DNA of 64,000 nucleotides from Chloroflexota bacterium (GCA_965249595.1 OZ252242.1:1871850-1935849); one strand, 5' to 3'. Positions 1 to 64,000 are shown, counted from the stretch's first letter. Numbers and translations are program-made. The notes: generated by a model not told the origin, from the letters alone.

Positions 1-636
1 CTCATTGCCGCCGCCGGATCGCCGGTTGGCGATATGTGCAAGCTGTGGGACGGGACCGGCGGACGCACCGCGATGCTGGAGTTTGGAAATTCCTGCATGG
101 GATATGAAATCCCGGCGGCGATCGGCGTACGCAAGACCAATCCGCCCGGTGAGATATTCGTCTCGCTCGGCGACGGCGGCTTCCTAATGCACCCCTCCGA
201 ACTGATCACCGCCCTGCAGGAGCGGGCCAAGATCACCGTGATCATCACCCGCAATCTCGGCTACCAATCGATCAACGCCCACCAGCGGCGCACCGTCGGC
301 CACAGCCTGGGTAATGAATTTCGCTGGCGTGACCCCGAATCGGGGGAATTGGATAAGGGCGATTTTGTAGAGATTCCCTTCGCCCAGATCGCCGCCGGCA
401 TGGGCGCAGCATCCTGGTCGGTGACCAACGCCGACGAATTTGTCGCCGCCCTGGAGGCTGCCCGGGCCGAGGAGCGGCCCTGCTTGATCGAGGTGGAAAT
501 GGACAAGTACCACACCCCGCCGCCATCTGGCGTCTGGTGGGATGTCTACGCCGCCGAGGTCACCAACGATCCATTGGTGGCCGAGCGCTCCGCCGAGAGC
601 CAAAAGGGCCGTTCACTGCAACGCTACTACTGGTAG
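1..636 (+). CDS. iolD: ThDP-dependent 3D-(3,5/4)-trihydroxycyclohexane-1,2-dione acylhydrolase, 5'-partial
   Basis: Frame open from base 1 (LIAAAGSPVGDMCKLW); EFGNSCMGYEI, the GDGGFLM...N ThDP motif and C-terminal WWDV are IolD-like. Confidence 0.85.
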   Translation, partial: LIAAAGSPVGDMCKLWDGTGGRTAMLEFGNSCMGYEIPAAIGVRKTNPPGEIFVSLGDGGFLMHPSELITALQERAKITVIITRNLGYQSINAHQRRTVGHSLGNEFRWRDPESGELDKGDFVEIPFAQIAAGMGAASWSVTNADEFVAALEAARAEERPCLIEVEMDKYHTPPPSGVWWDVYAAEVTNDPLVAERSAESQKGRSLQRYYW

Positions 637-646
637 CAAACGGCTC

Positions 647-1546
647 TTAGCTAAATCCGTTTTCGGTTAGCCAGCGCCGCGTCCGGGTGGCGATCGGGGC
701 GGGCACGTCGAAGCTGGCGACCGGGTAGAGATCCTGTTCAACGACGGCGTAGCCGGCAAACCCCACTTCGGCCAAGACGCGCCGGAAGTCGCGCAGGTCG
801 AACAGGCCCTGTTCGGGTTCGCAAAAAACACCGGCTCGCACGCTGGGCTGAAAGCCCAGTCCCTGCTCTTCGCAGGCGGCGTGGACCTGCCGATTGATGT
901 TCTTCAAATGCACATAGGGAATTCGCGCAAAGTTTCGCGCCATATAGGCGTTGGGGTCGCCCCCGCAATAGGCGTGGTGACCGGTGTCGAGCACCTGGCC
1001 CAGTTGGTCGTCGGCGGCCAGTTCAAAAAATCGATCCATCTGCTCTTCCGTGCGCACATGGGTTTCGGCGTGCGGGTGGAAGTAGGTTTTTAGGTCAAAG
1101 CGCTCACGCAGTGCGGCGGCAATTTCAACCACCCGCTCTACTAGCAGCAGGAACCGGGCATCGTCGAGGTCGGTTTCATCGATGAGCCGGTCGGTGGCCT
1201 TGTCGCGGTAGAGGCCCTCAATGAGAATGATCGCCTCGGCGCCCACTCCTGAAAGCAGCTCGGCCAATTGGAAGCATTCCTCGCGGATTGAGGCCAATTC
1301 ATCATCGAACAGGTAATGGCGCATCACCCGCCCGCCGCACATTGACAGGTTGTGGCTGGCCAGCAGCTCGGCCAGTCGCGAGCGATCGGTGGGCAGGTAG
1401 CCGTAACCGCCCGACTCAATCCAGCGATAGCCGGCCGCCGAGACCTCCGCTAAGAACCGATCCCAAGGCGGCTGGAGCGGATCTTCGGCGAACGAAACGC
1501 CCCAGGAGGTGGGCGAGCTGGCTATCTTGACCGGCAGGGAATTCAC
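647..1546 (-). CDS. iolE: IolE-like sugar-phosphate isomerase/dehydratase (TIM barrel)
   Basis: PTSWGV, FHPHAET, LDTGH, VHLKN and VVEQD motifs; likely GTG start at 1546, just downstream of the upstream gene's stop. Confidence 0.7.
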   Translation of the reverse strand: MNSLPVKIASSPTSWGVSFAEDPLQPPWDRFLAEVSAAGYRWIESGGYGYLPTDRSRLAELLASHNLSMCGGRVMRHYLFDDELASIREECFQLAELLSGVGAEAIILIEGLYRDKATDRLIDETDLDDARFLLLVERVVEIAAALRERFDLKTYFHPHAETHVRTEEQMDRFFELAADDQLGQVLDTGHHAYCGGDPNAYMARNFARIPYVHLKNINRQVHAACEEQGLGFQPSVRAGVFCEPEQGLFDLRDFRRVLAEVGFAGYAVVEQDLYPVASFDVPAPIATRTRRWLTENGFS

Positions 1547-1547
1547 G

Positions 1548-2171
1548 TTAGGCCTCTTCCAAATCGAGGTTGAACATCCGCCGGCGCCGGCCGCCGCCGA
1601 GCGCCGCATGGATTATGCGGCGGTCGATGATGACCAAATCGCCGGGTTCAGAGTTGAGCGCAATATGGCTGTGCCGAGCAAGCGGCGAACTGCCAAACCA
1701 ATGCGGGAGCGGCAGGATCGGCTGGCTGAGCTCGGGTCGAATCGGCTGGAGGATCTTCCAACGCTGCGACCCGGGCACGACGAGGAGGCAGCCGCGTCCG
1801 CGTCCGACCGGATCGAGATAGCAATTGATCCGCACGCGAGCCCCTTCGCGACCGACGCCGTCAACGTGCCAGGGCGTATCGCCGGCATGCAGATTGCCGT
1901 TCGACCCCGACTGACGGAGCACTTCACCATCGATTAATTCAGCCTGCAGATGATTGATCAATCTGTGCGATCGGAATCCATCGAGGCGCGGATCGAGGTC
2001 TAAAAAGCCGCCAACCACCTGCCGCGCATGCGTTTTATGGCGCTCGCGCGACGACCAGGCCGCTTCAAAGGCCGCTTCCAATTCGGCATATTCATCCCTA
2101 AGGGCCCCTTTGAGCACCAACGCCCCACAGGTGTGGAAGAGTTGGCGTTGCTGGGCAGTGAGCATCACCAT
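1548..2171 (-). CDS. Phytanoyl-CoA dioxygenase (PhyH)-family Fe(II)/2-oxoglutarate oxygenase
   Basis: WHVD (HxD) motif, distal IHAA His and RRMF; ATG at 2171 with GGAAGGA upstream. Confidence 0.8.
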   Translation of the reverse strand: MVMLTAQQRQLFHTCGALVLKGALRDEYAELEAAFEAAWSSRERHKTHARQVVGGFLDLDPRLDGFRSHRLINHLQAELIDGEVLRQSGSNGNLHAGDTPWHVDGVGREGARVRINCYLDPVGRGRGCLLVVPGSQRWKILQPIRPELSQPILPLPHWFGSSPLARHSHIALNSEPGDLVIIDRRIIHAALGGGRRRRMFNLDLEEA

Positions 2172-2205
2172 CGCAATCCTTCCCGGTTGATCTAGCTTTC
2201 GACGG

Positions 2206-2278
2206 TGCCCCCGGTGCGATTCGAACACACGGCCCGCTGCTTAGAAGGCAGCTGCTCTATCCCCTGAGCTACGGGGGC
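2206..2278 (-). tRNA. tRNA-Arg(TCT)
   Basis: Cloverleaf: GCCCCCG acceptor, GCTGC-CT TCT AA-GCAGC anticodon arm, TTCGAAT T-loop; CCA not encoded. Confidence 0.95.
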
Positions 2279-2294
2279 TCGATTGGCACGGCAA

Positions 2295-2326
2295 TGAAAT
2301 TCAACCCGGCCGGCCGGGTTATTTCA
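2295..2326. repeat. Inverted repeat between the divergent tRNA-Arg and sdh genes
   Basis: Perfect 18-bp palindrome AACCCGGCCGGCCGGGTT (2303-2320) flanked by TGAAAT/ATTTCA. Confidence 0.7.
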
Positions 2327-2407
2327 GCATTTAATTGACAGTGCACAAACTATCCTAGTTGGGTACTTGCGAATAGCGCCTGCCAGGGCGAGAGACAGCA
2401 ACCTGCA

Positions 2408-3190
2408 ATGGCCACAATTCCAGCCGCCGGTGACCGACTGGGCAAGACCCTGCGGGTCGATCGCTGGTGGATAGAACCGGTCCGATTCGGCCTGGTTTTT
2501 GGAGCATTTGTCGTCTATGCGAGCTGGGCCCTGCTACAGGGCGCCAACAACGATAACCACATCGCCGAACCATACCTTTCGCCCCTTTATTCGCCGCATT
2601 TTGCCGGCTTGATTTGGCCTGACTGGTGGCCCCAGTTCCTGCGCACCCCGGCTCTACTGATACTCTGGGCGCCGCTGTCCTTCCGCATTACCTGCTACTA
2701 CTACCGGCGCTCATACTACCGCTCGTACTTCCTCTCCCCGCCGGCCTGCGCGGTGGGTCGTCTAAACCTGCCTTACGCCGGTGAGCGGCGGCTGTTGGTA
2801 TTGCAAAACCTGCATCGCTATACGCTCATTTTTGCCCTCGCCCTGGTGGTGATCCTCAGCTACGACGCGGTTGTCGCCTTCTTCTTTGCCGAAGGCTTCG
2901 GCGTCGGCTTGGGCACCCTGATATTGCTCGCCAATGCGGTGGGGATTGCCGGATACACGTTCGGCTGCCATTCGTTGCGGCACCTAGTAGGCGGCCGCAT
3001 TGACTGTTTCTCCTGCTCGCTCGTTAGCCGTAGCCGCGGCCGCGCCTGGCGTTTTCTCACCCGATTTAACGAGCGGCACGGACAGTGGGCCTGGTACTCG
3101 CTGGTATGGGTCGCCCTAGCTGATGCCTACGTGCGATTGGTGGCCACCGGGACAATCACCGACCCGCGCTGGATCATCATCCCGGCATGA
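2408..3190 (+). CDS. Succinate dehydrogenase membrane anchor, mycobacterial Sdh1 (Rv0249c)-like
   Basis: Multi-TM protein with YLSPLYSP, FRITCYYYR and GCHSLRH motifs; overlaps the sdhA start (ATGA). Confidence 0.8.
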   Translation: MATIPAAGDRLGKTLRVDRWWIEPVRFGLVFGAFVVYASWALLQGANNDNHIAEPYLSPLYSPHFAGLIWPDWWPQFLRTPALLILWAPLSFRITCYYYRRSYYRSYFLSPPACAVGRLNLPYAGERRLLVLQNLHRYTLIFALALVVILSYDAVVAFFFAEGFGVGLGTLILLANAVGIAGYTFGCHSLRHLVGGRIDCFSCSLVSRSRGRAWRFLTRFNERHGQWAWYSLVWVALADAYVRLVATGTITDPRWIIIPA

Positions 3191-4989
3191 GCGTCAATCC
3201 CGAACGACTCGCCTACGACGTGTTGGTCATAGGCGCCGGCGGCGCCGGCCTGCGGGCCGCGCTCGCCGCCAGTTCGCTCGGCGCCAAGGTCGGGGTCGTT
3301 TGCAAGTCGCTGCTTGGCAAAGCCCACACCGTTATGGCCGAGGGTGGGATGGCCGCAGCGCTGCGCAACACCGACCCGCGTGACTCCTGGGAGGTCCACT
3401 TTCGCGACACCATGCGCGGCGGGAAACTGCTAAACCAATGGCGCATGGCCCAGATCCATGCCCTGGAGGCTCCCGACCGGGTCCGCGAACTGGAGGCCTG
3501 GGGGGCCGTGTTCGACCGCACTGATGACGGCCTGATCCTGCAGCGAAACTTCGGCGGCCATCGCTATCCCCGGCTGGCTCACGTCGGCGACCGCACCGGG
3601 CTGGAGATGATCCGCACGCTGCAAGATCACGGAATCCACCAGGGTCTCTCCGTTCATATGGAGGTCACCGTCACCAGCCTGCTAATTGACGATGGCCGGG
3701 TAGTGGGCGCCTTTGCTTACCAGCGCTCGGACGGAAAGCTTTTGGCCATCGCCGCCAAATCGGTAATCATCGCCACCGGCGGAGCCTGCCGGGCCTGGGC
3801 CATCAACACCAATTCCTGGGAGGGCACCGGCGACGGGCATGCCCTGGCTTGGCGCGCCGGAGCGGACCTGATCGATATGGAATTCGTCCAGTTCCACCCG
3901 ACCGGAATGGTTTGGCCGCCCTCGGTGCGCGGCATATTGGTCACCGAGGCGGTCCGCGGCGAAGGTGGAGTGCTGCGTAATCGGTCCGGTGAGCGTTTCA
4001 TGTTCGACAACGTGCCGGCGATGTTTGAAGGCGAATTCGCCGAAGACGAAAACGAGGCCCGCCGCTGGCTGGGCGGTGACAAATCAGCCCGTCGCCCACC
4101 CGAATTGCTCACCCGCGACGAGGTGGCAAGGGCGATATTGCGGCAGGTTGGAAACGAGGAGGGGTCACCGCACGGCGGTGTGTTTCTCGACATCGCCTCA
4201 CAGCGGTCGGCAAGCGACATCCGCTCGCGCCTGCCCTCGATGTACCACCAGTTTTCCGAATTGGCGCAGGTCGATATCACTCGCACACCAATGGAAGTCG
4301 GGCCCACCGCGCACTACATCATGGGCGGGATCCGCATCGATCCGGAAACCCAGCAATCAACAATGGCGGGATTGTTCGCTGCCGGCGAGGCCGCCGGTGG
4401 AATGCACGGCGCCAATCGACTGGGCGGCAATTCGTTGACCGACCTCTTGGTATTCGGTAAACGGGCCGGGCAGTTTGCCGCCGAGGCGGCCCTGGCCGCA
4501 GGCGAAATGCCGTCACTTTCAGAATCAATCATCGACGCCGCGACGACCGATGCGATGTCACCGTTTTCGCGCCCCAAAGATGAAAACCCATTCCAATTGC
4601 TCTCATCGCTACAGGAGATGATGGATCAAAAAGTGGGCATCATCCGCCGGGCCAGCGATCTGCAGTCAGCGCTCGGCGATCTTGACCAATACGCCGCGCG
4701 CGCCCAGCGCGCCGGGGTTGCGTCAGGCGGTTACTTTAACGTCGGCTGGCACCAAGTCCTCGATCTTGAAAGCGTATTCACGGTGGCCAGGGCCTCGGCC
4801 ATGGCCGGACTGATGCGCGAAGAGAGCCGGGGCGCCCATACCCGTGATGATCATCCGGCCGCTGAATCGGCCTGGGGCGACCGTTCAGTGATCGTCTCGC
4901 GCGCCGACGACGGTTCAATGTCTGTGCGCACCGAACAACTGGAAAAACCACCGGCCGACTTACAAGCCATCATCGACAGGGATAGTTAG
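3187..4989 (+). CDS. sdhA: Succinate dehydrogenase/fumarate reductase flavoprotein, intact
   Basis: GAGGAG, KAHTVMAEGG (FAD-His), QFHPTG, TEAVRGEGG, RDEVAR, HYIMGG and GANRLGGNSL all present. Confidence 0.95.
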   Translation: MSVNPERLAYDVLVIGAGGAGLRAALAASSLGAKVGVVCKSLLGKAHTVMAEGGMAAALRNTDPRDSWEVHFRDTMRGGKLLNQWRMAQIHALEAPDRVRELEAWGAVFDRTDDGLILQRNFGGHRYPRLAHVGDRTGLEMIRTLQDHGIHQGLSVHMEVTVTSLLIDDGRVVGAFAYQRSDGKLLAIAAKSVIIATGGACRAWAINTNSWEGTGDGHALAWRAGADLIDMEFVQFHPTGMVWPPSVRGILVTEAVRGEGGVLRNRSGERFMFDNVPAMFEGEFAEDENEARRWLGGDKSARRPPELLTRDEVARAILRQVGNEEGSPHGGVFLDIASQRSASDIRSRLPSMYHQFSELAQVDITRTPMEVGPTAHYIMGGIRIDPETQQSTMAGLFAAGEAAGGMHGANRLGGNSLTDLLVFGKRAGQFAAEAALAAGEMPSLSESIIDAATTDAMSPFSRPKDENPFQLLSSLQEMMDQKVGIIRRASDLQSALGDLDQYAARAQRAGVASGGYFNVGWHQVLDLESVFTVARASAMAGLMREESRGAHTRDDHPAAESAWGDRSVIVSRADDGSMSVRTEQLEKPPADLQAIIDRDS

Positions 4990-4991
4990 CC

Positions 4992-5750
4992 ATGGGCAAC
5001 AACGCAACTTTGCGGGTCCAGCGGGGAACCGCCCAAAACACCCACTTTGCCGAATACGAAGTGCCCCTCGCCGAAGGCACGGTTGTGCTTGACGCACTGC
5101 ACTGGGTTCAGCAGAACGCCGATCCTTCATTGGCCTGCCGTTGGAACTGCAAAGCCGGAAAATGCGGATCATGCTCGATGGAAATCAACGGCAAGCCGGC
5201 CCTGGCTTGCATGACCGGATTCCATGACATCGACACGGAGAAACCGGTCAATATCAGCCCGCTCAAGGCTTTTCCGGTCATTTCCGACTTGGTCAGCGAT
5301 GTCAGCTGGAATTATTCCGCCAAGCAATCGATTCGCAAGTTTTCACCGCGCGCTCAGACCCCCGATGAGCACATGGCCGGCGGCTGGAAAATGGCCCAGC
5401 AAGATATCGATCGCGTACAAGAATTTCGAAAGTGCATCGAGTGCTTCCTCTGCCAGGACGTGTGTCACGTCCTGCGCTCCAGCGCCCTCCATGAGCAGTT
5501 TGTCGGCCCGCGCCTGCTGGTCTATGCGGCCGCCCTGGAGATGCACCCGCTCGACGAATTGGACCGGCGCGAGGAGTTGCGGGAGGCCCACGGAGTGGGG
5601 TTTTGCAACATCACCAAGTGCTGCACCGAAGTTTGCCCGGAGGGAATCAAGATCACCGACAACGCCATCATTCCGCTCAAAGAGCGGGTGGCTGATGATG
5701 CCTATGACCCCTTGGCGAAGTTGTACAACAAGATTTTTGGTCGAATCTAG
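4992..5750 (+). CDS. sdhB: Succinate dehydrogenase iron-sulfur subunit, intact
   Basis: CKAGKCGSC...LAC, CIECFLCQDVC and CNITKCCTEVCP give complete ligand sets for all three clusters. Confidence 0.95.
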   Translation: MGNNATLRVQRGTAQNTHFAEYEVPLAEGTVVLDALHWVQQNADPSLACRWNCKAGKCGSCSMEINGKPALACMTGFHDIDTEKPVNISPLKAFPVISDLVSDVSWNYSAKQSIRKFSPRAQTPDEHMAGGWKMAQQDIDRVQEFRKCIECFLCQDVCHVLRSSALHEQFVGPRLLVYAAALEMHPLDELDRREELREAHGVGFCNITKCCTEVCPEGIKITDNAIIPLKERVADDAYDPLAKLYNKIFGRI

Positions 5751-5784
5751 CGCGGTTCCCGCACAATCAGGAGAACTTCGGGCG

Positions 5785-6711
5785 TTAGATTCCCATCACA
5801 TCGACTAGTTCGCGAACCGAAGCCGCCGAGCGCCGCAATCCGTCCAACTCTTCGTCGGTCAGCTGGAAGTCCATCACCGCTTCAGCGCCGCCGGCTCCCA
5901 GTTTTACGAGGACTCCGACGACAGTGTCGTTGATGCCAAATTCGCCCTCAAGCAGCACGGCGCAGGGGTAAAGACGATTTTGGTCTAACAAGATCGAATC
6001 GACCATCATGGCGCAGGCCTCGCCGGGGGCCTCATATGCCCCGCCGATCTTCATATGCTCGACAATCTCGCCGCCGCCATTGCGGGTCCTATCAACGATG
6101 GCCGTCAACCGCTCGGCCGATATCAGCGATCGCACCGGCATGCCGGCCACGGTGGTGTAGCTGGGGACCGGCACCATCGTGTCGCCGTGACCACCGAGCA
6201 CAAACCCGGTTATGTCAGTAGGGGAAACACCAAGTTCCCAGGCCAAAAAGGTGCGGTAACGGGAAGAATCCAGGATGCCGCCCTGGCCGATGACCCGTTC
6301 CTTGGGCAGACCGGAGACCCGCAACGCCAGTTGGGTCATGGCGTCCATCGGATTGGAGAGGATGATCAATATCGTCTCCGGCGATCGTGTCACCAGTTCG
6401 CGCGTGACCTGCTCAACGATCGCCTTGTTGGCCAGCAACAGATCGTCGCGGCTCATGCCCGGCTTGCGCGGAAATCCCGAGGTAATGACACAAACCTGTG
6501 AACCGGCGGTCTCGTCGTAGGAGTTGGTGCCAAGGATGTTGGGAGGATACCCGCACAGTGATCCGGCGTGATTGAGATCTAGCGCCTTACCCTGCGCCAG
6601 ACCCTCCACGATGTCGATCAAAACGACGTCGGCATATCCACGCTCGGCCACCCTGCGGGCGGTCGAGCCGCCGGTGGCGCCGGCGCCAACAACTGTTACT
6701 TTAGGTCGCAT
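5785..6711 (-). CDS. mdh: Malate dehydrogenase (LDH-like)
   Basis: GAGATG, RKPGMSRDDLL, SNPMDAM, LDSSR and GGHGD motifs. Confidence 0.95.
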   Translation of the reverse strand: MRPKVTVVGAGATGGSTARRVAERGYADVVLIDIVEGLAQGKALDLNHAGSLCGYPPNILGTNSYDETAGSQVCVITSGFPRKPGMSRDDLLLANKAIVEQVTRELVTRSPETILIILSNPMDAMTQLALRVSGLPKERVIGQGGILDSSRYRTFLAWELGVSPTDITGFVLGGHGDTMVPVPSYTTVAGMPVRSLISAERLTAIVDRTRNGGGEIVEHMKIGGAYEAPGEACAMMVDSILLDQNRLYPCAVLLEGEFGINDTVVGVLVKLGAGGAEAVMDFQLTDEELDGLRRSAASVRELVDVMGI

Positions 6712-6769
6712 TCACATATCCGGTTCTGGGGCAATTGCGCTAGTGCCCCGGCTGAAAAAACTGTCTTCA

Positions 6770-7483
6770 TTAGCGCGGGTCGGAAAAACCATTGACCGCG
6801 GCTGAGCGTTTCAACTTATCAATCTGGGCAAATGGAGCAAGCGAATAGGGACAGGGATCGCCAACGATGGATTCTGAATTGCAGGCCCAGACGCCGTCGC
6901 GACCAACCGCCAATTGCATTCGCTCGCGATCGAAATCGTCGCGCGTATCGGCCGCCAATCGGTAGGTCTTGAGCAGGAAACGGGCTCCGATGAAGTCGGA
7001 TGGCGGATGGCGCAGGGCTCCATCGCAAATCCCGCACATGTTGCAATATTCGCTGCGTTGCAGCCGGTCCAACTGTTCGCGGGTCATCTCCGTCGGCCGG
7101 CCCAAATCAACGCTTTCGGTGCGCTGCAGCCAGGGCCGCAGCTGGGCGATGCGGTTGGAGGCTATATCCGAATCGACCACCAGGTCGACGATTACCGCGT
7201 GGTTAGCCAGCGGCCCAATCCGGACTTCATCGTCCCCGGTTGGCAAAGGTTCACGCACCGGGAGCACCGGCCGCCCATTTAGGGCAACCGCCCCGATACC
7301 GGAAAAACCGCCGGGTTCGGCCTCGCGAAAGCGCAGACTGCAGTCTTGTTCATCACGGATTTGAATGAGCGCGTCCTGGACGGTCATCGCCGGTACCCGC
7401 CTGACCGAAAAGGATTGCCAGGTCGGGGACAATTCCAATTCGGGATCGAACCGGGAGATGCTCAGCACTGCCAGTGAAATCAT
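6770..7483 (-). CDS. Degenerate SdhB/FrdB-like Fe-S protein
   Basis: SdhB-like RFDPE, TVQDAL and VIVDLVVD; only CNMCGIC, one GVWAC Cys and the final CP are retained; ATG overlaps the upstream TGA. Confidence 0.8.
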   Translation of the reverse strand: MISLAVLSISRFDPELELSPTWQSFSVRRVPAMTVQDALIQIRDEQDCSLRFREAEPGGFSGIGAVALNGRPVLPVREPLPTGDDEVRIGPLANHAVIVDLVVDSDIASNRIAQLRPWLQRTESVDLGRPTEMTREQLDRLQRSEYCNMCGICDGALRHPPSDFIGARFLLKTYRLAADTRDDFDRERMQLAVGRDGVWACNSESIVGDPCPYSLAPFAQIDKLKRSAAVNGFSDPR

Positions 7484-9042
7484 GCTGCCACTCCCGCTTC
7501 CTGCGGGCTCAGGGATGCGGTTTGGTCGGTCACCACGGCCGCCCCTTGCTGCCGCAAAACTATGTGCATCGCTTCTTGGTCGTCGCCCTCCGGGTGGTCC
7601 GAGCGACGGTGACATCCACGTGATTCGGTTCGACTTTGGGCACCGGCGATGACGGCGCTGGCGGTTATTGCGGCCCGCCGCAGTTCGATCAACCGAACCA
7701 ATTCGAGGTTGTAGTGCGACCCATTCCAGGCCGGGGCGGCACGAGCGGCCGAGTCGCTGATTTCGGCGACCAATAGAGCGGCCTCGCCGAGACCATCGGC
7801 GCTGCGGGAGAGACCGACAAAGTCCGACATCACCGCCCTTAGGCGGCCAAACAGGGCGCCCGGATCGACCGAATCGTCGCCCCTGAAAGCCAGTTGCAGC
7901 CTGGCCTGGGCGTCTATCCGGGCCGATTCGGGCAGGTTTGCCGGCCGCGGCGCAATCCCGTTGGCGACGGATTTGGCGGAATCGACCAGGTCAAGAATCG
8001 CGTTGCCGGGCAGCAAGCCGCCACCAAGCAATGGCGAGGCGGCCGCCTCGCCGGCTACATAAAGCCCATCGACGCCGGTGCAGGGGTTAACTCCGCCAAG
8101 GGCGAAATGAACTGACGGGACCAGCGGGGATTTGAGGTCATCGCCGAGCAGTGCCGCAATTTCAGGAGCGACCAATTCAATTTCATCGGCAAAGGGGGAA
8201 AAATCGGCAGCCGGTGACGAACTCTCTTCAATTGCCAGGGCCAAAGACCCATGGGTCAATCCGGGCGCTGCGTCCAGCCCGGTGATTCCGCGTCCGGCCA
8301 TCGCCAGCGCGCCGCCAATGGCTGCGCCTTTGACTGAATCAGACGGGTGATCGATCCCGGCGGCCCATTCGATCATTTCCATATCGGCCAGTTGGGAACC
8401 GGCCGTTAAGGCCAGCGCCTGGCTGGTTCCGACGGCAAAACCCAGATTGTCGCTTACAGCAAAGAGGCCGCCCAGCGAACCATCGGTTAGCAACACGTTG
8501 CCGCTGGCGAAACCCTGCGCCAGGCCGGAGCGGATGTTGTAAGCAGTCAGGCCGCAGATTCCCGATTCGTCAGTGTGGAGATCCAGTGGCACCCATTCAG
8601 TAAAGACGTCGATCGAATAGGCGGCGACCCGGTCAATTAACGCATTGAGCACCGCCCGTCCGCTCCACCATCCGGCGGCCACGGTGTAGGCCACGCTGTT
8701 ATTGGCAAGTTTGATTTGGGCCAGACCGGCATCGTCGGAACGGGCAAATGCCGTTCCCATGTGCTCAAGTTCGACAACTACGGCGGCGGCGGCGGAACCG
8801 GCCGACTCTATCTGCTGCGGTTGTGCCAAACCCGCGCCGGCGGCGGTGCTGTCGGCAATGAAAGCCGCCATCTGATCGTCGCCGCTGGGGGCGTTGATCC
8901 CGTCGCGCAGATTGCCGTCGGGCGACTGGGCCAGAGCGGTCCGGCTGACGATGGCTACGTTTAGTTGCGCCTCAGCGGCGGCGATTGCGGCGCGTAGTCC
9001 GGCGATCCCGCCGCCCACGACAACCAGGTCGTACTCGATCAA
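7480..9042 (-). CDS. Degenerate SdhA/FrdA-like FAD-binding protein
   Basis: GGGIAG Rossmann motif, DMEM, HFALGG, GLYVAGE and ESRGCH present; catalytic His/Arg residues mostly replaced. Confidence 0.8.
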   Translation of the reverse strand: MIEYDLVVVGGGIAGLRAAIAAAEAQLNVAIVSRTALAQSPDGNLRDGINAPSGDDQMAAFIADSTAAGAGLAQPQQIESAGSAAAAVVVELEHMGTAFARSDDAGLAQIKLANNSVAYTVAAGWWSGRAVLNALIDRVAAYSIDVFTEWVPLDLHTDESGICGLTAYNIRSGLAQGFASGNVLLTDGSLGGLFAVSDNLGFAVGTSQALALTAGSQLADMEMIEWAAGIDHPSDSVKGAAIGGALAMAGRGITGLDAAPGLTHGSLALAIEESSSPAADFSPFADEIELVAPEIAALLGDDLKSPLVPSVHFALGGVNPCTGVDGLYVAGEAAASPLLGGGLLPGNAILDLVDSAKSVANGIAPRPANLPESARIDAQARLQLAFRGDDSVDPGALFGRLRAVMSDFVGLSRSADGLGEAALLVAEISDSAARAAPAWNGSHYNLELVRLIELRRAAITASAVIAGAQSRTESRGCHRRSDHPEGDDQEAMHIVLRQQGAAVVTDQTASLSPQEAGVAA

Positions 9043-9143
9043 GCGGCAGGGCCTCGGTCTGCTGATTGGGACAAGGGGGTCAAGGGCAACAAGTTAGTCA
9101 GTTTAGAAACCCTTAAAAACCCACGAGTTGGATTTTAAATTGC

Positions 9144-9176
9144 GACTGGCGGCTCGATCGCCCGGCGACGCCAATC
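9144..9176 (-). terminator. Stem-loop immediately after sucD
   Basis: Minus-strand GATTGGCG...CGCCAGTC stem with only a weak U tract. Confidence 0.35.
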
Positions 9177-10036
9177 TAGATGCGACTGGCAATCAGATCT
9201 CCCACCTGGTCGGGATAGTCGGCGACCGGAACGCCAACCTGGCGTAGTGCCGCAATCTTGTCGGCAGCCGCGCCCGAGCCGCCCGATACGATGGCCCCGG
9301 CATGCCCCATGCGGCGCTCGGGCGGGGCCGCCCGACCGGCGATGAATGACACGACCGGTTTGGTGACTTGTTGGGCGATGAATTCGGCGGCATTCTCCTC
9401 GTCCTGACCACCGATTTCGCCGATAAGGACGACGGCGTCGGTATCGGGATCGTCCTCAAAGAGCTCCAGGGCATCGTTGAAATTGGTCCCGATGAGTGGA
9501 TCACCGCCGATCCCCAGGCACAAGCCCTGGCCGATGTCACGGTTACTTAACGCTTGAATAACCTCATAGGTAAGGGTCCCGGAGCGCGAAACCACGCCGA
9601 TCCGGCCGGGCATGGCAATCGAACCCGGGATGATCCCCAGCTTGGTTTGGCCGGGCAGGATCAGGCCCGGGCAGTTTGGCCCGATGACCCGCGCCCCGCG
9701 GGCCGCGGCAAAGGAGAGCATCCGCGCCGAATCGAGGACCGGTATGCCCTCGGTTATGGCAACGATCAGCGAAATGCCGGCCGCGGCCTGTTCGCAAACC
9801 GCATCAGCGGCCGCAAATGCGGGCACAAACACCACTCCGGCCCGCGCACCGGAGTCGGCAACCGCGTCGCGCACACTGTCAAACACTGGCACGCCGTTTT
9901 CAGTTGTGCCACCTCGCCCCGGAACCACTCCCGAAACCACGTTGGCTCCGTAATCGAGCATTAGTCGCGTATGGAAGGATCCTTGGCGGCCTGTTATGCC
10001 CTGCACCAGAATCGGCGTGGCAGCGTCTACCAGCAA
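9176..10036 (-). CDS. sucD: Succinyl-CoA synthetase alpha subunit
   Basis: [30 protein letters not shown] and RMGHAGA (phospho-His); TTG start with GGAG. Confidence 0.95.
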
Positions 10037-10039
10037 GAT

Positions 10040-11173
10040 CTAGGCTCCGCTTGCGGCAATTGCCGCCTGCACCGCGCTGATCATGCCGCGGTGGGCTGAG
10101 ATCCCGGCAGCCCGCAAAATCGCGAGCCCCTCCTGTTCGTTGGTGCCCACCAAGCGGGTTACCAACGGCACCGAGCGGTCCAGGCTGGCCAGGGCCGCCG
10201 TTATCCCGCGGGCCACATCGTCACAGCGGGTGATACCACCGAATATGTTGACCAGCACGACTTTCACGCCGGGATCGGAGAGTATGATCTCCATCGCCTG
10301 GCGAACCTGGGCGGCATCGGCGCCGCCACCGACATCGAGGAAGTTGGCCGGCTGGCCGCCTTCGCTGACGATCACGTCCAGCAACGCCATTGCCAATCCG
10401 GCGCCGTTGACCATACAACCGATGGATCCGTCCAACTTCACGTAGGCAATGCCCGCGGCGCGGGCCGCTGCCTCCTGTGCCGTCTCCTCTTCCGGATTGC
10501 GCAGGGTGGCCAGGTCGGGGTGCCGGAACAGCGCCGAGTCGTCTAACGTGATCTTGGCGTCGATTGCCGACAGTTCCCCCTGGGCAGTGACCACCAGCGG
10601 GTTGATCTCAACCAAAGAGGCATCGTGATCCTCCAAGCAGCGCACCGTTTGGGCCGCGATATTGGCAAAGCGGGACACCAAATCCCCGGGGATGCCCAGG
10701 TCGTAGCCAAGTTGACGGCCCGCATATGGGGCCAGACCCTGGCCGGCGGGGCAATAAACGCGTTTTATCGCCGCCGGCTGCTCAGCGGCAACCTGTTCAA
10801 TGTCGACCCCTCCGGCGGCGGAGGCCATGACCATGACCTGCGCGCGGGCCCGATCCGGCAGGGCTGCCAAGTAGAACTCGGAGGCGATTTCAACCTGTTC
10901 GGCAACCATCAAGCGGTCAACCGAGTGCCCGCCAATTGAAAGCCCCAAGATTTCGGCGGCGGCGGCGCTGGCCGCGGGCGGATCGTCAGCCAGGCGGATA
11001 CCGCCAGCCTTGCCGCGCCCGCCGGAGAGGACTTGTGCTTTAACGACCACCGGGCGACCCAATTGAGCCGCCGCCGCCGCCGCCTCGGCCGGAGTACCCA
11101 CGACCACGGCGTTAGGAACCGGCAGGCCGCTTGCCGAGAGCAGCAGCCGGGATTGATGTTCGTGCAACTTCAA
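10040..11173 (-). CDS. sucC: Succinyl-CoA synthetase beta subunit
   Basis: KLHEHQ, KAQVLSGGRGKAGG, EINPL, NGAGLAM, NFLDVGGG and NIFGGI; likely TTG start at 11173. Confidence 0.95.
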   Translation of the reverse strand: MKLHEHQSRLLLSASGLPVPNAVVVGTPAEAAAAAAQLGRPVVVKAQVLSGGRGKAGGIRLADDPPAASAAAAEILGLSIGGHSVDRLMVAEQVEIASEFYLAALPDRARAQVMVMASAAGGVDIEQVAAEQPAAIKRVYCPAGQGLAPYAGRQLGYDLGIPGDLVSRFANIAAQTVRCLEDHDASLVEINPLVVTAQGELSAIDAKITLDDSALFRHPDLATLRNPEEETAQEAAARAAGIAYVKLDGSIGCMVNGAGLAMALLDVIVSEGGQPANFLDVGGGADAAQVRQAMEIILSDPGVKVVLVNIFGGITRCDDVARGITAALASLDRSVPLVTRLVGTNEQEGLAILRAAGISAHRGMISAVQAAIAASGA

Positions 11174-11347
11174 AGTGGGCAAAACTCGGATGCTAAAGGG
11201 CTTTCCAACGTAAGGCCCAACTATTTTTAGTTTCGACGATCCATGGCCCAATTGGCCGCCATGCCGCCCGGGCTTGGGGTAAGCCGTTCCCTAGAATCGC
11301 CCGACCCTACGTTACGCCTCGGGCGCGTAGCAGAGCAGGTGGTGGCC

Positions 11348-13630
11348 ATGAGTGAAAACGGAATCGAAAGCACCGCTGCCGCGGCGATTTATCAGAAACT
11401 GGCCGCAAACCTGGAAGTGATCCGGGAACGTCTGGGACGGCCGTTGACATTGGCCGAAAAGATTCTTTACGGGCATGCCGACGACCCCGCCAATATCGCC
11501 CTGGGCCCCGGCCAATGGATCATGTTGCGCCCCGACCGAGTGGCGCTACAGGACGTGACCGGGCAGATGGCCCTCCTCCAATTCCGCCTGGCGGGACAGC
11601 AAAGGACTCAGGTCCCCACCACCGTTCACTGCGACCACCTCATTCGGGCCCAGATCGGCGCCGATGAAGATCTGGCCCGCTCGCGGCTGGAGAACGATGA
11701 GGTGTTTACGTTCCTGCGGTCGGCGTCGGCGCGCTACGGCCTGGGATTCTGGGAACCGGGATCCGGAATCATTCACCAAGTGCTGCTCGAAAATTACGCG
11801 GTTCCCGGAACGATGATCATTGGCACCGATTCCCATACGCCCAATGCCGGCGGACTTGGCGCTTTGGCAATCGGCGTCGGCGGCGCCGATGCGGTTGACG
11901 TGATGGTGGGCTTCCCGTGGGAAGTGCAATCCCCGTCGGTCTTGGGAGTTCGCCTAACCGGCCAACTCTCGGGCTGGTCAGCCCCCAAGGACGTGATCCT
12001 CAAAGTCGCCGGCATCCTAACCACCAAGGGCGGCACCAACCGGATCGTGGAATACTTCGGGCCTGGTTGCGAATCGATATCGGCCACCGGCAAAGCCACC
12101 ATAACCAACATGGGGGCCGAACTCGGTGCCACCACCTCGGTGTTTCCCTACGATCGGCGGATGGAAACCTATCTGCGATCGACCGAACGCGCGGTGGCGG
12201 CCGAACAAGCCAACGCCAACCGCTCCCTAGTTACCGCCGATCCGGAAACCGCCGCTGAGCCCGGAAGCTTCTACGACCAAGTGATCGAGATCGACCTATC
12301 CGCTCTTGAGCCGCATGTCGTGGGCCCGCACCGTCCCGACCGGGCCCGTCCGCTTGCCGACCTGGTGAACGAGATCGAGGAGGAAAATTTTCCCACCGAA
12401 CTCTCCGCGGTACTAATTGGCAGCTGTACCAATTCCTCCTATGAGGACATCTCACGGGCGGCCGCCGTGGCCCGCCAGGCATCGGCCGCCGGCAAGACGG
12501 TGGCCACGCCGTTGTTGGTTACCCCGGGATCGGAAATGGTTCGGGCCACCTTGGAACGCGACGGGCAGATCGAGGCTTTGGAGGCGATTGGGGCCACCGT
12601 GCTGGCCAATGCCTGCGGTCCCTGCATCGGCCAGTGGCGGCGCGCAGATCCGGATGATCCACACGCCCCGCCCCCGGCAGCCAATTCGATCGTTACGTCA
12701 TTCAATCGCAACTTTCCGCGGCGCAATGACGGCAACCCCGAAACGCTAAATTTCATAACCAGCCCGGAGATCGCGGTTTCGATGGCGATCGGCGGGCGGT
12801 TGGGTTTTGACCCGCGGCGCGACAAGACCGCCGACGGGTTCGAACTGGACGCGCCGGGTCCCGCTCCGGAGATTCCGGCCCGGGGATTTTTGCAGCGTGG
12901 GGCCGGATATGTAGCCCCCAACGGTGCGGGCAGTGAAGTAAATGTTGACCCCGACAGTCGTCGACTGGAGTTGCTCAAACCGTTTGCCGAACGCACTCCC
13001 GCCCAATTCCAGAATTTGGCCGTGCTGCTAAAGGCGACCGGTCAATGCACCACCGACCACATCTCGGCGGCCGGACCCTGGCTACGATTTCGCGGACACC
13101 TAAACAACATTTCAGACAACATGTTCATCGGCGCCAACAACGCTTTCAGCCCGACCGCGGGAACGGGTTACAACCCCTTGACCGGCGAGACCGGCGAGAA
13201 ATTACCCGACATCGCCCGGCAACTTAAAGCCGCCGGCCAGGGATGGGTTGCAATTGGCGATGAGAACTACGGTGAGGGATCGTCGCGTGAACATGCTGCC
13301 ATGTCACCGCGATTGCTCGGCGCAGCGGTTGTCATCACCCGCTCCTTCGCCCGGATTCACGAGACAAATCTGAAGAAACAGGGCGTCTTGGCGCTGACGT
13401 TTAAAGATCAATCGTCCTATGAGTTAATTCGCCAAGGCGACTCAATTTCAATCGAGGGGATAGATTCGCTGGCACCCGGCTCGGCGTTGACAGCCTGTCT
13501 GCAACATTCCGATGGGTCTACTGATCGCTGCGCGGTCTCGCACACCCTCAACTCCGAACAGATCGCTTGGCTTTGGGCGGGATCGGCCCTAAACGTAATC
13601 CGCAGTCAGGCCGCGTCCGCTTCAGGCTAG
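11348..13630 (+). CDS. acnA: Aconitate hydratase, mitochondrial-type
   Basis: LTLAEKILYGH, DRVALQD, HCDHLI, DSHTPNAGG, GSCTNSS, NACGPCIG, SFNRNF and NYGEGSSREHAA; likely ATG at 11348. Confidence 0.93.
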   Translation: MSENGIESTAAAAIYQKLAANLEVIRERLGRPLTLAEKILYGHADDPANIALGPGQWIMLRPDRVALQDVTGQMALLQFRLAGQQRTQVPTTVHCDHLIRAQIGADEDLARSRLENDEVFTFLRSASARYGLGFWEPGSGIIHQVLLENYAVPGTMIIGTDSHTPNAGGLGALAIGVGGADAVDVMVGFPWEVQSPSVLGVRLTGQLSGWSAPKDVILKVAGILTTKGGTNRIVEYFGPGCESISATGKATITNMGAELGATTSVFPYDRRMETYLRSTERAVAAEQANANRSLVTADPETAAEPGSFYDQVIEIDLSALEPHVVGPHRPDRARPLADLVNEIEEENFPTELSAVLIGSCTNSSYEDISRAAAVARQASAAGKTVATPLLVTPGSEMVRATLERDGQIEALEAIGATVLANACGPCIGQWRRADPDDPHAPPPAANSIVTSFNRNFPRRNDGNPETLNFITSPEIAVSMAIGGRLGFDPRRDKTADGFELDAPGPAPEIPARGFLQRGAGYVAPNGAGSEVNVDPDSRRLELLKPFAERTPAQFQNLAVLLKATGQCTTDHISAAGPWLRFRGHLNNISDNMFIGANNAFSPTAGTGYNPLTGETGEKLPDIARQLKAAGQGWVAIGDENYGEGSSREHAAMSPRLLGAAVVITRSFARIHETNLKKQGVLALTFKDQSSYELIRQGDSISIEGIDSLAPGSALTACLQHSDGSTDRCAVSHTLNSEQIAWLWAGSALNVIRSQAASASG

Positions 13631-14113
13631 ATCGTCGGGCTCAAATATCCAGCGATCGGCGACACGCTCGAACTCCAATAATTCGCTCGCGTCGAAATAA
13701 ATCGCCAACTCGCGTTCGGCGCTCTCGGTTGAATCGGCGGCATGGACTAGATTGCGCAGCGGAGAAAGGGCCAGATCGCCGCGAATAGTGCCGGCATCAG
13801 CATCACCGGGGCGGGTTGCCCCAACCATGCGGCGAACTGAGGAGACCGCTGACGGGCCGGCTAGAACCATCGCCAATGCCGGTCCCGATGTGAGATGGTC
13901 GCACAGCCCGGCGTAGAAAAATTTGCCCTCATGTTCGGCGTAGTGGGTCTGGGCCTGACTCCGGCTGGGCAGCAGCAGCTTTAAGGCCAGCAAACGGTAC
14001 CCGCGCCGGTCAAAGCGAGAGAGGATTTCGCCGGCCAGCGACCTCTGCAGGGCATCCGGTTTCAGCAATACAAATGTGCGTTCAAGCATCCCGAAGATTC
14101 CTAGTAGTCTCAT
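13622..14113 (-). CDS. ndk: Nucleoside diphosphate kinase
   Basis: ERTFVLLKPD, GTIRGD and NLVHAAD (catalytic His); an alternative start lies at 14089. Confidence 0.95.
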   Translation of the reverse strand: MRLLGIFGMLERTFVLLKPDALQRSLAGEILSRFDRRGYRLLALKLLLPSRSQAQTHYAEHEGKFFYAGLCDHLTSGPALAMVLAGPSAVSSVRRMVGATRPGDADAGTIRGDLALSPLRNLVHAADSTESAERELAIYFDASELLEFERVADRWIFEPDDLA

Positions 14114-15321
14114 TCGCCTAAATTTTCTTCGGTCGGAGCCCCGTCCGCCGGGGCGGGCGCCACGGCCGCGTCGGCGCGGTGCCGACTGTATGTCAACTCA
14201 GCCAACTCGGTAAGCCCCGCCCGGGTGAGCTCATCACCCAATCGGGAGAGCAAATCCGGCGGGGTTTGGGCGAGCAATTCTTCGTCCAGCTGATTACCGG
14301 CAAACTGCAAAACGATCGCTACCTGCGGCCAATTTTCAGTAGCGATCAGATTGGGAAGTTCACCGGCATTTGATTCGACCCGCGGCAGTGATTCATCTGA
14401 TTCGCCCACGTCATTGGTCGTCGGCTGAGGCAGCAGCCGCTCACTAGGAGGCACAAATTCTTCTTCGGCGGTCACATCATGTAGTTCAGATTGCGGCGGG
14501 GCCGGAACGGCGCTCGAATTTCCGCCCAGGATGTCGTCGACGGCGGCCACAAGTGCGACCGGCACCGGCAGTGGCTCAGCATCCGGCAAGCGGATGCGTG
14601 AAACCGGGAGACTCTCAAATAGAGTGCGGGCCAGCAAATATTCGGCATCGTACTGAACGCTGGCCGCCAATTGCTCGGCGGACGCATCAAGCTGTCCCAG
14701 TTCGGCGTAGGCCTGGGCGGCCAGGAGCATCGCCGGCAGGCAATCGGCGTAGTTGTCAGCAAGCCGCTCGCACGTCCGCAGGACGCTGTGCGCGCGCCCG
14801 GTTTGGAGCTGAATGGAGGCAACCGGGATGCCAAGGGCTGGCCAGTGTTCCAACTCACGGGCGTCATCCAGATATCGTTCGGCCAATAGCAATCGGCCGG
14901 CCCGCAGATGCATAAAGCCGATGCCGGCACGGCTTTGCGCAGGTTCGATCGCGCATTGCCGGGCGAGCCGCACAACTCCCTCGCTGACCGGGTCGATGGC
15001 AACTAGCTGGGCCAGGTCGTCGGCCAGGGTCGTGGCCCCTTCACCCAGCGCCCGGCGGGCCTGCAATGAAAGCAGATTGGCCGGCCCAGCAAGCGGGTCA
15101 ATATCGAGCACGAAACGGGCGTCGGAAAGGGCAGCCGAAACGCGGCCCCGGGCCAGGCGTAGACGCGCCCGCTCCAGACGGGCGGGGCAGTTCATTGGCC
15201 AGGCCACCGTCAGGACGGCCAACAATTTGGCGGCCGATGAGAATTGCCGTTGCCGGCGAAGCCGGCGAGTTCGGTCAATGATCGCCGACGGTAATAGCAG
15301 AGGATCAGCCGAACGGTCCAT
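14110..15321 (-). CDS. TPR-like repeat protein, function unknown
   Basis: Ala/Leu-rich helical repeats and an acidic Pro-rich C-terminal region; coupled to ndk by an ATGA overlap. Confidence 0.6.
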   Translation of the reverse strand: MDRSADPLLLPSAIIDRTRRLRRQRQFSSAAKLLAVLTVAWPMNCPARLERARLRLARGRVSAALSDARFVLDIDPLAGPANLLSLQARRALGEGATTLADDLAQLVAIDPVSEGVVRLARQCAIEPAQSRAGIGFMHLRAGRLLLAERYLDDARELEHWPALGIPVASIQLQTGRAHSVLRTCERLADNYADCLPAMLLAAQAYAELGQLDASAEQLAASVQYDAEYLLARTLFESLPVSRIRLPDAEPLPVPVALVAAVDDILGGNSSAVPAPPQSELHDVTAEEEFVPPSERLLPQPTTNDVGESDESLPRVESNAGELPNLIATENWPQVAIVLQFAGNQLDEELLAQTPPDLLSRLGDELTRAGLTELAELTYSRHRADAAVAPAPADGAPTEENLGE

Positions 15322-15426
15322 GGCCTAATTTTCTTTGGTTGGGCAAGTCGCAACACGCTTGTTCGACGCATCGCTGGCGAAAATGGCGGCGAGACAGATT
15401 CGAATCGATCGCCCAGATGAGGGAAG

Positions 15427-16434
15427 ATGCTCAGCAACATTGACCGTGCACGGTCTATTGTCGAAAGATTTGCCGGGGCTCGCGTCATGGTGGTGGGCGA
15501 CTTGGTAATCGACGAGCACCGTATGGGAACGGTGGCCCGCCTTTCGCGTGAGGCTCCCCTGCCGGTAATTGAGCAACGCGAGCAAAGCTACCTGGCGGGC
15601 GGGGCCGCCAATTTGGCGATGAATCTGCGATCCGTTGGGGTCGCCGTTTCCGTGCTTGGGGCGATCGGCGACGATCCGTTAGGTCAACGGTTGGCCGAAC
15701 TGATCGGTTCCAGCGGGGCTGAAGTGACCCACCTGCTCACGGTCCCGGGCAGCAAGACGCCGTCCAAGTTGCGGATATGGGCCTCCGGCGACCGCCAGGC
15801 CAGCCATCAGCAGGTGGCCCGGATCGATGCTGATGTCGACATGATGCTCAGCGCCGATGTCAACAGGGAGTTGGCCGATCGCCTGCGCCGGGCCGTTGGC
15901 GGTTGCGACGCGGTAATTTTTTCCGACTACGAAGGGGGCGTGGTGGCCCCGCAAATCCTGGCCGCGGCCCGAAGCGCAGCCAACGAATCCGGGACGCTGC
16001 TGGTGGCCGATTCGCATGGTGGCTTTGAGCGATTCACCGGATATGACGCGATTACGCCAAACCAACCGGAGGCCGAATCATTCCTGGGCGAACGTTTTGC
16101 CGATGTCGAAGCTGTGCTGCGGCGGGGCGGGGCGATGCTGGAACGCATCGCCTGCCGCGAGGTGCTAATGACCCTGGGCGCCGACGGGATGGCCCTGTTC
16201 CAGGCCGGTCAGCGGCCGTTGCACATTGCCCCGCATCCGATATCGTCGGTTACCGATACAACGGGGGCCGGCGATACCGCGGCGGCGGTCTTTGTCGCCG
16301 GACGGATAGCCGGAGCCAGCGCCGCTGAGGCGGCAACGCTGGCCAACTGTGCGGCGGCGGTGATCGTAGGTCAGGTTGGTGTGGCCACAGTCACCGGCCC
16401 GCAGATCATAGACGGCCTCTTTGGGCGGGCGTGA
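15427..16434 (+). CDS. rfaE1: PfkB-family kinase, HldE/RfaE domain I-like (heptose-7-phosphate kinase)
   Basis: VGDLVIDE, RLSREAPLPV, GGAANLA, SDYEGG, TPNQPEA and DTTGAGDT motifs. Confidence 0.85.
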   Translation: MLSNIDRARSIVERFAGARVMVVGDLVIDEHRMGTVARLSREAPLPVIEQREQSYLAGGAANLAMNLRSVGVAVSVLGAIGDDPLGQRLAELIGSSGAEVTHLLTVPGSKTPSKLRIWASGDRQASHQQVARIDADVDMMLSADVNRELADRLRRAVGGCDAVIFSDYEGGVVAPQILAAARSAANESGTLLVADSHGGFERFTGYDAITPNQPEAESFLGERFADVEAVLRRGGAMLERIACREVLMTLGADGMALFQAGQRPLHIAPHPISSVTDTTGAGDTAAAVFVAGRIAGASAAEAATLANCAAAVIVGQVGVATVTGPQIIDGLFGRA

Positions 16435-16435
16435 G

Positions 16436-16939
16436 ATGAAGCGCCCGGCCGCGCCGGTATTCTCTCTGGCCGTCGCCGCTTCCCGCCTGGCGAAGCGCGG
16501 CGACCAAACGTTGGTACTTACCAACGGCGTATTTGACCTGTTGCATCCGGGCCATACATTCCTGCTGGCCGAATGCTCAAAGCTGGGGGATCTGGTGGCG
16601 GTGGGCGTAAATTGCGACGCCGCCGTGCGGGCCGCCAAGGGTCCCGGCAGACCGTTGCAAGGTCTTCCCCAGCGGTTGGCGGTACTCTCGGCGGTACGTT
16701 GGGTAGATTTCCTGATTCCATTTCCCCAAGCCGACGCCGGCGAGTTGATTGCGGCCCTGCGTCCCGATATTTATGTAAAGGGTAGCGAATACGACCCCGC
16801 CGGCGCCAACCCGCGCCCGCTGCCCGAGCTGGAATCGACTGGCCGCTTTGGGGTGAAGTGTCATTACGTGGCCATGGAGCCCGGCCATTCGACAACCGGC
16901 CTGGCCCGCCGCATCACCGCCGACCGAATGGACCAATAG
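16436..16939 (+). CDS. rfaE2: HldE/RfaE domain II-like nucleotidyltransferase
   Basis: TNGVFDLLHPGH, GVNCD, KGPGRP, YVKGSEY and GHSTT motifs; ATG at 16436. Confidence 0.85.
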   Translation: MKRPAAPVFSLAVAASRLAKRGDQTLVLTNGVFDLLHPGHTFLLAECSKLGDLVAVGVNCDAAVRAAKGPGRPLQGLPQRLAVLSAVRWVDFLIPFPQADAGELIAALRPDIYVKGSEYDPAGANPRPLPELESTGRFGVKCHYVAMEPGHSTTGLARRITADRMDQ

Positions 16940-16959
16940 GCAGCCCGCTGCGTCGGCAC

Positions 16960-18501
16960 ATGCTGGCAGCCGCCGGATTGGTGGCCGCCGGCAATGTAAT
17001 TTCACGACTGATCGGGTTTGTCCGCGAACCGGTAATCGCCGCCGTTTTTGGCGCCAGCACGCAAGCCGATGCCTTCGAGATCGCGGCGCGGGTGCCCAAC
17101 ACGCTGCTCGAGGTCGCCATCGGCGGTGCGGTTTCGGCGGTGCTCGTCCCGCTGCTGGCGGGAATGGGCGACGGCCCGGCGGCCCGGCGCTTGACCGGCA
17201 ATGTGGCCAGCGTCACCGCGTTGCTACTGGGATTGCTGACCATCGGTGGTTTGGTTTTTACCGACCAGCTAGTGGCGCTATTGGCACCCGATTTGCCGCA
17301 GTCAGCAAAGCCGCTGGCCGCGGCCATGCTGCGCTTTACGATCCCGGCCGCATTGCTGCTGGGAATATCGGCCGTCGTGACCGCCCGCCTAATAGCGCTC
17401 GAGCGCTTCGTCGGACCGGCCTTTTCCATATCGGCCCTCAATTCGGTGCTGGTGGTCGCCATTTTGGCGCTCACGCCCCTGGTCGGACCGGTCGCCGTGG
17501 CGGTCGGCTATCTCGTGGGGGCCGGGGCGCACCTGGCGGTGCAATTGCCAGGTCTGTTTCGCGCCGGAGTCTCTCGGCGCTGGCCAGATCCATGGGCCGA
17601 TTCCAACCTGCGTCGCGCCGTGCTGTTGTATTTGCCGGTCCTGGGTGGCCTGTTGATCGCCCAAGTAGTGATCCTGGTGGAAACCCGCCTGGCCACCAGC
17701 GCCGGGGAAGGCAGCCTGGCGATGATGCGGTACGCCACCCGATTGCAGCAATTTCCGCTCGGCGTGATCGTGGCCGCGATCGCCCTGGCATTGCTACCGC
17801 CACTGGCCCAGGCGGCGCCGGCAGCCCTGCGCCGAATGGCGGAGGCGGATGAATTCAAAGAGCTTTTCTGGGCTGCCGCACGGGTCCTCATCGTAGCTAT
17901 CGTGCCGGTGACCATAATCCTGGTATTGGCCGCCGAACCGGTGATTCGGATCGTTTACGAGCGCGGTCAATTCCAACCCGGAGACGTAGCGCCAACCGCC
18001 CTGGCGCTGGTCTATTACTCGGTGGCGTTGCCGCTGATCGCTATCGACCAATTGCTTATTTTTTCGCTTTACGCCGCCCGCAATACCATCGCCCCGGCGG
18101 CGGTGGGAGTAGTTGGTGTCGCGATCTATCTGCTGGTTGCTTTTCCCTTGGCTCAAGCTTTGGGTTTCCACGGACTGGTCCTGGCCAATTCCATCCAAAA
18201 CGGGGCCCACGCCGTAGTGCTCGGGGCCCTGATGCTCTATCTCTTGCGAACTCGGCCGAAGAGGTCAGTTTGGCGATTCGCAATCGGCGTGACGGCGGCG
18301 GCGGCGGCGGCGGGAGCCGCGCTCTGGATGGGAATGGCGCTGGCCCAGTTCATCGAACCGGCCCCTGAGCCGGGATTGGTGACGCTGGTGCTGGCCCTGC
18401 CCGGGACCGCTTTGGCCTATTTCGCGGTATTGCAAGTATTTGGCGTTAAGGAACCGGCATTGATTTGGGCAATGGTCAGCGAGCGACTCATGCGCCGCTG
18501 A
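16960..18501 (+). CDS. murJ: MurJ/MviN-family lipid II flippase
   Basis: SRLIGFVRE, ADAF...RVPN, RLQQFPLG and ERGQF motifs with many TM segments. Confidence 0.88.
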   Translation: MLAAAGLVAAGNVISRLIGFVREPVIAAVFGASTQADAFEIAARVPNTLLEVAIGGAVSAVLVPLLAGMGDGPAARRLTGNVASVTALLLGLLTIGGLVFTDQLVALLAPDLPQSAKPLAAAMLRFTIPAALLLGISAVVTARLIALERFVGPAFSISALNSVLVVAILALTPLVGPVAVAVGYLVGAGAHLAVQLPGLFRAGVSRRWPDPWADSNLRRAVLLYLPVLGGLLIAQVVILVETRLATSAGEGSLAMMRYATRLQQFPLGVIVAAIALALLPPLAQAAPAALRRMAEADEFKELFWAAARVLIVAIVPVTIILVLAAEPVIRIVYERGQFQPGDVAPTALALVYYSVALPLIAIDQLLIFSLYAARNTIAPAAVGVVGVAIYLLVAFPLAQALGFHGLVLANSIQNGAHAVVLGALMLYLLRTRPKRSVWRFAIGVTAAAAAAGAALWMGMALAQFIEPAPEPGLVTLVLALPGTALAYFAVLQVFGVKEPALIWAMVSERLMRR

Positions 18502-18509
18502 CAAAAGGA

Positions 18510-19367
18510 TCAGTTAACGCTTGGGCGCTGATCCAATTGGTTGCGCAGGTCCAGCGCCCCTTGATGCCGCTCGTCGGCGAACCAACGGAAGAAAACAATC
18601 GCCAGTGCGAACCAAAAAACGACCTTGCCGGGCGTCCACATGAGAAGGCCGCCCAGCTGTTGATCATCAGCAGCCGAAATTGAAAAGACCCGTGGGGCCT
18701 CAGCGTAGACCGAATAGACCGGCTCCTCGGCAAAGGTGAGCACGGCCCCAAAGAGGGACTGGGGAACCGGTAAGACAAATAGGTAAAAGATCTGAAACAC
18801 CGGGGCCAGGCGCGGCAATTGCTCAGATTGCGATGCCAGCGGCCACCACATCATCATTGAGACCACGATATAGGACATGTGCTCAGTGTCGTGAAGGAGC
18901 TGATTGGTCAGGGCGGCCTCATAAAGGGTCGGGACATGCCAAAGGGCTACCACCGCCTGGGAAGCGATGATCGCAACCACCGGGTTGGTCAGTATCCTGC
19001 CCACCGCCAGGGCCCCGGGCAGCCGCAGCAAGAGGCCGATCATCCAGCCTGGCGTCCCCAGGATCAGGCCCAGCGGGACGATGAAGAACATGATCAGGTG
19101 CTGGGTCATGTGGGCGGAGAACAAGTAGTGTTCGCCGATGTAATCAATCGGTGAAAAGATTGCCAGGGCCATGGCAACCAGGCCGGCCAAGAAAGCCGGC
19201 ACCCGCCATCGTTCCGGCGCCGGACCCAGATTGAAACGGACCCGCAGCGGACCCAGCAGATACAGATAGGCCGCCGCCGCCAATAGCATTCCAGTCGCCG
19301 CCGTGGGAGCGACCGACCAGACGTTGGTCTGCAGCGATTCAGCTACATGGGCGGTGTGCGGGAACAA
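18510..19367 (-). CDS. ctaG: CtaG (caa3-type) cytochrome c oxidase assembly factor
   Basis: SPID, FSAHMTQH, LWHVP...HDTEH and DQQLGGLLMW motifs. Confidence 0.85.
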   Translation of the reverse strand: MFPHTAHVAESLQTNVWSVAPTAATGMLLAAAAYLYLLGPLRVRFNLGPAPERWRVPAFLAGLVAMALAIFSPIDYIGEHYLFSAHMTQHLIMFFIVPLGLILGTPGWMIGLLLRLPGALAVGRILTNPVVAIIASQAVVALWHVPTLYEAALTNQLLHDTEHMSYIVVSMMMWWPLASQSEQLPRLAPVFQIFYLFVLPVPQSLFGAVLTFAEEPVYSVYAEAPRVFSISAADDQQLGGLLMWTPGKVVFWFALAIVFFRWFADERHQGALDLRNQLDQRPSVN

Positions 19368-19438
19368 TACGGCGACCCTCTAGCTAAACGTGACCGGTGG
19401 ATATTTGGCGCCCGTGCATTTGATTTTCGCGCAAGCGT

Positions 19439-20242
19439 TTAAATCTTGGCCCGCAGCCAAGCCCACACGCCAAACATCCGCAACGAAAAATAGATAAGCA
19501 AAGCCACAAAAACATAACGCAAGATCAGCTGGTCCAGCACCCCGCCGGCCAGCGCCCCGAAGACCAATCCGGTTGGGACCGAGAACACGGTAATGCCCGC
19601 CGCCCAGCGCCAGCGCACATTGCCCAGCCGAGTGTGCGCAATCACCCCGGCAATCGACGTCGGGATCATCATCGCCAAGGCGAAAGCCTGGGCGTCACGC
19701 TGGCCCAGCGAGAGAAAGAACACCGATACCGGCACGACAAAGATGCCGCCGCCAACACCCAGCAATCCACTCAAATAGCCAGCCAATAACCCGATCGTGA
19801 CCGCCGCCACGTAGCGCCCATAGCCGGAGATGCTCAAGAGCTCTTCGGGATCAGCCAGGGAAAAAAGCAGTATTGCGGCAACCAGCAGAAACCCGGCAAA
19901 CACCCGCCGCAGGGTCAGTTCCGGCATGGCCGACGCCGACCTGGCCCCCAGCGGGGCGGTGGCGATGGACGGCACGGTGGCCACGGCGACCAGGACCCAG
20001 TCGATCTCCACCGAAAGGGTGTAGCCAATCAAGCTTGCCAACGCCGTTAGAACCACGATGGCCAGCGAAGTGCCATGGGCGACGACTTGGCTGATGGAGA
20101 GCATGGAAACCATAAGTGGGACCATAAACGTGCCGCCACCGATGCCGGCCAACCCGGAGAACGTGCCGCCGCCGATGCCGATTGCTCCCAGCTGGGTCCA
20201 ACTTGAACGGCGCCCCGGCACCCTAGGTGAATCGCTCATCAA
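19439..20242 (-). CDS. TauE/SafE-family sulfite exporter-like membrane protein
   Basis: Two repeats of G-(L/I/V)-GGG...VP with GTSL-type motifs. Confidence 0.85.
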   Translation of the reverse strand: MMSDSPRVPGRRSSWTQLGAIGIGGGTFSGLAGIGGGTFMVPLMVSMLSISQVVAHGTSLAIVVLTALASLIGYTLSVEIDWVLVAVATVPSIATAPLGARSASAMPELTLRRVFAGFLLVAAILLFSLADPEELLSISGYGRYVAAVTIGLLAGYLSGLLGVGGGIFVVPVSVFFLSLGQRDAQAFALAMMIPTSIAGVIAHTRLGNVRWRWAAGITVFSVPTGLVFGALAGGVLDQLILRYVFVALLIYFSLRMFGVWAWLRAKI

Positions 20243-20338
20243 TAACCAGTGCGGATATTCTTGGCAGGCCCGGTCACTCCAATAGCGACCGTCCTCATTG
20301 CTAAATTGTTACTTGCCCAAACCCTCCGGAGAACACAG

Positions 20339-21325
20339 ATGACAAGTGTGCGTGATCGTCAGTTGCCCCGGATCGGTTCAACCGTCATCGACCTGATCGG
20401 CAACACGCCGCTGGTTCAGATAAACAATGCGGTGGCCGAATCAGGCGCCGTAATTGTGGGAAAACTGGAGTCGGCCAATCCGGGTGGCAGCGTCAAAGAC
20501 CGCACCGGATTGGCAATGATTGATGCCGCCGAAGCCGCCGCTGCCATCCGGCCGGGCGAGACAGTGGTCATCGAACCAACTTCCGGCAATACCGGCATCG
20601 CCCTGGCCATGGCCTGTGCCGCCAAAGGGTATCGCTGCGTGATAACAATGCCCGAGACGATGAGCATTGAGCGTCGCCAGGCCCTGCTGTTGTTCGGGGC
20701 CGAGCTGGTGCTCACGCCGGCCGCCGGCGGCATGCAGGGGGCGATCGACCAGGCAGAGACGCTGTGCGACTCAATCGAGGGCGGATGGATCCCACAGCAG
20801 TTTGAAAACCCCGCCAATCCCGACGTTCACTTCCGCACCACGGCCGAGGAGATCTGGCGCGACACCGAAGGCGAAGTCGACATCATCGTCTCGCCAGTCG
20901 GGACCGGTGGCACCGCCACCGGCTGTGCCCGGGCCTTAAAACCGCGTAAATCCAGCCTTGAGGTTGTCGGCGTGGAGCCCACCCGCAGCGCCGTAATTTC
21001 AGGCGGGGAACCGGGACCGCACCGGATTCAAGGAATCGGCGCAGGATTCGTTCCTTCAGTATTTGAGGGCGAATTGATTGATGAAATCATCAAGATCGAA
21101 GACGAGGCTGCCGAGCACATGGCGCGACAGCTTTGCTCCCGCGATGGCCTTTTCGTCGGCATCTCCGCCGGGGCCGGTGTGGCCGCGGCACTGGAGCTGG
21201 GCCAGCGCGAGGAAAACAAGGGCAATTTAATCGTTACGATCCTCCCCGATACCGGTGAGCGTTACCTGTCGCATCCAGGATTTGAGTCGGTCATCTATAA
21301 CGCTGAGTTGCAACGGCCGGTCTAA
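20339..21325 (+). CDS. cysK: Cysteine synthase A
   Basis: [16 protein letters not shown] (PLP Lys), [21 protein letters not shown] and HRIQGIGAG; ATG at 20339 with GGAGA. Confidence 0.95.
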
Positions 21326-21342
21326 GCCAATCCTGCAAATGA

Positions 21343-21372
21343 ATCCGCCCCGACCGACCGGTCGGGGCGGAT
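21343..21372. terminator. GC-rich hairpin between convergent cysK and rplL
   Basis: 13-bp perfect stem ATCCGCCCCGACC/GGTCGGGGCGGAT with a 4-nt loop. Confidence 0.75.
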
Positions 21373-21408
21373 ATCTAAAAAGCTGAAGTGCCGCTTGGCG
21401 GCATTGGG

Positions 21409-21795
21409 CTATTTGATCTCGATCGTTGCGCCTTCGGCCTCCAGCAATTTGGCAATCTCATCGGCCTCGTCCCGGGAAACGCCTTCTTTGACGGCGTTGG
21501 GGGCTTGGTCAACGATCGCCTTGGATTCCTTGAGTCCCAGACCGGTGATCTGTCGCACCACCTTGATTACCGGAATCTTGTTGGGACCGATCTCGGAGAG
21601 CACCACGTCGAATTCGGTTTGCTCGGCCGCCGCGGCCTCGCCGTTGGATGAGGCGTCTGCCGCCGCCGGCGCCGCCGCCATCGCGGTGACCCCGAATTTT
21701 TCTTGGAGCAGTTCGACCAACTCGGCCAACTCCAATACCGTCATCGACCCGATCGCCTCGATCAGATCATTTAGCTTTGTGTTTTCTGAAGCCAT
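21409..21795 (-). CDS. rplL: 50S ribosomal protein L7/L12
   Basis: [18 protein letters not shown] and GLGLKESK motifs. Confidence 0.97.
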
Positions 21796-21876
21796 TTATT
21801 TCTCCTTGAAAAGTTGTTTAGCTTTGCAATGCTTGCCGGCAAGCAACGTTGACGGCAAAAGTTTTGGGTGGTTGCC

Positions 21877-22398
21877 CTAGGCAGCCTTTTGTTCGCGAAT
21901 CTGATCGATGGCCACCGCCAGCCGCGATATGGTGGCCGCGAGAGTAAAGACCAGGCCCGTCAGCGGACTGGCCACGCTGCCAACGACCGTTGCAACCAAA
22001 ACGTCGCGTGAAGGGATCGCCGCTATGCGCGTTACCAGTGGAACGTCGACCAATTCACCGTCAACCCGACCACCGCGAATCTCATACTCAGGGTTTCGAG
22101 CCGCCAGGCGCGTGAGCACCTTGGCCGCCCCGGAGGGATCGTCGGCGCAGATCGTCAATGCGACCGGACCGTCGAACAGTTCGCTCAGGTCGCCGAAACC
22201 GGCATTGGTGGCGGCGATACGGGCCAGGGTGTTTTTGACCACGTGATAGCTGGCTCCAACCTCGCCCAATTCACCACGTAGATCGGCTATGGCGGGAACC
22301 GAGAGGCCCCGATAGTAGCTGACCAGCCACGACGGCGTTGATTCGAAGAGGGTCTGGAGGTCGCTCACGCGGGCTTCTTTTTCAGCCCTTGTTGCCAA
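21877..22398 (-). CDS. rplJ: 50S ribosomal protein L10
   Basis: YRGLSV, VVKNTLARIA and GPVA motifs; TTG start at 22398 with AAGGAG. Confidence 0.95.
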   Translation of the reverse strand: MATRAEKEARVSDLQTLFESTPSWLVSYYRGLSVPAIADLRGELGEVGASYHVVKNTLARIAATNAGFGDLSELFDGPVALTICADDPSGAAKVLTRLAARNPEYEIRGGRVDGELVDVPLVTRIAAIPSRDVLVATVVGSVASPLTGLVFTLAATISRLAVAIDQIREQKAA

Positions 22399-22427
22399 TT
22401 GAGCTCCTTTATTGAAATGATCTAAAA

Positions 22428-22585
22428 GAAAAAACCGCACAGATTCAATGTCCCATGCGGTCGGATTGGCGATTGGTCGAAAGTTGCGCCTGAGCGCCGC
22501 TTTAGAAACCCTGTACCTGGGCGGGCGTCCTTAAAGGCTTGTTCGCCTTTTTGGAAATTAACCGCAAGCGATTGCGGCACCGGCC
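22428..22585 (-). promoter_or_regulatory. L10 leader (rplJL autoregulatory RNA) with terminator-like hairpin
   Basis: Minus strand CCAGACGGCCGGT...TTAA...CCCGCCCAGGT resembles the L10 leader core; followed by CCGCA...TGCGG plus a U7 run. Confidence 0.7.
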
Positions 22586-22624
22586 GTCTGGGGCATCAAA
22601 TTGAGTTGTTACAAGTTAGGGATT

Positions 22625-23338
22625 TTAGGCCTGTTGACGAGCCTCATTTATTGCCTCGGCGACATCGAGCGGGATTCCCGGGCCCATAGTCGTCGAAAGA
22701 GTTATTGATTGCACATAGGTGCCGCGGGCACCATCGGGTCGAGCATTAACGATCGCATTTAGCGCCGTGTATAGGTTTTCACGCAGGCCCTCTAGCGCGA
22801 ATGACACCTTGCCAATTACAAAATGAACGTTGCCGCTTTGGTCGGCCCGATATTCGATCTGGCCTCCCTTGATCGCGTCCACGACTTGGCCGATCCGCGG
22901 GCTGACCGTGCCGGCCCGGGCGTTGGGCATCAAGCCGCGTGGACCCAATATTCGACCCAGCGGACCGACGATCCGCATCATGTCCGGAGTGGCCACGGCC
23001 GCATCAAAGTCGAGCCAACCAGCCTGAATCCGCTTGGCCAGATCCGCGCCGCCAACTTCCACGGCGCCGGCATCACGCGCCTCGGCCGCGGCGTCGCCGG
23101 CGGCAAAAGCAATGATGCGACGAGTCCGGCCGGTTCCGTGGGGGAGCACCACGGTGCCGCGGACCTGTTGGTCCTGGTGCCGCGTGTCGATGCCCAATTT
23201 CGAATGCAGTTCGACAGTGGAATCGAATTTTGTCGGATCCCATGTCTGGGCCAATTCAAGAGCGTCGGCTATCACATACTCACGGCCGGACTCTACGGTT
23301 TCGGCGGCCGCTTCATAGCGCTTGGAATTTTTGGTCAT
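22625..23338 (-). CDS. rplA: 50S ribosomal protein L1
   Basis: KFDSTVE, VRGTVVLPHGTG, LGPRGLMPN and STTMGPG motifs. Confidence 0.97.
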   Translation of the reverse strand: MTKNSKRYEAAAETVESGREYVIADALELAQTWDPTKFDSTVELHSKLGIDTRHQDQQVRGTVVLPHGTGRTRRIIAFAAGDAAAEARDAGAVEVGGADLAKRIQAGWLDFDAAVATPDMMRIVGPLGRILGPRGLMPNARAGTVSPRIGQVVDAIKGGQIEYRADQSGNVHFVIGKVSFALEGLRENLYTALNAIVNARPDGARGTYVQSITLSTTMGPGIPLDVAEAINEARQQA

Positions 23339-23373
23339 AGTGGCGAACTCTTAAGGGGTTGAAATCGGCTCGG

Positions 23374-23805
23374 TCAGGCCGGCGTTTGGACCGTAATGCC
23401 CATGCTGCGGGCAGTACCGGCCACAATTTTCTTTGCTTGATCTAGGTCTTTGGTGTTGAGGTCGGGCATCTTGATCGTGGCAATCTCGGCCAGCTGCTCA
23501 TCGGTCACCGAGCCAACCACCTCTTGGCTGGGATTGCTGGCACCCACCGATACCCCGGCAGCCTTGCGCAGCAGGTCTGAAGCGGGCGGCGTCTTGGTGA
23601 TAAACGAATAGGAGCGGTCGGAGAAGATCGTCACCTCGCACGGGATGATGTTGCCGATCTGGTCCCGGGTCTTGGCGTTGTAATCCTTTACGAATTGGAC
23701 GCTGTTGACGCCGTGTTGCCCCAGTGATGGGCCTACCGGAGGGGCCACCGTGGCCTGGCCACCGGCCAGTTGCATCTTGACGATGGCAATCACTTTCTGC
23801 GCCAA
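23374..23805 (-). CDS. rplK: 50S ribosomal protein L11
   Basis: APPVGPSLG, KTPPAS and GTARSMG motifs; TTG start. Confidence 0.97.
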   Translation of the reverse strand: MAQKVIAIVKMQLAGGQATVAPPVGPSLGQHGVNSVQFVKDYNAKTRDQIGNIIPCEVTIFSDRSYSFITKTPPASDLLRKAAGVSVGASNPSQEVVGSVTDEQLAEIATIKMPDLNTKDLDQAKKIVAGTARSMGITVQTPA

Positions 23806-23860
23806 ATTAGAACTCTCTTTAAGTAGCTTGTGGGAATTTTTGGTTTGCGCCGATTAGGGC

Positions 23861-24418
23861 TCAGGCGCCCGAGCGGACACGTTCGACTTGCAGGAAATCC
23901 AGTTCGACCGGGGTGTCGCGACCGAAGAAAGAAACCATTACTCGAACGCGGCCGCGTTCTAGGTTCACCTCGTCGACGGTTCCCAAGAATTCGGAGAAAG
24001 GACCGTCAACAATTTTCACGGTATCACCCGCGGCCATCGAAACCTGGACCCTTGGCGCTTTGCCGTGGATCTGTTCAAAGATCCTCTCGACTTCAACCTT
24101 GGGCAGCGGCATCGCGCGCTGGCTGCCACCGACGAAGTTGACGACGCCCGGGGTATTGCGAACTATGGTGCCGGAGGTGGTGTTGTAATCCATCCGCACC
24201 AACACGTAGCCCTGAAACATCTTGCGCTTGACGGTCTGGCGTTCGCCGTTGCGAACTTCCTCGACGTCTTTCTCCGGGATAACGACCTCGAAGATCGCGT
24301 CCTCAGCGTCCATGGACCGGATTCGGGAGAGTAGATTGTCGCGAAAGCGGTTCTCGTAACCCGAATAGGTCTGAACCACGTACCAGTCGCCGCGCAGGTT
24401 GGTATCGGTCGCCATCAA
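23861..24418 (-). CDS. nusG: Transcription termination/antitermination factor NusG
   Basis: WYVVQTYSGYE, GYVLV, VRNTPGV and a KOW domain (GPFSEF...FFGRDTPVEL). Confidence 0.97.
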   Translation of the reverse strand: MMATDTNLRGDWYVVQTYSGYENRFRDNLLSRIRSMDAEDAIFEVVIPEKDVEEVRNGERQTVKRKMFQGYVLVRMDYNTTSGTIVRNTPGVVNFVGGSQRAMPLPKVEVERIFEQIHGKAPRVQVSMAAGDTVKIVDGPFSEFLGTVDEVNLERGRVRVMVSFFGRDTPVELDFLQVERVRSGA

Positions 24419-24652
24419 CTATGCCTGGATAAAGATCAAATCTGAAAGTTTGGAAAGGCCGAAATCAAAAAATCCAAGGAACAGCGCCAGCGCGATTACC
24501 ACACCCAACACGATCACCGTAAGGCGAATCGTCTCGTCTCGCGTTGGCCAGTGCGATCGGCGCAATTCGGCTACGGTTTCCCGCGCGAAATTGGCAGGTC
24601 CATTCGACTGGCGGGCGGTCGCACGACGTCTAGTTCTTGCTCTGCCAGCCAA
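24419..24652 (-). CDS. secE: Preprotein translocase subunit SecE
   Basis: ELRRSHWPTRDE followed by one TM helix, directly upstream of nusG; likely TTG start at 24652. Confidence 0.9.
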   Translation of the reverse strand: MAGRARTRRRATARQSNGPANFARETVAELRRSHWPTRDETIRLTVIVLGVVIALALFLGFFDFGLSKLSDLIFIQA

Positions 24653-24791
24653 ATCTTGTCCTGTGTCGGGAAGCGCCGATTGGCGGACGCCAACTAGCCT
24701 TCCCAATTGCTCATTTCTTGGGCAACAACACGGCTTTTGGCAACCGCGCCATTGCGGCGGATTCTAGCACCGGATTGATACAGCGCCCTCC

Positions 24792-25565
24792 CTACCAGAG
24801 GCTGTAACCACCGTCTACGATCAGGTCCAACCCAACGACAAATGTCGATGCCGGAGTCGCCAAAAACAATACCGCGCCGGCCAGTTCGTCGACAGTTCCG
24901 CGCCGGCCGATCGGGGTAATGTCCATCCAGCGGCCGCGGAAGGGTTCGGCGGCCGGATTGGCTGCGGCGGTGTTAGTCGCAATGTATCCGGGTGATATGC
25001 AATTGCAATAGATTCCGTCCTTGATCCATTCAGCGGCCAGGCTTTTGGTCAGGTGCACGCACCCGGCCTTCGACGCGTTGTAGGTCGACTGCATCTGCGG
25101 ATGATTAACTATTGATCCCGACATCGAAGCGTTGTTGATGATTCGACCACCGCCATGCTCGCGCATCCAGCGGGCCTCGGCCTGCATGCACAAGAACACG
25201 CCCTTCATGTTGGTGCCGACGATTCGATCCCATTCGGCCTCTTCCACCTCGTAGCCGTCGAACCAACCGAATGCACCGGCGTTGTTAAATGCCACGTCGA
25301 GTTGTCCGAATTGGCCGGTCACCGTATCAATCATGGCGTTGACGGAATCGGCATCCCGCACATCGCACCCAACGGTTGCGACCCGGCGGCCAAGGGCCTC
25401 AATATCGGCGGCGCTCTCACGCAACGTCGCCAGCGTGCGACCGGCCAGGGCGATATCGGCGCCGGCCTCGGCCAGGCCGCGCGCCACCGCCCGGCCGATG
25501 CCGGTGCCGCCACCGGTGACCAAGGCCACCTTGCCGGCCAAGCAAAAATCGTCCAACAGTCCCAT
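24792..25565 (-). CDS. Short-chain dehydrogenase (polyol/sugar dehydrogenase-like)
   Basis: TGGGTGIG, NNAG, ASMSG, YNASK and SPGY motifs. Confidence 0.9.
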   Translation of the reverse strand: MGLLDDFCLAGKVALVTGGGTGIGRAVARGLAEAGADIALAGRTLATLRESAADIEALGRRVATVGCDVRDADSVNAMIDTVTGQFGQLDVAFNNAGAFGWFDGYEVEEAEWDRIVGTNMKGVFLCMQAEARWMREHGGGRIINNASMSGSIVNHPQMQSTYNASKAGCVHLTKSLAAEWIKDGIYCNCISPGYIATNTAAANPAAEPFRGRWMDITPIGRRGTVDELAGAVLFLATPASTFVVGLDLIVDGGYSLW

Positions 25566-25598
25566 GGTGTCCTCTTTTCGAATCCGCTGTGCCGCGGG

Positions 25599-26414
25599 TT
25601 AGTCGGTGGCCAAAGTCTCGACCAGCGAGGTGCCGCCGGTGCCGACAACCGTCCAATTCAGATCCAGCACCGCGCCGGTCATCAGTCCAGAGTCGGAAGA
25701 CGCTAGGAATCTGACCGTATTGGCCACATCGTATGGTTTGAGCATTCGCCCGAAGGGCAGCAGTGGCTCGATCTCCTCACGCCAATTCGGACCGGCCCCG
25801 TGGAACGTGGTTTGAATGCGCTGTTCGCCGGGCGTATCGGTCCAGCCGAGGGCGATCCCGTTGATGCGTATACGCTCGTTAACAAGGTAATTGGCCGCGT
25901 TTTTGGTCAGGGTGAGCAGGCCGCCCTTGGATGTGGAATACGGTGCCAACTCCATGCCCCCGCCATAGGCATTGGCCGAGAGAACGTTGACGATGGCGCC
26001 ACCGCCACCCTGCTCGATCATCACCTTGGCGGCATCCTGCATCAGGAAGAAGGGCGCCCGCAAATTCAGGTCCAACGTCTTTTGATACAGATCCGGGCTG
26101 GTGTTTAGGATGTTGCCGCGGTCGGTGATTGCCGCTGAATTTACCAGCGCGTCGACACGGCCATAGGATTCCAAAGCGGCCGGGATTAGCGAGCGGACTT
26201 GCGCCAGGTCAGTCAGGTCGGAGGGCACAAACCGGCTCTTGGCGCCAAGGGCCTCGATTTCGGCTGCCACGGCGGCGCCATTTGCTTCATTGCGGCCGCA
26301 GATTAACACCCCGGCGGCACCTTCGCGCGCGAACATGCGGGCAACCTCGGCCCCCACCCCTTGCGTGGAGCCGGTCACCACGGCAACGCTGCCGGCAAAT
26401 TTACCATCTGTCAT
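25599..26414 (-). CDS. Short-chain dehydrogenase
   Basis: TGSTQGVG, NSAA and YSTSK motifs; likely ATG at 26414. Confidence 0.9.
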   Translation of the reverse strand: MTDGKFAGSVAVVTGSTQGVGAEVARMFAREGAAGVLICGRNEANGAAVAAEIEALGAKSRFVPSDLTDLAQVRSLIPAALESYGRVDALVNSAAITDRGNILNTSPDLYQKTLDLNLRAPFFLMQDAAKVMIEQGGGGAIVNVLSANAYGGGMELAPYSTSKGGLLTLTKNAANYLVNERIRINGIALGWTDTPGEQRIQTTFHGAGPNWREEIEPLLPFGRMLKPYDVANTVRFLASSDSGLMTGAVLDLNWTVVGTGGTSLVETLATD

Positions 26415-26442
26415 CAATTTCCCCTTACCGTTAATTTCAACA

Positions 26443-28458
26443 TCATTTTCGGCTCCGCCGCCGGTCGAGCGAGTATTCCGGAGCATACGGTCGCCGATCG
26501 ACTAAAAGCTGGTATACGGCGCTGGACCCGCGGATTTCGGTTGGCACGGCCCCGAAGCCGTTGGGCAGGATCAGAAACGGCCGCGATTGCTCACCACCGG
26601 CGCCGCCGTGCACGCTGACCTGGTTTTCAAACGCAACCACCTGGCCGCTTTCGAGCTGAGCGCCGTTAACGATAAGGTCGCCGGAATTCGAATACGATGC
26701 CAGATTGCGGATCGAATCACGGAGCTGGCGAGGATAAGCGGCGAGCGGGTCGGAGCCGTTGAGGGCGTCAGCCGATAGATTTATCATGCCGGCGGCGCCC
26801 TGAACCAGAACCTCGCCGGCCCGATTGCGAGTGATCACAAAATCGATCCCGGGATGATTGGCCAGGGTCGTGATCAATTCGGGGTAAAGATCGGCGATGT
26901 CCTCGACCGCCAATTGACCCGGTTGGCCGGTCAAATATATGTTGGCCAGGTTCCCAGACGGGCAAACGACGATGTCATCGGCGGAAACTTTGCGCAGGGC
27001 CGGTGCCAGCCCGGCCGCTGAGGCGGCCGCCGCGCCGCCCATTCGCTGCAGCAAAGACCGCATCGCAAAGCCCGCCGCGCGGGTTGATTCAGCGGCCGCG
27101 ATCGCCGAGTTGTGACCGGTCAATTCGAGTTCGCTCCGGTTGGTACGAATCCGCACCAACCGGGCGGCGCTGGTGACCAGCTCGGCGAGCGGGTATTCGA
27201 ACAGGCTCTCAAATGGGACGGCGGCGGTCTGTCCGTGGTCAGAGAGGATCACCATCGTGTATTCGCGCGGAGACGACTGGGCCGCCCGCCGCAGCCTGGC
27301 CAAGTGCCGGTCAAGGGTCTTTAGCGACCGCAGCGCGTTACTGCTGCGAGCTCCGCGGTAATGGGCAACCACGTCGTAGCCCACGTAAGTCATATATATC
27401 GCCGGAGTGCCATTGAAGAGTTCGCGGGTGGCAAAAAAGGTGGTCATCTCAGCGAACAGCACGGTGGTCACGGCCCGCTTTATCGGAAAGGTGAAATGCG
27501 CGCCGCCCGAACGCAGCAAGCGCAGTTCGGAAACCGTGGAGACCGCAACTTCAAAGATCATTTCCACGAGCAGGCGGAAAAAGCTGTGTGGGTTTTGGAA
27601 GAACAAAAACGCAGTTTCAAGCTGTTCGCGCATCCGATTTCTGGCTTTTACTTCGCTGGCCGTGGCCAACGCGGTGCTGGCCCCGCCACCTAAGAGATTG
27701 GCGATGCTGGTGCCGCCGCGGAGCAGGGCTCGCGGATGGTCCCGCTGGCGGGCGATGGCCGCCGCGTCGTCGACGTCGGAAGATTCGATCATTCGCCCGG
27801 CCGATTTGTCATACCAGCGAAAACCCGGGATTTCGCTCTCGTCGCCATAGAGGATTCCGGCCTGTGAGGACGATGTTTGAGTCGGCAGTTCGCACCACCA
27901 TTCGCGCACCTCAAATTGCCGGCCCAGTAACCATCGGCGCAGATTTGGCATCCGCCGCGCCTCCACCGCTTCGCGCAGTATTGGTGCCGCCAATCCATCG
28001 ATCTCAACCATCAACAGACCCGGTCCGACCAGCTCCGCATCAGTGGTGCGGGCGGTCAGGCGATGGGCAAAGTAGTAGGAAAAATCATCGTCATCGTCCT
28101 TGAGCGAGAGCACCGTGGCCAGGCTATGGACGACCGTGCTGGCCAGGGCCAGCAGCAGCACGGTACCGATTTCGGCCGGCGGTTGTCCGGGAACCCAATC
28201 TATCGCGACGTTTATGACAACGGCATTTAACACCAGCGACCAGAGGCCCAGCGTTCCGATCACCAGCGGCAGGGTGAATATCAATAGCAGCGGCCGCAGC
28301 AGAATATTGCCCAGCACGATCGCCGCCGCCAACTTCAGGCCCTGCTCCAGATCGGCGACTGAAAATCCGGGCAACAGGAAGGACATCAGTTCCAATGCGC
28401 CCAGCTGCAGGGCAATGACAAATACCGTCTGCCGCAGTACCCGGCCCAGCCGCGGCAT
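26443..28458 (-). CDS. Membrane protein: YvlD/phage-holin-like N-terminus fused to an alkaline-phosphatase-superfamily domain
   Basis: Four N-terminal TM helices (TLGLWSLVLNA), then EIDGL, TQTSSSQAGIL, YDVVAH, LSDHGQ and HGG metal-ligand motifs. Confidence 0.75.
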   Translation of the reverse strand: MPRLGRVLRQTVFVIALQLGALELMSFLLPGFSVADLEQGLKLAAAIVLGNILLRPLLLIFTLPLVIGTLGLWSLVLNAVVINVAIDWVPGQPPAEIGTVLLLALASTVVHSLATVLSLKDDDDDFSYYFAHRLTARTTDAELVGPGLLMVEIDGLAAPILREAVEARRMPNLRRWLLGRQFEVREWWCELPTQTSSSQAGILYGDESEIPGFRWYDKSAGRMIESSDVDDAAAIARQRDHPRALLRGGTSIANLLGGGASTALATASEVKARNRMREQLETAFLFFQNPHSFFRLLVEMIFEVAVSTVSELRLLRSGGAHFTFPIKRAVTTVLFAEMTTFFATRELFNGTPAIYMTYVGYDVVAHYRGARSSNALRSLKTLDRHLARLRRAAQSSPREYTMVILSDHGQTAAVPFESLFEYPLAELVTSAARLVRIRTNRSELELTGHNSAIAAAESTRAAGFAMRSLLQRMGGAAAASAAGLAPALRKVSADDIVVCPSGNLANIYLTGQPGQLAVEDIADLYPELITTLANHPGIDFVITRNRAGEVLVQGAAGMINLSADALNGSDPLAAYPRQLRDSIRNLASYSNSGDLIVNGAQLESGQVVAFENQVSVHGGAGGEQSRPFLILPNGFGAVPTEIRGSSAVYQLLVDRRPYAPEYSLDRRRSRK

Positions 28459-28461
28459 TTA

Positions 28462-29217
28462 TCAAACCCTCAATTTGCTGTTGGAACCGGGCGGGAGCAC
28501 CGCCAGATCAACTCCGGGCGCCAATTCGGCCAAGGCCGACCGGAATTTAGCGACCGGATCCCGATCCGCGGACGCCGCTCGTGGAAGCCAACGCTGCCGA
28601 TAGGCGCCCCAGTGGATAGGGATCACCCAACGCGGTTTCAGCTGGGCGGCGGCCCGGGCTGCCGAGCGGGGATTTAGATGTCCGCGGCCAACCGCGGCGC
28701 CCCAACCGGAAATTGGCAAAAAGGCAAGATCCAATCGTGTCGGCGATGGGCGCATTGACTCGAAGTAATCGGTGTCGCCGGCAAAGTAAAGCGTGCGCGA
28801 ACCCTTTATTTCATACGCCAGGGCCTCGCCGTGCGGACCCATAGGAACCCGTTCGCCGGGATGGACGACCGGGAGGGCCGCTATCGTCAGCCCGAAGCAT
28901 TCGATGCTGTTGCCGATCCCGATCTCGACTGACGGCAGGCCATGCCGGTGGAGAAAATCGCCGGTTCCGGCAGGGGCTATTACCAACGGTCGGCCAGGGA
29001 TGCGCTTTAGTGTCCAGGGGTCGCAATGATCGTGATGCAGGTGCGAAATCAAAACGATGTCGACTGCCGGCAATCGGGCCGGATTCACCTGTGGACAGAT
29101 CCGATCAATGGTCTGGAATAGGCGGCGGCGCAGCAGGGGGTCGGTGAGTATGACGGCGCCGTCAATCTCAATCAGGCAGGTCGCATGGCCCGGATGCGAG
29201 ACCTGACAGCCAGTCAT
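28462..29217 (-). CDS. Metallo-beta-lactamase-fold hydrolase (UlaG/RomA-like)
   Basis: GHAT, LTDP, ISHLHHDH (HxHxDH), FAGDT and PIHWG motifs. Confidence 0.9.
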   Translation of the reverse strand: MTGCQVSHPGHATCLIEIDGAVILTDPLLRRRLFQTIDRICPQVNPARLPAVDIVLISHLHHDHCDPWTLKRIPGRPLVIAPAGTGDFLHRHGLPSVEIGIGNSIECFGLTIAALPVVHPGERVPMGPHGEALAYEIKGSRTLYFAGDTDYFESMRPSPTRLDLAFLPISGWGAAVGRGHLNPRSAARAAAQLKPRWVIPIHWGAYRQRWLPRAASADRDPVAKFRSALAELAPGVDLAVLPPGSNSKLRV

Positions 29218-29285
29218 GGGTTAGGTGCTCTTGCACCCATACTGGGGACGGCGATCAATGATGCCTTGGGCCAGTCGGTGGGCCC

Positions 29286-29317
29286 GGGCCGCGCAACCAG
29301 TGTGCGCGGCCCTTTTT
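29286..29317. terminator. Hairpin downstream of binding-protein copy A (repeated at 31104-31135)
   Basis: GGGCCGCGCA/TGCGCGGCCC 10-bp stem followed by TTTTT on the + strand. Confidence 0.55.
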
Positions 29318-29343
29318 CAAGCGGAGTTATTCCGCCATAAGTC

Positions 29344-30825
29344 CTAGAGGTAGCCGCCCGAGGCTGGCGGGAATGTCCGCTCGGTCGGCTCATCAACTTC
29401 CAGAGCTCGATCGATAGCGGCCTGGGCTTCTTCGTTATATCGCGGTGCAGCTTCACGCGGATCGGCGTTGCCAAGGATGACGGCTTCCTGGAGCTTGGCA
29501 TAGGAAGTCCAGACTTCAGCTGTTGCCGGTCCGTAGTAGAACGCAAACGAGTTCTTTTGGCCGTCAATGAACGGTTGCACTCCCGGAATCGACCGCCGGT
29601 AGGCACTGTAGACGACCGAGTCGCGGAACGAGAAGCGTGGCGGAATTTGGCCGAACGCCGTGCACCAGATCGAGTCGTTTTCAGGGTCGTTACCAATGAA
29701 ATTGGTAAAGTGCCAGCCACCTTCAGAGTTCCTGCCGCCAGCGGGCAACTGCAATGCACCATAACCGATCGGGTTCAGGTTGGAAATCGGGCCGGCCGGC
29801 AGCAGGGCAACGCGCCCAACTTCCACGCCCAGGTTCTGAACGGCATTCTGCAGGCGCGACGGGTAGGCGCCGTAATGGCCCAGCAGGCCGGTGCCAAAGT
29901 CGTTCGTCTGCGAGGTTTCGTCGGCAGCCTTGAATTGGAGTGTTTCAGCATCCACGAACCTGGCCACCCAATCAAAATAATTGATCATTTCGGGGCTGTC
30001 CAGGATGGCCTTGGTTCCGGATTCGTCGACACCGAAGGCGCCGAAGCGGAAAAACCAACCGGTAGAAAGGTTTCCGGTGCCGGTATTGGGCTTGGTCGTC
30101 AGTGACATCCCGGTCACCTCGTCGCCAACCAAGTGAACCCTTGATGCGTTTTCGAACAGCTCTTCGGTCGTCGCCGGCGGAACGTCGGGGTCCAGACCAG
30201 CGGCTCGGTACAGGTCGGCGTTGTAATAAAGCGACATCGTACCGCTGTTGACCGGCATCGCCCACATCTTGCCGCGCCAGGTGATCGACTCGGTAATCGA
30301 CGGGACAAAATCAAAGCTCTGGATGTCCGGTTCGAACTGGTCCAACTCGTGCATGACGCCGCGGCGGAAGAACGCGTTAATCAGAATGGATCCACCAACG
30401 CGAACGACGTCGGGCGGATTGCCACCGGCGATTGCGGCGGTCAGCTTGACGGTCAATTCGTTGTTTGGAACAAGAATCGGGTCCAGCCGGTAGGCGCTTT
30501 GCTGGCGGTGATAGTGGCCGACAACATGCTTTTCAAAGTTTGCTTGCTGGGTGGCCTGGTTGAACCATACGTTGGTGACTTGGGTCACCGGTTGAGCAGC
30601 CTCGCCCTCGACCAAGATCGTCACGACCCTCGTCTCGCCGGCTTCGCCCGGAACCTCAACGGTTACTACCTTGGGTTCGGAGGGAACCTCGACGGTCACT
30701 ACCCTTTCGACAACCTCGGTTACTACCTCGGGGTCGCCACAGCCGGCCAGGGCGGCCGTTGTCGCTAGTCCGGCAGCACCCACCGCGGACACCCGCAGGG
30801 CTGTCCGGCGGCTTACTTTCCGCAT
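29344..30825 (-). CDS. CUT1-type sugar ABC substrate-binding lipoprotein, copy A
   Basis: Tat-like SRRTAL, lipobox LAGC, GNPPD, MPVNS and LYYNADLYRAAGLDP; ATG at 30825 with GGAAGG (GTG at 30840 also possible). Confidence 0.9.
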   Translation of the reverse strand: MRKVSRRTALRVSAVGAAGLATTAALAGCGDPEVVTEVVERVVTVEVPSEPKVVTVEVPGEAGETRVVTILVEGEAAQPVTQVTNVWFNQATQQANFEKHVVGHYHRQQSAYRLDPILVPNNELTVKLTAAIAGGNPPDVVRVGGSILINAFFRRGVMHELDQFEPDIQSFDFVPSITESITWRGKMWAMPVNSGTMSLYYNADLYRAAGLDPDVPPATTEELFENASRVHLVGDEVTGMSLTTKPNTGTGNLSTGWFFRFGAFGVDESGTKAILDSPEMINYFDWVARFVDAETLQFKAADETSQTNDFGTGLLGHYGAYPSRLQNAVQNLGVEVGRVALLPAGPISNLNPIGYGALQLPAGGRNSEGGWHFTNFIGNDPENDSIWCTAFGQIPPRFSFRDSVVYSAYRRSIPGVQPFIDGQKNSFAFYYGPATAEVWTSYAKLQEAVILGNADPREAAPRYNEEAQAAIDRALEVDEPTERTFPPASGGYL

Positions 30826-30887
30826 GCTTTTTCCTTCCACTTAGTGCGCCAGCAACTAACTCGCGCCAATTGTCAAAATAACACGCC

Positions 30888-30908
30888 TTTAAGGACATGA
30901 CCCTTAAA
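30888..30908. promoter_or_regulatory. Candidate operator upstream of copy A (identical at 32706-32726)
   Basis: TTTAAGG-N7-CCTTAAA perfect inverted repeat, 12 bp from a minus-strand TTGACA at 30871-30876. Confidence 0.55.
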
Positions 30909-30948
30909 TTCCGTGCTTCCAATATTAATGGCGGCCGGGCCGCCGACG

Positions 30949-31035
30949 CTAAAGGGCGTCGGTAAATACGACGGCGCCGTCAATCTCAATCAGGCAGGTC
31001 GCATGGCCCGGATGCGAGACCTGACAGCCAGTCAT
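30949..31035 (-). pseudogene. Chimeric 28-codon remnant at the duplication junction (MBL-gene 5' end joined to the transketolase 3' end)
   Basis: Reads MTGCQVSHPGHATCLIEIDGAVVFTDAL*: the MBL N-terminus followed by the DAL* end of the transketolase C subunit. Confidence 0.8.
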
Positions 31036-31161
31036 GGGTTAGGTGCTCTTGCACCCATACTGGGGACGGCGATCAATGATGCCTTGGGCCAGTCGGTGGG
31101 CCCGGGCCGCGCAACCAGTGTGCGCGGCCCTTTTTCAAGCGGAGTTATTCCGCCATAAGTC

Positions 31162-32643
31162 CTAGAGGTAGCCGCCCGAGGATGGCGGGAATGTCCGCTC
31201 GGTCGGCTCATCATCTTCCAGAGCTCGATCGATAGCGGCCTGGGCTTCTTCGTTATATCGCGGTGCAGCTTCACGCGGATCGGCGTTGCCAAGGATGACG
31301 GCTTCCTGGAGCTTGCCAAAGGAAGTCCAGACTTCAGCTGTTGCCGGTCCGTAGTAGAACGCAAACGAGTTCTTTTGGCCGTCAATGAACGGTTGCACTC
31401 CCGGAATCGACCGCCGGTAGGCACTGTAGACGACCGAGTCGCGGAACGAGAAGCGTGGCGGAATTTGGCCGAACGCCGTGCACCAGATCGAGTCGTTTTC
31501 AGGGTCGTTACCAATGAAATTGGTAAAGTGCCAGCCACCTTCAGAGTTCCTGCCGCCAACCGGCAACTGCAGGACCCCAACACCAATCGGGTTCAGGTTG
31601 GAAATCGGGCCGGCCGGCAGCAGGGCAACGCGCCCAACTTCCACGCCCAGGTTCTGAACGGCATTCTGCAGGCGCGACGGGTAGGCGGCGTAATGGCCCA
31701 GCAGGCCGGTGCCAAAGTCGTTCGTCTGCGAGGTTTCGTCGGCGGACTTGAACTGGAGTATTTCGGCATCCACGAACCTGGCCACCCAATCAAAATAGTT
31801 GAGCATTTCGGGGCTGTCCAGGAGAGCCTTGGTTCCGGATTCGTCGACACCGAAGGCGCCGTGGCGAAAGAATAATCCGGAAGAGGTGTTTCCAGTGCCC
31901 AAATTGGGCTTGGTCGGCAGCGACATCCCGGTGACCTCGTCGCCAACCGAATCAATCTTCTGCGAGTTCACAAAGAGCTCTTCGGTCGTCGCCGGCGGGG
32001 AGTCGGGGTCCAGACCAGCGGCTCGGTACAGGTCGGCGTTGTAATAAAGCGACATCGTACCGCTGTTGACCGGCATCGCCCACATCTTGCCGCGCCAGGT
32101 GAGTGCCTGGGTAATCGACGGGACAAAATCAAAGCTCTGGATGTCCGGTTCGAACTGGTCCAACTCGTGCATGACGCCGCGGCGGAAGAACGCGTTAGAC
32201 AGGGTAATTCCACCAACGCGAACGGCGTCGGGCGGATTGCCACCGGCGATTGCGGCGGTCAGCTTGACGGTCAATTCGTTGTTTGGAACAAGAATCGGGT
32301 CCAGCCGGTAGGCGCTTTGCTGGCGGTGATAGTGGCCGACAACATGCTTTTCAAAGTTTGCTTGCTGGGTGGCCTGGTTGAACCATACGTTGGTGACTTG
32401 GGTCACCGGTTGAGCAGCCTCGCCCTCGACCAAGATCGTCACGACCCTCGTCTCGCCGGCTTCGCCCGGAACCTCAACGGTTACTACCTTGGGTTCGGAG
32501 GGAACCTCGACGGTCACTACCCTTTCGACAACCTCGGTTACTACCTCGGGGTCGCCACAGCCGGCCAGGGCGGCCGTTGTCGCTAGTCCGGCAGCACCCA
32601 CCGCGGACACCCGCAGGGCTGTCCGGCGGCTTACTTTCCGCAT
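31162..32643 (-). CDS. CUT1-type sugar ABC substrate-binding lipoprotein, copy B
   Basis: Paralog of copy A with about 33 amino-acid differences by manual count. Confidence 0.9.
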   Translation of the reverse strand: MRKVSRRTALRVSAVGAAGLATTAALAGCGDPEVVTEVVERVVTVEVPSEPKVVTVEVPGEAGETRVVTILVEGEAAQPVTQVTNVWFNQATQQANFEKHVVGHYHRQQSAYRLDPILVPNNELTVKLTAAIAGGNPPDAVRVGGITLSNAFFRRGVMHELDQFEPDIQSFDFVPSITQALTWRGKMWAMPVNSGTMSLYYNADLYRAAGLDPDSPPATTEELFVNSQKIDSVGDEVTGMSLPTKPNLGTGNTSSGLFFRHGAFGVDESGTKALLDSPEMLNYFDWVARFVDAEILQFKSADETSQTNDFGTGLLGHYAAYPSRLQNAVQNLGVEVGRVALLPAGPISNLNPIGVGVLQLPVGGRNSEGGWHFTNFIGNDPENDSIWCTAFGQIPPRFSFRDSVVYSAYRRSIPGVQPFIDGQKNSFAFYYGPATAEVWTSFGKLQEAVILGNADPREAAPRYNEEAQAAIDRALEDDEPTERTFPPSSGGYL

Positions 32644-32766
32644 GCTTTTTCCTTCCACTTAGTGCGCCAGCAACTAACTCGCGCCAATTGTCAAAATAAC
32701 ACGCCTTTAAGGACATGACCCTTAAATTCCGTGCTTCCAATATTAATGGCGGCCGGGCCGCCGACG

Positions 32767-33786
32767 CTAAAGGGCGTCGGATCGATAGTCCGCTCGCGTC
32801 GACTCAAAACCGACCTGCGCCAGGTCGCCATCGGCAATACCCAACCTGTCGCCCACCAATTGCTCGGCCGCCCGGACCAGCGCCAACCCATCCATGTTGT
32901 GGAGGCGCAGCAGGTAGTCCGGATTGGCCCCGTGGGCATACGTATCCTTTAGGCCCAGGCGCACCAATTTGGAGCCGAGCCCTTCGGCGGCGATGGTTTC
33001 GGCGACCGCTGTCCCCAGCCCACCGACCGTTAGATGGTTCTCCAGGGTGATCACCCCCAGGCGGCCGCGCCCGATCGATTCGGCGATCTGGGGATCGTCA
33101 AACGGCTTTAGGGTCGAGACGTGGACGTGTTCTACCGAAAGCCCGCGCTGCCGCAATAAGGTAACCGCGCGGATCGCATGCTCGGTGACGAGTCCAGATG
33201 AAACAACGGTCAGGTCTTCGCCACGTTCGAGCACTCGAACACGGTCAATGACGAACGGTTCCGATTCAGGGAAGAGGCGCGGGATGCGGCCACGGTTCAT
33301 CCGCGCGTAAACCGGGCCCGGATGTTGGTAGATCGCCTCCAGTACGGTTTCGATTTCGGTGGCGTCTCCGGCGTCGATGACCGTCATGTTGGGCAGCGGG
33401 CGCATCAACGCCACATCATCGATCGCGTGGTGGGTGGCCCCGCCGGGGGAGATGATGCCCGGCAAAAACCCCAATATCTTGACCGGCGTGTTCGGGTAGG
33501 CAACCGCCATCTCGATCTGGTCCATCACCCGACGGGTGGCAAATACACCAAAAGTGTGAACGAATGGGACAAGCCCCTCGCGGGCCATTCCGCCGGCGAA
33601 TCCGATCATGTTCTGTTCGGCCATCCCCATTGAGATACACCGCTGGGGGAACTGTTCGCGGAACAACCCCAGTTCGCAGGGCCGCGTAAGGTCGGCAGTG
33701 AGCGCATAGACGTCGCTGTGGCGCTCGGCAAAACGCGGGAAATTGTGATGGTGCGGCCGTACGACATAGTGTCCGTTTGTAATCAT
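32767..33786 (-). CDS. Split transketolase, C-terminal subunit
   Basis: TADL, GMAEQNMIG, GGATHHA, VYARMNR and LENHLTVGGLG motifs. Confidence 0.9.
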   Translation of the reverse strand: MITNGHYVVRPHHHNFPRFAERHSDVYALTADLTRPCELGLFREQFPQRCISMGMAEQNMIGFAGGMAREGLVPFVHTFGVFATRRVMDQIEMAVAYPNTPVKILGFLPGIISPGGATHHAIDDVALMRPLPNMTVIDAGDATEIETVLEAIYQHPGPVYARMNRGRIPRLFPESEPFVIDRVRVLERGEDLTVVSSGLVTEHAIRAVTLLRQRGLSVEHVHVSTLKPFDDPQIAESIGRGRLGVITLENHLTVGGLGTAVAETIAAEGLGSKLVRLGLKDTYAHGANPDYLLRLHNMDGLALVRAAEQLVGDRLGIADGDLAQVGFESTRADYRSDAL

Positions 33787-34736
33787 GCCGCTTGCGCCTT
33801 AAGGATGGAGAGGCGCCGTTCGAAGGCGGTCTGCTCTTCGGGGTCGGAAAAGATCACGTAGTGCAATTCGGGCAGCCGCGGGGCCATTTCCGGTATGCCG
33901 CGCATCGGGTCGGTACGGGCGATGACGAATAAAGTTTGGCCCGGGCTGTGGGATTGCGGAATGGCCAAAAGGGCATCTATATCATTCCCGTCAATCTCAA
34001 GCACCCGCGCGCCGAAGGCGTCCAGGCGTCCCGCGATTGGCTCGGTGCGCATGACACTATCCAGCAGGCCATCGACCTGTTGCCCGTTGGCGTCGATGAT
34101 TACCGTGAGGTTGTCTAAGTCGTGAAAGGCGCAGGCCGCGACGGCCTCCCAGGTTTGACCTTCCTGCAATTCGCCATCGGACATGAACAGCCAGGTACGA
34201 CCGCTTTCGCCCTTGACCCGCCGGGCAAAAGCAATACCGGCGGCCTGTGAGAGCGATTGCCCAAAGGATCCCGAAGTTATCGCGATTCCCGGCGAATGCT
34301 CGGCCCCAATTCGCTCCATAACCGCCCCATCTTCCTCAACCTGCGAGAGGGCTGCCGGCGAGAGCCGCCCGACCTCGACCAGCGCCGAATAGAGGGCGAG
34401 CGAGTAGTGGGTGGGCGAGAAGATGAAGCGATCCAGGTCCGGGGCGCGCGGTCCGTTGTAGCGGTCGCCGTCAAAGTGATCGGGGTTGTGAGCCGATGGC
34501 ACGCCCGAAAACGGGGGCGGCAGGGCCGGCGCAACCGAGGGTCCCAACTGCATCAGGCGGGTGTAGAGAGTCGCCAGTATCTCGGCCGATGAACAGCTCT
34601 GGGAAAGGTAACCGCCTCCCAGTTGCAATGAGCTTTCCAGGGTGTGAATCCGGATGCCCAGTGCCACTCGAGCCGGGTCGAGGCTCCCGGGTTCGATGGC
34701 CGCAGCGTGCATCTGCTCGCCGTTGCGGTCGTTCAT
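33783..34736 (-). CDS. Split transketolase, N-terminal (ThDP-binding) subunit
   Basis: DRFIFSPTH, GSFGQS and SDGELQEGQTWEA...DAN; ATGA overlap with the C subunit. Confidence 0.88.
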   Translation of the reverse strand: MNDRNGEQMHAAAIEPGSLDPARVALGIRIHTLESSLQLGGGYLSQSCSSAEILATLYTRLMQLGPSVAPALPPPFSGVPSAHNPDHFDGDRYNGPRAPDLDRFIFSPTHYSLALYSALVEVGRLSPAALSQVEEDGAVMERIGAEHSPGIAITSGSFGQSLSQAAGIAFARRVKGESGRTWLFMSDGELQEGQTWEAVAACAFHDLDNLTVIIDANGQQVDGLLDSVMRTEPIAGRLDAFGARVLEIDGNDIDALLAIPQSHSPGQTLFVIARTDPMRGIPEMAPRLPELHYVIFSDPEEQTAFERRLSILKAQAA

Positions 34737-34759
34737 TATTTGTCCAATCCCAGGTTGGG

Positions 34760-34832
34760 AGCCCACATCCGGAATTGAACCGGAGACCTCATTCTTACCA
34801 AGAATGCGCTCTTCCTACTGAGCTATGTGGGC
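34760..34832 (-). tRNA. tRNA-Thr(GGT)
   Basis: GCCCACA acceptor, CATTC-TT GGT AA-GAATG anticodon arm, TTCAATT T-loop. Confidence 0.95.
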
Positions 34833-34929
34833 GCGCGGGAAACGTGAGTTCACCGGAACGGTTGCGCGTCGATCGCCCAAGATTTTATTGACCTTGGCCG
34901 CATGCATCCGCCGTGATGGGAAAATTCGG

Positions 34930-35075
34930 CTACAAGGAGAGGCCCCAGTCGGACCCCCGTTTAACGGGGGCCACGAGCGGGGAATGCGGTTCGATTCCGC
35001 AGCGGACGCGCCACCGTGATTGACCGGGTGCTGGGACTGCCAGCTTCCGTCATGAGCCGGGCTACCGGGCCGGGG
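34930..35075 (+). ncRNA. Cobalamin riboswitch
   Basis: GGGAA-TGCGG TTCGATT CCGCA, GCCACCGTGA and GAGCCGGGCTACC match the B12-element core; lies upstream of btuFCD. Boundaries approximate. Confidence 0.85.
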
Positions 35076-35209
35076 TCTTCGCCCAAACGCCGTTCGCGCA
35101 AGCAATCTAGACATTTTTTTCAGATCTCGACGGCCGGGCGCGCCGGCGGCGTTGGCGTGCTCGTCGCCAGGGCTGCAACATGCAAACCCTCCTTCAACCT
35201 CTCTAGGCC

Positions 35210-36151
35210 ATCGCCGGTCGAACGGCATTTCTGCTGACGCTGGCCGGATTTTTGCTAATGGCCTGTTCACCATTCGCCGACCCGGACGATTCAGCGGGTC
35301 AGGGCGAGACAGTCGATTCAACCGGCAAGACCGTTACGGCCCCGCGCGCGCCCGATCGACTGATCTCGCTGGCCCCGTCGGCAACCGAGTTGCTGGTGCT
35401 GCTCAACGCCGGCGAGCTATTGGTCGGAGTCGATGATTACAGTCCGCTTGAGGGCCTCTCCGGCGAAGTCGCCAGGGTTGGGACCTTTCCACCGGATTAC
35501 GAACTGATCGCCAGCTTGGACCCCGATCTGATCATCGGAGCGTTCATTACCCCGGCGGAGCATGTCGACCGCCTGGAATCACTCGGCTTTCCGGTCTTTA
35601 TTGCCGACAGCCGTTCGGTTGAGGGAATTCCGGCAGCCTTAGAGGCCTTGGCCGGCGCAGTGGACCGGGAAGACGCCTACGCCGAGATCGCCGATTCGTT
35701 CAACGACCGAATGGCGGCAATCGCCGACGCCTCGTCAACCGACGGCGACGCGCCGACCATCTATTGGGAGATAGACGCTACCGACCCGGCGCGGCCATTT
35801 GTGGCCGGCCCGGGCTCGCTGGCCAACGACGTTATTCGTTTGGCTGGCGGCGTGAACGTTTTCGCCGATCTGACCGATCCATATCCACAGGTATCGCTTG
35901 AAGCGGTGTTGGCCCGCAATCCCGACCTGATCGTCCTCGGCAACGCCCCCTGGGGCGAGAGCATCGCCACCCTGGGCGGGCGCCCCGGTTGGGCTAGCCT
36001 GCGAGCGATTTCCAATCGCCAGGTCTTGGAGCTGTCCGAATCGCAGGCCGATGCCGCATCCCGGGCCACGCCGGCGATGCTTGACCTGATCGAATACATG
36101 GCCGATTCACTCTCAGCGGCGCAGGTCAAATCATTACCCGCCGCGGCCTGA
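35210..36151 (+). CDS. btuF: Cobalamin/iron-siderophore ABC substrate-binding lipoprotein
   Basis: RLISLAPSATE, LVGVDDYS, LDPDL and EAVLARNPD; lipobox LMAC. Start unresolved because of an in-frame TAG at 35204. Confidence 0.8.
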   Translation: MAGRTAFLLTLAGFLLMACSPFADPDDSAGQGETVDSTGKTVTAPRAPDRLISLAPSATELLVLLNAGELLVGVDDYSPLEGLSGEVARVGTFPPDYELIASLDPDLIIGAFITPAEHVDRLESLGFPVFIADSRSVEGIPAALEALAGAVDREDAYAEIADSFNDRMAAIADASSTDGDAPTIYWEIDATDPARPFVAGPGSLANDVIRLAGGVNVFADLTDPYPQVSLEAVLARNPDLIVLGNAPWGESIATLGGRPGWASLRAISNRQVLELSESQADAASRATPAMLDLIEYMADSLSAAQVKSLPAAA

Positions 36152-37176
36152 TTCTCCCGGCCGCTGCCGCGGCAGCGCTGGTTGCAACGGCGCTGGCGGT
36201 CGCATTTGGCTCGGTTGAATTAGACATCGAAGCCCTGGTCAACGGCTTAGGGATTACCAGCGGCGAACCCGCCGGAGAAGCAGATGCCCGAATCAACAGC
36301 CAGATCCTGCTGCAGATCCGCCTGCCACGGGTAATTGCCGGACTATTGGTGGGCGCCGCGCTGGCCGCGGCCGGGGTCATTTACCAAGGACTGCTTCGAA
36401 ATCCGCTGGCCGATCCTTTTGTGATCGGCGCCTCCGGCGGGGCCGCATTGGGGATCGTGGGTGGTCATTTGCTGCTGGCACTCCTTATCGTGCCGGCCGC
36501 ATTGGGGAGCACGGTCATACCACTGCTGGGGTTCCTCGGCGCCCTGGCCGCGGTCTGGCTGGTCTACCTGCTGGCCAGCGGTCGCCACCAGGTAACGTCC
36601 AGCTCGTTGGTGCTGACCGGATTTGCCATCGGCTCCCTCCTGGGCGCCGCCAATTTCCTGTTGCTGCTCACCGCCCAACCCCTGCGCGAGCGACTGCTTG
36701 AACACTTGAGCTGGATGCTCGGCGGGGTCAAGGTCGTCGGCTGGGCGCCCTTGGTCGTTACCGCTCCGCCCCTGCTGGTGGCTTTGCTGGCGGCCATCCT
36801 GCTGGCCCGTCAACTCGATTACCTGGCCCTGGGGCCGGCCGGGGCAGCTCGCCTGGGGGTCAACATTGCCCACGCTCGGGCCTTGTTTATCGTGCTGGCC
36901 TCACTGCTCACCGCCCTGGCCGTGAGCCTGTCGGGAATCGTGGCCCTGGTCGGGCTCTTGGTGCCCCACGCCGTCCGTCTGCTCATCGGTCCGGCCAACC
37001 GGATGCTGCTCCCAACCAGCGCCCTGGCCGGTGGGGCCTATTTGGTCTTAATCGATTTGATGGCTCGATTCATTTGGCGGCCGACCGAGCTGCCGGTGGG
37101 GATCCTGGCCGCATTGCTGGGAGCCCCGGCCTTGGTTTGGCTTCTCCGGCGGGCTGGTGGATCTTATGACTTCTAG
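36133..37176 (+). CDS. btuC: BtuC/FecCD-family ABC permease
   Basis: IRLPRV, GLLRNPLADP and SLSGIVALVGLLVPH; hydrophobic frame open back to 36085, likely non-canonical start near 36133. Confidence 0.85.
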   Translation: MTRRGLILPAAAAAALVATALAVAFGSVELDIEALVNGLGITSGEPAGEADARINSQILLQIRLPRVIAGLLVGAALAAAGVIYQGLLRNPLADPFVIGASGGAALGIVGGHLLLALLIVPAALGSTVIPLLGFLGALAAVWLVYLLASGRHQVTSSSLVLTGFAIGSLLGAANFLLLLTAQPLRERLLEHLSWMLGGVKVVGWAPLVVTAPPLLVALLAAILLARQLDYLALGPAGAARLGVNIAHARALFIVLASLLTALAVSLSGIVALVGLLVPHAVRLLIGPANRMLLPTSALAGGAYLVLIDLMARFIWRPTELPVGILAALLGAPALVWLLRRAGGSYDF

Positions 37177-37954
37177 GCAGTTGGCCATTTCCGTCAAAGG
37201 GATGCGCACCAAACGCGGGCAATTTGAGCTTGCCGTTCCCAATTTGTCGGTTGCCTTCGGACAGCTGACGGTCTTGGTTGGACCCAATGGTTCGGGAAAG
37301 TCCACGCTGCTCAGGTCCATCGATGGCACCGTGGCCACCGATGGCCACATCGAGTTGGCCGGGCTGCCGGTCGCCGACATCTCCAACCGGCAACGGGCAC
37401 GCCTATTGGCGGCCGTGCCGCAAGAATTTGCGGTGCCGTTCGCCTACAGCGCCCGACAACTGGTCGCCTTTGGACGGGCACCCCATCTGGGGTTGCTTGG
37501 GCAGCTGGGCGCGCAAGACCGGGTTGCCGTCGACGCAGCCCTTTCGACATGCGACCTTGTCTGCTTCGCCGATCGGCCGGTCGGCGATCTGTCCGGCGGC
37601 CAGCGTCGCCGGGTCGCCCTGGCGATGGCCCTGGCTCAGCAAACCCCGATTTTGCTGGTCGATGAGCCCACTGCCCATCTAGACATCGGTCGGGCGCGCT
37701 GGTGCTGGCAGCAACTGGCCGAATTCGCTGCTGCTGGCGGGGCCGTTCTGGCGGCGGCCCACGACTTGGCCGCGGCCGCGGTTTGGGCGGACCGCCTGGT
37801 GCTGCTCAGCGCGGGACAGATCAAAGCGCAAGGAACTCCGACACGGGTCCTCACAGCGGCCAACTTGCGCTCGGTGTTTAAGGTCGATGCCACCTTCGAC
37901 GCGCCCGCTGGCCAACTGATCGTCGGCGATGGCGGGCGATCAACTACGAGTTGA
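37157..37954 (+). CDS. btuD: BtuD/FepC-family ABC ATPase
   Basis: GPNGSGKS, LSGGQ, DEPTAHLD and H-loop motifs. Confidence 0.9.
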   Translation: MDLMTSRQLAISVKGMRTKRGQFELAVPNLSVAFGQLTVLVGPNGSGKSTLLRSIDGTVATDGHIELAGLPVADISNRQRARLLAAVPQEFAVPFAYSARQLVAFGRAPHLGLLGQLGAQDRVAVDAALSTCDLVCFADRPVGDLSGGQRRRVALAMALAQQTPILLVDEPTAHLDIGRARWCWQQLAEFAAAGGAVLAAAHDLAAAAVWADRLVLLSAGQIKAQGTPTRVLTAANLRSVFKVDATFDAPAGQLIVGDGGRSTTS

Positions 37955-39985
37955 AAATTCGGATTCAGAGACCCCGCTGGTGCCGTTGACTACAAAACTG
38001 ACCGTAAATCGATAGCGCGTCGATGGGTCGAGCGGCTCGTGCGGAACAAACGAGAGCGCCCGTCGCCATTGACTGGTCTGCATCGTTCCGGCGATATGGA
38101 CGCCATCGCTAACGCGCACCAAATTGGCCGAATTCCAGACCACGGCATCGCCAACCCGCAATGCGGCGGTAATCGGATAGCCCAATGGACGTCGAATGCC
38201 CGGTGCCGGATCCGGCGATTCAAATCCATCCCAGCTGGTGGGGATGTCACGTGCGCCATCGAAAGGGTGGATGCTGGCGGTAGGTGGTGAACCGGACCGG
38301 TCGGCCTGCAATCCGACGTTAAAGATCGTAACTACGATATTGCCGTCGCTGGCCGTGCCGTAACCCATGTGGACCGCCGATGGATGAAGGAACATGTAGC
38401 GGTGGTAGACGGTGTTAATCGCCCACTCCAAGGTGCGACTGGGAGTGAGCAACCCCGCCACTTCGTCGATCCAATTGAGCTCGTAGCCGGCTGATTTGGC
38501 CCGGTCGAAGATCGTTACCCCCGAATAGTGGGTCAGGCCCGGAATTTCATTGTGGAAATCTCCGCGGTTGGTGATCCAATACTGGGCATGGCTGCTGGCC
38601 GCGGCATTGAGCGGGCCCGAATGCTCAAGATCGATCAGCCCCATCTGCCGGCGCAGCCCGTTGACACGGTCAAGCAGGGCGGCGTCGAGTTCGCTGGGCG
38701 GTTGGAGCGGATCGGGTTGGATGGCTGATATCTCTCCAAGATAGGCAGCCGCCACCCAGCCACCCAATTCCAGCTCGCGCCAGTTGATGCCATCGGCTAG
38801 CACGACAGGTCCAATTACGGTGAGTACCCGCTGGTGCTGGGCGCGTCCGATTACGGTGGCCGAAATAGACGGAAGAGCGCGGATGTTTAAGACGCCGTCG
38901 GGCGTGTTCACCTGCCATTGTTCGCCAGTTACCGGCGTTGCGGTCGGCGTTGCGGTGGGGACCACGGTCGGTTCGACCACCGGGCTGGTACCCGAATCCC
39001 CCGGGTCGGCCGCCAGGTACTGACCGACGACCCATCGGTCACCACCGACCAGTTGCACCCAGGCAAATCCGTCGACATTGACCGTAAGACCGGTCGGAAA
39101 TACTTCCCCTCCGTCGTCAACCGTGTCGACGATTGCGGCGGTGACCGTGGGGCCGGCCCGCACATTCACGTGCGAACCCGGAGTTGCGGCGAACCAGCGG
39201 CCGGCGCCGTACTCCGTTGGCGGCAGTTCGATCGGGTCGGTTGGAGCCTGGGTAGTCGGGATTTGCCCCGGTAGATGGGGTTGGGTTGCCGTTAGCGGAA
39301 AAAGCCCCAGCTGCTTGGCCAAATCGCCCCCGTTGGCCACGGTGACCGTACCGGCCGCCGCCCAAGGGCGATCGCTGGTCCAAAGTTGCAGGACCGCCCG
39401 CTGCAGGCGAATCGCCAATAGCCCTTCGTAAATTTGAACGCTGGATGTCGGCAGGCCATACCAACGCAGGTAGTCGCCTGCCTGAAAGTACGCGTCGGCA
39501 AGTTCCGGAACCCTCGACAACAGCTCGGTGCGACGGGCAATGATCTGGCTCCATACCAGGCCGGCTTCGTTGAATTGTTCCTGCTCCGGGACCAGCAGAT
39601 CGGCCAACGCCTGGTCGTAGCCAAACCGCGACAGGTCATCAAAAACGTTGATAAATACCGTGGTTTGAGAGTCTGGCCGCCATTGAAAAACGGCCTTTTG
39701 CATCGCCTGGGTGACGAATCCATTCCATATAAAGCGGCGTGAAACCGGATAACCCACCGCTTGCACCCCACCGCTGTCGACAAATGCTTGCCAGAAGCGG
39801 GCCTCTCCATCGTCGATGACCGCGTAGCCGTCGAGAGGATCGGCGGTGTCGCCGCCGGTCTGGGTGAAAAACCAACCACCAGCGATCGCGTAGTCTCCGC
39901 TCTGGGCGTCAACCCCGGCCGGCCAGGCCAAAGTCGCCAGCAGTACCAAAAGGGCCGCCAACTGACGCCAAGCTGGCAGCCTCAA
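37940..39985 (-). CDS. Secreted multidomain protein: LGFP-like, two SH3b, CAP/SCP and an Ig-like C-terminus
   Basis: Signal peptide ending VDA-Q; VGYPVSRRF; VNVRAGP and LNIRALP; VNGLRRQMGL...LNAAASSHA; likely TTG start at 39985. Confidence 0.7.
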   Translation of the reverse strand: MRLPAWRQLAALLVLLATLAWPAGVDAQSGDYAIAGGWFFTQTGGDTADPLDGYAVIDDGEARFWQAFVDSGGVQAVGYPVSRRFIWNGFVTQAMQKAVFQWRPDSQTTVFINVFDDLSRFGYDQALADLLVPEQEQFNEAGLVWSQIIARRTELLSRVPELADAYFQAGDYLRWYGLPTSSVQIYEGLLAIRLQRAVLQLWTSDRPWAAAGTVTVANGGDLAKQLGLFPLTATQPHLPGQIPTTQAPTDPIELPPTEYGAGRWFAATPGSHVNVRAGPTVTAAIVDTVDDGGEVFPTGLTVNVDGFAWVQLVGGDRWVVGQYLAADPGDSGTSPVVEPTVVPTATPTATPVTGEQWQVNTPDGVLNIRALPSISATVIGRAQHQRVLTVIGPVVLADGINWRELELGGWVAAAYLGEISAIQPDPLQPPSELDAALLDRVNGLRRQMGLIDLEHSGPLNAAASSHAQYWITNRGDFHNEIPGLTHYSGVTIFDRAKSAGYELNWIDEVAGLLTPSRTLEWAINTVYHRYMFLHPSAVHMGYGTASDGNIVVTIFNVGLQADRSGSPPTASIHPFDGARDIPTSWDGFESPDPAPGIRRPLGYPITAALRVGDAVVWNSANLVRVSDGVHIAGTMQTSQWRRALSFVPHEPLDPSTRYRFTVSFVVNGTSGVSESEFSTRS

Positions 39986-40040
39986 AACAAAATTGGTCGT
40001 CTTGATTGGAATCCGGCCACGGCCGACGGATAGGGCACCG

Positions 40041-41072
40041 GTGCAACTGGATCGAACCAATGCGGCAGACGTTGCCGGTCGAATTGGCCGCTTGAAGGGC
40101 GCAAACCGGGCCAGAGTGAGCGATCTATCGGCCGGCGGGGTATCGAATGCGGTCTTCAAAGTCGAATCTGATCATGGTTGTCTGGTGCTTAAACAGCCGT
40201 TTGCAAAACTGCGAGTCGCCGCCGATTGGCACATCGACCGAGTGCGCGTGATCCGGGAGGCGGCTGGCATGCGCGTTTGGTCAACCCTGGTGGACAACTC
40301 GAGCTGCCCGGCCGTCCTTGGGCTGGATGAATCCAACTACATTTTGGCAATGGGGTGTGCGCCCGCCGATTTCGTCAATTGGAAATCGGCATTGTTGGCT
40401 GGTCGGACAACGATGGTCACCGCCGAAGCTCTGGGGCGCCGGTTGGCCGCCCTACAGCGGGCCAGCGCCGGGCAAGGTCATCTGGCGGACCGGTTTCCGA
40501 ATCACGACACATTCGTGCAGGGCCGGCTCGATCCATACTTCGGCTCCCAGCTGCGATCAAGTCACCCGGAATCGGCAGCCGCCTTGGCTGACCTGACCGG
40601 CCAATTGGGAGGGCGCCAGCATTGCCTGGTGCACGGGGATTTTTCGCCCAAGAACGTGCTGGTCGACTCCGACGGGGCCCCTTTTCTAATCGATTTCGAA
40701 ATCTTCCACTACGGCCATCCAGCCTTCGATCCGGCGTTCATGCTTTCGCACCTGCTGCTCAAATGCCTCCATCTCCCGGCCGCGGCGGCCGATCTGGCCC
40801 AACTGGGCCGAACATTCTGGCGCAGCTATCGTCGCCAACTGAGCGGTTGGATCATTGCCGATCAGGAGGCGGTGACAATACGGTGCCTGGGAGCGCTGTT
40901 GCTGGCCCGGATCGACGGCAAATCGCCAGTCGAATACATCACGACCGACATCGATCGGCAGCGCGTCGTAGATTTGGGGCGGTCCCTGTTGCTGGGCGAA
41001 TGCAACTCAATTGCGGCCGCTTGCGGCCGAACCGAAAACATGTCCGTCAGCGCCCCAAATAAAGGAATCTAA
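40041..41072 (+). CDS. APH/5-methylthioribose-kinase-like phosphotransferase
   Basis: GGVSN, VLKQ, HGDFSPKN and IDFE...GHPAFD; GTG start at 40041. Confidence 0.8.
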   Translation: MQLDRTNAADVAGRIGRLKGANRARVSDLSAGGVSNAVFKVESDHGCLVLKQPFAKLRVAADWHIDRVRVIREAAGMRVWSTLVDNSSCPAVLGLDESNYILAMGCAPADFVNWKSALLAGRTTMVTAEALGRRLAALQRASAGQGHLADRFPNHDTFVQGRLDPYFGSQLRSSHPESAAALADLTGQLGGRQHCLVHGDFSPKNVLVDSDGAPFLIDFEIFHYGHPAFDPAFMLSHLLLKCLHLPAAAADLAQLGRTFWRSYRRQLSGWIIADQEAVTIRCLGALLLARIDGKSPVEYITTDIDRQRVVDLGRSLLLGECNSIAAACGRTENMSVSAPNKGI

Positions 41073-42346
41073 TGCCGATCATTCACTCGATCCATGCCCG
41101 CGAAGTGCTCGATTCGCGCGGGCTGCCGACGGTCGAGGTCGATTTGAAATGCGATGGCGGATTCGGGCGCGCGATCGTCCCGGCCGGTGCCTCGACCGGC
41201 ACCTTCGAAGCGCATGAATTACGCGACCTGGACCCCGGTCGATACAGTGGGCGCGGCGTACTGGCGGCAGTGGCCAATGTCAACGGCGAGATCGCGTCCT
41301 ATGTGATCGGAATGGACTGCGCCGAACAGGACGAGATCGATCAGGCGCTCATTAACCTCGACGGCACGAATTCCAAGTCGCGACTGGGGGCCAATGCGCT
41401 GCTCGGGGTCTCGTTGGCCTGCGCCCACGCCAGCGCCGATGCCGCTGGCATCCCTCTGTACCGGCAAATTGCCCGACCGGGCTTTGCTCCCAGCCTGCCG
41501 ACGCCGATGATCAACATCATTTCAGGAGGCCTACATGCCGGCGGTCGACTGGATTTTCAGGATTACCTGGTAGTGCCCGGCGGGGCCAGCTCAATCTCAC
41601 AGGCCCTTGAATGGGTAGCCGAAATCCGGGCCGCCGGGGCCACCTTGCTGGAAGAGGGTGGGCACAGCCTGCTATTGGCCGACGAAGGTGGATTCGGGCC
41701 GCGATTGCCGGACAATCGGGCCGCGATCGCCCTGTTGGTGGAGGCGATTGGACGAGCCGGCCTTACACCCGGGTCGCAGGTTGCCATCGCCATCGACGTG
41801 GCAGCCCAGCATTTTGCCAGCACCGACGGATATCGCCTCGCCGCCGAGGATCGCGACATATCAACCGCCGGCATGATCGAGATGCTCTCGCGATTGGTTG
41901 AAGAGTTCCCAATAATCTCGATCGAGGACGGTTTGGCCGAAGACGATTGGGATGGTTGGGCCCAGCTCAATTCGGCCCTGGCCCCGATCCAGGTTCTCGG
42001 TGACGACCTCTTTACAACGAATCTGGCCCGCTTGGAGCGAGGTATCGCCAATGCGGCGGCCAACGCGATTCTGATCAAGGTCAATCAGATCGGCACCCTC
42101 ACCGAAGCCCTCTTAGCACTGCGCCGGGCCCAGGCTGCGGATTTCGCTACGGTTGTCTCGGCCCGATCTGGCGAGACCGAAGACAGCACCATCGCTGATA
42201 TCGCCGTGGCAACCGGCGCCGGCCAAATAAAAATCGGCTCATTGGCTCGTTCCGAACGCGGCGCCAAATACAACCAGCTGCTACGGATAGAAGAACAGCT
42301 AGCCGACGGGCACGGCTACGCCGGTTGGGCGCCGTTCTCGCGCTGA
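41072..42346 (+). CDS. eno: Enolase, atypical variant
   Basis: DSRGLPTVEV, GASTG, DEGGF, GDDL, LIKVNQIG, RSGETED and ER-AKYN; TAATG coupling to the kinase. Confidence 0.85.
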   Translation: MPIIHSIHAREVLDSRGLPTVEVDLKCDGGFGRAIVPAGASTGTFEAHELRDLDPGRYSGRGVLAAVANVNGEIASYVIGMDCAEQDEIDQALINLDGTNSKSRLGANALLGVSLACAHASADAAGIPLYRQIARPGFAPSLPTPMINIISGGLHAGGRLDFQDYLVVPGGASSISQALEWVAEIRAAGATLLEEGGHSLLLADEGGFGPRLPDNRAAIALLVEAIGRAGLTPGSQVAIAIDVAAQHFASTDGYRLAAEDRDISTAGMIEMLSRLVEEFPIISIEDGLAEDDWDGWAQLNSALAPIQVLGDDLFTTNLARLERGIANAAANAILIKVNQIGTLTEALLALRRAQAADFATVVSARSGETEDSTIADIAVATGAGQIKIGSLARSERGAKYNQLLRIEEQLADGHGYAGWAPFSR

Positions 42347-42395
42347 TCGTCGGTCAAGATTGCTCTTCGGCAATCCCGTTGCCAACGGATGGTAC

Positions 42396-42489
42396 TGGCG
42401 GAGGAGGCGGGATTCGAACCCGCGACCCGGCTTTAAACCGGGTAACCGCTTAGCAGGCGGCCGCACTAGACCAACTATGCGACTCCTCC
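42396..42489 (-). tRNA. tRNA-Ser(GCT)
   Basis: GGAGGAG acceptor, GCT anticodon, long variable arm, encoded CCA. Confidence 0.95.
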
Positions 42490-42507
42490 ATCCCCGATTG
42501 CGAGGGG

Positions 42508-42591
42508 CGGAGGGGGTGGGATTCGAACCCACGAACCTCATCGGTTAGTGGTTTTCAAGACCACCGCCTTAAACCACTCGGCCACCCCTCC
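42508..42591 (-). tRNA. tRNA-Ser(TGA)
   Basis: GGAGGGG acceptor, GTGGT-CT TGA AA-ACCAC anticodon arm, variable arm. Confidence 0.95.
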
Positions 42592-42606
42592 CAAAGGAGC
42601 GCCGAG

Positions 42607-42612
42607 ATTATA
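42607..42612 (-). promoter_or_regulatory. -10 box for the tRNA-Ser pair
   Basis: Perfect TATAAT 15 nt upstream of tRNA-Ser(TGA); no clear -35. Confidence 0.5.
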
Positions 42613-42664
42613 GGAAAGCACCCACTTGCGTGCCCGCTTTAATTGGCTAGCGGCGCCGCTTTCC

Positions 42665-43771
42665 TCACCGGCGACGGGCCGCCGCCAAAACCGCCACCGC
42701 CCGCTGAACGCGGGCCGATCGGCGGCCACTGGCCAGGATTGTTATCAGGGCCGACGGTGGTGCGTAGATGGCCGGATCGGTGACCGTGTACAAGACCGCG
42801 CCGGTGGCTCCGACGGCGGCGCCCAGGTGAGCCGGTGCCGAATCGTTGGCGATAAACAACCCGCCATCTTCAAGCAGCACGGCGAGTTCGTCAAATTCGA
42901 GTTGTCCGAGCAAATTGGCGGCCGGATTTCCCAAATTATCAAGAACCTGGGCCACCGAATCGGTGTCGCTGGCACTGCCAACTAGCACCGGCAGTAATCC
43001 GCAGTCGTCGCGGAGGATCCGGGCCACGGCGGCAAACCCGGCCGGGTCCCAGCGCTTGGCCAACATCCGCGAACCGGCATTGACGCCGCCGCCGGGAGCA
43101 ACAACCAAGTAGCCGCTTCGTTCGGCGCCCCATTCGCTCAGCAACGAACGCGCTCGCGCGCGAGACGAGTCAGCGGGTCGATACCAACGCCGAGGAGCGA
43201 GCGCCGAAATTCCCACTTTCCGCGCCACATCGAGATAGATTTCGCTTTCGCGGCGTCGCCGGGCCACCGGGACACGGTGCGTTAGTGAAAAGCCACGTCC
43301 GCCGCTGTCTAGGCCAACCCGCAGCGGGATCCGCGCCAGCAGCGGCAGCAGGGTCATAAGCGGCGATCGGTCCAGCACGAAGGCCGCATCGAATCGACCG
43401 TCTCGCAATGTCGCAGCGACGCCAAACAGTTGCTGCAGGCTGTATGCCCCCGGCGTGCCCACCGGCCCGCAGTCGATAAGCTCATCGACTCCCTCGAGCC
43501 CGGCCGCCGCCGGGCTCGACCAGCTCCCCACCAGCATCGTGATCCGGGCCGAGGGCCAGGCCTGGCGCAGCGAGTACAAAAATGGGCCCGCCATCAGCAC
43601 GTCGCCCAGTGCTCCAGGTTTTATGACGATGAGCCGGCAGTCGCTAGAGGGAATTGAAAATCGGCGACGCCGATTACCGATAAAAGGGATCGCCAGCAGG
43701 CGGCAGACAATGGTCACCGCCAGGTGCCCGAAGGCGCCGCGCAGACGCCTAGTCCATGACCTGCTCAGCAC
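42665..43771 (-). CDS. Glycosyltransferase family 9 (heptosyltransferase-like)
   Basis: GALGDVLM, APGGG...KRW and ANDSAPAHLGAAVG motifs. Confidence 0.88.
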   Translation of the reverse strand: MLSRSWTRRLRGAFGHLAVTIVCRLLAIPFIGNRRRRFSIPSSDCRLIVIKPGALGDVLMAGPFLYSLRQAWPSARITMLVGSWSSPAAAGLEGVDELIDCGPVGTPGAYSLQQLFGVAATLRDGRFDAAFVLDRSPLMTLLPLLARIPLRVGLDSGGRGFSLTHRVPVARRRRESEIYLDVARKVGISALAPRRWYRPADSSRARARSLLSEWGAERSGYLVVAPGGGVNAGSRMLAKRWDPAGFAAVARILRDDCGLLPVLVGSASDTDSVAQVLDNLGNPAANLLGQLEFDELAVLLEDGGLFIANDSAPAHLGAAVGATGAVLYTVTDPAIYAPPSALITILASGRRSARVQRAVAVLAAARRR

Positions 43772-44207
43772 TCACCAACCCGAAAGTGAGTTTGCCGGCA
43801 ACCGCAATTTGGTCACCGATCTTCGCTTCACCAACGCCGCGCCCCACGCTGGACCGCAGACGTTCCACCGTAACGGTCAAATTGAGAAGGTCGCCGGGCC
43901 GCACGATGCGCCGGAAGCGCAGGCCGTCAATGCCGGCGAATACCACCAACTTGCCCTCGTTGGCCGGCGCTGACATGGCCAGGCAGGCACCGGTCTGAGC
44001 CAGCGCTTCGACCAGGAGCACACCCGGCATGACCGGGTTGCCGGGAAAGTGGCCTTTGAAGAAATATTCATCCCCGCGGACCCGGTACTGGGCCACCGCG
44101 CGACGTCCGGGGTCCAGTTCCAAAAGGCGGTCGAGAAATAGGAATGGGTCGCGCTGTGGAATCAGGTCCTCGACCGCCGGAAGGTCGAAAGGTGTTGGCT
44201 CAGACAT
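43749..44207 (-). CDS. fabZ: 3-hydroxyacyl-ACP dehydratase
   Basis: IPQRDPFLFLD, FFKGHFPGNPVMPGVLLVEALAQ and FRRIVRPGD; ATG at 44207. Confidence 0.95.
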   Translation of the reverse strand: MSEPTPFDLPAVEDLIPQRDPFLFLDRLLELDPGRRAVAQYRVRGDEYFFKGHFPGNPVMPGVLLVEALAQTGACLAMSAPANEGKLVVFAGIDGLRFRRIVRPGDLLNLTVTVERLRSSVGRGVGEAKIGDQIAVAGKLTFGLVSAEQVMD

Positions 44208-45732
44208 GCTGACGGGCCAGCCGGGAGAGGGAATGATTGGGATCGCGCAGGTGGCCGTAGAGTTCCATGTATTGCTGGTAGTACTGCTTGTAGATCGCAA
44301 CCTGATCGGATTGCGGTTCGAGCGGCGGCCGGTAGCGCACGCAAGCGGCGACCGCCGAGAGTACGTCACTATGGCCGCCGCCAACGACCGAGCCGAGCAC
44401 CGCGGCACCGAAGGCTGGGCCTTCTTCAGCCTCAACCTGCTGCACCGGACGGTCGAAGGCGTCGGCCAGCATCTGTTGCCAGAAAGGCGAACGGGCACCG
44501 CCGCCGGTGGCGACCACGTTGGTGGTGGACACTCCCAAATCGGCGATCAGGCGCATGGAATCGCAAAGAGCGAAGGTTATGCCTTCAATCACTGCCCGAC
44601 TCACATGGGCGAGACCGTGTCGCAAGGTCAATCCGACCAGGGCGCCGCGCGCATCGGGGTCAATGTGAGGAGTGCGCTCGCCGGCCAGATAGGGCAGGAA
44701 CACCAGGCCCTCGCTGCCGGGCGGGGCCTTGGCCGCCGCCGCCGTGAGCAATTCATAGGCATCGATATCAGTTGGCGGGCGGGCGTCGTAGATCGGGTCA
44801 AGCAACAGGTCGCGAAGCCAACGCAAACACATGCCCGCCGAGAGGATCACACCCATGTAATGGAATGCCGACGGCACCGAATGGCACATCGTATGGATCC
44901 GGCCAGCCGGGTCGGCGACCGGCTGCTCGGCATGGGCAAAGACCACGCCGCTGGTGCCGATGCTGGCCGATACGACACCGGGGCGAATGATCCCGGTGCC
45001 GATGGCGGCGGCCGAATTGTCACCGCCGCCGCCAGCTATCGGGATTCCTGCCGGCAACCCCAATTCGCGGGCGATCGCCGGCGACACCGTGCCGGTGGCG
45101 GCCGGCCCCTCGAAGACTTCCGGCAACCAGCGGCGAGGTATGTCAAATGCATCGAGCAATTCGGCTGACCAGTCGCGCCCTGCCACATCCAATAACAAAA
45201 CACCGGAAGCATCGGCAACATCGGTGGCGCGGTCACCGGAAAGGCGGAATCGAATGTAATCCTTGGGCAGCAGGACCGTATGCAGGCGGGCAAAATTTTC
45301 GGGCTCGTTGTCGCGCAGCCAGAGAATCTTGGGGGCCTGAAATCCGGTAATGGGCGGGCTCAGCGCAATGTCGCGCAGTTGACGGCCGGCGACTTGCTCC
45401 ATCGCTTCCACTTGAGCGGCGGTGCGTTGGTCATTCCACAGCGGGGCCGGACGGATAACGCGGTCCTGGCGGTCCAGGAAAACCGCCCCGTGCATTTGAC
45501 CGGTCAAACCTATTCCCCTGGCTTCGGCGAGGTTCAGTCGTCCTCCAAGGGCCAGGCAGGCCCGTCGGACCGAATCCCACCAATCGGTGGGATTCTGCTC
45601 GGTCCACCCAGGTTGGGGCGTGCTCAGCGGGTGCTCGCTGGCGGCTGTTCCCAATATGTTGCCGTCATCGTCGATGGCGATAACGCGGCTGCCTTGGGTA
45701 CCGACATCCATCCCCAAATACATAGCGACCAT
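44200..45732 (-). CDS. xylB: Xylulokinase (FGGY family)
   Basis: GMDVGT, TGQMHG, LWND, GGGDN, GTSG, PYLAGERTP and GGGARS motifs. Confidence 0.88.
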   Translation of the reverse strand: MVAMYLGMDVGTQGSRVIAIDDDGNILGTAASEHPLSTPQPGWTEQNPTDWWDSVRRACLALGGRLNLAEARGIGLTGQMHGAVFLDRQDRVIRPAPLWNDQRTAAQVEAMEQVAGRQLRDIALSPPITGFQAPKILWLRDNEPENFARLHTVLLPKDYIRFRLSGDRATDVADASGVLLLDVAGRDWSAELLDAFDIPRRWLPEVFEGPAATGTVSPAIARELGLPAGIPIAGGGGDNSAAAIGTGIIRPGVVSASIGTSGVVFAHAEQPVADPAGRIHTMCHSVPSAFHYMGVILSAGMCLRWLRDLLLDPIYDARPPTDIDAYELLTAAAAKAPPGSEGLVFLPYLAGERTPHIDPDARGALVGLTLRHGLAHVSRAVIEGITFALCDSMRLIADLGVSTTNVVATGGGARSPFWQQMLADAFDRPVQQVEAEEGPAFGAAVLGSVVGGGHSDVLSAVAACVRYRPPLEPQSDQVAIYKQYYQQYMELYGHLRDPNHSLSRLARQHV

Positions 45733-45845
45733 CCTGAATATTGAATCGGCTCTAGGACCTGAGCTTCAAGTTTGCCAGCGACCGTTAGTCGACACCGGGA
45801 TAATCTCGTCGCCAGCTTGGAAAAATAACCAGAAAGTCGCCCGCC

Positions 45846-46709
45846 TTGCCAGAGGATGCCTCGTTACCGCGACTTTTGGCGCTCGACATTGACGGCACGC
45901 TGCTGCCCAGCGGCGGGCAAATATCAGACCGTACCATCAGGGCCGTTCGCGCCGCCGAGGCGGCCGGCATCGTGATCGTTATCGCCACCGGCCGGCGTTG
46001 GCGTACCGCCAGGATGGTTTTGGAGCCGCTTGGGGCCGGCCAATACCTGATCGGGAGTTCGGGCGCCCTGGTGCGCGAGATAGCCGACCTCGACAAACCA
46101 AAGATCATCCGCCGCCGCTACATGACCCATGCCGACGCATTGGCGGTATGCCGCGCCGCACTGGCCCTTGACCTCACGCCGGTTTGGTTCGACACGCCAG
46201 ATCGAACCCGCCGGCTGTTTGTTTTCGGCCAAATCGAAGGCAATTCGCAGTTGGAGATTTATTCGCGATCCAATCCCGACGCGTTCGTGGAGAGAACTAC
46301 GTTCGACGGACTGGGCGATGCGCTGGAAATTGTTTGCTTTGGTCGTTCTGCCCAACTTGGTGCGCTGGCCCGGCAAGTCGGCGGTTGGGAGCGGCGGCCG
46401 GCGCGGGCTATGACCTGGAACAGTGCCCGTTACTTGGGGACGGTGCTCGAAATAATCGCCGCCGACGCCTCCAAGGGCGCCGCTCTGGCCTGGCTGAGTG
46501 CTCGACTGGGTATCGATCGAAGCGATACCGTCGCCGTTGGTGACGACATCAATGACCTGGAGATGCTCAACTGGGCCGGTCGCGCCTGGGGCATAGAGGG
46601 TGGCGCCGGGCCGATATTGGAGGTTGTCGACGGAGTACTCCCGCCACCGCAACGGGAGGGCGTGGCCGATCTGATCGAGGGCTGGCTAGCAGCGTCCTAT
46701 CACTCCTAA
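45846..46709 (+). CDS. Cof-type HAD-IIB phosphatase
   Basis: DIDGTL, ATGR, SKG and GDDIND motifs. Confidence 0.9.
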   Translation: MPEDASLPRLLALDIDGTLLPSGGQISDRTIRAVRAAEAAGIVIVIATGRRWRTARMVLEPLGAGQYLIGSSGALVREIADLDKPKIIRRRYMTHADALAVCRAALALDLTPVWFDTPDRTRRLFVFGQIEGNSQLEIYSRSNPDAFVERTTFDGLGDALEIVCFGRSAQLGALARQVGGWERRPARAMTWNSARYLGTVLEIIAADASKGAALAWLSARLGIDRSDTVAVGDDINDLEMLNWAGRAWGIEGGAGPILEVVDGVLPPPQREGVADLIEGWLAASYHS

Positions 46710-46721
46710 AATTCCACGCCG

Positions 46722-46793
46722 GCCGACGTGGCTCAATGGTAGAGCGGGGCTTTCGTAAAGCTCAGGTTGTGGGTTCGACTCCCACCGTCGGCT
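46722..46793 (+). tRNA. tRNA-Thr(CGT)
   Basis: GCCGACG acceptor, GGGCT-TT CGT AA-AGCTC anticodon arm, TTCGACT T-loop. Confidence 0.93.
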
Positions 46794-47029
46794 CCCGGCT
46801 CCGGTGCCGTCCCTGCGCCGGCCTACAGCTGGCCTGCGGAGATGACGCGCTGTTGGGCGGCGGCCGGGGTGCGGCTCAGGAAAGGCTAACGATGAACGTT
46901 TTGAACGGGCCGAGTGGTCGACCACCTGGCGGCCCATCCGCCAGCGAAAAATTCCAATGGCCAGAATTGCACGGCTTACTCTGGCCTGTAACCCGACCAA
47001 CTTCCCTCGCCTAAAGGACGACCTTAGGG

Positions 47030-47824
47030 ATGGCAAATCCAAGCATGAAGCAATGGGCGGTTGTCCTGGGCGTTTCGTCGGGATTCGGCGCCGCCACCGC
47101 CAAGCGATTGGCAAGCGACGGCATCAACATTTTTGGCTTTCACCTCGATCGTCGATCTACCATGGCCGAGGTGGAGGCAGTCAAGTCAGAAATTGAAGCC
47201 GAGGGCGTTCAAGCCGAGTTTTTCAACGCCAATGCGGCCGACGAATCGGTTCGCGAATCTTCCATTGCCAAGATGGCCACGATCGCCGAAGGCGGTTCGG
47301 TCAAGGTGATGCTGCACTCGCTGGCGTTTGGAAACCTTTTGCCCTATTTCCCTGATGACCACGGGCGCTCCGTCAATCAGCGGCAGTTGGAAATGACATT
47401 CGATGTGATGGCCCATAGCCTGGTGTATTGGACCCGCGGGTTGATCAATTCGTCTTTGATGGGTCAAGGCGGCCGGGTATTCGCGATGACCTCGGCCGGG
47501 TCAACCCGTATCTGGCCCCACTACGGATCGGTCGGCCCGGTAAAGTCGGCCCTCGAGGCCCACACTCGACGACTGGCTTTCGAATGTGGCCCGTTTGGAA
47601 TCACCGTCAATGCGATCCGGGCCGGCGTCACCCACACCCCGGCGTTGGAAAAAATTCGCGGTTTCGAAGAATTGATGGAGCGCTCCTCCAGTCTCAATCC
47701 CGGTGGACGCCTCACTACCCCGGAGGATGTCGCCGAGGCTATTTCGCTACTCTGCGATGACCGGTCCCACTGGATCACCGGCAATGTCATCGGCGTCGAT
47801 GGCGGCGAGGATCTGATGGGGTAA
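47030..47824 (+). CDS. Enoyl-ACP reductase-like SDR (FabL/FabI type)
   Basis: LGVSSGFG, HSLAFG, YGSVGPVKSALE, GVTHTPAL and PGGRLTTPEDVA motifs. Confidence 0.75.
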   Translation: MANPSMKQWAVVLGVSSGFGAATAKRLASDGINIFGFHLDRRSTMAEVEAVKSEIEAEGVQAEFFNANAADESVRESSIAKMATIAEGGSVKVMLHSLAFGNLLPYFPDDHGRSVNQRQLEMTFDVMAHSLVYWTRGLINSSLMGQGGRVFAMTSAGSTRIWPHYGSVGPVKSALEAHTRRLAFECGPFGITVNAIRAGVTHTPALEKIRGFEELMERSSSLNPGGRLTTPEDVAEAISLLCDDRSHWITGNVIGVDGGEDLMG

Positions 47825-47851
47825 TTTGGCCGGGCTAACAACCCGGTAACG

Positions 47852-48811
47852 CTACAACCAGGGCGCGTAATGATCTCTCGGCGCACGTTCAACGGCGCTG
47901 GCTAAGCGAGAATCCGCTTCAATTTGGGCCACCAGCTGGTCCGGCCCTTCGAAGCGCTGCACCGGCCGCAGAAACCGTTCCAGGAAAACCCGCAGCGGCG
48001 ATCCCGCCAGGTCGCCTTCGAATTCGAAAATGTGAACTTCCAGCAGGCGGGCGTGACTGTCAAATGTTGGGCGTGGGCCCAGATTTGCCACCGCGGGGCG
48101 CAAATCAAATTCACCAGGCAGCAGAGCCGAGACCGCGTACACGCCGTCGGGCGGGAACTGCAAAGCCGAATCCGGGATGATGTTGGCGGTCGGGAACCCC
48201 AGCTGCGAACCACGACCCTGGCCACGGCGAACGATCCCGCCAACACTATGATGTCTCCCTGAAATCTCGCCAAATGCGTCAAGTCGGCCGGCCGCCAGTG
48301 TCGACCGCAGATTTCGGGTGTTTAGCTCTTCAGACCCCGATGCGATTGGTACCGAAATCAATTCAACGCCCAATTGCCGACAGATGGCCCCGATCTCAGT
48401 TATCCCGGCTGCCCCGCCGCGGCCGATGCGGGTATTTAGTCCGGCCACCAATAATTCCATGCCCGCTTTTTTGGCCAGGTCGCCCAGAAACCGGGCCGCC
48501 GGCTGGGCGGCCAGCTCTTGGTCGAAATTGAGCATCTTGACGTTGTCGACCGGCAGCTGGGCGAGCAGATCGAGACGGTCGGATGGTGAATTGATGGCGG
48601 TTGGTTGAGACCCGGGGGCAAGGACCGCCAAAGGATGCGGATCCAAGGCTACCACGACGCTTTCGAGGCCCGCTGCGGCCGCCCTCGACGAGAGCACCGA
48701 CAGCAATCGACGATGGCCCTTGTGGACTCCGTCAAACTTGCCAATTGACACTGCCAGGCGACCCACCGGCAACGGATCAGACCGTCGCCAAATGCGGGCG
48801 CCGGATCCCAT
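47852..48811 (-). CDS. ribF: Bifunctional riboflavin kinase/FAD synthetase
   Basis: FDGVHKGH, GRGSQLGFPTAN, GPRPTF and LEVH motifs. Confidence 0.93.
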   Translation of the reverse strand: MGSGARIWRRSDPLPVGRLAVSIGKFDGVHKGHRRLLSVLSSRAAAAGLESVVVALDPHPLAVLAPGSQPTAINSPSDRLDLLAQLPVDNVKMLNFDQELAAQPAARFLGDLAKKAGMELLVAGLNTRIGRGGAAGITEIGAICRQLGVELISVPIASGSEELNTRNLRSTLAAGRLDAFGEISGRHHSVGGIVRRGQGRGSQLGFPTANIIPDSALQFPPDGVYAVSALLPGEFDLRPAVANLGPRPTFDSHARLLEVHIFEFEGDLAGSPLRVFLERFLRPVQRFEGPDQLVAQIEADSRLASAVERAPRDHYAPWL

Positions 48812-49759
48812 TTAAGCCGCTTCCAATACCCGGCGCGGATGCAGCAGTCCGTCTGCGGTTAATTCACCCAACCCCAAAAAGCGCCCATCGATCGCATACA
48901 CGCGACGGCGGCCGGGAGGGCCAGCGATAGTTGAGCGGGCGCCATTGCTAAATCGCGCGCTGAGCTCATCGTCGAGCAGGATTGGGGCGATCGGCCCCAA
49001 AACGCTATCCGGCGCGAAAACGACGTGGGCCAGCGAATCTGCCTTGGCCAGGGCCACGGCCTGCTCAAGTCGGACCGCCTCGGTCAATCCAAATGGGCCG
49101 CTGTGAGTTCGCAGCAATCCGGCCAGACAGGCACAGGTGCCAAGCGCTTCACCGAGATCACGGGCAATGGACCGGATGTATGTCCCGGCCGAACAACTCA
49201 CGTCAATGGCGGCCACCAGTCGGCCAGCGGGATCGGGCACCGCCAGTCCGGCGCCGGCCAGGGCCGACCGTGGCCAGTAGCTAAAATCCGGCGCAGATAT
49301 TGAATGAACGATAACCGGGCGTGCTTTGAGCACCGGCGCCGAGCCGGCCCGGGCCAGGTCATAAGCTCGCTGTCCTGCGACGTGAACCGCCGAATAGGCG
49401 GGCGGGATTTGCGAAATCGCTCCGGAAAACCGCGAGAGCGCAGCGCGCACTTGCCATGGCGCCGGGGTGACAGGGCTGCTAGCCGAAATACGCCCACCCA
49501 GATCGTCGGTATCGGTGCCGATCCCAAACAGCACAAATGCCAAATAGCGCTTGGGCAACTCGTGCAATTGTTCGGTTAACCGGGCAGCCGGACCGACCGC
49601 GATCGGCAATACGCCTTCCGCCAACGGGTCGAGCGTCCCGCAATGCCCGATCCGCTTGAATCGCCCGGCCCGCTTGAGTTGTCGCACCACTTCGGTTGAT
49701 GTGAGCCCACGTGGTTTGTAGATGGGCAGGAAGAATGATGCTGGATAGCTATCGTTCAC
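48812..49759 (-). CDS. truB: tRNA pseudouridine(55) synthase
   Basis: KPRGLTS, GHCGTLDP, PPAYSA and CSAGTYIRS; start likely GTG at 49759. Confidence 0.95.
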   Translation of the reverse strand: MNDSYPASFFLPIYKPRGLTSTEVVRQLKRAGRFKRIGHCGTLDPLAEGVLPIAVGPAARLTEQLHELPKRYLAFVLFGIGTDTDDLGGRISASSPVTPAPWQVRAALSRFSGAISQIPPAYSAVHVAGQRAYDLARAGSAPVLKARPVIVHSISAPDFSYWPRSALAGAGLAVPDPAGRLVAAIDVSCSAGTYIRSIARDLGEALGTCACLAGLLRTHSGPFGLTEAVRLEQAVALAKADSLAHVVFAPDSVLGPIAPILLDDELSARFSNGARSTIAGPPGRRRVYAIDGRFLGLGELTADGLLHPRRVLEAA

Positions 49760-50126
49760 CGGAATCGGAATCGTTGGCGGGGTCGGAATCAATATCCAAT
49801 TTTGAAAGCAGCTCGATTACATCCATGCCGGTCCAGTAACCACGGTCGGGGCGAAGATCGAGTTCGGGTACCACGCGCAGGGCCAGTACCCGACCCAGTC
49901 GAAAACGCAAGAATCCCTTTGCCTTCTGCATTGCCCGATGGAGGCCATCGAGGTCTTCGGTGTCAATCGAGGCCCCGTACAGAACACGGGCGTGTTTGAG
50001 GTCCTGCGAGACGGTCACCTGGGTAATTAAGACCTTGGCCAGGCGGGGATCGCGAACCTCGTGGGCTAGGATCTGCCCCAATTCACGGGCCAATTGCGAG
50101 GCGATTTTTTCAGATCGGTAGGCCAT
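49749..50126 (-). CDS. rbfA: Ribosome-binding factor A
   Basis: VRDPRL, SQDLKHA and LRVVPEL motifs; ATG at 50126. Confidence 0.93.
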   Translation of the reverse strand: MAYRSEKIASQLARELGQILAHEVRDPRLAKVLITQVTVSQDLKHARVLYGASIDTEDLDGLHRAMQKAKGFLRFRLGRVLALRVVPELDLRPDRGYWTGMDVIELLSKLDIDSDPANDSDSGER

Positions 50127-50146
50127 GCCCGGGGGCGACCGGGTGA

Positions 50147-52027
50147 TTAACCCGGAAGTCGCTCTTCTTCGTGAAAGGCCTCTATTACGTCGCCTTCGCC
50201 GAGAACACGTCGCAAATTGGCCGACAAACCACACTCAAAACCGGCACTGACTTCGCGGACCTTGTCCTGGAAGCGCTGCATCGCCAGTACCCGTCCGGTC
50301 TGTATCAATTCTTCGCCGCGGAAATGGCGAATGGCCAAGTCGGTGGCGATGCGACCCTCGGTAACGAGGCCACCAAATATCTTCAGCGATCGCTCGGTTC
50401 TAAAGACTCCGCGCACTTCTAGGCGTCCGTCAATCACTTCGACGATCTCGGGTTCGAGACGCCCTTCTAGGGTTTTCTCGATGTCCTCAATTAAGTTGTA
50501 AATGATTGAGTATTCACGGATCTGGACCCCGTTCTGATCAGCCAAGGCGGCAGCGTTGGTGCTCGGCTGAACCCCAAAGCCCAACACGATGGCCTTGGCC
50601 GCGGTGGCCAGGTTGATATCGTTTTCAGTAATCGCCCCGACGCCGTGAAATACCACGTTCACGCGGACGACCGCTGACGAGAGTCCCTCGACGGCCTGGA
50701 CCGTGGCTTGGGCAGCGCCTTCAGTCTCGGCCTTTATGACGAGATCGACCTGCTGTACGCGACCTTGCGTAAGCTGCTGCGCCAATTGCTCCAGGCTCAT
50801 TTGGCTGGCCAGCGAATTTCTGGCCGCGGCCCGGTCAGAGACGCCTTTGCGGGTCTGGGCAATCGAACGCGCCAATTTATCGACCGTGACCCCGTAGAGG
50901 ATTTGACCAGGGATTGGGATCTCTTTGATCCCGACTACCTCCACCGCCATTGAGGCTGTTGCCTCTCGCACGCGCTGGCCATGCGGGTCTACCAGGACCC
51001 GGACTTTACCGGCACTTGATCCGAGCACGAATGGATCGCCCACTCGTAGAACGCCGCCGGTGACCAGCACGGTTGCTACAGGCCCTAGCGATCGGTCTAG
51101 CCTGGTTTCCAAAACTGTCGCCCGAGCCGGGCCGGTCAATCGGGCTTGCGGCGGGTCAAGATCGGCAGTCAGCAAGATCAATTCAAGCAATTCAGCGACG
51201 CCGGTACCAGTCAGCGCGGAGACCTCCACGCTTACCACATCGCCGCCCATCTGCTCCACCGCCAAGTTAGCGCTCGCCAATTCGGTGAGAGATCGCATCG
51301 GATTTGCCGATTCGAGATCAATCTTGTTGACGGCCACGATGATTTGGGCCTTGTCGGCGGCCTGGGCGTGGCCGATGGCATCACGTGTTTGCGGCATCAC
51401 CCCGTCATCGGCGGCGACAACTAGGACAACAATATCGGTGACATCAGCACCACGGGCCCGCATCTGAGTAAAGGCGGCGTGACCGGGAGTGTCGATGAAG
51501 GTGATGGTCCGATCGCCAATTTCGACCTGGTAGGCACCGATGCTCTGAGTGATGCCGCCAGCTTCACTGTTGGCTACATCGCTCTTGCGAATCTGATCGA
51601 GCAGGGTCGTCTTGCCGTGGTCGACATGACCCATCACCGTGACCACCGGCGGGCGGGGGCCCATTTCTCCTTCGGGCTCAGGGATATCTGATTCGGGCTG
51701 GGCCTCGGCTTCGGGCTCGGCCTCCATCAGAACTGCGTCGACCCCAAGGTCGGCCAGCATCAATCCGGCGGTCTCGAAATCCAAGGGTGCGTTGATATTT
51801 GCCGAGATGCCCTGCTTGAATAGCTCACCGACGAGTTCGGCGCCGGACATATAGATCATCTCGGCCAGATCGGAAACAGTGATGGTCGGCGGAATCGCCA
51901 CCTGCTGCGGCCGCTCAACCACCGGGGCCGTTACGACGGCGGTGCTGCCATCCGATTCAGCCGGTCGCGGGGCGGCGGCCGGACGACGACGCGGCGGTGG
52001 CCTGCGACGGGCGCGACGACGAGCCAT
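50147..52027 (-). CDS. infB: Translation initiation factor IF-2 (short N-terminus)
   Basis: PPVVTVMGHVDHGKTTLLD, GGITQ, DTPGH, NKID and GFECG motifs. Confidence 0.97.
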   Translation of the reverse strand: MARRRARRRPPPRRRPAAAPRPAESDGSTAVVTAPVVERPQQVAIPPTITVSDLAEMIYMSGAELVGELFKQGISANINAPLDFETAGLMLADLGVDAVLMEAEPEAEAQPESDIPEPEGEMGPRPPVVTVMGHVDHGKTTLLDQIRKSDVANSEAGGITQSIGAYQVEIGDRTITFIDTPGHAAFTQMRARGADVTDIVVLVVAADDGVMPQTRDAIGHAQAADKAQIIVAVNKIDLESANPMRSLTELASANLAVEQMGGDVVSVEVSALTGTGVAELLELILLTADLDPPQARLTGPARATVLETRLDRSLGPVATVLVTGGVLRVGDPFVLGSSAGKVRVLVDPHGQRVREATASMAVEVVGIKEIPIPGQILYGVTVDKLARSIAQTRKGVSDRAAARNSLASQMSLEQLAQQLTQGRVQQVDLVIKAETEGAAQATVQAVEGLSSAVVRVNVVFHGVGAITENDINLATAAKAIVLGFGVQPSTNAAALADQNGVQIREYSIIYNLIEDIEKTLEGRLEPEIVEVIDGRLEVRGVFRTERSLKIFGGLVTEGRIATDLAIRHFRGEELIQTGRVLAMQRFQDKVREVSAGFECGLSANLRRVLGEGDVIEAFHEEERLPG

Positions 52028-52077
52028 TTAGTCCCGCCCGACCTGAGGTTGCCGGCTGTTACCGCTTTTGAAAGTAA

Positions 52078-53265
52078 TCAAGCGCCGTCACGTTCCAAGA
52101 TGTCACTCGCTTCGGCCTCAAACGGGTCGCTATCTTCAAGTTCGCTAAGGTCCTGACCCAGTATCTGAGCAAGATCCGCAAGGTCTTCATCGCCGAGCAG
52201 GATGGTTGGATCCGGAGCGGCTTCGGAACGGAGTTTATCCGGCTGTGCGGCATCGCGGATATTAATCCGCCACCCGGTAAGGCGGGCCGCCAGGCGCGAG
52301 TTTTGGCCCTCGCGGCCAATGGCCAACGAGACCATATCGGAGGCCACCTGAACATCGGCCAGATTCTGTTCAGCATCAACTATTACGCGCATCGAGCGGG
52401 CTGGGCTCAGGGCATTGGCCACATAGGTGGACGGGTCCTCTGAATATTCGACGATCTCGACTTTTTCAGGAACCAAATCCCGCACGATGTTTTGAATTCG
52501 CGACCCACGGATTCCAACACAGGTACCGATCGGATCCAGCCCTTCCTGAATCGCCTGCACCGCCACTTTCGAGCGAACGCCGGCATCGCGTGCGATATTG
52601 ACGATCTCAACCAGGCCGTTGTTGATTTCGGGCACCTCGCGTTCAAACAGGCGGCGCACAAAATCGGGATGACGGCGTGAAACGAGGAGCTGGGGGCCAC
52701 GCCCGGCCTCCCTGACTTCAAGCAGGATCACCCGCAGCCAGGAGTTGGGGCGCAAACGCTCGCCGTTGATCTGTTCGGACGGCGGCAGTAGGGCCTCGGC
52801 GCGACCGAATTCCAGTATTGCGCCGCGGTTCTCGAGCCGAATGATCTTGCCAACCAGCAATTCATTCACGTGATCTGAATAGAGATCACGAACCAACATT
52901 CGCTCGGTTTCGCGCAGCGTGTCACGCATCGCCTGGCCGGCCTTCTGGGCCGCAATTCGCGAAAACCCGGTCGGCGTCACGTCGATGTGAACAACGCTGC
53001 CGACATCGGCCGCGGGATCGACTCGCCGAGCACCGACAACGCTAATCTCGGTGTCGGGATTGGTGACCCGTTCCACGACGGTCTTGTTGGCGAAGACTGA
53101 GAACGAGCCTTCCGAATCAACCTCGGCGGCAATGTCGTCGAGCGATCCAGGTAAATCAATGTAGGCAGACTCAACCGCCACTCGGACGGCTTCAATGACG
53201 TGCTCCATCGTGAGGCCTTTGTCGGCCGCAATCTGCGCAACGGCGAGTTCAAACTCGCTTTTCAC
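52078..53265 (-). CDS. nusA: Transcription factor NusA
   Basis: FSRIAAQKA, S1 domain, SRRHPDFV, RSKVAV and AIGREGQNSRLAARLTGW; likely GTG start at 53265. Confidence 0.96.
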   Translation of the reverse strand: MKSEFELAVAQIAADKGLTMEHVIEAVRVAVESAYIDLPGSLDDIAAEVDSEGSFSVFANKTVVERVTNPDTEISVVGARRVDPAADVGSVVHIDVTPTGFSRIAAQKAGQAMRDTLRETERMLVRDLYSDHVNELLVGKIIRLENRGAILEFGRAEALLPPSEQINGERLRPNSWLRVILLEVREAGRGPQLLVSRRHPDFVRRLFEREVPEINNGLVEIVNIARDAGVRSKVAVQAIQEGLDPIGTCVGIRGSRIQNIVRDLVPEKVEIVEYSEDPSTYVANALSPARSMRVIVDAEQNLADVQVASDMVSLAIGREGQNSRLAARLTGWRINIRDAAQPDKLRSEAAPDPTILLGDEDLADLAQILGQDLSELEDSDPFEAEASDILERDGA

Positions 53266-53460
53266 CGACTTGTCCTCCGATGTGTCTGCTTTTGGGCCTC
53301 CACAACAATCTGCTAGCAAACAAAGAAAGTGGGCCGTTGTGCCCACCCTCGATCGCTGGCGCGGTCTGGCTGTTTGTTAGTGAATCAGAGTATAGCCGCA
53401 ATCCCAGTTTTGCAGCTTGCGAAATCGCATTTATGTAAATCACAAAAAAGACGTCTTCGG

Positions 53461-54582
53461 CTAGTTGAAAAGTACACCGCGGCGGTCAAAAACTACCCAC
53501 CGAGCCGGGTCCGCAGCGAGTGGCAGGACATCGCCGCGTTCGACGCGATTCGATTGCGAGACATAGGCATAAACTATCGCCCCGGCCACCGAACCCGAAA
53601 CTAAGACCGCTTGCCGTTCCGGGCGCGGTTGCACCGTTTCAACCGGCAGAGCCAACTGCACCCTATCGGCCAGGGGCTCGATCATCAATTCATCGGGCGT
53701 TATCCCCAGCGATACCGGTTCGCCATTTAATATGCGGCGCGGCGGCCCGGGCAGCGGCAGTTGCTTGCCCATCAACTCGACCTGGCCATCAACGACCCGG
53801 CCGGGCAACAGATTCATCGGCGGGGTGCCGATAAACCCGGCCACGGTGACATTGGCAGGGCGTTCGGCCAATTCGCGGTAACTTCCCCATTGGACGATTC
53901 GGCCGGCGTCCATCACCGCGATTTTGTCGCCGACGGCTGCGGCTTCGCGCTGATCATGGGTCACATACAAAGCGGTCGTTCGAAAGCGTCGCAAGAGGCG
54001 TTTCGTCTCCACTCGAACCCGTGATCGCAAACTTGCGTCGAGGTTTGCCAACGGCTCGTCGAACAGAAACATCTGCGGGTCGCGAATGATGCAGCGGGCA
54101 ATTGCCACCCGCTGCTGTTCGCCGCCCGAAAGCGTACCGGGGCGCCGGTCAAGCAGATCTTCGAATCCCGGCCCCATGATTTCGCAGGCCCGCACCAGGC
54201 GTTCGTCGATTTCTCGTTCCCGCCGATGCATGCGGAAGAAAAAAGAGACGATGCCACTGCTGGACATATGAGGGTAGAGAGCGTATTCCTGAAATACAAC
54301 TGCGACGTTGCGTTCGCGCGGCCCCAGCGCGGTCACCTCGCGATCGCCAAACCAAATCGAACCGTCATCGACCGGTTGTAAGCCGGCCAGGGCTCGAATC
54401 AAGGTGGTCTTGCCACAACCGGAAGCGCCGATGACGGCCAGAGTTTGCCCTTCCGGGATATGGATGTCAAGGCCATCTAGGGCGGTTACTTGGCCATTCC
54501 CGGTGTCGGCGTGCTTTTCGGGGCGATTGGCCGAAGATGCCCTAAAACGCACCGTCAACTGGGACGCCCGGACCTCGGTCAT
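53461..54582 (-). CDS. MalK/MsmX-type sugar ABC ATPase
   Basis: GASGCGKTT, VFQEYALYPH, LSGGEQQR, DEPLANLD, YVTHDQ and FIGTPPMN motifs. Confidence 0.9.
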   Translation of the reverse strand: MTEVRASQLTVRFRASSANRPEKHADTGNGQVTALDGLDIHIPEGQTLAVIGASGCGKTTLIRALAGLQPVDDGSIWFGDREVTALGPRERNVAVVFQEYALYPHMSSSGIVSFFFRMHRREREIDERLVRACEIMGPGFEDLLDRRPGTLSGGEQQRVAIARCIIRDPQMFLFDEPLANLDASLRSRVRVETKRLLRRFRTTALYVTHDQREAAAVGDKIAVMDAGRIVQWGSYRELAERPANVTVAGFIGTPPMNLLPGRVVDGQVELMGKQLPLPGPPRRILNGEPVSLGITPDELMIEPLADRVQLALPVETVQPRPERQAVLVSGSVAGAIVYAYVSQSNRVERGDVLPLAADPARWVVFDRRGVLFN

Positions 54583-54606
54583 TACGGCTATTCCGACGCG
54601 ATTCGG

Positions 54607-55359
54607 TCAGGGACTCTTTTGCAGTTGTAGCCGGTCCAAGAGATCCCGAGCCACCAACTGGCCCCCGAGCGCAAGGGCGGTTGGACAAGCCAGCAGCACA
54701 AGCAGGTTGAGAAATACCGACGCGACGATCGTGAACGCAGTAACAACCAGCATCGCCAGGGCACAGGAAAAACTGGAAAAAGTTAGTGCCGCCGCATAGC
54801 GGAACGTGCCGGTAACCGAAGCATCCAATTGGGTGAGGGCAGGCATCAGAAACGGCTGCATCATGAACCAAAAGACCAACGGGTAGGTAACGAGCACGGC
54901 GATAACGCGCAGGAAAAGTTCGCCCTGGTTCCAGTAGAAAAAGAACGCCAGCACGAGGGCGTAAAACGCTATCAGGTCGAGCACGGCGACGATCCAAGCG
55001 CGCCAGTAGAAATGGCGCATCGAGCTGAAAAATCCACTCCAGCTCGGATCTTGGTGACGGTCATGGAATCGCCAGGTGGCATCGTAGAGGGCGGCTGTGG
55101 CGGGGCCGGCAGCGGCCATCGCCAGCACCGTGAGGGCCGGCAACCCAATTAGTTCGTAGGGGTGGAAACTGGTAGTTCTGACCGCGGTGGCAAATTGCTC
55201 GCTACCAATCGCGAGGACGACGGAAGTCGTCATCAATATCAACCAGGGCAACATGCAGATCAACCAGGGCAGGTGGGTGCGATACGTCAAAGGCATCAAA
55301 TCGTAGTACAGGACGCTAAGGCCGGTCCAAAGGTGGCGAAACGGAATTAACATTCCCAT
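54607..55359 (-). CDS. YesL/DUF624-like membrane protein
   Basis: Five or six TM segments with GPATAALY...FF-MR; upstream of the sugar ABC ATPase. Confidence 0.65.
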   Translation of the reverse strand: MGMLIPFRHLWTGLSVLYYDLMPLTYRTHLPWLICMLPWLILMTTSVVLAIGSEQFATAVRTTSFHPYELIGLPALTVLAMAAAGPATAALYDATWRFHDRHQDPSWSGFFSSMRHFYWRAWIVAVLDLIAFYALVLAFFFYWNQGELFLRVIAVLVTYPLVFWFMMQPFLMPALTQLDASVTGTFRYAAALTFSSFSCALAMLVVTAFTIVASVFLNLLVLLACPTALALGGQLVARDLLDRLQLQKSP

Positions 55360-55470
55360 GGCCCATGCTCCTTCTGGCTGATGCGGCCAATTGACCGTTG
55401 CTGCGGCCGGCGCCGAATGCAGCGGCAGCGAATTGATTGTATGGGCGGCAAGGATCGCCACTGAGTTGGT

Positions 55471-56055
55471 GTGCGACCCAAAAACTTTTTAGTGCTCGCT
55501 TGCCTTTCGGGGTTAGCGCTGGCCGTTTTTTTCGCGGCCCAGCCTACGGTCGATCGCACGGGGCTACCCTCGCTGGCGGCCTCGGAACTGGACCTGCGCC
55601 ATCTGGACGAAAAGTTGGCCCCGGCGATTAGTGCGATCGAAGCCTCCCGGCTTACCGGGATTTCACAACCGGTAATGATCGAGATCACCGAGGCTGAGCT
55701 CTTTAGCAAGGTGGCCAGTTGGTCGCATCCGGGCATTTTTCTGCTTGGCATTAGCGACGTAGAAACCTACCTCTCCGATGACGGCATGACATTCATCGGT
55801 CGGCTCAATTTCCTCGCTCTCGATTTCGAATTTCGCACCGACACCCGAATCCGAATCGAAAACGGTCGACGCGACCTGTCAATCGTGGCCGCCCAGATCG
55901 GATCTGTTCACGCGCCCGAGTGGATGCGCAATCTAACTGTCGGAGCGATCGAATCGACGGTCAACGCCGGGCTGCCGCGGATCCCGATGAATGTTCGGAC
56001 GCTCATTGTCAGCGACCATGTCTTGGTGATATCGGGAGTCACGCTGGGCGTTTGA
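55471..56055 (+). CDS. Hypothetical exported protein, possibly DUF2140/LmeA-like
   Basis: N-terminal anchor, ITEAEL motif and an alternating beta-strand pattern; family is inferred. Confidence 0.5.
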   Translation: MRPKNFLVLACLSGLALAVFFAAQPTVDRTGLPSLAASELDLRHLDEKLAPAISAIEASRLTGISQPVMIEITEAELFSKVASWSHPGIFLLGISDVETYLSDDGMTFIGRLNFLALDFEFRTDTRIRIENGRRDLSIVAAQIGSVHAPEWMRNLTVGAIESTVNAGLPRIPMNVRTLIVSDHVLVISGVTLGV

Positions 56056-56097
56056 CCCCATAGCCACAACGGCAGGGCTCGGCGGAGTTGGCCTCCC

Positions 56098-56919
56098 TCA
56101 GCCGGCGCTGTTGTCTGGTAGGGGTCTGAAATTGGCCCCGCCCGCAGCCACCAGGGCCTCGAATTCGGCAAGCACCGTGGCGATATCAGCGCCTTTATCC
56201 TGGCGCCGCACGATGACGTCCACCGGCAATCCCACTTCACGATCGCCGAGAGCGACGTAAGCCTTCAGGTAGGCATTTTCGTGACGGGCCATTATTTGAC
56301 CGAGGATGGGCGAGATTTCCGATTCAAACATCGTTACCAGCACCCGGGTCGACTCGGTTCGCCCGCCATACCAAGCGGAGATCAACGGCTCAAATCCGGA
56401 TGCAAATACCGATTTCATCTCCCGCGGCGGACCGGGCATAAAACCCAAAACAGTCTCCTCGACGTTTACCGCAAAGCCCGGTGCCCACCCGTTCTGGTTC
56501 TCAAATATCTGCGCGCCCAACGGCACCGACGACATCTTGTAGAGATGCGGCGGCAGCTCGGCGTCGGCGGACAGCCCGCGGCGCTGGCGGTAGGTCGCCA
56601 TCACCTTTTCGCTCGGCGATGCCGGACGGCGAGCCAGTTCGGCCACCGTTTCTACAGTCAAGTCATCCGGCGTAGGACCGAGTCCACCGGTGCCCAGAAC
56701 CAGGCCGACTCGCCGATCAACGGCGCTTTGCAACGTCTCGCGCAGCAGGCGCGGTTCATCAGCCACGGCGGTGATTCGTTCAACAACCGCCCCGGTCCGG
56801 GTCAAGCGATCGGCCAACCAGGAAGAGTTGGTGTCCTGGATCCGGCCGATGACGACCTCCGTCCCGATCGCTACGATCTCTGCCGGTCGGGTCGGGTCGA
56901 ACATCTGCACCGCGGTCAC
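56098..56919 (-). CDS. CinA N-terminal-like molybdopterin-binding protein (COG1058), no PncC domain
   Basis: IGTEV, DTNSSWL, TGGLGPTPDDLT and MPGPPREM motifs. Confidence 0.85.
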   Translation of the reverse strand: MTAVQMFDPTRPAEIVAIGTEVVIGRIQDTNSSWLADRLTRTGAVVERITAVADEPRLLRETLQSAVDRRVGLVLGTGGLGPTPDDLTVETVAELARRPASPSEKVMATYRQRRGLSADAELPPHLYKMSSVPLGAQIFENQNGWAPGFAVNVEETVLGFMPGPPREMKSVFASGFEPLISAWYGGRTESTRVLVTMFESEISPILGQIMARHENAYLKAYVALGDREVGLPVDVIVRRQDKGADIATVLAEFEALVAAGGANFRPLPDNSAG

Positions 56920-56921
56920 CG

Positions 56922-58058
56922 CTAAGGCTCCAAATGCTGGCGGCCGGCCGCCGAGTCCGACGAAATCTCAATATCAGAATCCCCGGTCGGGGCGTTGTCA
57001 AGCAATTCGCTGACATAGCTCCGAATCACCTGGCGATTGGGCAGCAGCACCTGGGCCCCGTTTTCCGATGTGACGGGCACGGCCATGGCATCGCTGTAGT
57101 CAATAACCCCGGAAACGATGGACTCGGCAGGCACCCGCAAAGCCAGCTTTACCAATGATGGCAGCGAGGCAATCGGGATATCGGTCTCGAAAGTGGCCGC
57201 CAACTGGGACGCCAGCGCCGGCGCTTGAACCAACAGGGCGGGTGAAATCAATTGATCATGTACCGCCCGCAGGAACTGCTGCTGACGCTGCACGCGCCCA
57301 AAATCGCCATCCTGGTAGCGGGTACGCACGAATTTGAGGGCCAAATCACCGTCCAGCCGATGCAGGCCTCGGTCGAGGTAGAACGATTCATAGCGCGTGT
57401 CGTCAAGCGAGGGGTAGATATCGTCGCGAATTGGCGCTTCGATGTCAACTTCAACGCCGCCAAAGAAATCGACTAGCTCCACGAACCCGGCAAATTCCAT
57501 CGTCACGTGGTAATCGACCGGCTGCGAAATAAGGTTTGCTACCTCTCCCTTTAGCCCTGCGACGCCGTGCAGATCCTTGACCGCATTGATTCGCACCGGC
57601 TCGGTTTCACAGGCGGCTACGCATATGTCGCGCGGTATCGAGACCGCCGTGGCGGCCGCGGTAATCGGGTCCACATGGAGCCAAATCATGGAATCGGTGC
57701 GCCCGGACGGATCGTCGCCGCGGCGGTCAATCCCGAGGAACAGCACCGTGAACGCTCGGTTCTGCGGCCAGCTAGGGATCAGATCGGATGGATCGTTGAT
57801 CGTATCCGGCGCTTCGGCGACCGTTTCGATCAAGGACTCCAATTTCTCCTGGAAGGGCGCAAGACGGCTAGCTGGCGTGGCGGTTGAGACAGGTTCGATT
57901 TCAACCTGGATCTGGGCTTCGGCGGTCATCAGCCAGGCCACAAATACCGCCAACAGGACGGCGAAAAATACGGGAACGGTCCACGACAAGCGATGCCATA
58001 TCGGCGGGTGATCGCTCGCCAAGAATTCATCGGAGCCAAAACGGTCAATATCGCGCAT
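56922..58058 (-). CDS. LytR-CpsA-Psr (LCP) family glycopolymer ligase
   Basis: One TM helix; LFLGID, GRTDS, SIPRD, FVRTR and DFGRVQRQQ motifs. Confidence 0.92.
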   Translation of the reverse strand: MRDIDRFGSDEFLASDHPPIWHRLSWTVPVFFAVLLAVFVAWLMTAEAQIQVEIEPVSTATPASRLAPFQEKLESLIETVAEAPDTINDPSDLIPSWPQNRAFTVLFLGIDRRGDDPSGRTDSMIWLHVDPITAAATAVSIPRDICVAACETEPVRINAVKDLHGVAGLKGEVANLISQPVDYHVTMEFAGFVELVDFFGGVEVDIEAPIRDDIYPSLDDTRYESFYLDRGLHRLDGDLALKFVRTRYQDGDFGRVQRQQQFLRAVHDQLISPALLVQAPALASQLAATFETDIPIASLPSLVKLALRVPAESIVSGVIDYSDAMAVPVTSENGAQVLLPNRQVIRSYVSELLDNAPTGDSDIEISSDSAAGRQHLEP

Positions 58059-58197
58059 TTAGATATGTCTCAGATACTGCCTTGCCGGCCTGGCGGAGCG
58101 CACCAAACTGACGCCCAAATATTATTGTCATTGCGCGTTGGCGGACCGGACCTGGCAATGCGCGCAGCAGGGTTATGAATTTAAGGCGGATGAGTTT

Positions 58198-59115
58198 ATG
58201 GGCCTCCGGCAAATCGCCGTAATCGGCAGCATCAATACCGATCTCGTTCTGCAGCTAGATCGCCTGCCGCGTCCCGGCGAGACCGTGTTGTCACCGTCGT
58301 CGCTGCGCGTCATCGGTGGCGGTAAGGGTGCCAACCAGGCGATTGCGGCAGCCCGATTGGGGGCCTCGGTGGCGATGGTCGGATCGGTTGGCGACGATGA
58401 TTTCGGACGGGCCCGGATTGACCAACTGACCGGCGAAGGGATTGATGCCAGCAGCATTCGCACGGTGCCCGAAATGGCCACCGGGGTGGCCCTGATCAGT
58501 GTCGATGCGGCCGGCGAAAACGCTATTGCCCTGGGCGCCGGCGCCAATCTGGCAGTTTCCGCATCGCAGGCCGACTGCCCGGCCGTAGCCAACGCCGCGG
58601 TGGCCTTGGCGGTGCTCGAAATCCCGGCCGCGGCTGTAACTGCGGCCCTGGCAATCGCCCGCGCCAATTCGGCAACCACCATCCTCAACGCGGCTCCGCC
58701 CGGGCAACTTCCGGACTCCCTGCTCCGCCTGGCGGATTACCTAATCGTTAACGAGACCGAAGCCGGCGCCTTGGCTCAGTGCCCCCCGCCCGACCGGCGA
58801 ACCGCCCCAGCGGTGGCCAAAAAACTTGCCGCACGAACCGGCGGCAGCGTGATCATCACGCTTGGTTCGGCCGGTTTGGTCGCCACCGACCGCAACGAGC
58901 AATACCATATCGACGCGCACCCAATTTCGGCGGTTGACGCCACGGCCGCCGGCGATGCCTTCTGCGGGGCGTTTGCGACGGCCTTGTTAGACGGCCAATG
59001 CATGGCGGCGGCGCTCAAATTCGCCAATGCCGCCGGGGCATCGGCATGTCTGCGATTGGGCGCCTCGTCATCGCTGCCCAACCGCGATCAGGTTCTCAAG
59101 ATCCTGGCCGGTTAG
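58198..59115 (+). CDS. rbsK: Ribokinase
   Basis: GSINTD, GGKGANQA, NAAP, NETEA and DATAAGDAF; ATG at 58198. Confidence 0.88.
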   Translation: MGLRQIAVIGSINTDLVLQLDRLPRPGETVLSPSSLRVIGGGKGANQAIAAARLGASVAMVGSVGDDDFGRARIDQLTGEGIDASSIRTVPEMATGVALISVDAAGENAIALGAGANLAVSASQADCPAVANAAVALAVLEIPAAAVTAALAIARANSATTILNAAPPGQLPDSLLRLADYLIVNETEAGALAQCPPPDRRTAPAVAKKLAARTGGSVIITLGSAGLVATDRNEQYHIDAHPISAVDATAAGDAFCGAFATALLDGQCMAAALKFANAAGASACLRLGASSSLPNRDQVLKILAG

Positions 59116-59161
59116 GCGAAACCCCGATCGCCACGAAGCAGGGTGGCGGTCGCTTCCGCAA

Positions 59162-60190
59162 TCAAGCAGCCGATTTTGCCCGTTGCCAACGAGCCTGGAC
59201 CATGTCGGCCGCCAGCAAGGTGGCGTTTAGCATCGAGGTTTCATCGGCACGGTTGTCGCCGGCCCGGCCGTAGGCCGTGCCGTGGTCGACCGAGGTGCGA
59301 ATTACCGGTGTCCCCAGGGTGACGTTGATGCCATTGTGGATTCCAAGCATCTTGACGGCGATGTGCCCTTGGTCGTGGTACATTGCCACGACTCCGTCGT
59401 ACTCGCCGCCGGCGCCCCGCGCAAAAACGGTGTCGGGCGGCATCGGCCCGATGGCGTCAATTCCCATAGCCACCGCCCGGTCGACCGCCGGTTCAACTTC
59501 GGCCGAATCCTCCATGCCGAACAAATTACCCGGTTCGGCATGCGGATTTAGGCCGGCCACGGCAATCTTGGGCCGAGCGATACCCAAATCTTCGAGGGCG
59601 CGCTGGAAGATTTCTATCACGCTGACGATGCGATCAGTCTTAACCAGCGTGACGGCTTCTGCCAAGCCGACATGGGTCGAGACGTGGATCACCCGCAATT
59701 TGCCGGCCACCAGCATCATTCGCGATGCCGCTGCACCGGAAAACTCCTGGACTATTTCGGTGTGACCCGGATAGTCGTAGCCGGCCATCTTCATGGCCAG
59801 CTTATGCAGCGGCGAGGTGGCCATCGCATCCAGTCGGGCGGCGGCGCAGAGCTTGACCGCTTCAACTACCGCGGTCACCGCGGCTTCCCCGCCGGCGGCG
59901 GTGACGCCTTTGAACGGCAGCTGGCTGTGGTCGACGTCCCAGAGGTCCAACGTGTCAATGACGCCGTACTCGTGCCGGGCTTGTGAAAGATCGCTAACCC
60001 GCCGAACGGATTGCTCCAGCCCGCAGATATCGATGATGCGTTCCAGGGCCGAAGCGCTGCCGATGGCAACTGGCCGCAGGCGATCGTAGATCCGGCGATG
60101 GACCAGGGCTTTGGCGACCACCTCGGGCCCGACTCCAGTCGGGTCGCCAAGGGTTAAGCCGATCAGCGGCAGTTTCGCTTCGATTGACAT
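59162..60190 (-). CDS. pdxA: PdxA/PdxA2-family 4-phospho-sugar-acid dehydrogenase
   Basis: GDPTGVGPE, GHTE, STHV, GLNPHA, PPDTVF, AMYHDQG and IRTSVDHGT; ATG at 60190. Confidence 0.9.
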   Translation of the reverse strand: MSIEAKLPLIGLTLGDPTGVGPEVVAKALVHRRIYDRLRPVAIGSASALERIIDICGLEQSVRRVSDLSQARHEYGVIDTLDLWDVDHSQLPFKGVTAAGGEAAVTAVVEAVKLCAAARLDAMATSPLHKLAMKMAGYDYPGHTEIVQEFSGAAASRMMLVAGKLRVIHVSTHVGLAEAVTLVKTDRIVSVIEIFQRALEDLGIARPKIAVAGLNPHAEPGNLFGMEDSAEVEPAVDRAVAMGIDAIGPMPPDTVFARGAGGEYDGVVAMYHDQGHIAVKMLGIHNGINVTLGTPVIRTSVDHGTAYGRAGDNRADETSMLNATLLAADMVQARWQRAKSAA

Positions 60191-60361
60191 CAATATTTGC
60201 CGATTCGTAATTGGTGGATTGGGGCCGCGGCCGGTCAAAGCGACGCAACCCGGAAATGGCAGCTAGATTTTCACCTGTATGGAGGCGGGCCTTCGTCCGG
60301 CGCTGCGCCCGAATACCATTTGAAAGCCGATCCCAGCTACGACCGCCATAAGTAGGGCAAA

Positions 60362-61801
60362 TTGGCCGACAAACGCCCCAACATAATTCTGATCATCACT
60401 GACCAGCAGCGCTACGACACGATCGCCGAGTTGGGATTTGATTACATGGACACGCCGAATCTGGATCGCCTGGTCCGCGAGGGAGTCTCGTTTTCGAATT
60501 GCTTCATCCCGGCAACTTCCTGCGCACCGGGGCGGGCCAGCCTTTTTACCGGCCGTTATCCACACACCACCAAAATCTTCAAAAACGGAGATCCCTGGCG
60601 CCATACCTGGGTCTCGGACCTTCAGGCCGGTGGATATCACACAGTCAATATCGGCAAGATGCACACCACCCCGTTTACCGCCCCGGCCGGTTTCGACGAA
60701 CGCTACGTGGTCGAAAACAAAGATCGATATCTTCAGGGGGCCAATTTTCTCGACGAATGGGACAAGGCCTTAATCGCCCGCGGGGTGCACCCAAAGCCCG
60801 GCCGCATCGTCTATCGACAACGCGACGACTATCAAACGTCGCTGGGGGCCTTCGTCTGGGAGCAGGACGAGGACCTTCAATCTGACAATTTTGTCGGCCG
60901 CTTCGCCTGCCATTGGATCGCCAACCAGCAGCTGCGTGAGCCTCTGTTCCTGCAGATTGGCTTCCCGGGACCGCATCCGCCCTACGACCCCACCCCTGAC
61001 TATGAACGCAGCTACTCGCAACGGGACTTTGCGATCTGTGACCCCAGCGAAGCTGAAATAGCCGATCAGCCAGAGCCGCTGCAACGCATGCGCGAGCACA
61101 ATACCGAAGTGGACCACGATTCAATCGTTCACCAGCTCAACCCGACAGCGGCCCAACGTCAGCACCAGCGTGCCTGTTACATGGCCAATGTGGGAATGAT
61201 CGATAAACAGGTGGGATCGATCATGGACGCGCTCGAGCAGCGCGGTCTGCTGGAAGACGCGGTGGTGATTTTTACGTCCGATCACGGCGATGCCCTCGGC
61301 GACCACGGCCACAGCCAGAAGTGGACGTTTTACGATATCGTTGCCCGGGTTCCGGCGATCATCTGGTCGCCCTCACGGTTTTCGGGCGGCCGCCAAGTCG
61401 ACGATTTGTATTCATGGATCGACTTGGCGCCAACCATCTTCGACCTGGCCGGATTGGCCCAGCCTGAGGGCTTTGAAGCGATTTCGATGCTCCCGGCGAT
61501 CTCCGGCGACCCGACCGCCAAGGGGCGCGAATATGTGTTCTGCGAACAGTGCCGCGAGGACATGATGGGCCTGGAATGGGACTTTATGACGATGGTCCGC
61601 GACCAACGGTGGAAGATGGTGCGGCTGCTCGATTCAGCGCAGGGCCAGCTATTCGATCTTGAAACTGATCCCGGCGAAACAAAGGATCTTTGGGACGACC
61701 CCGGGGCGGCGGCGGAAAAAATCCGCCTTAACGAAGTGCTCACCGACTGGCTGGTACGGTCTTCCTATGAAACCTCCGATTGGGGACAACAATGGCGGTA
61801 G
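60362..61801 (+). CDS. Cys-type formylglycine sulfatase
   Basis: PNII..ITDQQR, CAPGRASLFTG (CxPxR), GKMH, PHPPY, TSDHG and QK motifs. Confidence 0.92.
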   Translation: MADKRPNIILIITDQQRYDTIAELGFDYMDTPNLDRLVREGVSFSNCFIPATSCAPGRASLFTGRYPHTTKIFKNGDPWRHTWVSDLQAGGYHTVNIGKMHTTPFTAPAGFDERYVVENKDRYLQGANFLDEWDKALIARGVHPKPGRIVYRQRDDYQTSLGAFVWEQDEDLQSDNFVGRFACHWIANQQLREPLFLQIGFPGPHPPYDPTPDYERSYSQRDFAICDPSEAEIADQPEPLQRMREHNTEVDHDSIVHQLNPTAAQRQHQRACYMANVGMIDKQVGSIMDALEQRGLLEDAVVIFTSDHGDALGDHGHSQKWTFYDIVARVPAIIWSPSRFSGGRQVDDLYSWIDLAPTIFDLAGLAQPEGFEAISMLPAISGDPTAKGREYVFCEQCREDMMGLEWDFMTMVRDQRWKMVRLLDSAQGQLFDLETDPGETKDLWDDPGAAAEKIRLNEVLTDWLVRSSYETSDWGQQWR

Positions 61802-63144
61802 GCGAGAACTTAATCGGTCTTCACCGCGATCCGGCCGCGATTCTGCGCCGGTTGATCAGGTTCGACACCACCAACCCGCCCGGCAACGAAAGAGCCTGCA
61901 TCGAGTGGATTGCCGATCTGCTCTCGGCCTACGGTGTCCAAAGTCAACTGTTCGCCCGCGACCCGGCCCGTCCCAATCTGGTGGCCCGCATCCCCGGCGG
62001 GAGCGCCCCGCCGCTGCTCCTCTACGGACACGTTGATGTTGTTACCACGAGCGACCAGCCTTGGACCCGCGATCCGTTCGCGGCCGAGGAGGAACAGGGC
62101 GTTATCTGGGGGCGCGGGGCGCTGGACATGAAGGGCGGCGACGCGATGATGATCGCCGCTTTCTTGCGAGCCGCCAGCGAGCGGACGCCGCTGCCGGGCG
62201 ACGTGATCCTGTGCACGCTCGCGGATGAGGAGGCGGGCGCCGAGTTCGGCGCCAAGTTCCTGGTAGATGAGCACCCCGACCTGTTTTCCGGGGTGCGCTA
62301 CGCGCTCGGTGAATTTGGCGGCTATCGCCAGAAATTTATGGGCGCCGACTTCTATCCGATCCAGGTGTCGGAAAAAACCGTGGTGCGCCTCAAAGGCCGC
62401 CTGCGCGGCCCGGGCGGGCATGGCGCAATGGTCCATCGCGACGGAATAATGGCGCGCCTGGGCAGGATGTTGACCACTCTAAATGACAACCGCCTGCCGC
62501 CCAACGTCTCGCCCGCGACCGCTGCAATGCTCACGGTGCTCAGCGCCAACCTTCCGCCGCAGCAGCAAGAAGCTGTCGCCGAACTGTCGCAACCGGAACT
62601 AACCGATGCCGCCCTGGATCGGCTGGGGCCGGATGGGGCGTCACTGGACGCCGTGCTGCACGACACCGTAAACGTGACGGTGCTGCGGGCGGGCGAGAAA
62701 TTTAACGTCGTTCCCAGCGTGATCGAATTCAATCTCGACGCGCGGATCCTGCCAAATTCTTCGCCGCAAAAGTTGATCGCCGACCTCGGCACCCTGCTGG
62801 GGCCAGATGTTGAATTTGATCCACCGCAGGCGATGAGCGATCCGATGGGCGATCCGGACCTGGCCATGCTGCCATTGTTGACCCGAATCTTGCGGCGCCA
62901 AGATCCGCAGGCCAATCCGCTGCCGATGCTGATGATTGGCGCCACCGACGGACGCGAATTTGCCCGCATCGGAATCCAGACCTACGGATTCCTGCCGATG
63001 GATCTGCCGTCGGATATTGAGATTTTCAGGCTAATTCACGCCGCCGACGAACGCATCCCGGTTAGCTGCCTCGAGTTTGGTGCCCGGGCAATATTCGAAG
63101 TGCTAGAGCAGTTCGGTGACTTAGATTCGGCCGAGCCTGGCTAA
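61792..63144 (+). CDS. M20-family amidohydrolase/peptidase
   Basis: GHVDVV, GRGALDMK, DEE, GGHG, GATD and HAADE motifs. Confidence 0.92.
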   Translation: MAVGENLIGLHRDPAAILRRLIRFDTTNPPGNERACIEWIADLLSAYGVQSQLFARDPARPNLVARIPGGSAPPLLLYGHVDVVTTSDQPWTRDPFAAEEEQGVIWGRGALDMKGGDAMMIAAFLRAASERTPLPGDVILCTLADEEAGAEFGAKFLVDEHPDLFSGVRYALGEFGGYRQKFMGADFYPIQVSEKTVVRLKGRLRGPGGHGAMVHRDGIMARLGRMLTTLNDNRLPPNVSPATAAMLTVLSANLPPQQQEAVAELSQPELTDAALDRLGPDGASLDAVLHDTVNVTVLRAGEKFNVVPSVIEFNLDARILPNSSPQKLIADLGTLLGPDVEFDPPQAMSDPMGDPDLAMLPLLTRILRRQDPQANPLPMLMIGATDGREFARIGIQTYGFLPMDLPSDIEIFRLIHAADERIPVSCLEFGARAIFEVLEQFGDLDSAEPG

Positions 63145-64000
63145 GTCGAATCGCCACCGGCCGACACCCCGGCCGGTGGATCATCCACCCTAACCAACCG
63201 CTTGCCGAAGTTTTCGCCCACCAAAAGGCCAATAAGGGCATCGGGCATCTGCTCGAATCCCATTACGGTCTCTTCGCGGTAGTAGAGCTGACCGCTCTCG
63301 ATCCAGCCGGCCAGGCGTTCTCGCGCCGCCACGCGGCGGTGCCACCAATCGCGAACCAAGAGACCCTGCATGGTCGCCCGGTTGGTCAGCAGGGCCCGCG
63401 TCGGGCGAATCGCCAGCTCCGGTTCGGGCAGGTTGTACTCGGAGATCATCCCGCAGATGGCGATCCGGGCACCCAAATTTATGCGGGCCAACACGGCGTC
63501 AAGAATTGGGCCGCCGACATTGTCGAAATAGACATCGATTCCCCCCGGACAGGCGGCATCCAGGGCATCGCCAACATCCTCGGCCGCTCGATTGATGCAG
63601 GCGTCGTAACCCAATCGATCCAGGCAGTAGGAGCGTTTGGCCTCGGACCCGACTATCCCGACCGTTCGGGCGCCGCCGATCCGGGCCATCTGGCCCACGA
63701 CTCCACCCACCGCGCCGGATGCCGCGGAAACCACCACGGTGTCCCCGGCCTGTGGTCGGCCGACTTCCAGCAGTCCGAAGTAAGCGGTCATGCCAGGCAT
63801 GCCCAGAACGCCCAGAGCGGTGGATATCGGCGCGATATCCGGATCGACCTTATCCAGTTCGCTGGCGTCGATAACCGGCATCGTCTGCCAGCCGAAATCG
63901 CCTTCCACAATGTCGCCGGCGGCAAATTGTGAAGACCGCGATTCGATCACCTCGCCGACGCCGCTGCCGACCATCACCTCACGCAGGTCGGCCGGCGAGG
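63141..64000 (-). CDS. curA: NADP-dependent oxidoreductase (CurA/YncB-like MDR), 5'-partial
   Basis: LGVLGMPGMTAYFGL, AASGAVG, YFDNVGG, ICGMISEY and GENFGK; frame open to the window edge. Confidence 0.88.
   Translation of the reverse strand, partial: SPADLREVMVGSGVGEVIESRSSQFAAGDIVEGDFGWQTMPVIDASELDKVDPDIAPISTALGVLGMPGMTAYFGLLEVGRPQAGDTVVVSAASGAVGGVVGQMARIGGARTVGIVGSEAKRSYCLDRLGYDACINRAAEDVGDALDAACPGGIDVYFDNVGGPILDAVLARINLGARIAICGMISEYNLPEPELAIRPTRALLTNRATMQGLLVRDWWHRRVAARERLAGWIESGQLYYREETVMGFEQMPDALIGLLVGENFGKRLVRVDDPPAGVSAGGDST
63154..63179. terminator. Hairpin at the convergent M20/oxidoreductase junction
   Basis: CCACCGGCCG/CGGCCGGTGG 10-bp stem, 9 nt after the M20 stop and inside the opposite gene's tail; no U tract. 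Confidence 0.35.

What the first reader, a model, noticed from the sequence alone, without database searches (positions are those of the whole stretch)
29344..32658. Tandem sugar-binding paralogs with mosaic divergence
Seen: two 498-codon frames 1,818 bp apart. About 555 bp covering the upstream region, signal and linker (30408-30962 vs 32226-32780) and other long blocks look base-identical, including synonymous and non-coding sites. About 33 residue changes cluster in short tracts that also carry synonymous changes: GSILIN/GITLSN, ESI/QAL, ENASRVHL/VNSQKIDS, TGTGNLSTGW/LGTGNTSSGL, YGA/VGV and YA/FG. Several remove aromatic residues (W>L, Y>V, F>H). Established: aromatic residues stack sugars in CUT1 binding proteins. 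Inference: ongoing gene conversion homogenises the scaffold while ligand-determining patches stay distinct or are imported from other paralogs, which would shuffle specificity cassette-style.
Basis: partly seen in the sequence, partly recalled or inferred. Interest (0 to 1): 0.72.

Follow-up and report, generated by a model that had tools for sequence, protein, structure and literature searches.

The report
Tandem binding-protein genes homogenised by gene conversion
Two neighbouring copies of a nutrient-binding lipoprotein gene in a sponge-associated Chloroflexota bacterium keep overwriting each other by gene conversion, leaving islands of old divergence; this is a clear but ordinary case of concerted evolution, and nothing shows that it shuffles ligand specificity.

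Summary
Two 498-codon ORFs lie 1,818 bp apart in a head-to-tail duplication (about 29138-32780). They differ at 70 nt and 33 residues, the differences are tightly clustered, and one 555-bp run is identical.

The mosaic is real. Three independent long-contig assemblies and short-read contigs from the same sample show the same pair and the same junction.

Gene conversion is supported. In 322 scaffold codons dN = dS = 0. In 74 tract codons dS is about 0.8, as between old unhomogenised paralogs in a sister species.

Strains only about 0.1% apart in flanking DNA differ by whole tracts that carry the other copy's sequence. One strain about 1% apart has both copies almost fully homogenised.

- Only about 8 of 33 changes lie near positions equivalent to MalE or UgpB ligand contacts.
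- The largest patch maps to an outer helix.
- dN/dS is about 0.36.
- No donor for any patch was found.
- Neither tract exchanged inside the genes lies near a mapped ligand-contact position.

Verdict: a new member of a known kind (concerted evolution of tandem paralogs). Interest is moderate to low.

The parts
29138..30955 (.). Repeat unit A (period 1,818 bp). It holds the first ~80 nt of the metallo-beta-lactamase-fold (MBL) gene, the intergenic DNA, binding-protein gene A and 122 nt upstream of it.
   Evidence: Offset-1818 identity plot and boundary alignment.
30956..32780 (.). Repeat unit B. Its last 14 nt overlap the 3' end of the transketolase C-terminal-subunit gene.
29344..30840 (-). Gene A, a solute-binding lipoprotein. 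The ORF starts at a GTG; the likely start is the ATG at 30825, giving 493 aa. It has an RR export motif, an LAGC lipobox (Cys34) and a disordered V/E/T-rich linker up to residue 83.
   Evidence: Pfam SBP_bac_8 1.3e-20 and SBP_bac_1 2.1e-15. AF2 model pLDDT 81.9, with residues 1-83 below 50. Cys34 is invariant in the family alignment.
31162..32658 (-). Gene B, the upstream paralog in the direction of transcription. The likely start is the ATG at 32643.
   Evidence: It equals database protein P0032.
30408..30962 (.). A 555-bp block identical to 32226-32780. It covers codons 1-144 and all upstream DNA to the repeat edge. It includes a substitution private to this strain (codon 105) that both copies carry.
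32698..32780 (-). The stretch upstream of gene B that is A-type in this strain. In strains L009, L010 and L013 the equivalent 83 bp is about 50% different from the stretch upstream of A. This marks an A-to-B conversion tract that reaches the end of the repeat.
   Evidence: Alignment of upstream regions and column table.
30379..30408 (-). Divergent tract, codons 145-154 (B copy 32197-32226). It aligns with the MalE 59-67 / UgpB E66 ligand-contact loop.
30283..30291 (-). Divergent tract, codons 184-186, ESI/QAL (B copy 32101-32109).
30043..30183 (-). Densest divergent region, codons 220-266 (B copy 31861-32001). A and B are about 69-73% identical at the nucleotide level here. Residues 230-237 align with an outer helix. 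Residues 248 and 253 flank the position equivalent to MalE E153/Y155 and UgpB W169/W172.
29926..30009 (-). Sparser divergent tract, codons 278-305 (B copy 31744-31827). At codons 286-287, strains L009 and L010 carry B-type sequence in their A copy.
29740..29769 (-). Divergent tract, codons 358-367, YGA/VGV (B copy 31558-31587). It aligns with the hinge-crossing strand, MalE 259-268.
29497..29502 (-). Codons 447-448, YA/FG (B copy 31315-31320). They align with MalE V343/R344, one helical turn after the conserved W444, which aligns with MalE W340 and UgpB R374.
29443..29460 (-). A B-to-A micro-conversion tract specific to the window strain (codons 461-466, ADPREAAP). Seven nt within 17 bp are B-type here but A-type in the A copies of L009, L010 and L011, and in the single, possibly chimeric copies on L012 and L013. 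A-type markers at 29498/29501 and 29396 bound the tract.
30956..31035 (-). Duplicated 5' fragment of the MBL-fold gene, lying between the two copies. It marks this duplication as a segmental event distinct from the arrays in sister species.
28462..29217 (-). Metallo-beta-lactamase-fold gene downstream of copy A. Its first ~80 nt belong to the repeat.
   Evidence: Pfam Lactamase_B_2 1.2e-26.
29286..29312 (.). GC-rich hairpin downstream of gene A. An identical copy lies at 31104-31130, downstream of gene B.
30930..30944 (-). Terminator-like hairpin upstream of gene A. An identical copy lies at 32748-32762, upstream of gene B and just past the transketolase stop codon.

Best explanation
These are two tandem paralogs of an exported, lipid-anchored ABC solute-binding protein (MalE/UgpB-like fold, ligand unknown). 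They sit in a conserved slot between a split transketolase and an MBL-fold hydrolase gene in a sponge-associated Chloroflexota bacterium. The pair evolves in concert. Homologous recombination between the copies (interlocus gene conversion, in both directions, with tracts from under 100 bp to over 550 bp) repeatedly overwrites one copy with the other, including synonymous sites, the promoter region and a pseudogene fragment. What remains different is a set of islands whose divergence (dS about 0.8, dN about 0.29) is as old as that between unhomogenised paralogs or between species. These islands coincide with the segments that vary most across the whole family, and some of them border the binding cleft.

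Shown: the mosaic itself, its statistical significance, its presence in independent assemblies, and conversion events that separate near-identical strains.

Inferred: that the two copies began as fully diverged genes (an old duplication, or an acquired homolog); that the islands persist through some mix of sequence divergence hindering recombination and selection for two binding specificities; and that both proteins serve an unlinked permease together with the MalK-like ATPase 21 kb away.
For: - Clustering. The longest identical run is 555 bp, against a maximum of 330 bp in 20,000 permutations. All synonymous differences lie in codons 145-367.
- Divergence contrast. The 322 non-tract codons have dN = dS = 0, while the 74 tract codons have dN 0.29 and dS 0.80. 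That matches the unhomogenised tandem pair L005_1/L005_2 (tract dN 0.315, dS 0.96; rest dN 0.076, dS 0.58).
- Constraint does not explain the identity. Segments where A and B are identical are only 73-90% identical to other species.
- Depth of divergence. Within the tracts A and B share 29 of 60 residues, fewer than either shares with other species (30-44 of 60).
- Strain comparison. Flanks of the window and L009 differ by 4 in 5,131 and 4 in 3,411 nt. Their A copies differ by 12 in 1,728 nt, and 9 of those lie in two tracts that carry B-type sequence (codons 461-466 in the window strain, codons 286-287 in L009/L010).
- Private changes shared between copies. A window-private change at codon 105 is in both copies. 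About 17 changes private to L011 are in both of its copies.
- Mixed ancestry in L011. Its copies are nearly identical and mostly A-type, yet both carry the 3-nt B-type codon 220.
- Promoter overwritten. The 83 bp upstream of B is about 50% different from that of A in L009/L010 but identical to it in the window.
- Real arrangement. Supported.
- Expression. Both copy-specific sequences occur in a sponge metatranscriptome.
Against: - The origin of the divergent islands is not resolved. An old duplication and an imported homolog give the same pattern.
- L009 and L010 are almost clonal with the window strain, so the persistence of the same islands in three assemblies is not independent evidence for selection.
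- L011 has only 2x coverage and its B copy is cut by the contig end.
- L012 (short-read scaffold) and L013 (a single scrambled copy with many indels) may be assembly chimeras and were not used as evidence.
- No model coordinates were available, so cleft proximity was judged only from alignments to proteins that are at most about 22% identical.
Confidence: 0.72

Rival explanations
1. Selection keeps the ligand-determining patches distinct against conversion, and swapping patches between copies or from other paralogs reshuffles specificity in the manner of cassettes.
For: - Patches 145-154, 248-253 and 447-448 border positions that contact ligand in MalE (D65, R66, E153, Y155, R344) and UgpB (E66, W169, W172, R374).
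- In UgpB a Trp/Leu difference in this region changes specificity (bioRxiv 10.1101/529602).
- Aromatic residues are lost in B at W262L, Y360V and F266H.
- Both copies appear to be transcribed.
- Copy number at this slot ranges from 1 to 3 among related species, which fits adaptive turnover.
Against: - Only about 8 of 33 changes lie within 3 residues of a contact-equivalent position, against 5.2 expected.
- The largest patch (230-237, 7 changes) and the patches at 279-305, 461-466, 482 and 493 align with outer helices or the tail.
- W262 aligns with UgpB L207 and MalE Y167, not with the contact tryptophans.
- dN/dS in the tracts is 0.36, no higher than for family orthologs.
- Strain L011 has lost nearly all islands.
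- Neither exchanged tract inside the genes lies near a mapped contact position.
- There is no third paralog in the window, no protein between 77% and 99% identity in 5.8 billion clusters, and the two B-patch peptides searched are absent from JGI metagenome contigs.
Confidence: 0.2
2. The duplication is recent and the copies began identical. Copy B (and partly A) later received DNA from a diverged homolog of another lineage by homologous recombination. Patchy mismatch repair then produced the mosaic, as in mosaic penicillin-binding-protein genes.
For: - Tract divergence equals between-species divergence.
- B-type motifs (TGNTSSG, PIGVG, ALTW) recur in one subgroup of other species (L004, P0005, P0007), and A-type ELFENASRVH recurs in another (L005_2, L006_2, P0014).
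- At the 30 alignable variable sites (31 in all), B shares more states than A with the 50%-identity outgroup (7-11 versus 4-6).
- The 192 bp of non-coding and pseudogene DNA downstream of each copy is identical in all strains, as a young duplication would predict.
Against: - No tract is closer than about 83% at the nucleotide level to any sampled relative, and most are 55-78%.
- No donor was found.
- Both copies carry derived states interleaved along the gene.
- At least eight separate short imports from a donor only 70-75% identical would be mechanistically hard.
- Exchange between A and B is directly seen among strains and is enough to make a mosaic from two diverged genes.
Confidence: 0.2
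3. The pair is an assembly artefact: two strain alleles of a single-copy gene were stitched in tandem, or a repeat was mis-resolved.
For: - The source is a metagenome-assembled genome.
- One related assembly (L013) shows a single scrambled copy, and a short-read scaffold (L012) is a hybrid.
Against: - The same B-then-A arrangement occurs on contigs of 2.06 Mb and 0.56 Mb from other assemblies, and a 40-kb contig (L011) carries a tandem pair at the same place whose copies are both largely A-type.
- The junction sequence (MBL fragment followed by the upstream region) exists only if the copies are adjacent. It is present as its own contig at about single-copy depth in short-read data from the same sample.
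- Shared repeat segments have about twice the flank depth in run X3.
Confidence: 0.02
4. Targeted hypermutation (a diversity-generating retroelement or similar), or plain uneven selective constraint, produced the clusters without any recombination.
For: The differences are clustered, and many codons carry 2-3 changes.
Against: - The substitution spectrum shows no adenine bias. Only 16 of 70 changes are from A and 23 from T, spread over all classes.
- Synonymous and non-coding sites are identical outside the tracts even though those segments vary 10-27% between species.
- Strain comparisons show whole tracts switching to the other copy's sequence.
Confidence: 0.01

Closest known systems
Concerted evolution of duplicated bacterial genes by gene conversion (tufA/tufB is the classic case; surveyed across prokaryotes in PMC6053082)
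   Same: - Paralogs within a genome are more alike than orthologs between species.
- Homogenisation includes synonymous sites.
- Conversion is recurrent and ongoing.
   Different: - The copies here are adjacent rather than dispersed.
- Homogenisation is incomplete and leaves islands at between-species divergence.
- The gene is an accessory transport component, not a core gene. No binding protein or ABC transporter is mentioned in that survey's main text.
Gene conversion between Helicobacter pylori outer-membrane adhesin paralogs (babA/babB, sabA/sabB), and conversion-driven diversity hotspots in M. tuberculosis antigen families (PMC13061034). The H. pylori case is cited from my own knowledge.
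   Same: Short tracts are exchanged between full-length expressed paralogs of a ligand-binding surface protein. This produces chimeras and makes the locus a diversity hotspot among otherwise near-identical strains. Here copy A differs at 0.69%, against 0.1% for the flanks.
   Different: No host-immune or adhesion context is known here. No functional switch has been shown, and neither exchanged tract inside the genes lies near a mapped ligand-contact position.
Silent-cassette variation systems (Neisseria pilE/pilS, Borrelia vlsE), cited from my own knowledge
   Same: Segmental, non-reciprocal transfer into an expressed gene.
   Different: There are no promoterless silent cassettes and no array of donors. 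Both copies are full length, have the same upstream region in this strain, and appear to be transcribed. Exchange runs in both directions.
E. coli MalE and UgpB, M. tuberculosis UgpB, and oligosaccharide-binding proteins of the same fold class (PDB 4aq4, 4mfi/6r1b, 5ysb, 9xf5)
   Same: - Pfam SBP_bac_1 and SBP_bac_8.
- Two-lobe fold with TM-score 0.81-0.86 normalised to the target.
- The profile matches E. coli UgpB with 99.1% probability.
- The Trp equivalent to MalE W340 is conserved (W444).
   Different: - At most about 22% identity to any solved structure, so the ligand cannot be read off.
- The protein is a lipoprotein with a roughly 50-residue disordered tether.
- No permease genes are adjacent.

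Membership tests
ABC solute-binding protein, MalE/UgpB-like (Pfam SBP_bac_1 / SBP_bac_8; CUT1-type) | Profile match above the curated threshold | tested here: met
   Copy A scores SBP_bac_8 74.8 bits (cut-off 27) and SBP_bac_1 58 bits (cut-off 26). Copy B scores 73.6 and 46.9 bits.
ABC solute-binding protein, MalE/UgpB-like (Pfam SBP_bac_1 / SBP_bac_8; CUT1-type) | Two-lobe periplasmic-binding-protein fold | tested here: met
   The AF2 model has pLDDT 81.9. Foldseek hits to more than 1,000 PDB chains of this class have E down to 1e-25 and target-normalised TM-scores of 0.81-0.86.
ABC solute-binding protein, MalE/UgpB-like (Pfam SBP_bac_1 / SBP_bac_8; CUT1-type) | Export signal (here a lipoprotein signal) | tested here: met
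   This was read from the sequence only: MRKVSRRTALR...LAGC, with Cys34 invariant in 26 relatives. No signal-peptide predictor was run.
ABC solute-binding protein, MalE/UgpB-like (Pfam SBP_bac_1 / SBP_bac_8; CUT1-type) | Genetic linkage to two CUT1 permease genes | tested here: not met
   The neighbours are a split transketolase, an MBL-fold protein, a phosphodiesterase and two SDRs, in all relatives as well. The 26 window ORFs scanned include no CUT1 permease. They do include a lone MalK-like ATPase at 53461-54582. The rest of the genome was not available.
ABC solute-binding protein, MalE/UgpB-like (Pfam SBP_bac_1 / SBP_bac_8; CUT1-type) | Binds a sugar | not testable with these tools
   The nearest folds bind oligosaccharides, glycerophosphodiesters, dinucleotides and sulfoquinovosyl glycerol.
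Interlocus gene conversion / concerted evolution of paralogs | Identical tracts longer than the number of differences allows by chance | tested here: met
   The longest run is 555 bp, against a permutation maximum of 330 bp in 20,000 trials.
Interlocus gene conversion / concerted evolution of paralogs | Silent sites are homogenised in some segments and deeply diverged in others | tested here: met
   dS is 0 over 322 codons plus non-coding DNA, against 0.80 over 74 codons.
Interlocus gene conversion / concerted evolution of paralogs | Lineage-private substitutions are shared by both copies of a genome | tested here: met
   The codon-105 T is in both window copies. About 17 sites private to L011 are in both L011 copies.
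Interlocus gene conversion / concerted evolution of paralogs | One strain's copy carries tracts with the other copy's sequence that sister strains lack | tested here: met
   Codons 461-466 in the window's A copy, codons 286-287 in the A copies of L009/L010, and the 83 bp upstream of B in the window strain.
Silent-cassette variation system | Promoterless donor cassettes feeding one expression site | tested here: not met
   There are only two copies. Both are full length with the same upstream DNA, and sequences specific to each occur in RNA-derived contigs.
Diversity-generating retroelement target | Differences confined to adenines of a template repeat | tested here: not met
   All 12 substitution classes are present, and only 16 of 70 changes are from A.

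The most novel reading that the evidence does not exclude
The islands near the cleft (145-154, 248-266, 358-367, 447-448) give A and B different ligand ranges and are held apart by selection. Frequent conversion then acts as a population-level switch, producing strains with two specificities (window, L009, L010) or one specificity at double dose (L011). That would tune nutrient capture by a sponge symbiont through recombination between tandem binding-protein genes that share an unlinked transporter.
Probability: 0.15. Interest if true: 0.6.

Novelty: new member of a known kind. Interest (0 to 1): 0.33.

Why it matters
The locus is a clean natural record of how fast interlocus gene conversion acts in an uncultured bacterium. 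Three conversion events, with tracts from under 100 bp to over 550 bp, occurred in the time the flanks accumulated about 0.1% divergence. One strain about 1% away is fully homogenised.

It carries a practical warning for analyses of metagenome-assembled genomes. Such loci look like strain-diversity hotspots or misassemblies, and short-read assemblers collapse them into chimeras (L012 may be one).

If the islands near the cleft do set specificity, the pair would offer a small natural set of chimeras for mapping what determines ligand choice in this binding-protein family. That has not been demonstrated.

Tried and rejected
- Third paralog or donor in the window: tblastn and blastn found nothing.
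- Donor search with a B fragment against the protein database: only two weak hits, so it was uninformative.
- Back-translated B-patch peptides against JGI metagenome contigs: zero hits twice. The species itself is probably absent from that collection, so this is weak negative evidence.
- Exact look-up of the 498-aa ORF product: it failed because public gene calls start at codon 6. The homolog search and cluster listing solved this.
- Mapping variable sites in three dimensions: model coordinates are not exposed and PDB chain sequences could not be fetched. The Lin1841 paper is not held.
- Aligning upstream regions with other species to polarise the A-type and B-type upstream versions: the sequences are too diverged to align.
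- Rfam scan of the locus: no RNA element in the upstream regions of the two genes.
- L012 and L013 as evidence for unequal crossing-over hybrids: set aside. L012 mixes B-type, A-type and L011-like states on a 1.6-kb short-read scaffold. L013 has 33 gaps and a displaced 66-bp piece only inside the repeat.
- Logan contigs: they pop variant bubbles, so they could confirm presence and the junction but could not phase the copies.

Full report
**What is there.** Two ORFs of 498 codons lie on the minus strand at 29344-30840 (copy A) and 31162-32658 (copy B). They belong to a head-to-tail duplication of period 1,818 bp. Its left edge is fuzzy at 29138-29152 and its right edge is sharp at 30962/32780. 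Each unit carries the last 14 nt of the upstream transketolase gene, a hairpin, about 120 nt of upstream DNA, the binding-protein gene, 126 nt of intergenic DNA with a GC-rich hairpin, and the first ~80 nt of the downstream MBL-fold gene. A dead 5' fragment of that gene therefore sits between the copies at 30956-31035. The real start is probably the ATG at codon 6, seven nt after GGAAGGA, because public gene calls give 493 aa.

The coding sequences differ at 70 nt, giving 33 residue changes, and 16 codons differ only synonymously. The 555-bp identical run is exact. No run longer than 330 bp appeared in 20,000 permutations, and 39 neighbouring differences lie within 3 nt of each other against 7.7 expected. 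All synonymous differences fall in codons 145-367 (dS 0.20 there, 0.44 in codons 220-306). None falls in the other roughly 206 synonymous sites. Constraint does not explain this, because the segments where A equals B are only 73-90% identical to orthologs in other species.

**It is not an artefact.**
- The window's proteins equal database entries P0036 (A) and P0032 (B) on a 2.10-Mb contig.
- Two other assemblies carry the same B-then-A pair on contigs of 2.06 Mb and 0.56 Mb, and a 40-kb contig (L011) carries a tandem pair at the same place whose copies are both largely A-type.
- Short-read contigs from the window's own sample match it 100%. They include a 67-nt contig across the A/B junction and both copy-specific 200-mers at about single-copy depth. 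In run X3 the shared segments have about twice the flank depth.

**What the genes are.** Both match Pfam SBP_bac_8 and SBP_bac_1. The N-terminus has an RR motif and an LAGC lipobox whose Cys is invariant in the family. A roughly 50-residue V/E/T-rich linker follows, which AlphaFold leaves disordered. Residues 84-498 fold with high confidence (pLDDT 81.9). The fold matches MalE/UgpB-class binding proteins with target-normalised TM-scores of 0.81-0.86 and at most 21% identity. These include binders of oligosaccharides, glycerophosphodiesters, dinucleotides and sulfoquinovosyl glycerol. 'Sugar-binding' is therefore a family-level guess.

**Genomic context.** No permease genes are adjacent. The neighbourhood reads: B12-type transporter, split transketolase, binding protein(s), MBL-fold protein, phosphodiesterase, two SDRs. 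A MalK-like ATPase sits alone 21 kb away. This slot is conserved in relatives that are 72-77% identical, and it holds one, two or three binding-protein genes depending on the species. In the sister clade the tandem copies are 84% identical and form clean orthologous groups across genomes, so they are not homogenised. Their spacers lack the MBL fragment, so the window's duplication is a separate event. The organism is a Chloroflexota MAG. RNA-derived contigs from a sponge metatranscriptome match an A-specific stretch (29488-29773) and a B-specific stretch (32061-32212).

**Evidence that gene conversion is operating now.** The column-by-column comparison of all copies, together with flank divergence, is the key result.
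- The flanks of the window strain and L009 differ at 4 of 5,131 and 4 of 3,411 nt (about 0.1%). Their A copies differ at 12 of 1,728 nt.
- Seven of those twelve lie within 17 bp (codons 461-466). There the window's A copy carries B-type sequence, while the A copies of L009, L010 and L011, and the single copies on L012 and L013, carry A-type. A-type markers bound the tract on both sides, so it is under about 100 bp.
- Two more (codons 286-287) are B-type in the A copies of L009 and L010.
- A substitution private to the window strain (codon 105) is present in both of its copies.
- In L009, L010 and L013 the 83 bp upstream of B is about 50% different from the equivalent stretch upstream of A. In the window the two are identical and A-type. 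The 555-bp identical block therefore reflects an A-to-B tract that ran to the very end of the repeat.
- Strain L011, about 1% diverged in the flanks, has two copies that are nearly identical to each other. They share about 17 private substitutions and are A-type at all major patches. Yet both carry the B-type 3-nt codon 220 and two other B-type sites. That is a homogenised mosaic of both ancestors.

**How old the islands are.** In the 74 tract codons A and B have dN 0.29 and dS 0.80. In the other 322 codons of the folded domain both values are zero. The unhomogenised pair L005_1/L005_2 has almost the same tract values (0.315 and 0.96) but also 0.076 and 0.58 elsewhere. At the protein level A and B share 29 of 60 tract residues, fewer than either shares with other species. 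Polarisation against 22 relatives is mixed. A keeps the common state at about 15 sites and B at about 10. Short A-type or B-type motifs recur in different subgroups of other species. The islands are therefore remnants of a divergence as deep as that between species. It arose either from an old duplication or from a foreign homolog placed in tandem. No tract is near-identical at the DNA level to any sampled relative, and no donor was found.

I then transferred known contact residues. For MalE these were D14, K15, W62, D65, R66, E111, E153, Y155, W230, W340, Y341 and R344 (established knowledge). For UgpB these were Y42, E66, W169, W172 and R374, with M. tuberculosis equivalents from bioRxiv 10.1101/529602.
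- The two references agree on contact-equivalent positions 96-97, 127-131, 147-153, 199-200, 249-252, 329 and 444-448.
- Patches 145-154, 248/253 and 447-448 border these positions.
- Only about 8 of 33 changed residues lie within 3 positions of a contact, against 5.2 expected.
- The largest patch (230-237) aligns with the outer helix of a beta-alpha-beta unit.
- W262 aligns with UgpB L207 and MalE Y167, about ten residues past the contact loop. It does not align with the Trp/Leu switch known in UgpB.
- dN/dS in the tracts (0.36) equals that of family orthologs in the same codons. Those codons evolve 2-4 times faster than the rest in every pair compared.
- The islands thus coincide with the family's generally variable segments. 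That fits specificity determinants, but it fits equally well a neutral barrier in which divergence hinders recombination.
- That barrier can be crossed, as shown by the overwritten 461-466 patch, the overwritten upstream region, and L011.

**Verdict.** The 'specificity cassette' half remains a hypothesis with weak support. The process is a known kind (concerted evolution of paralogs; PMC6053082, PMC13061034), seen here in a gene family and organism where it had not been described. I rate it a new member of a known kind with moderate to low interest.

Noticed in passing
window 34930-35087 (+), with 35252-37954: A cobalamin riboswitch (Rfam RF00174, 43.4 bits, E 1.4e-8) lies just upstream of a Peripla_BP_2 / FecCD / ABC_tran operon. 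This is probably a B12-regulated BtuFCD-like importer, divergent from the transketolase and binding-protein genes.
   Followed up: partly
window 34760-34832 (-): A tRNA gene (66.7 bits) overlaps the first codons of the long ORF 33783-34766 for the transketolase N-terminal subunit. The true start of that gene must lie further in. Public calls give 317 aa rather than 327.
   Followed up: partly
window 32767-34766 (-): The transketolase is split into separate N-terminal (TPP-binding) and C-terminal (pyrimidine-binding plus C-terminal domain) genes. The pair sits directly upstream of the binding-protein array in every relative examined.
   Followed up: no
window 26443-28458 (-): A 671-aa protein fuses an N-terminal four-helix 'phage holin 4_2' membrane domain to a type I phosphodiesterase / nucleotide pyrophosphatase domain. 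It is conserved downstream of the array, and in L011 it appears split into 456-aa and 156-aa genes.
   Followed up: no
window 53461-54582 (-): A MalK/MsiK-like ATPase (ABC_tran plus OB_MalK) has no permease or binding-protein gene beside it. It is a candidate shared energiser for unlinked CUT1-type systems such as A and B.
   Followed up: no
L003 4952-9623 and L004 467-1798; L005 10001-13215; L006 8278-11494; L001 and L002 at 10001: The same genomic slot holds 3, 2, 2, 1 and 1 binding-protein genes in related Chloroflexota MAGs. In L005 and L006 the two copies are 84% identical and orthologous across genomes, so they are not homogenised, unlike the window pair.
   Followed up: yes
L013 5140-7121: An assembly of a near-identical strain shows only one copy, which looks like a B-5'/A-3' hybrid. 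It has 33 gaps, a frameshift and a displaced 66-bp piece of the gene's 3' end, while its flanks are clean. It is either a collapsed repeat or a real unequal-crossover remnant.
   Followed up: partly
L012 1-1593: A short-read scaffold encodes a 493-aa hybrid (P0037) that mixes B-type, A-type and L011-like states. It is probably a chimera formed when the assembler collapsed the repeat across strains.
   Followed up: partly
L002 14435-16467: In this relative the first short-chain dehydrogenase gene downstream of the array is itself present twice in tandem, and both copies are about 75% identical to the window's gene.
   Followed up: no
window 37940-40159 (-): A 739-aa protein carries SH3_3 and CAP (cysteine-rich secretory protein) domains, which is unusual for a bacterial symbiont.
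   Followed up: no
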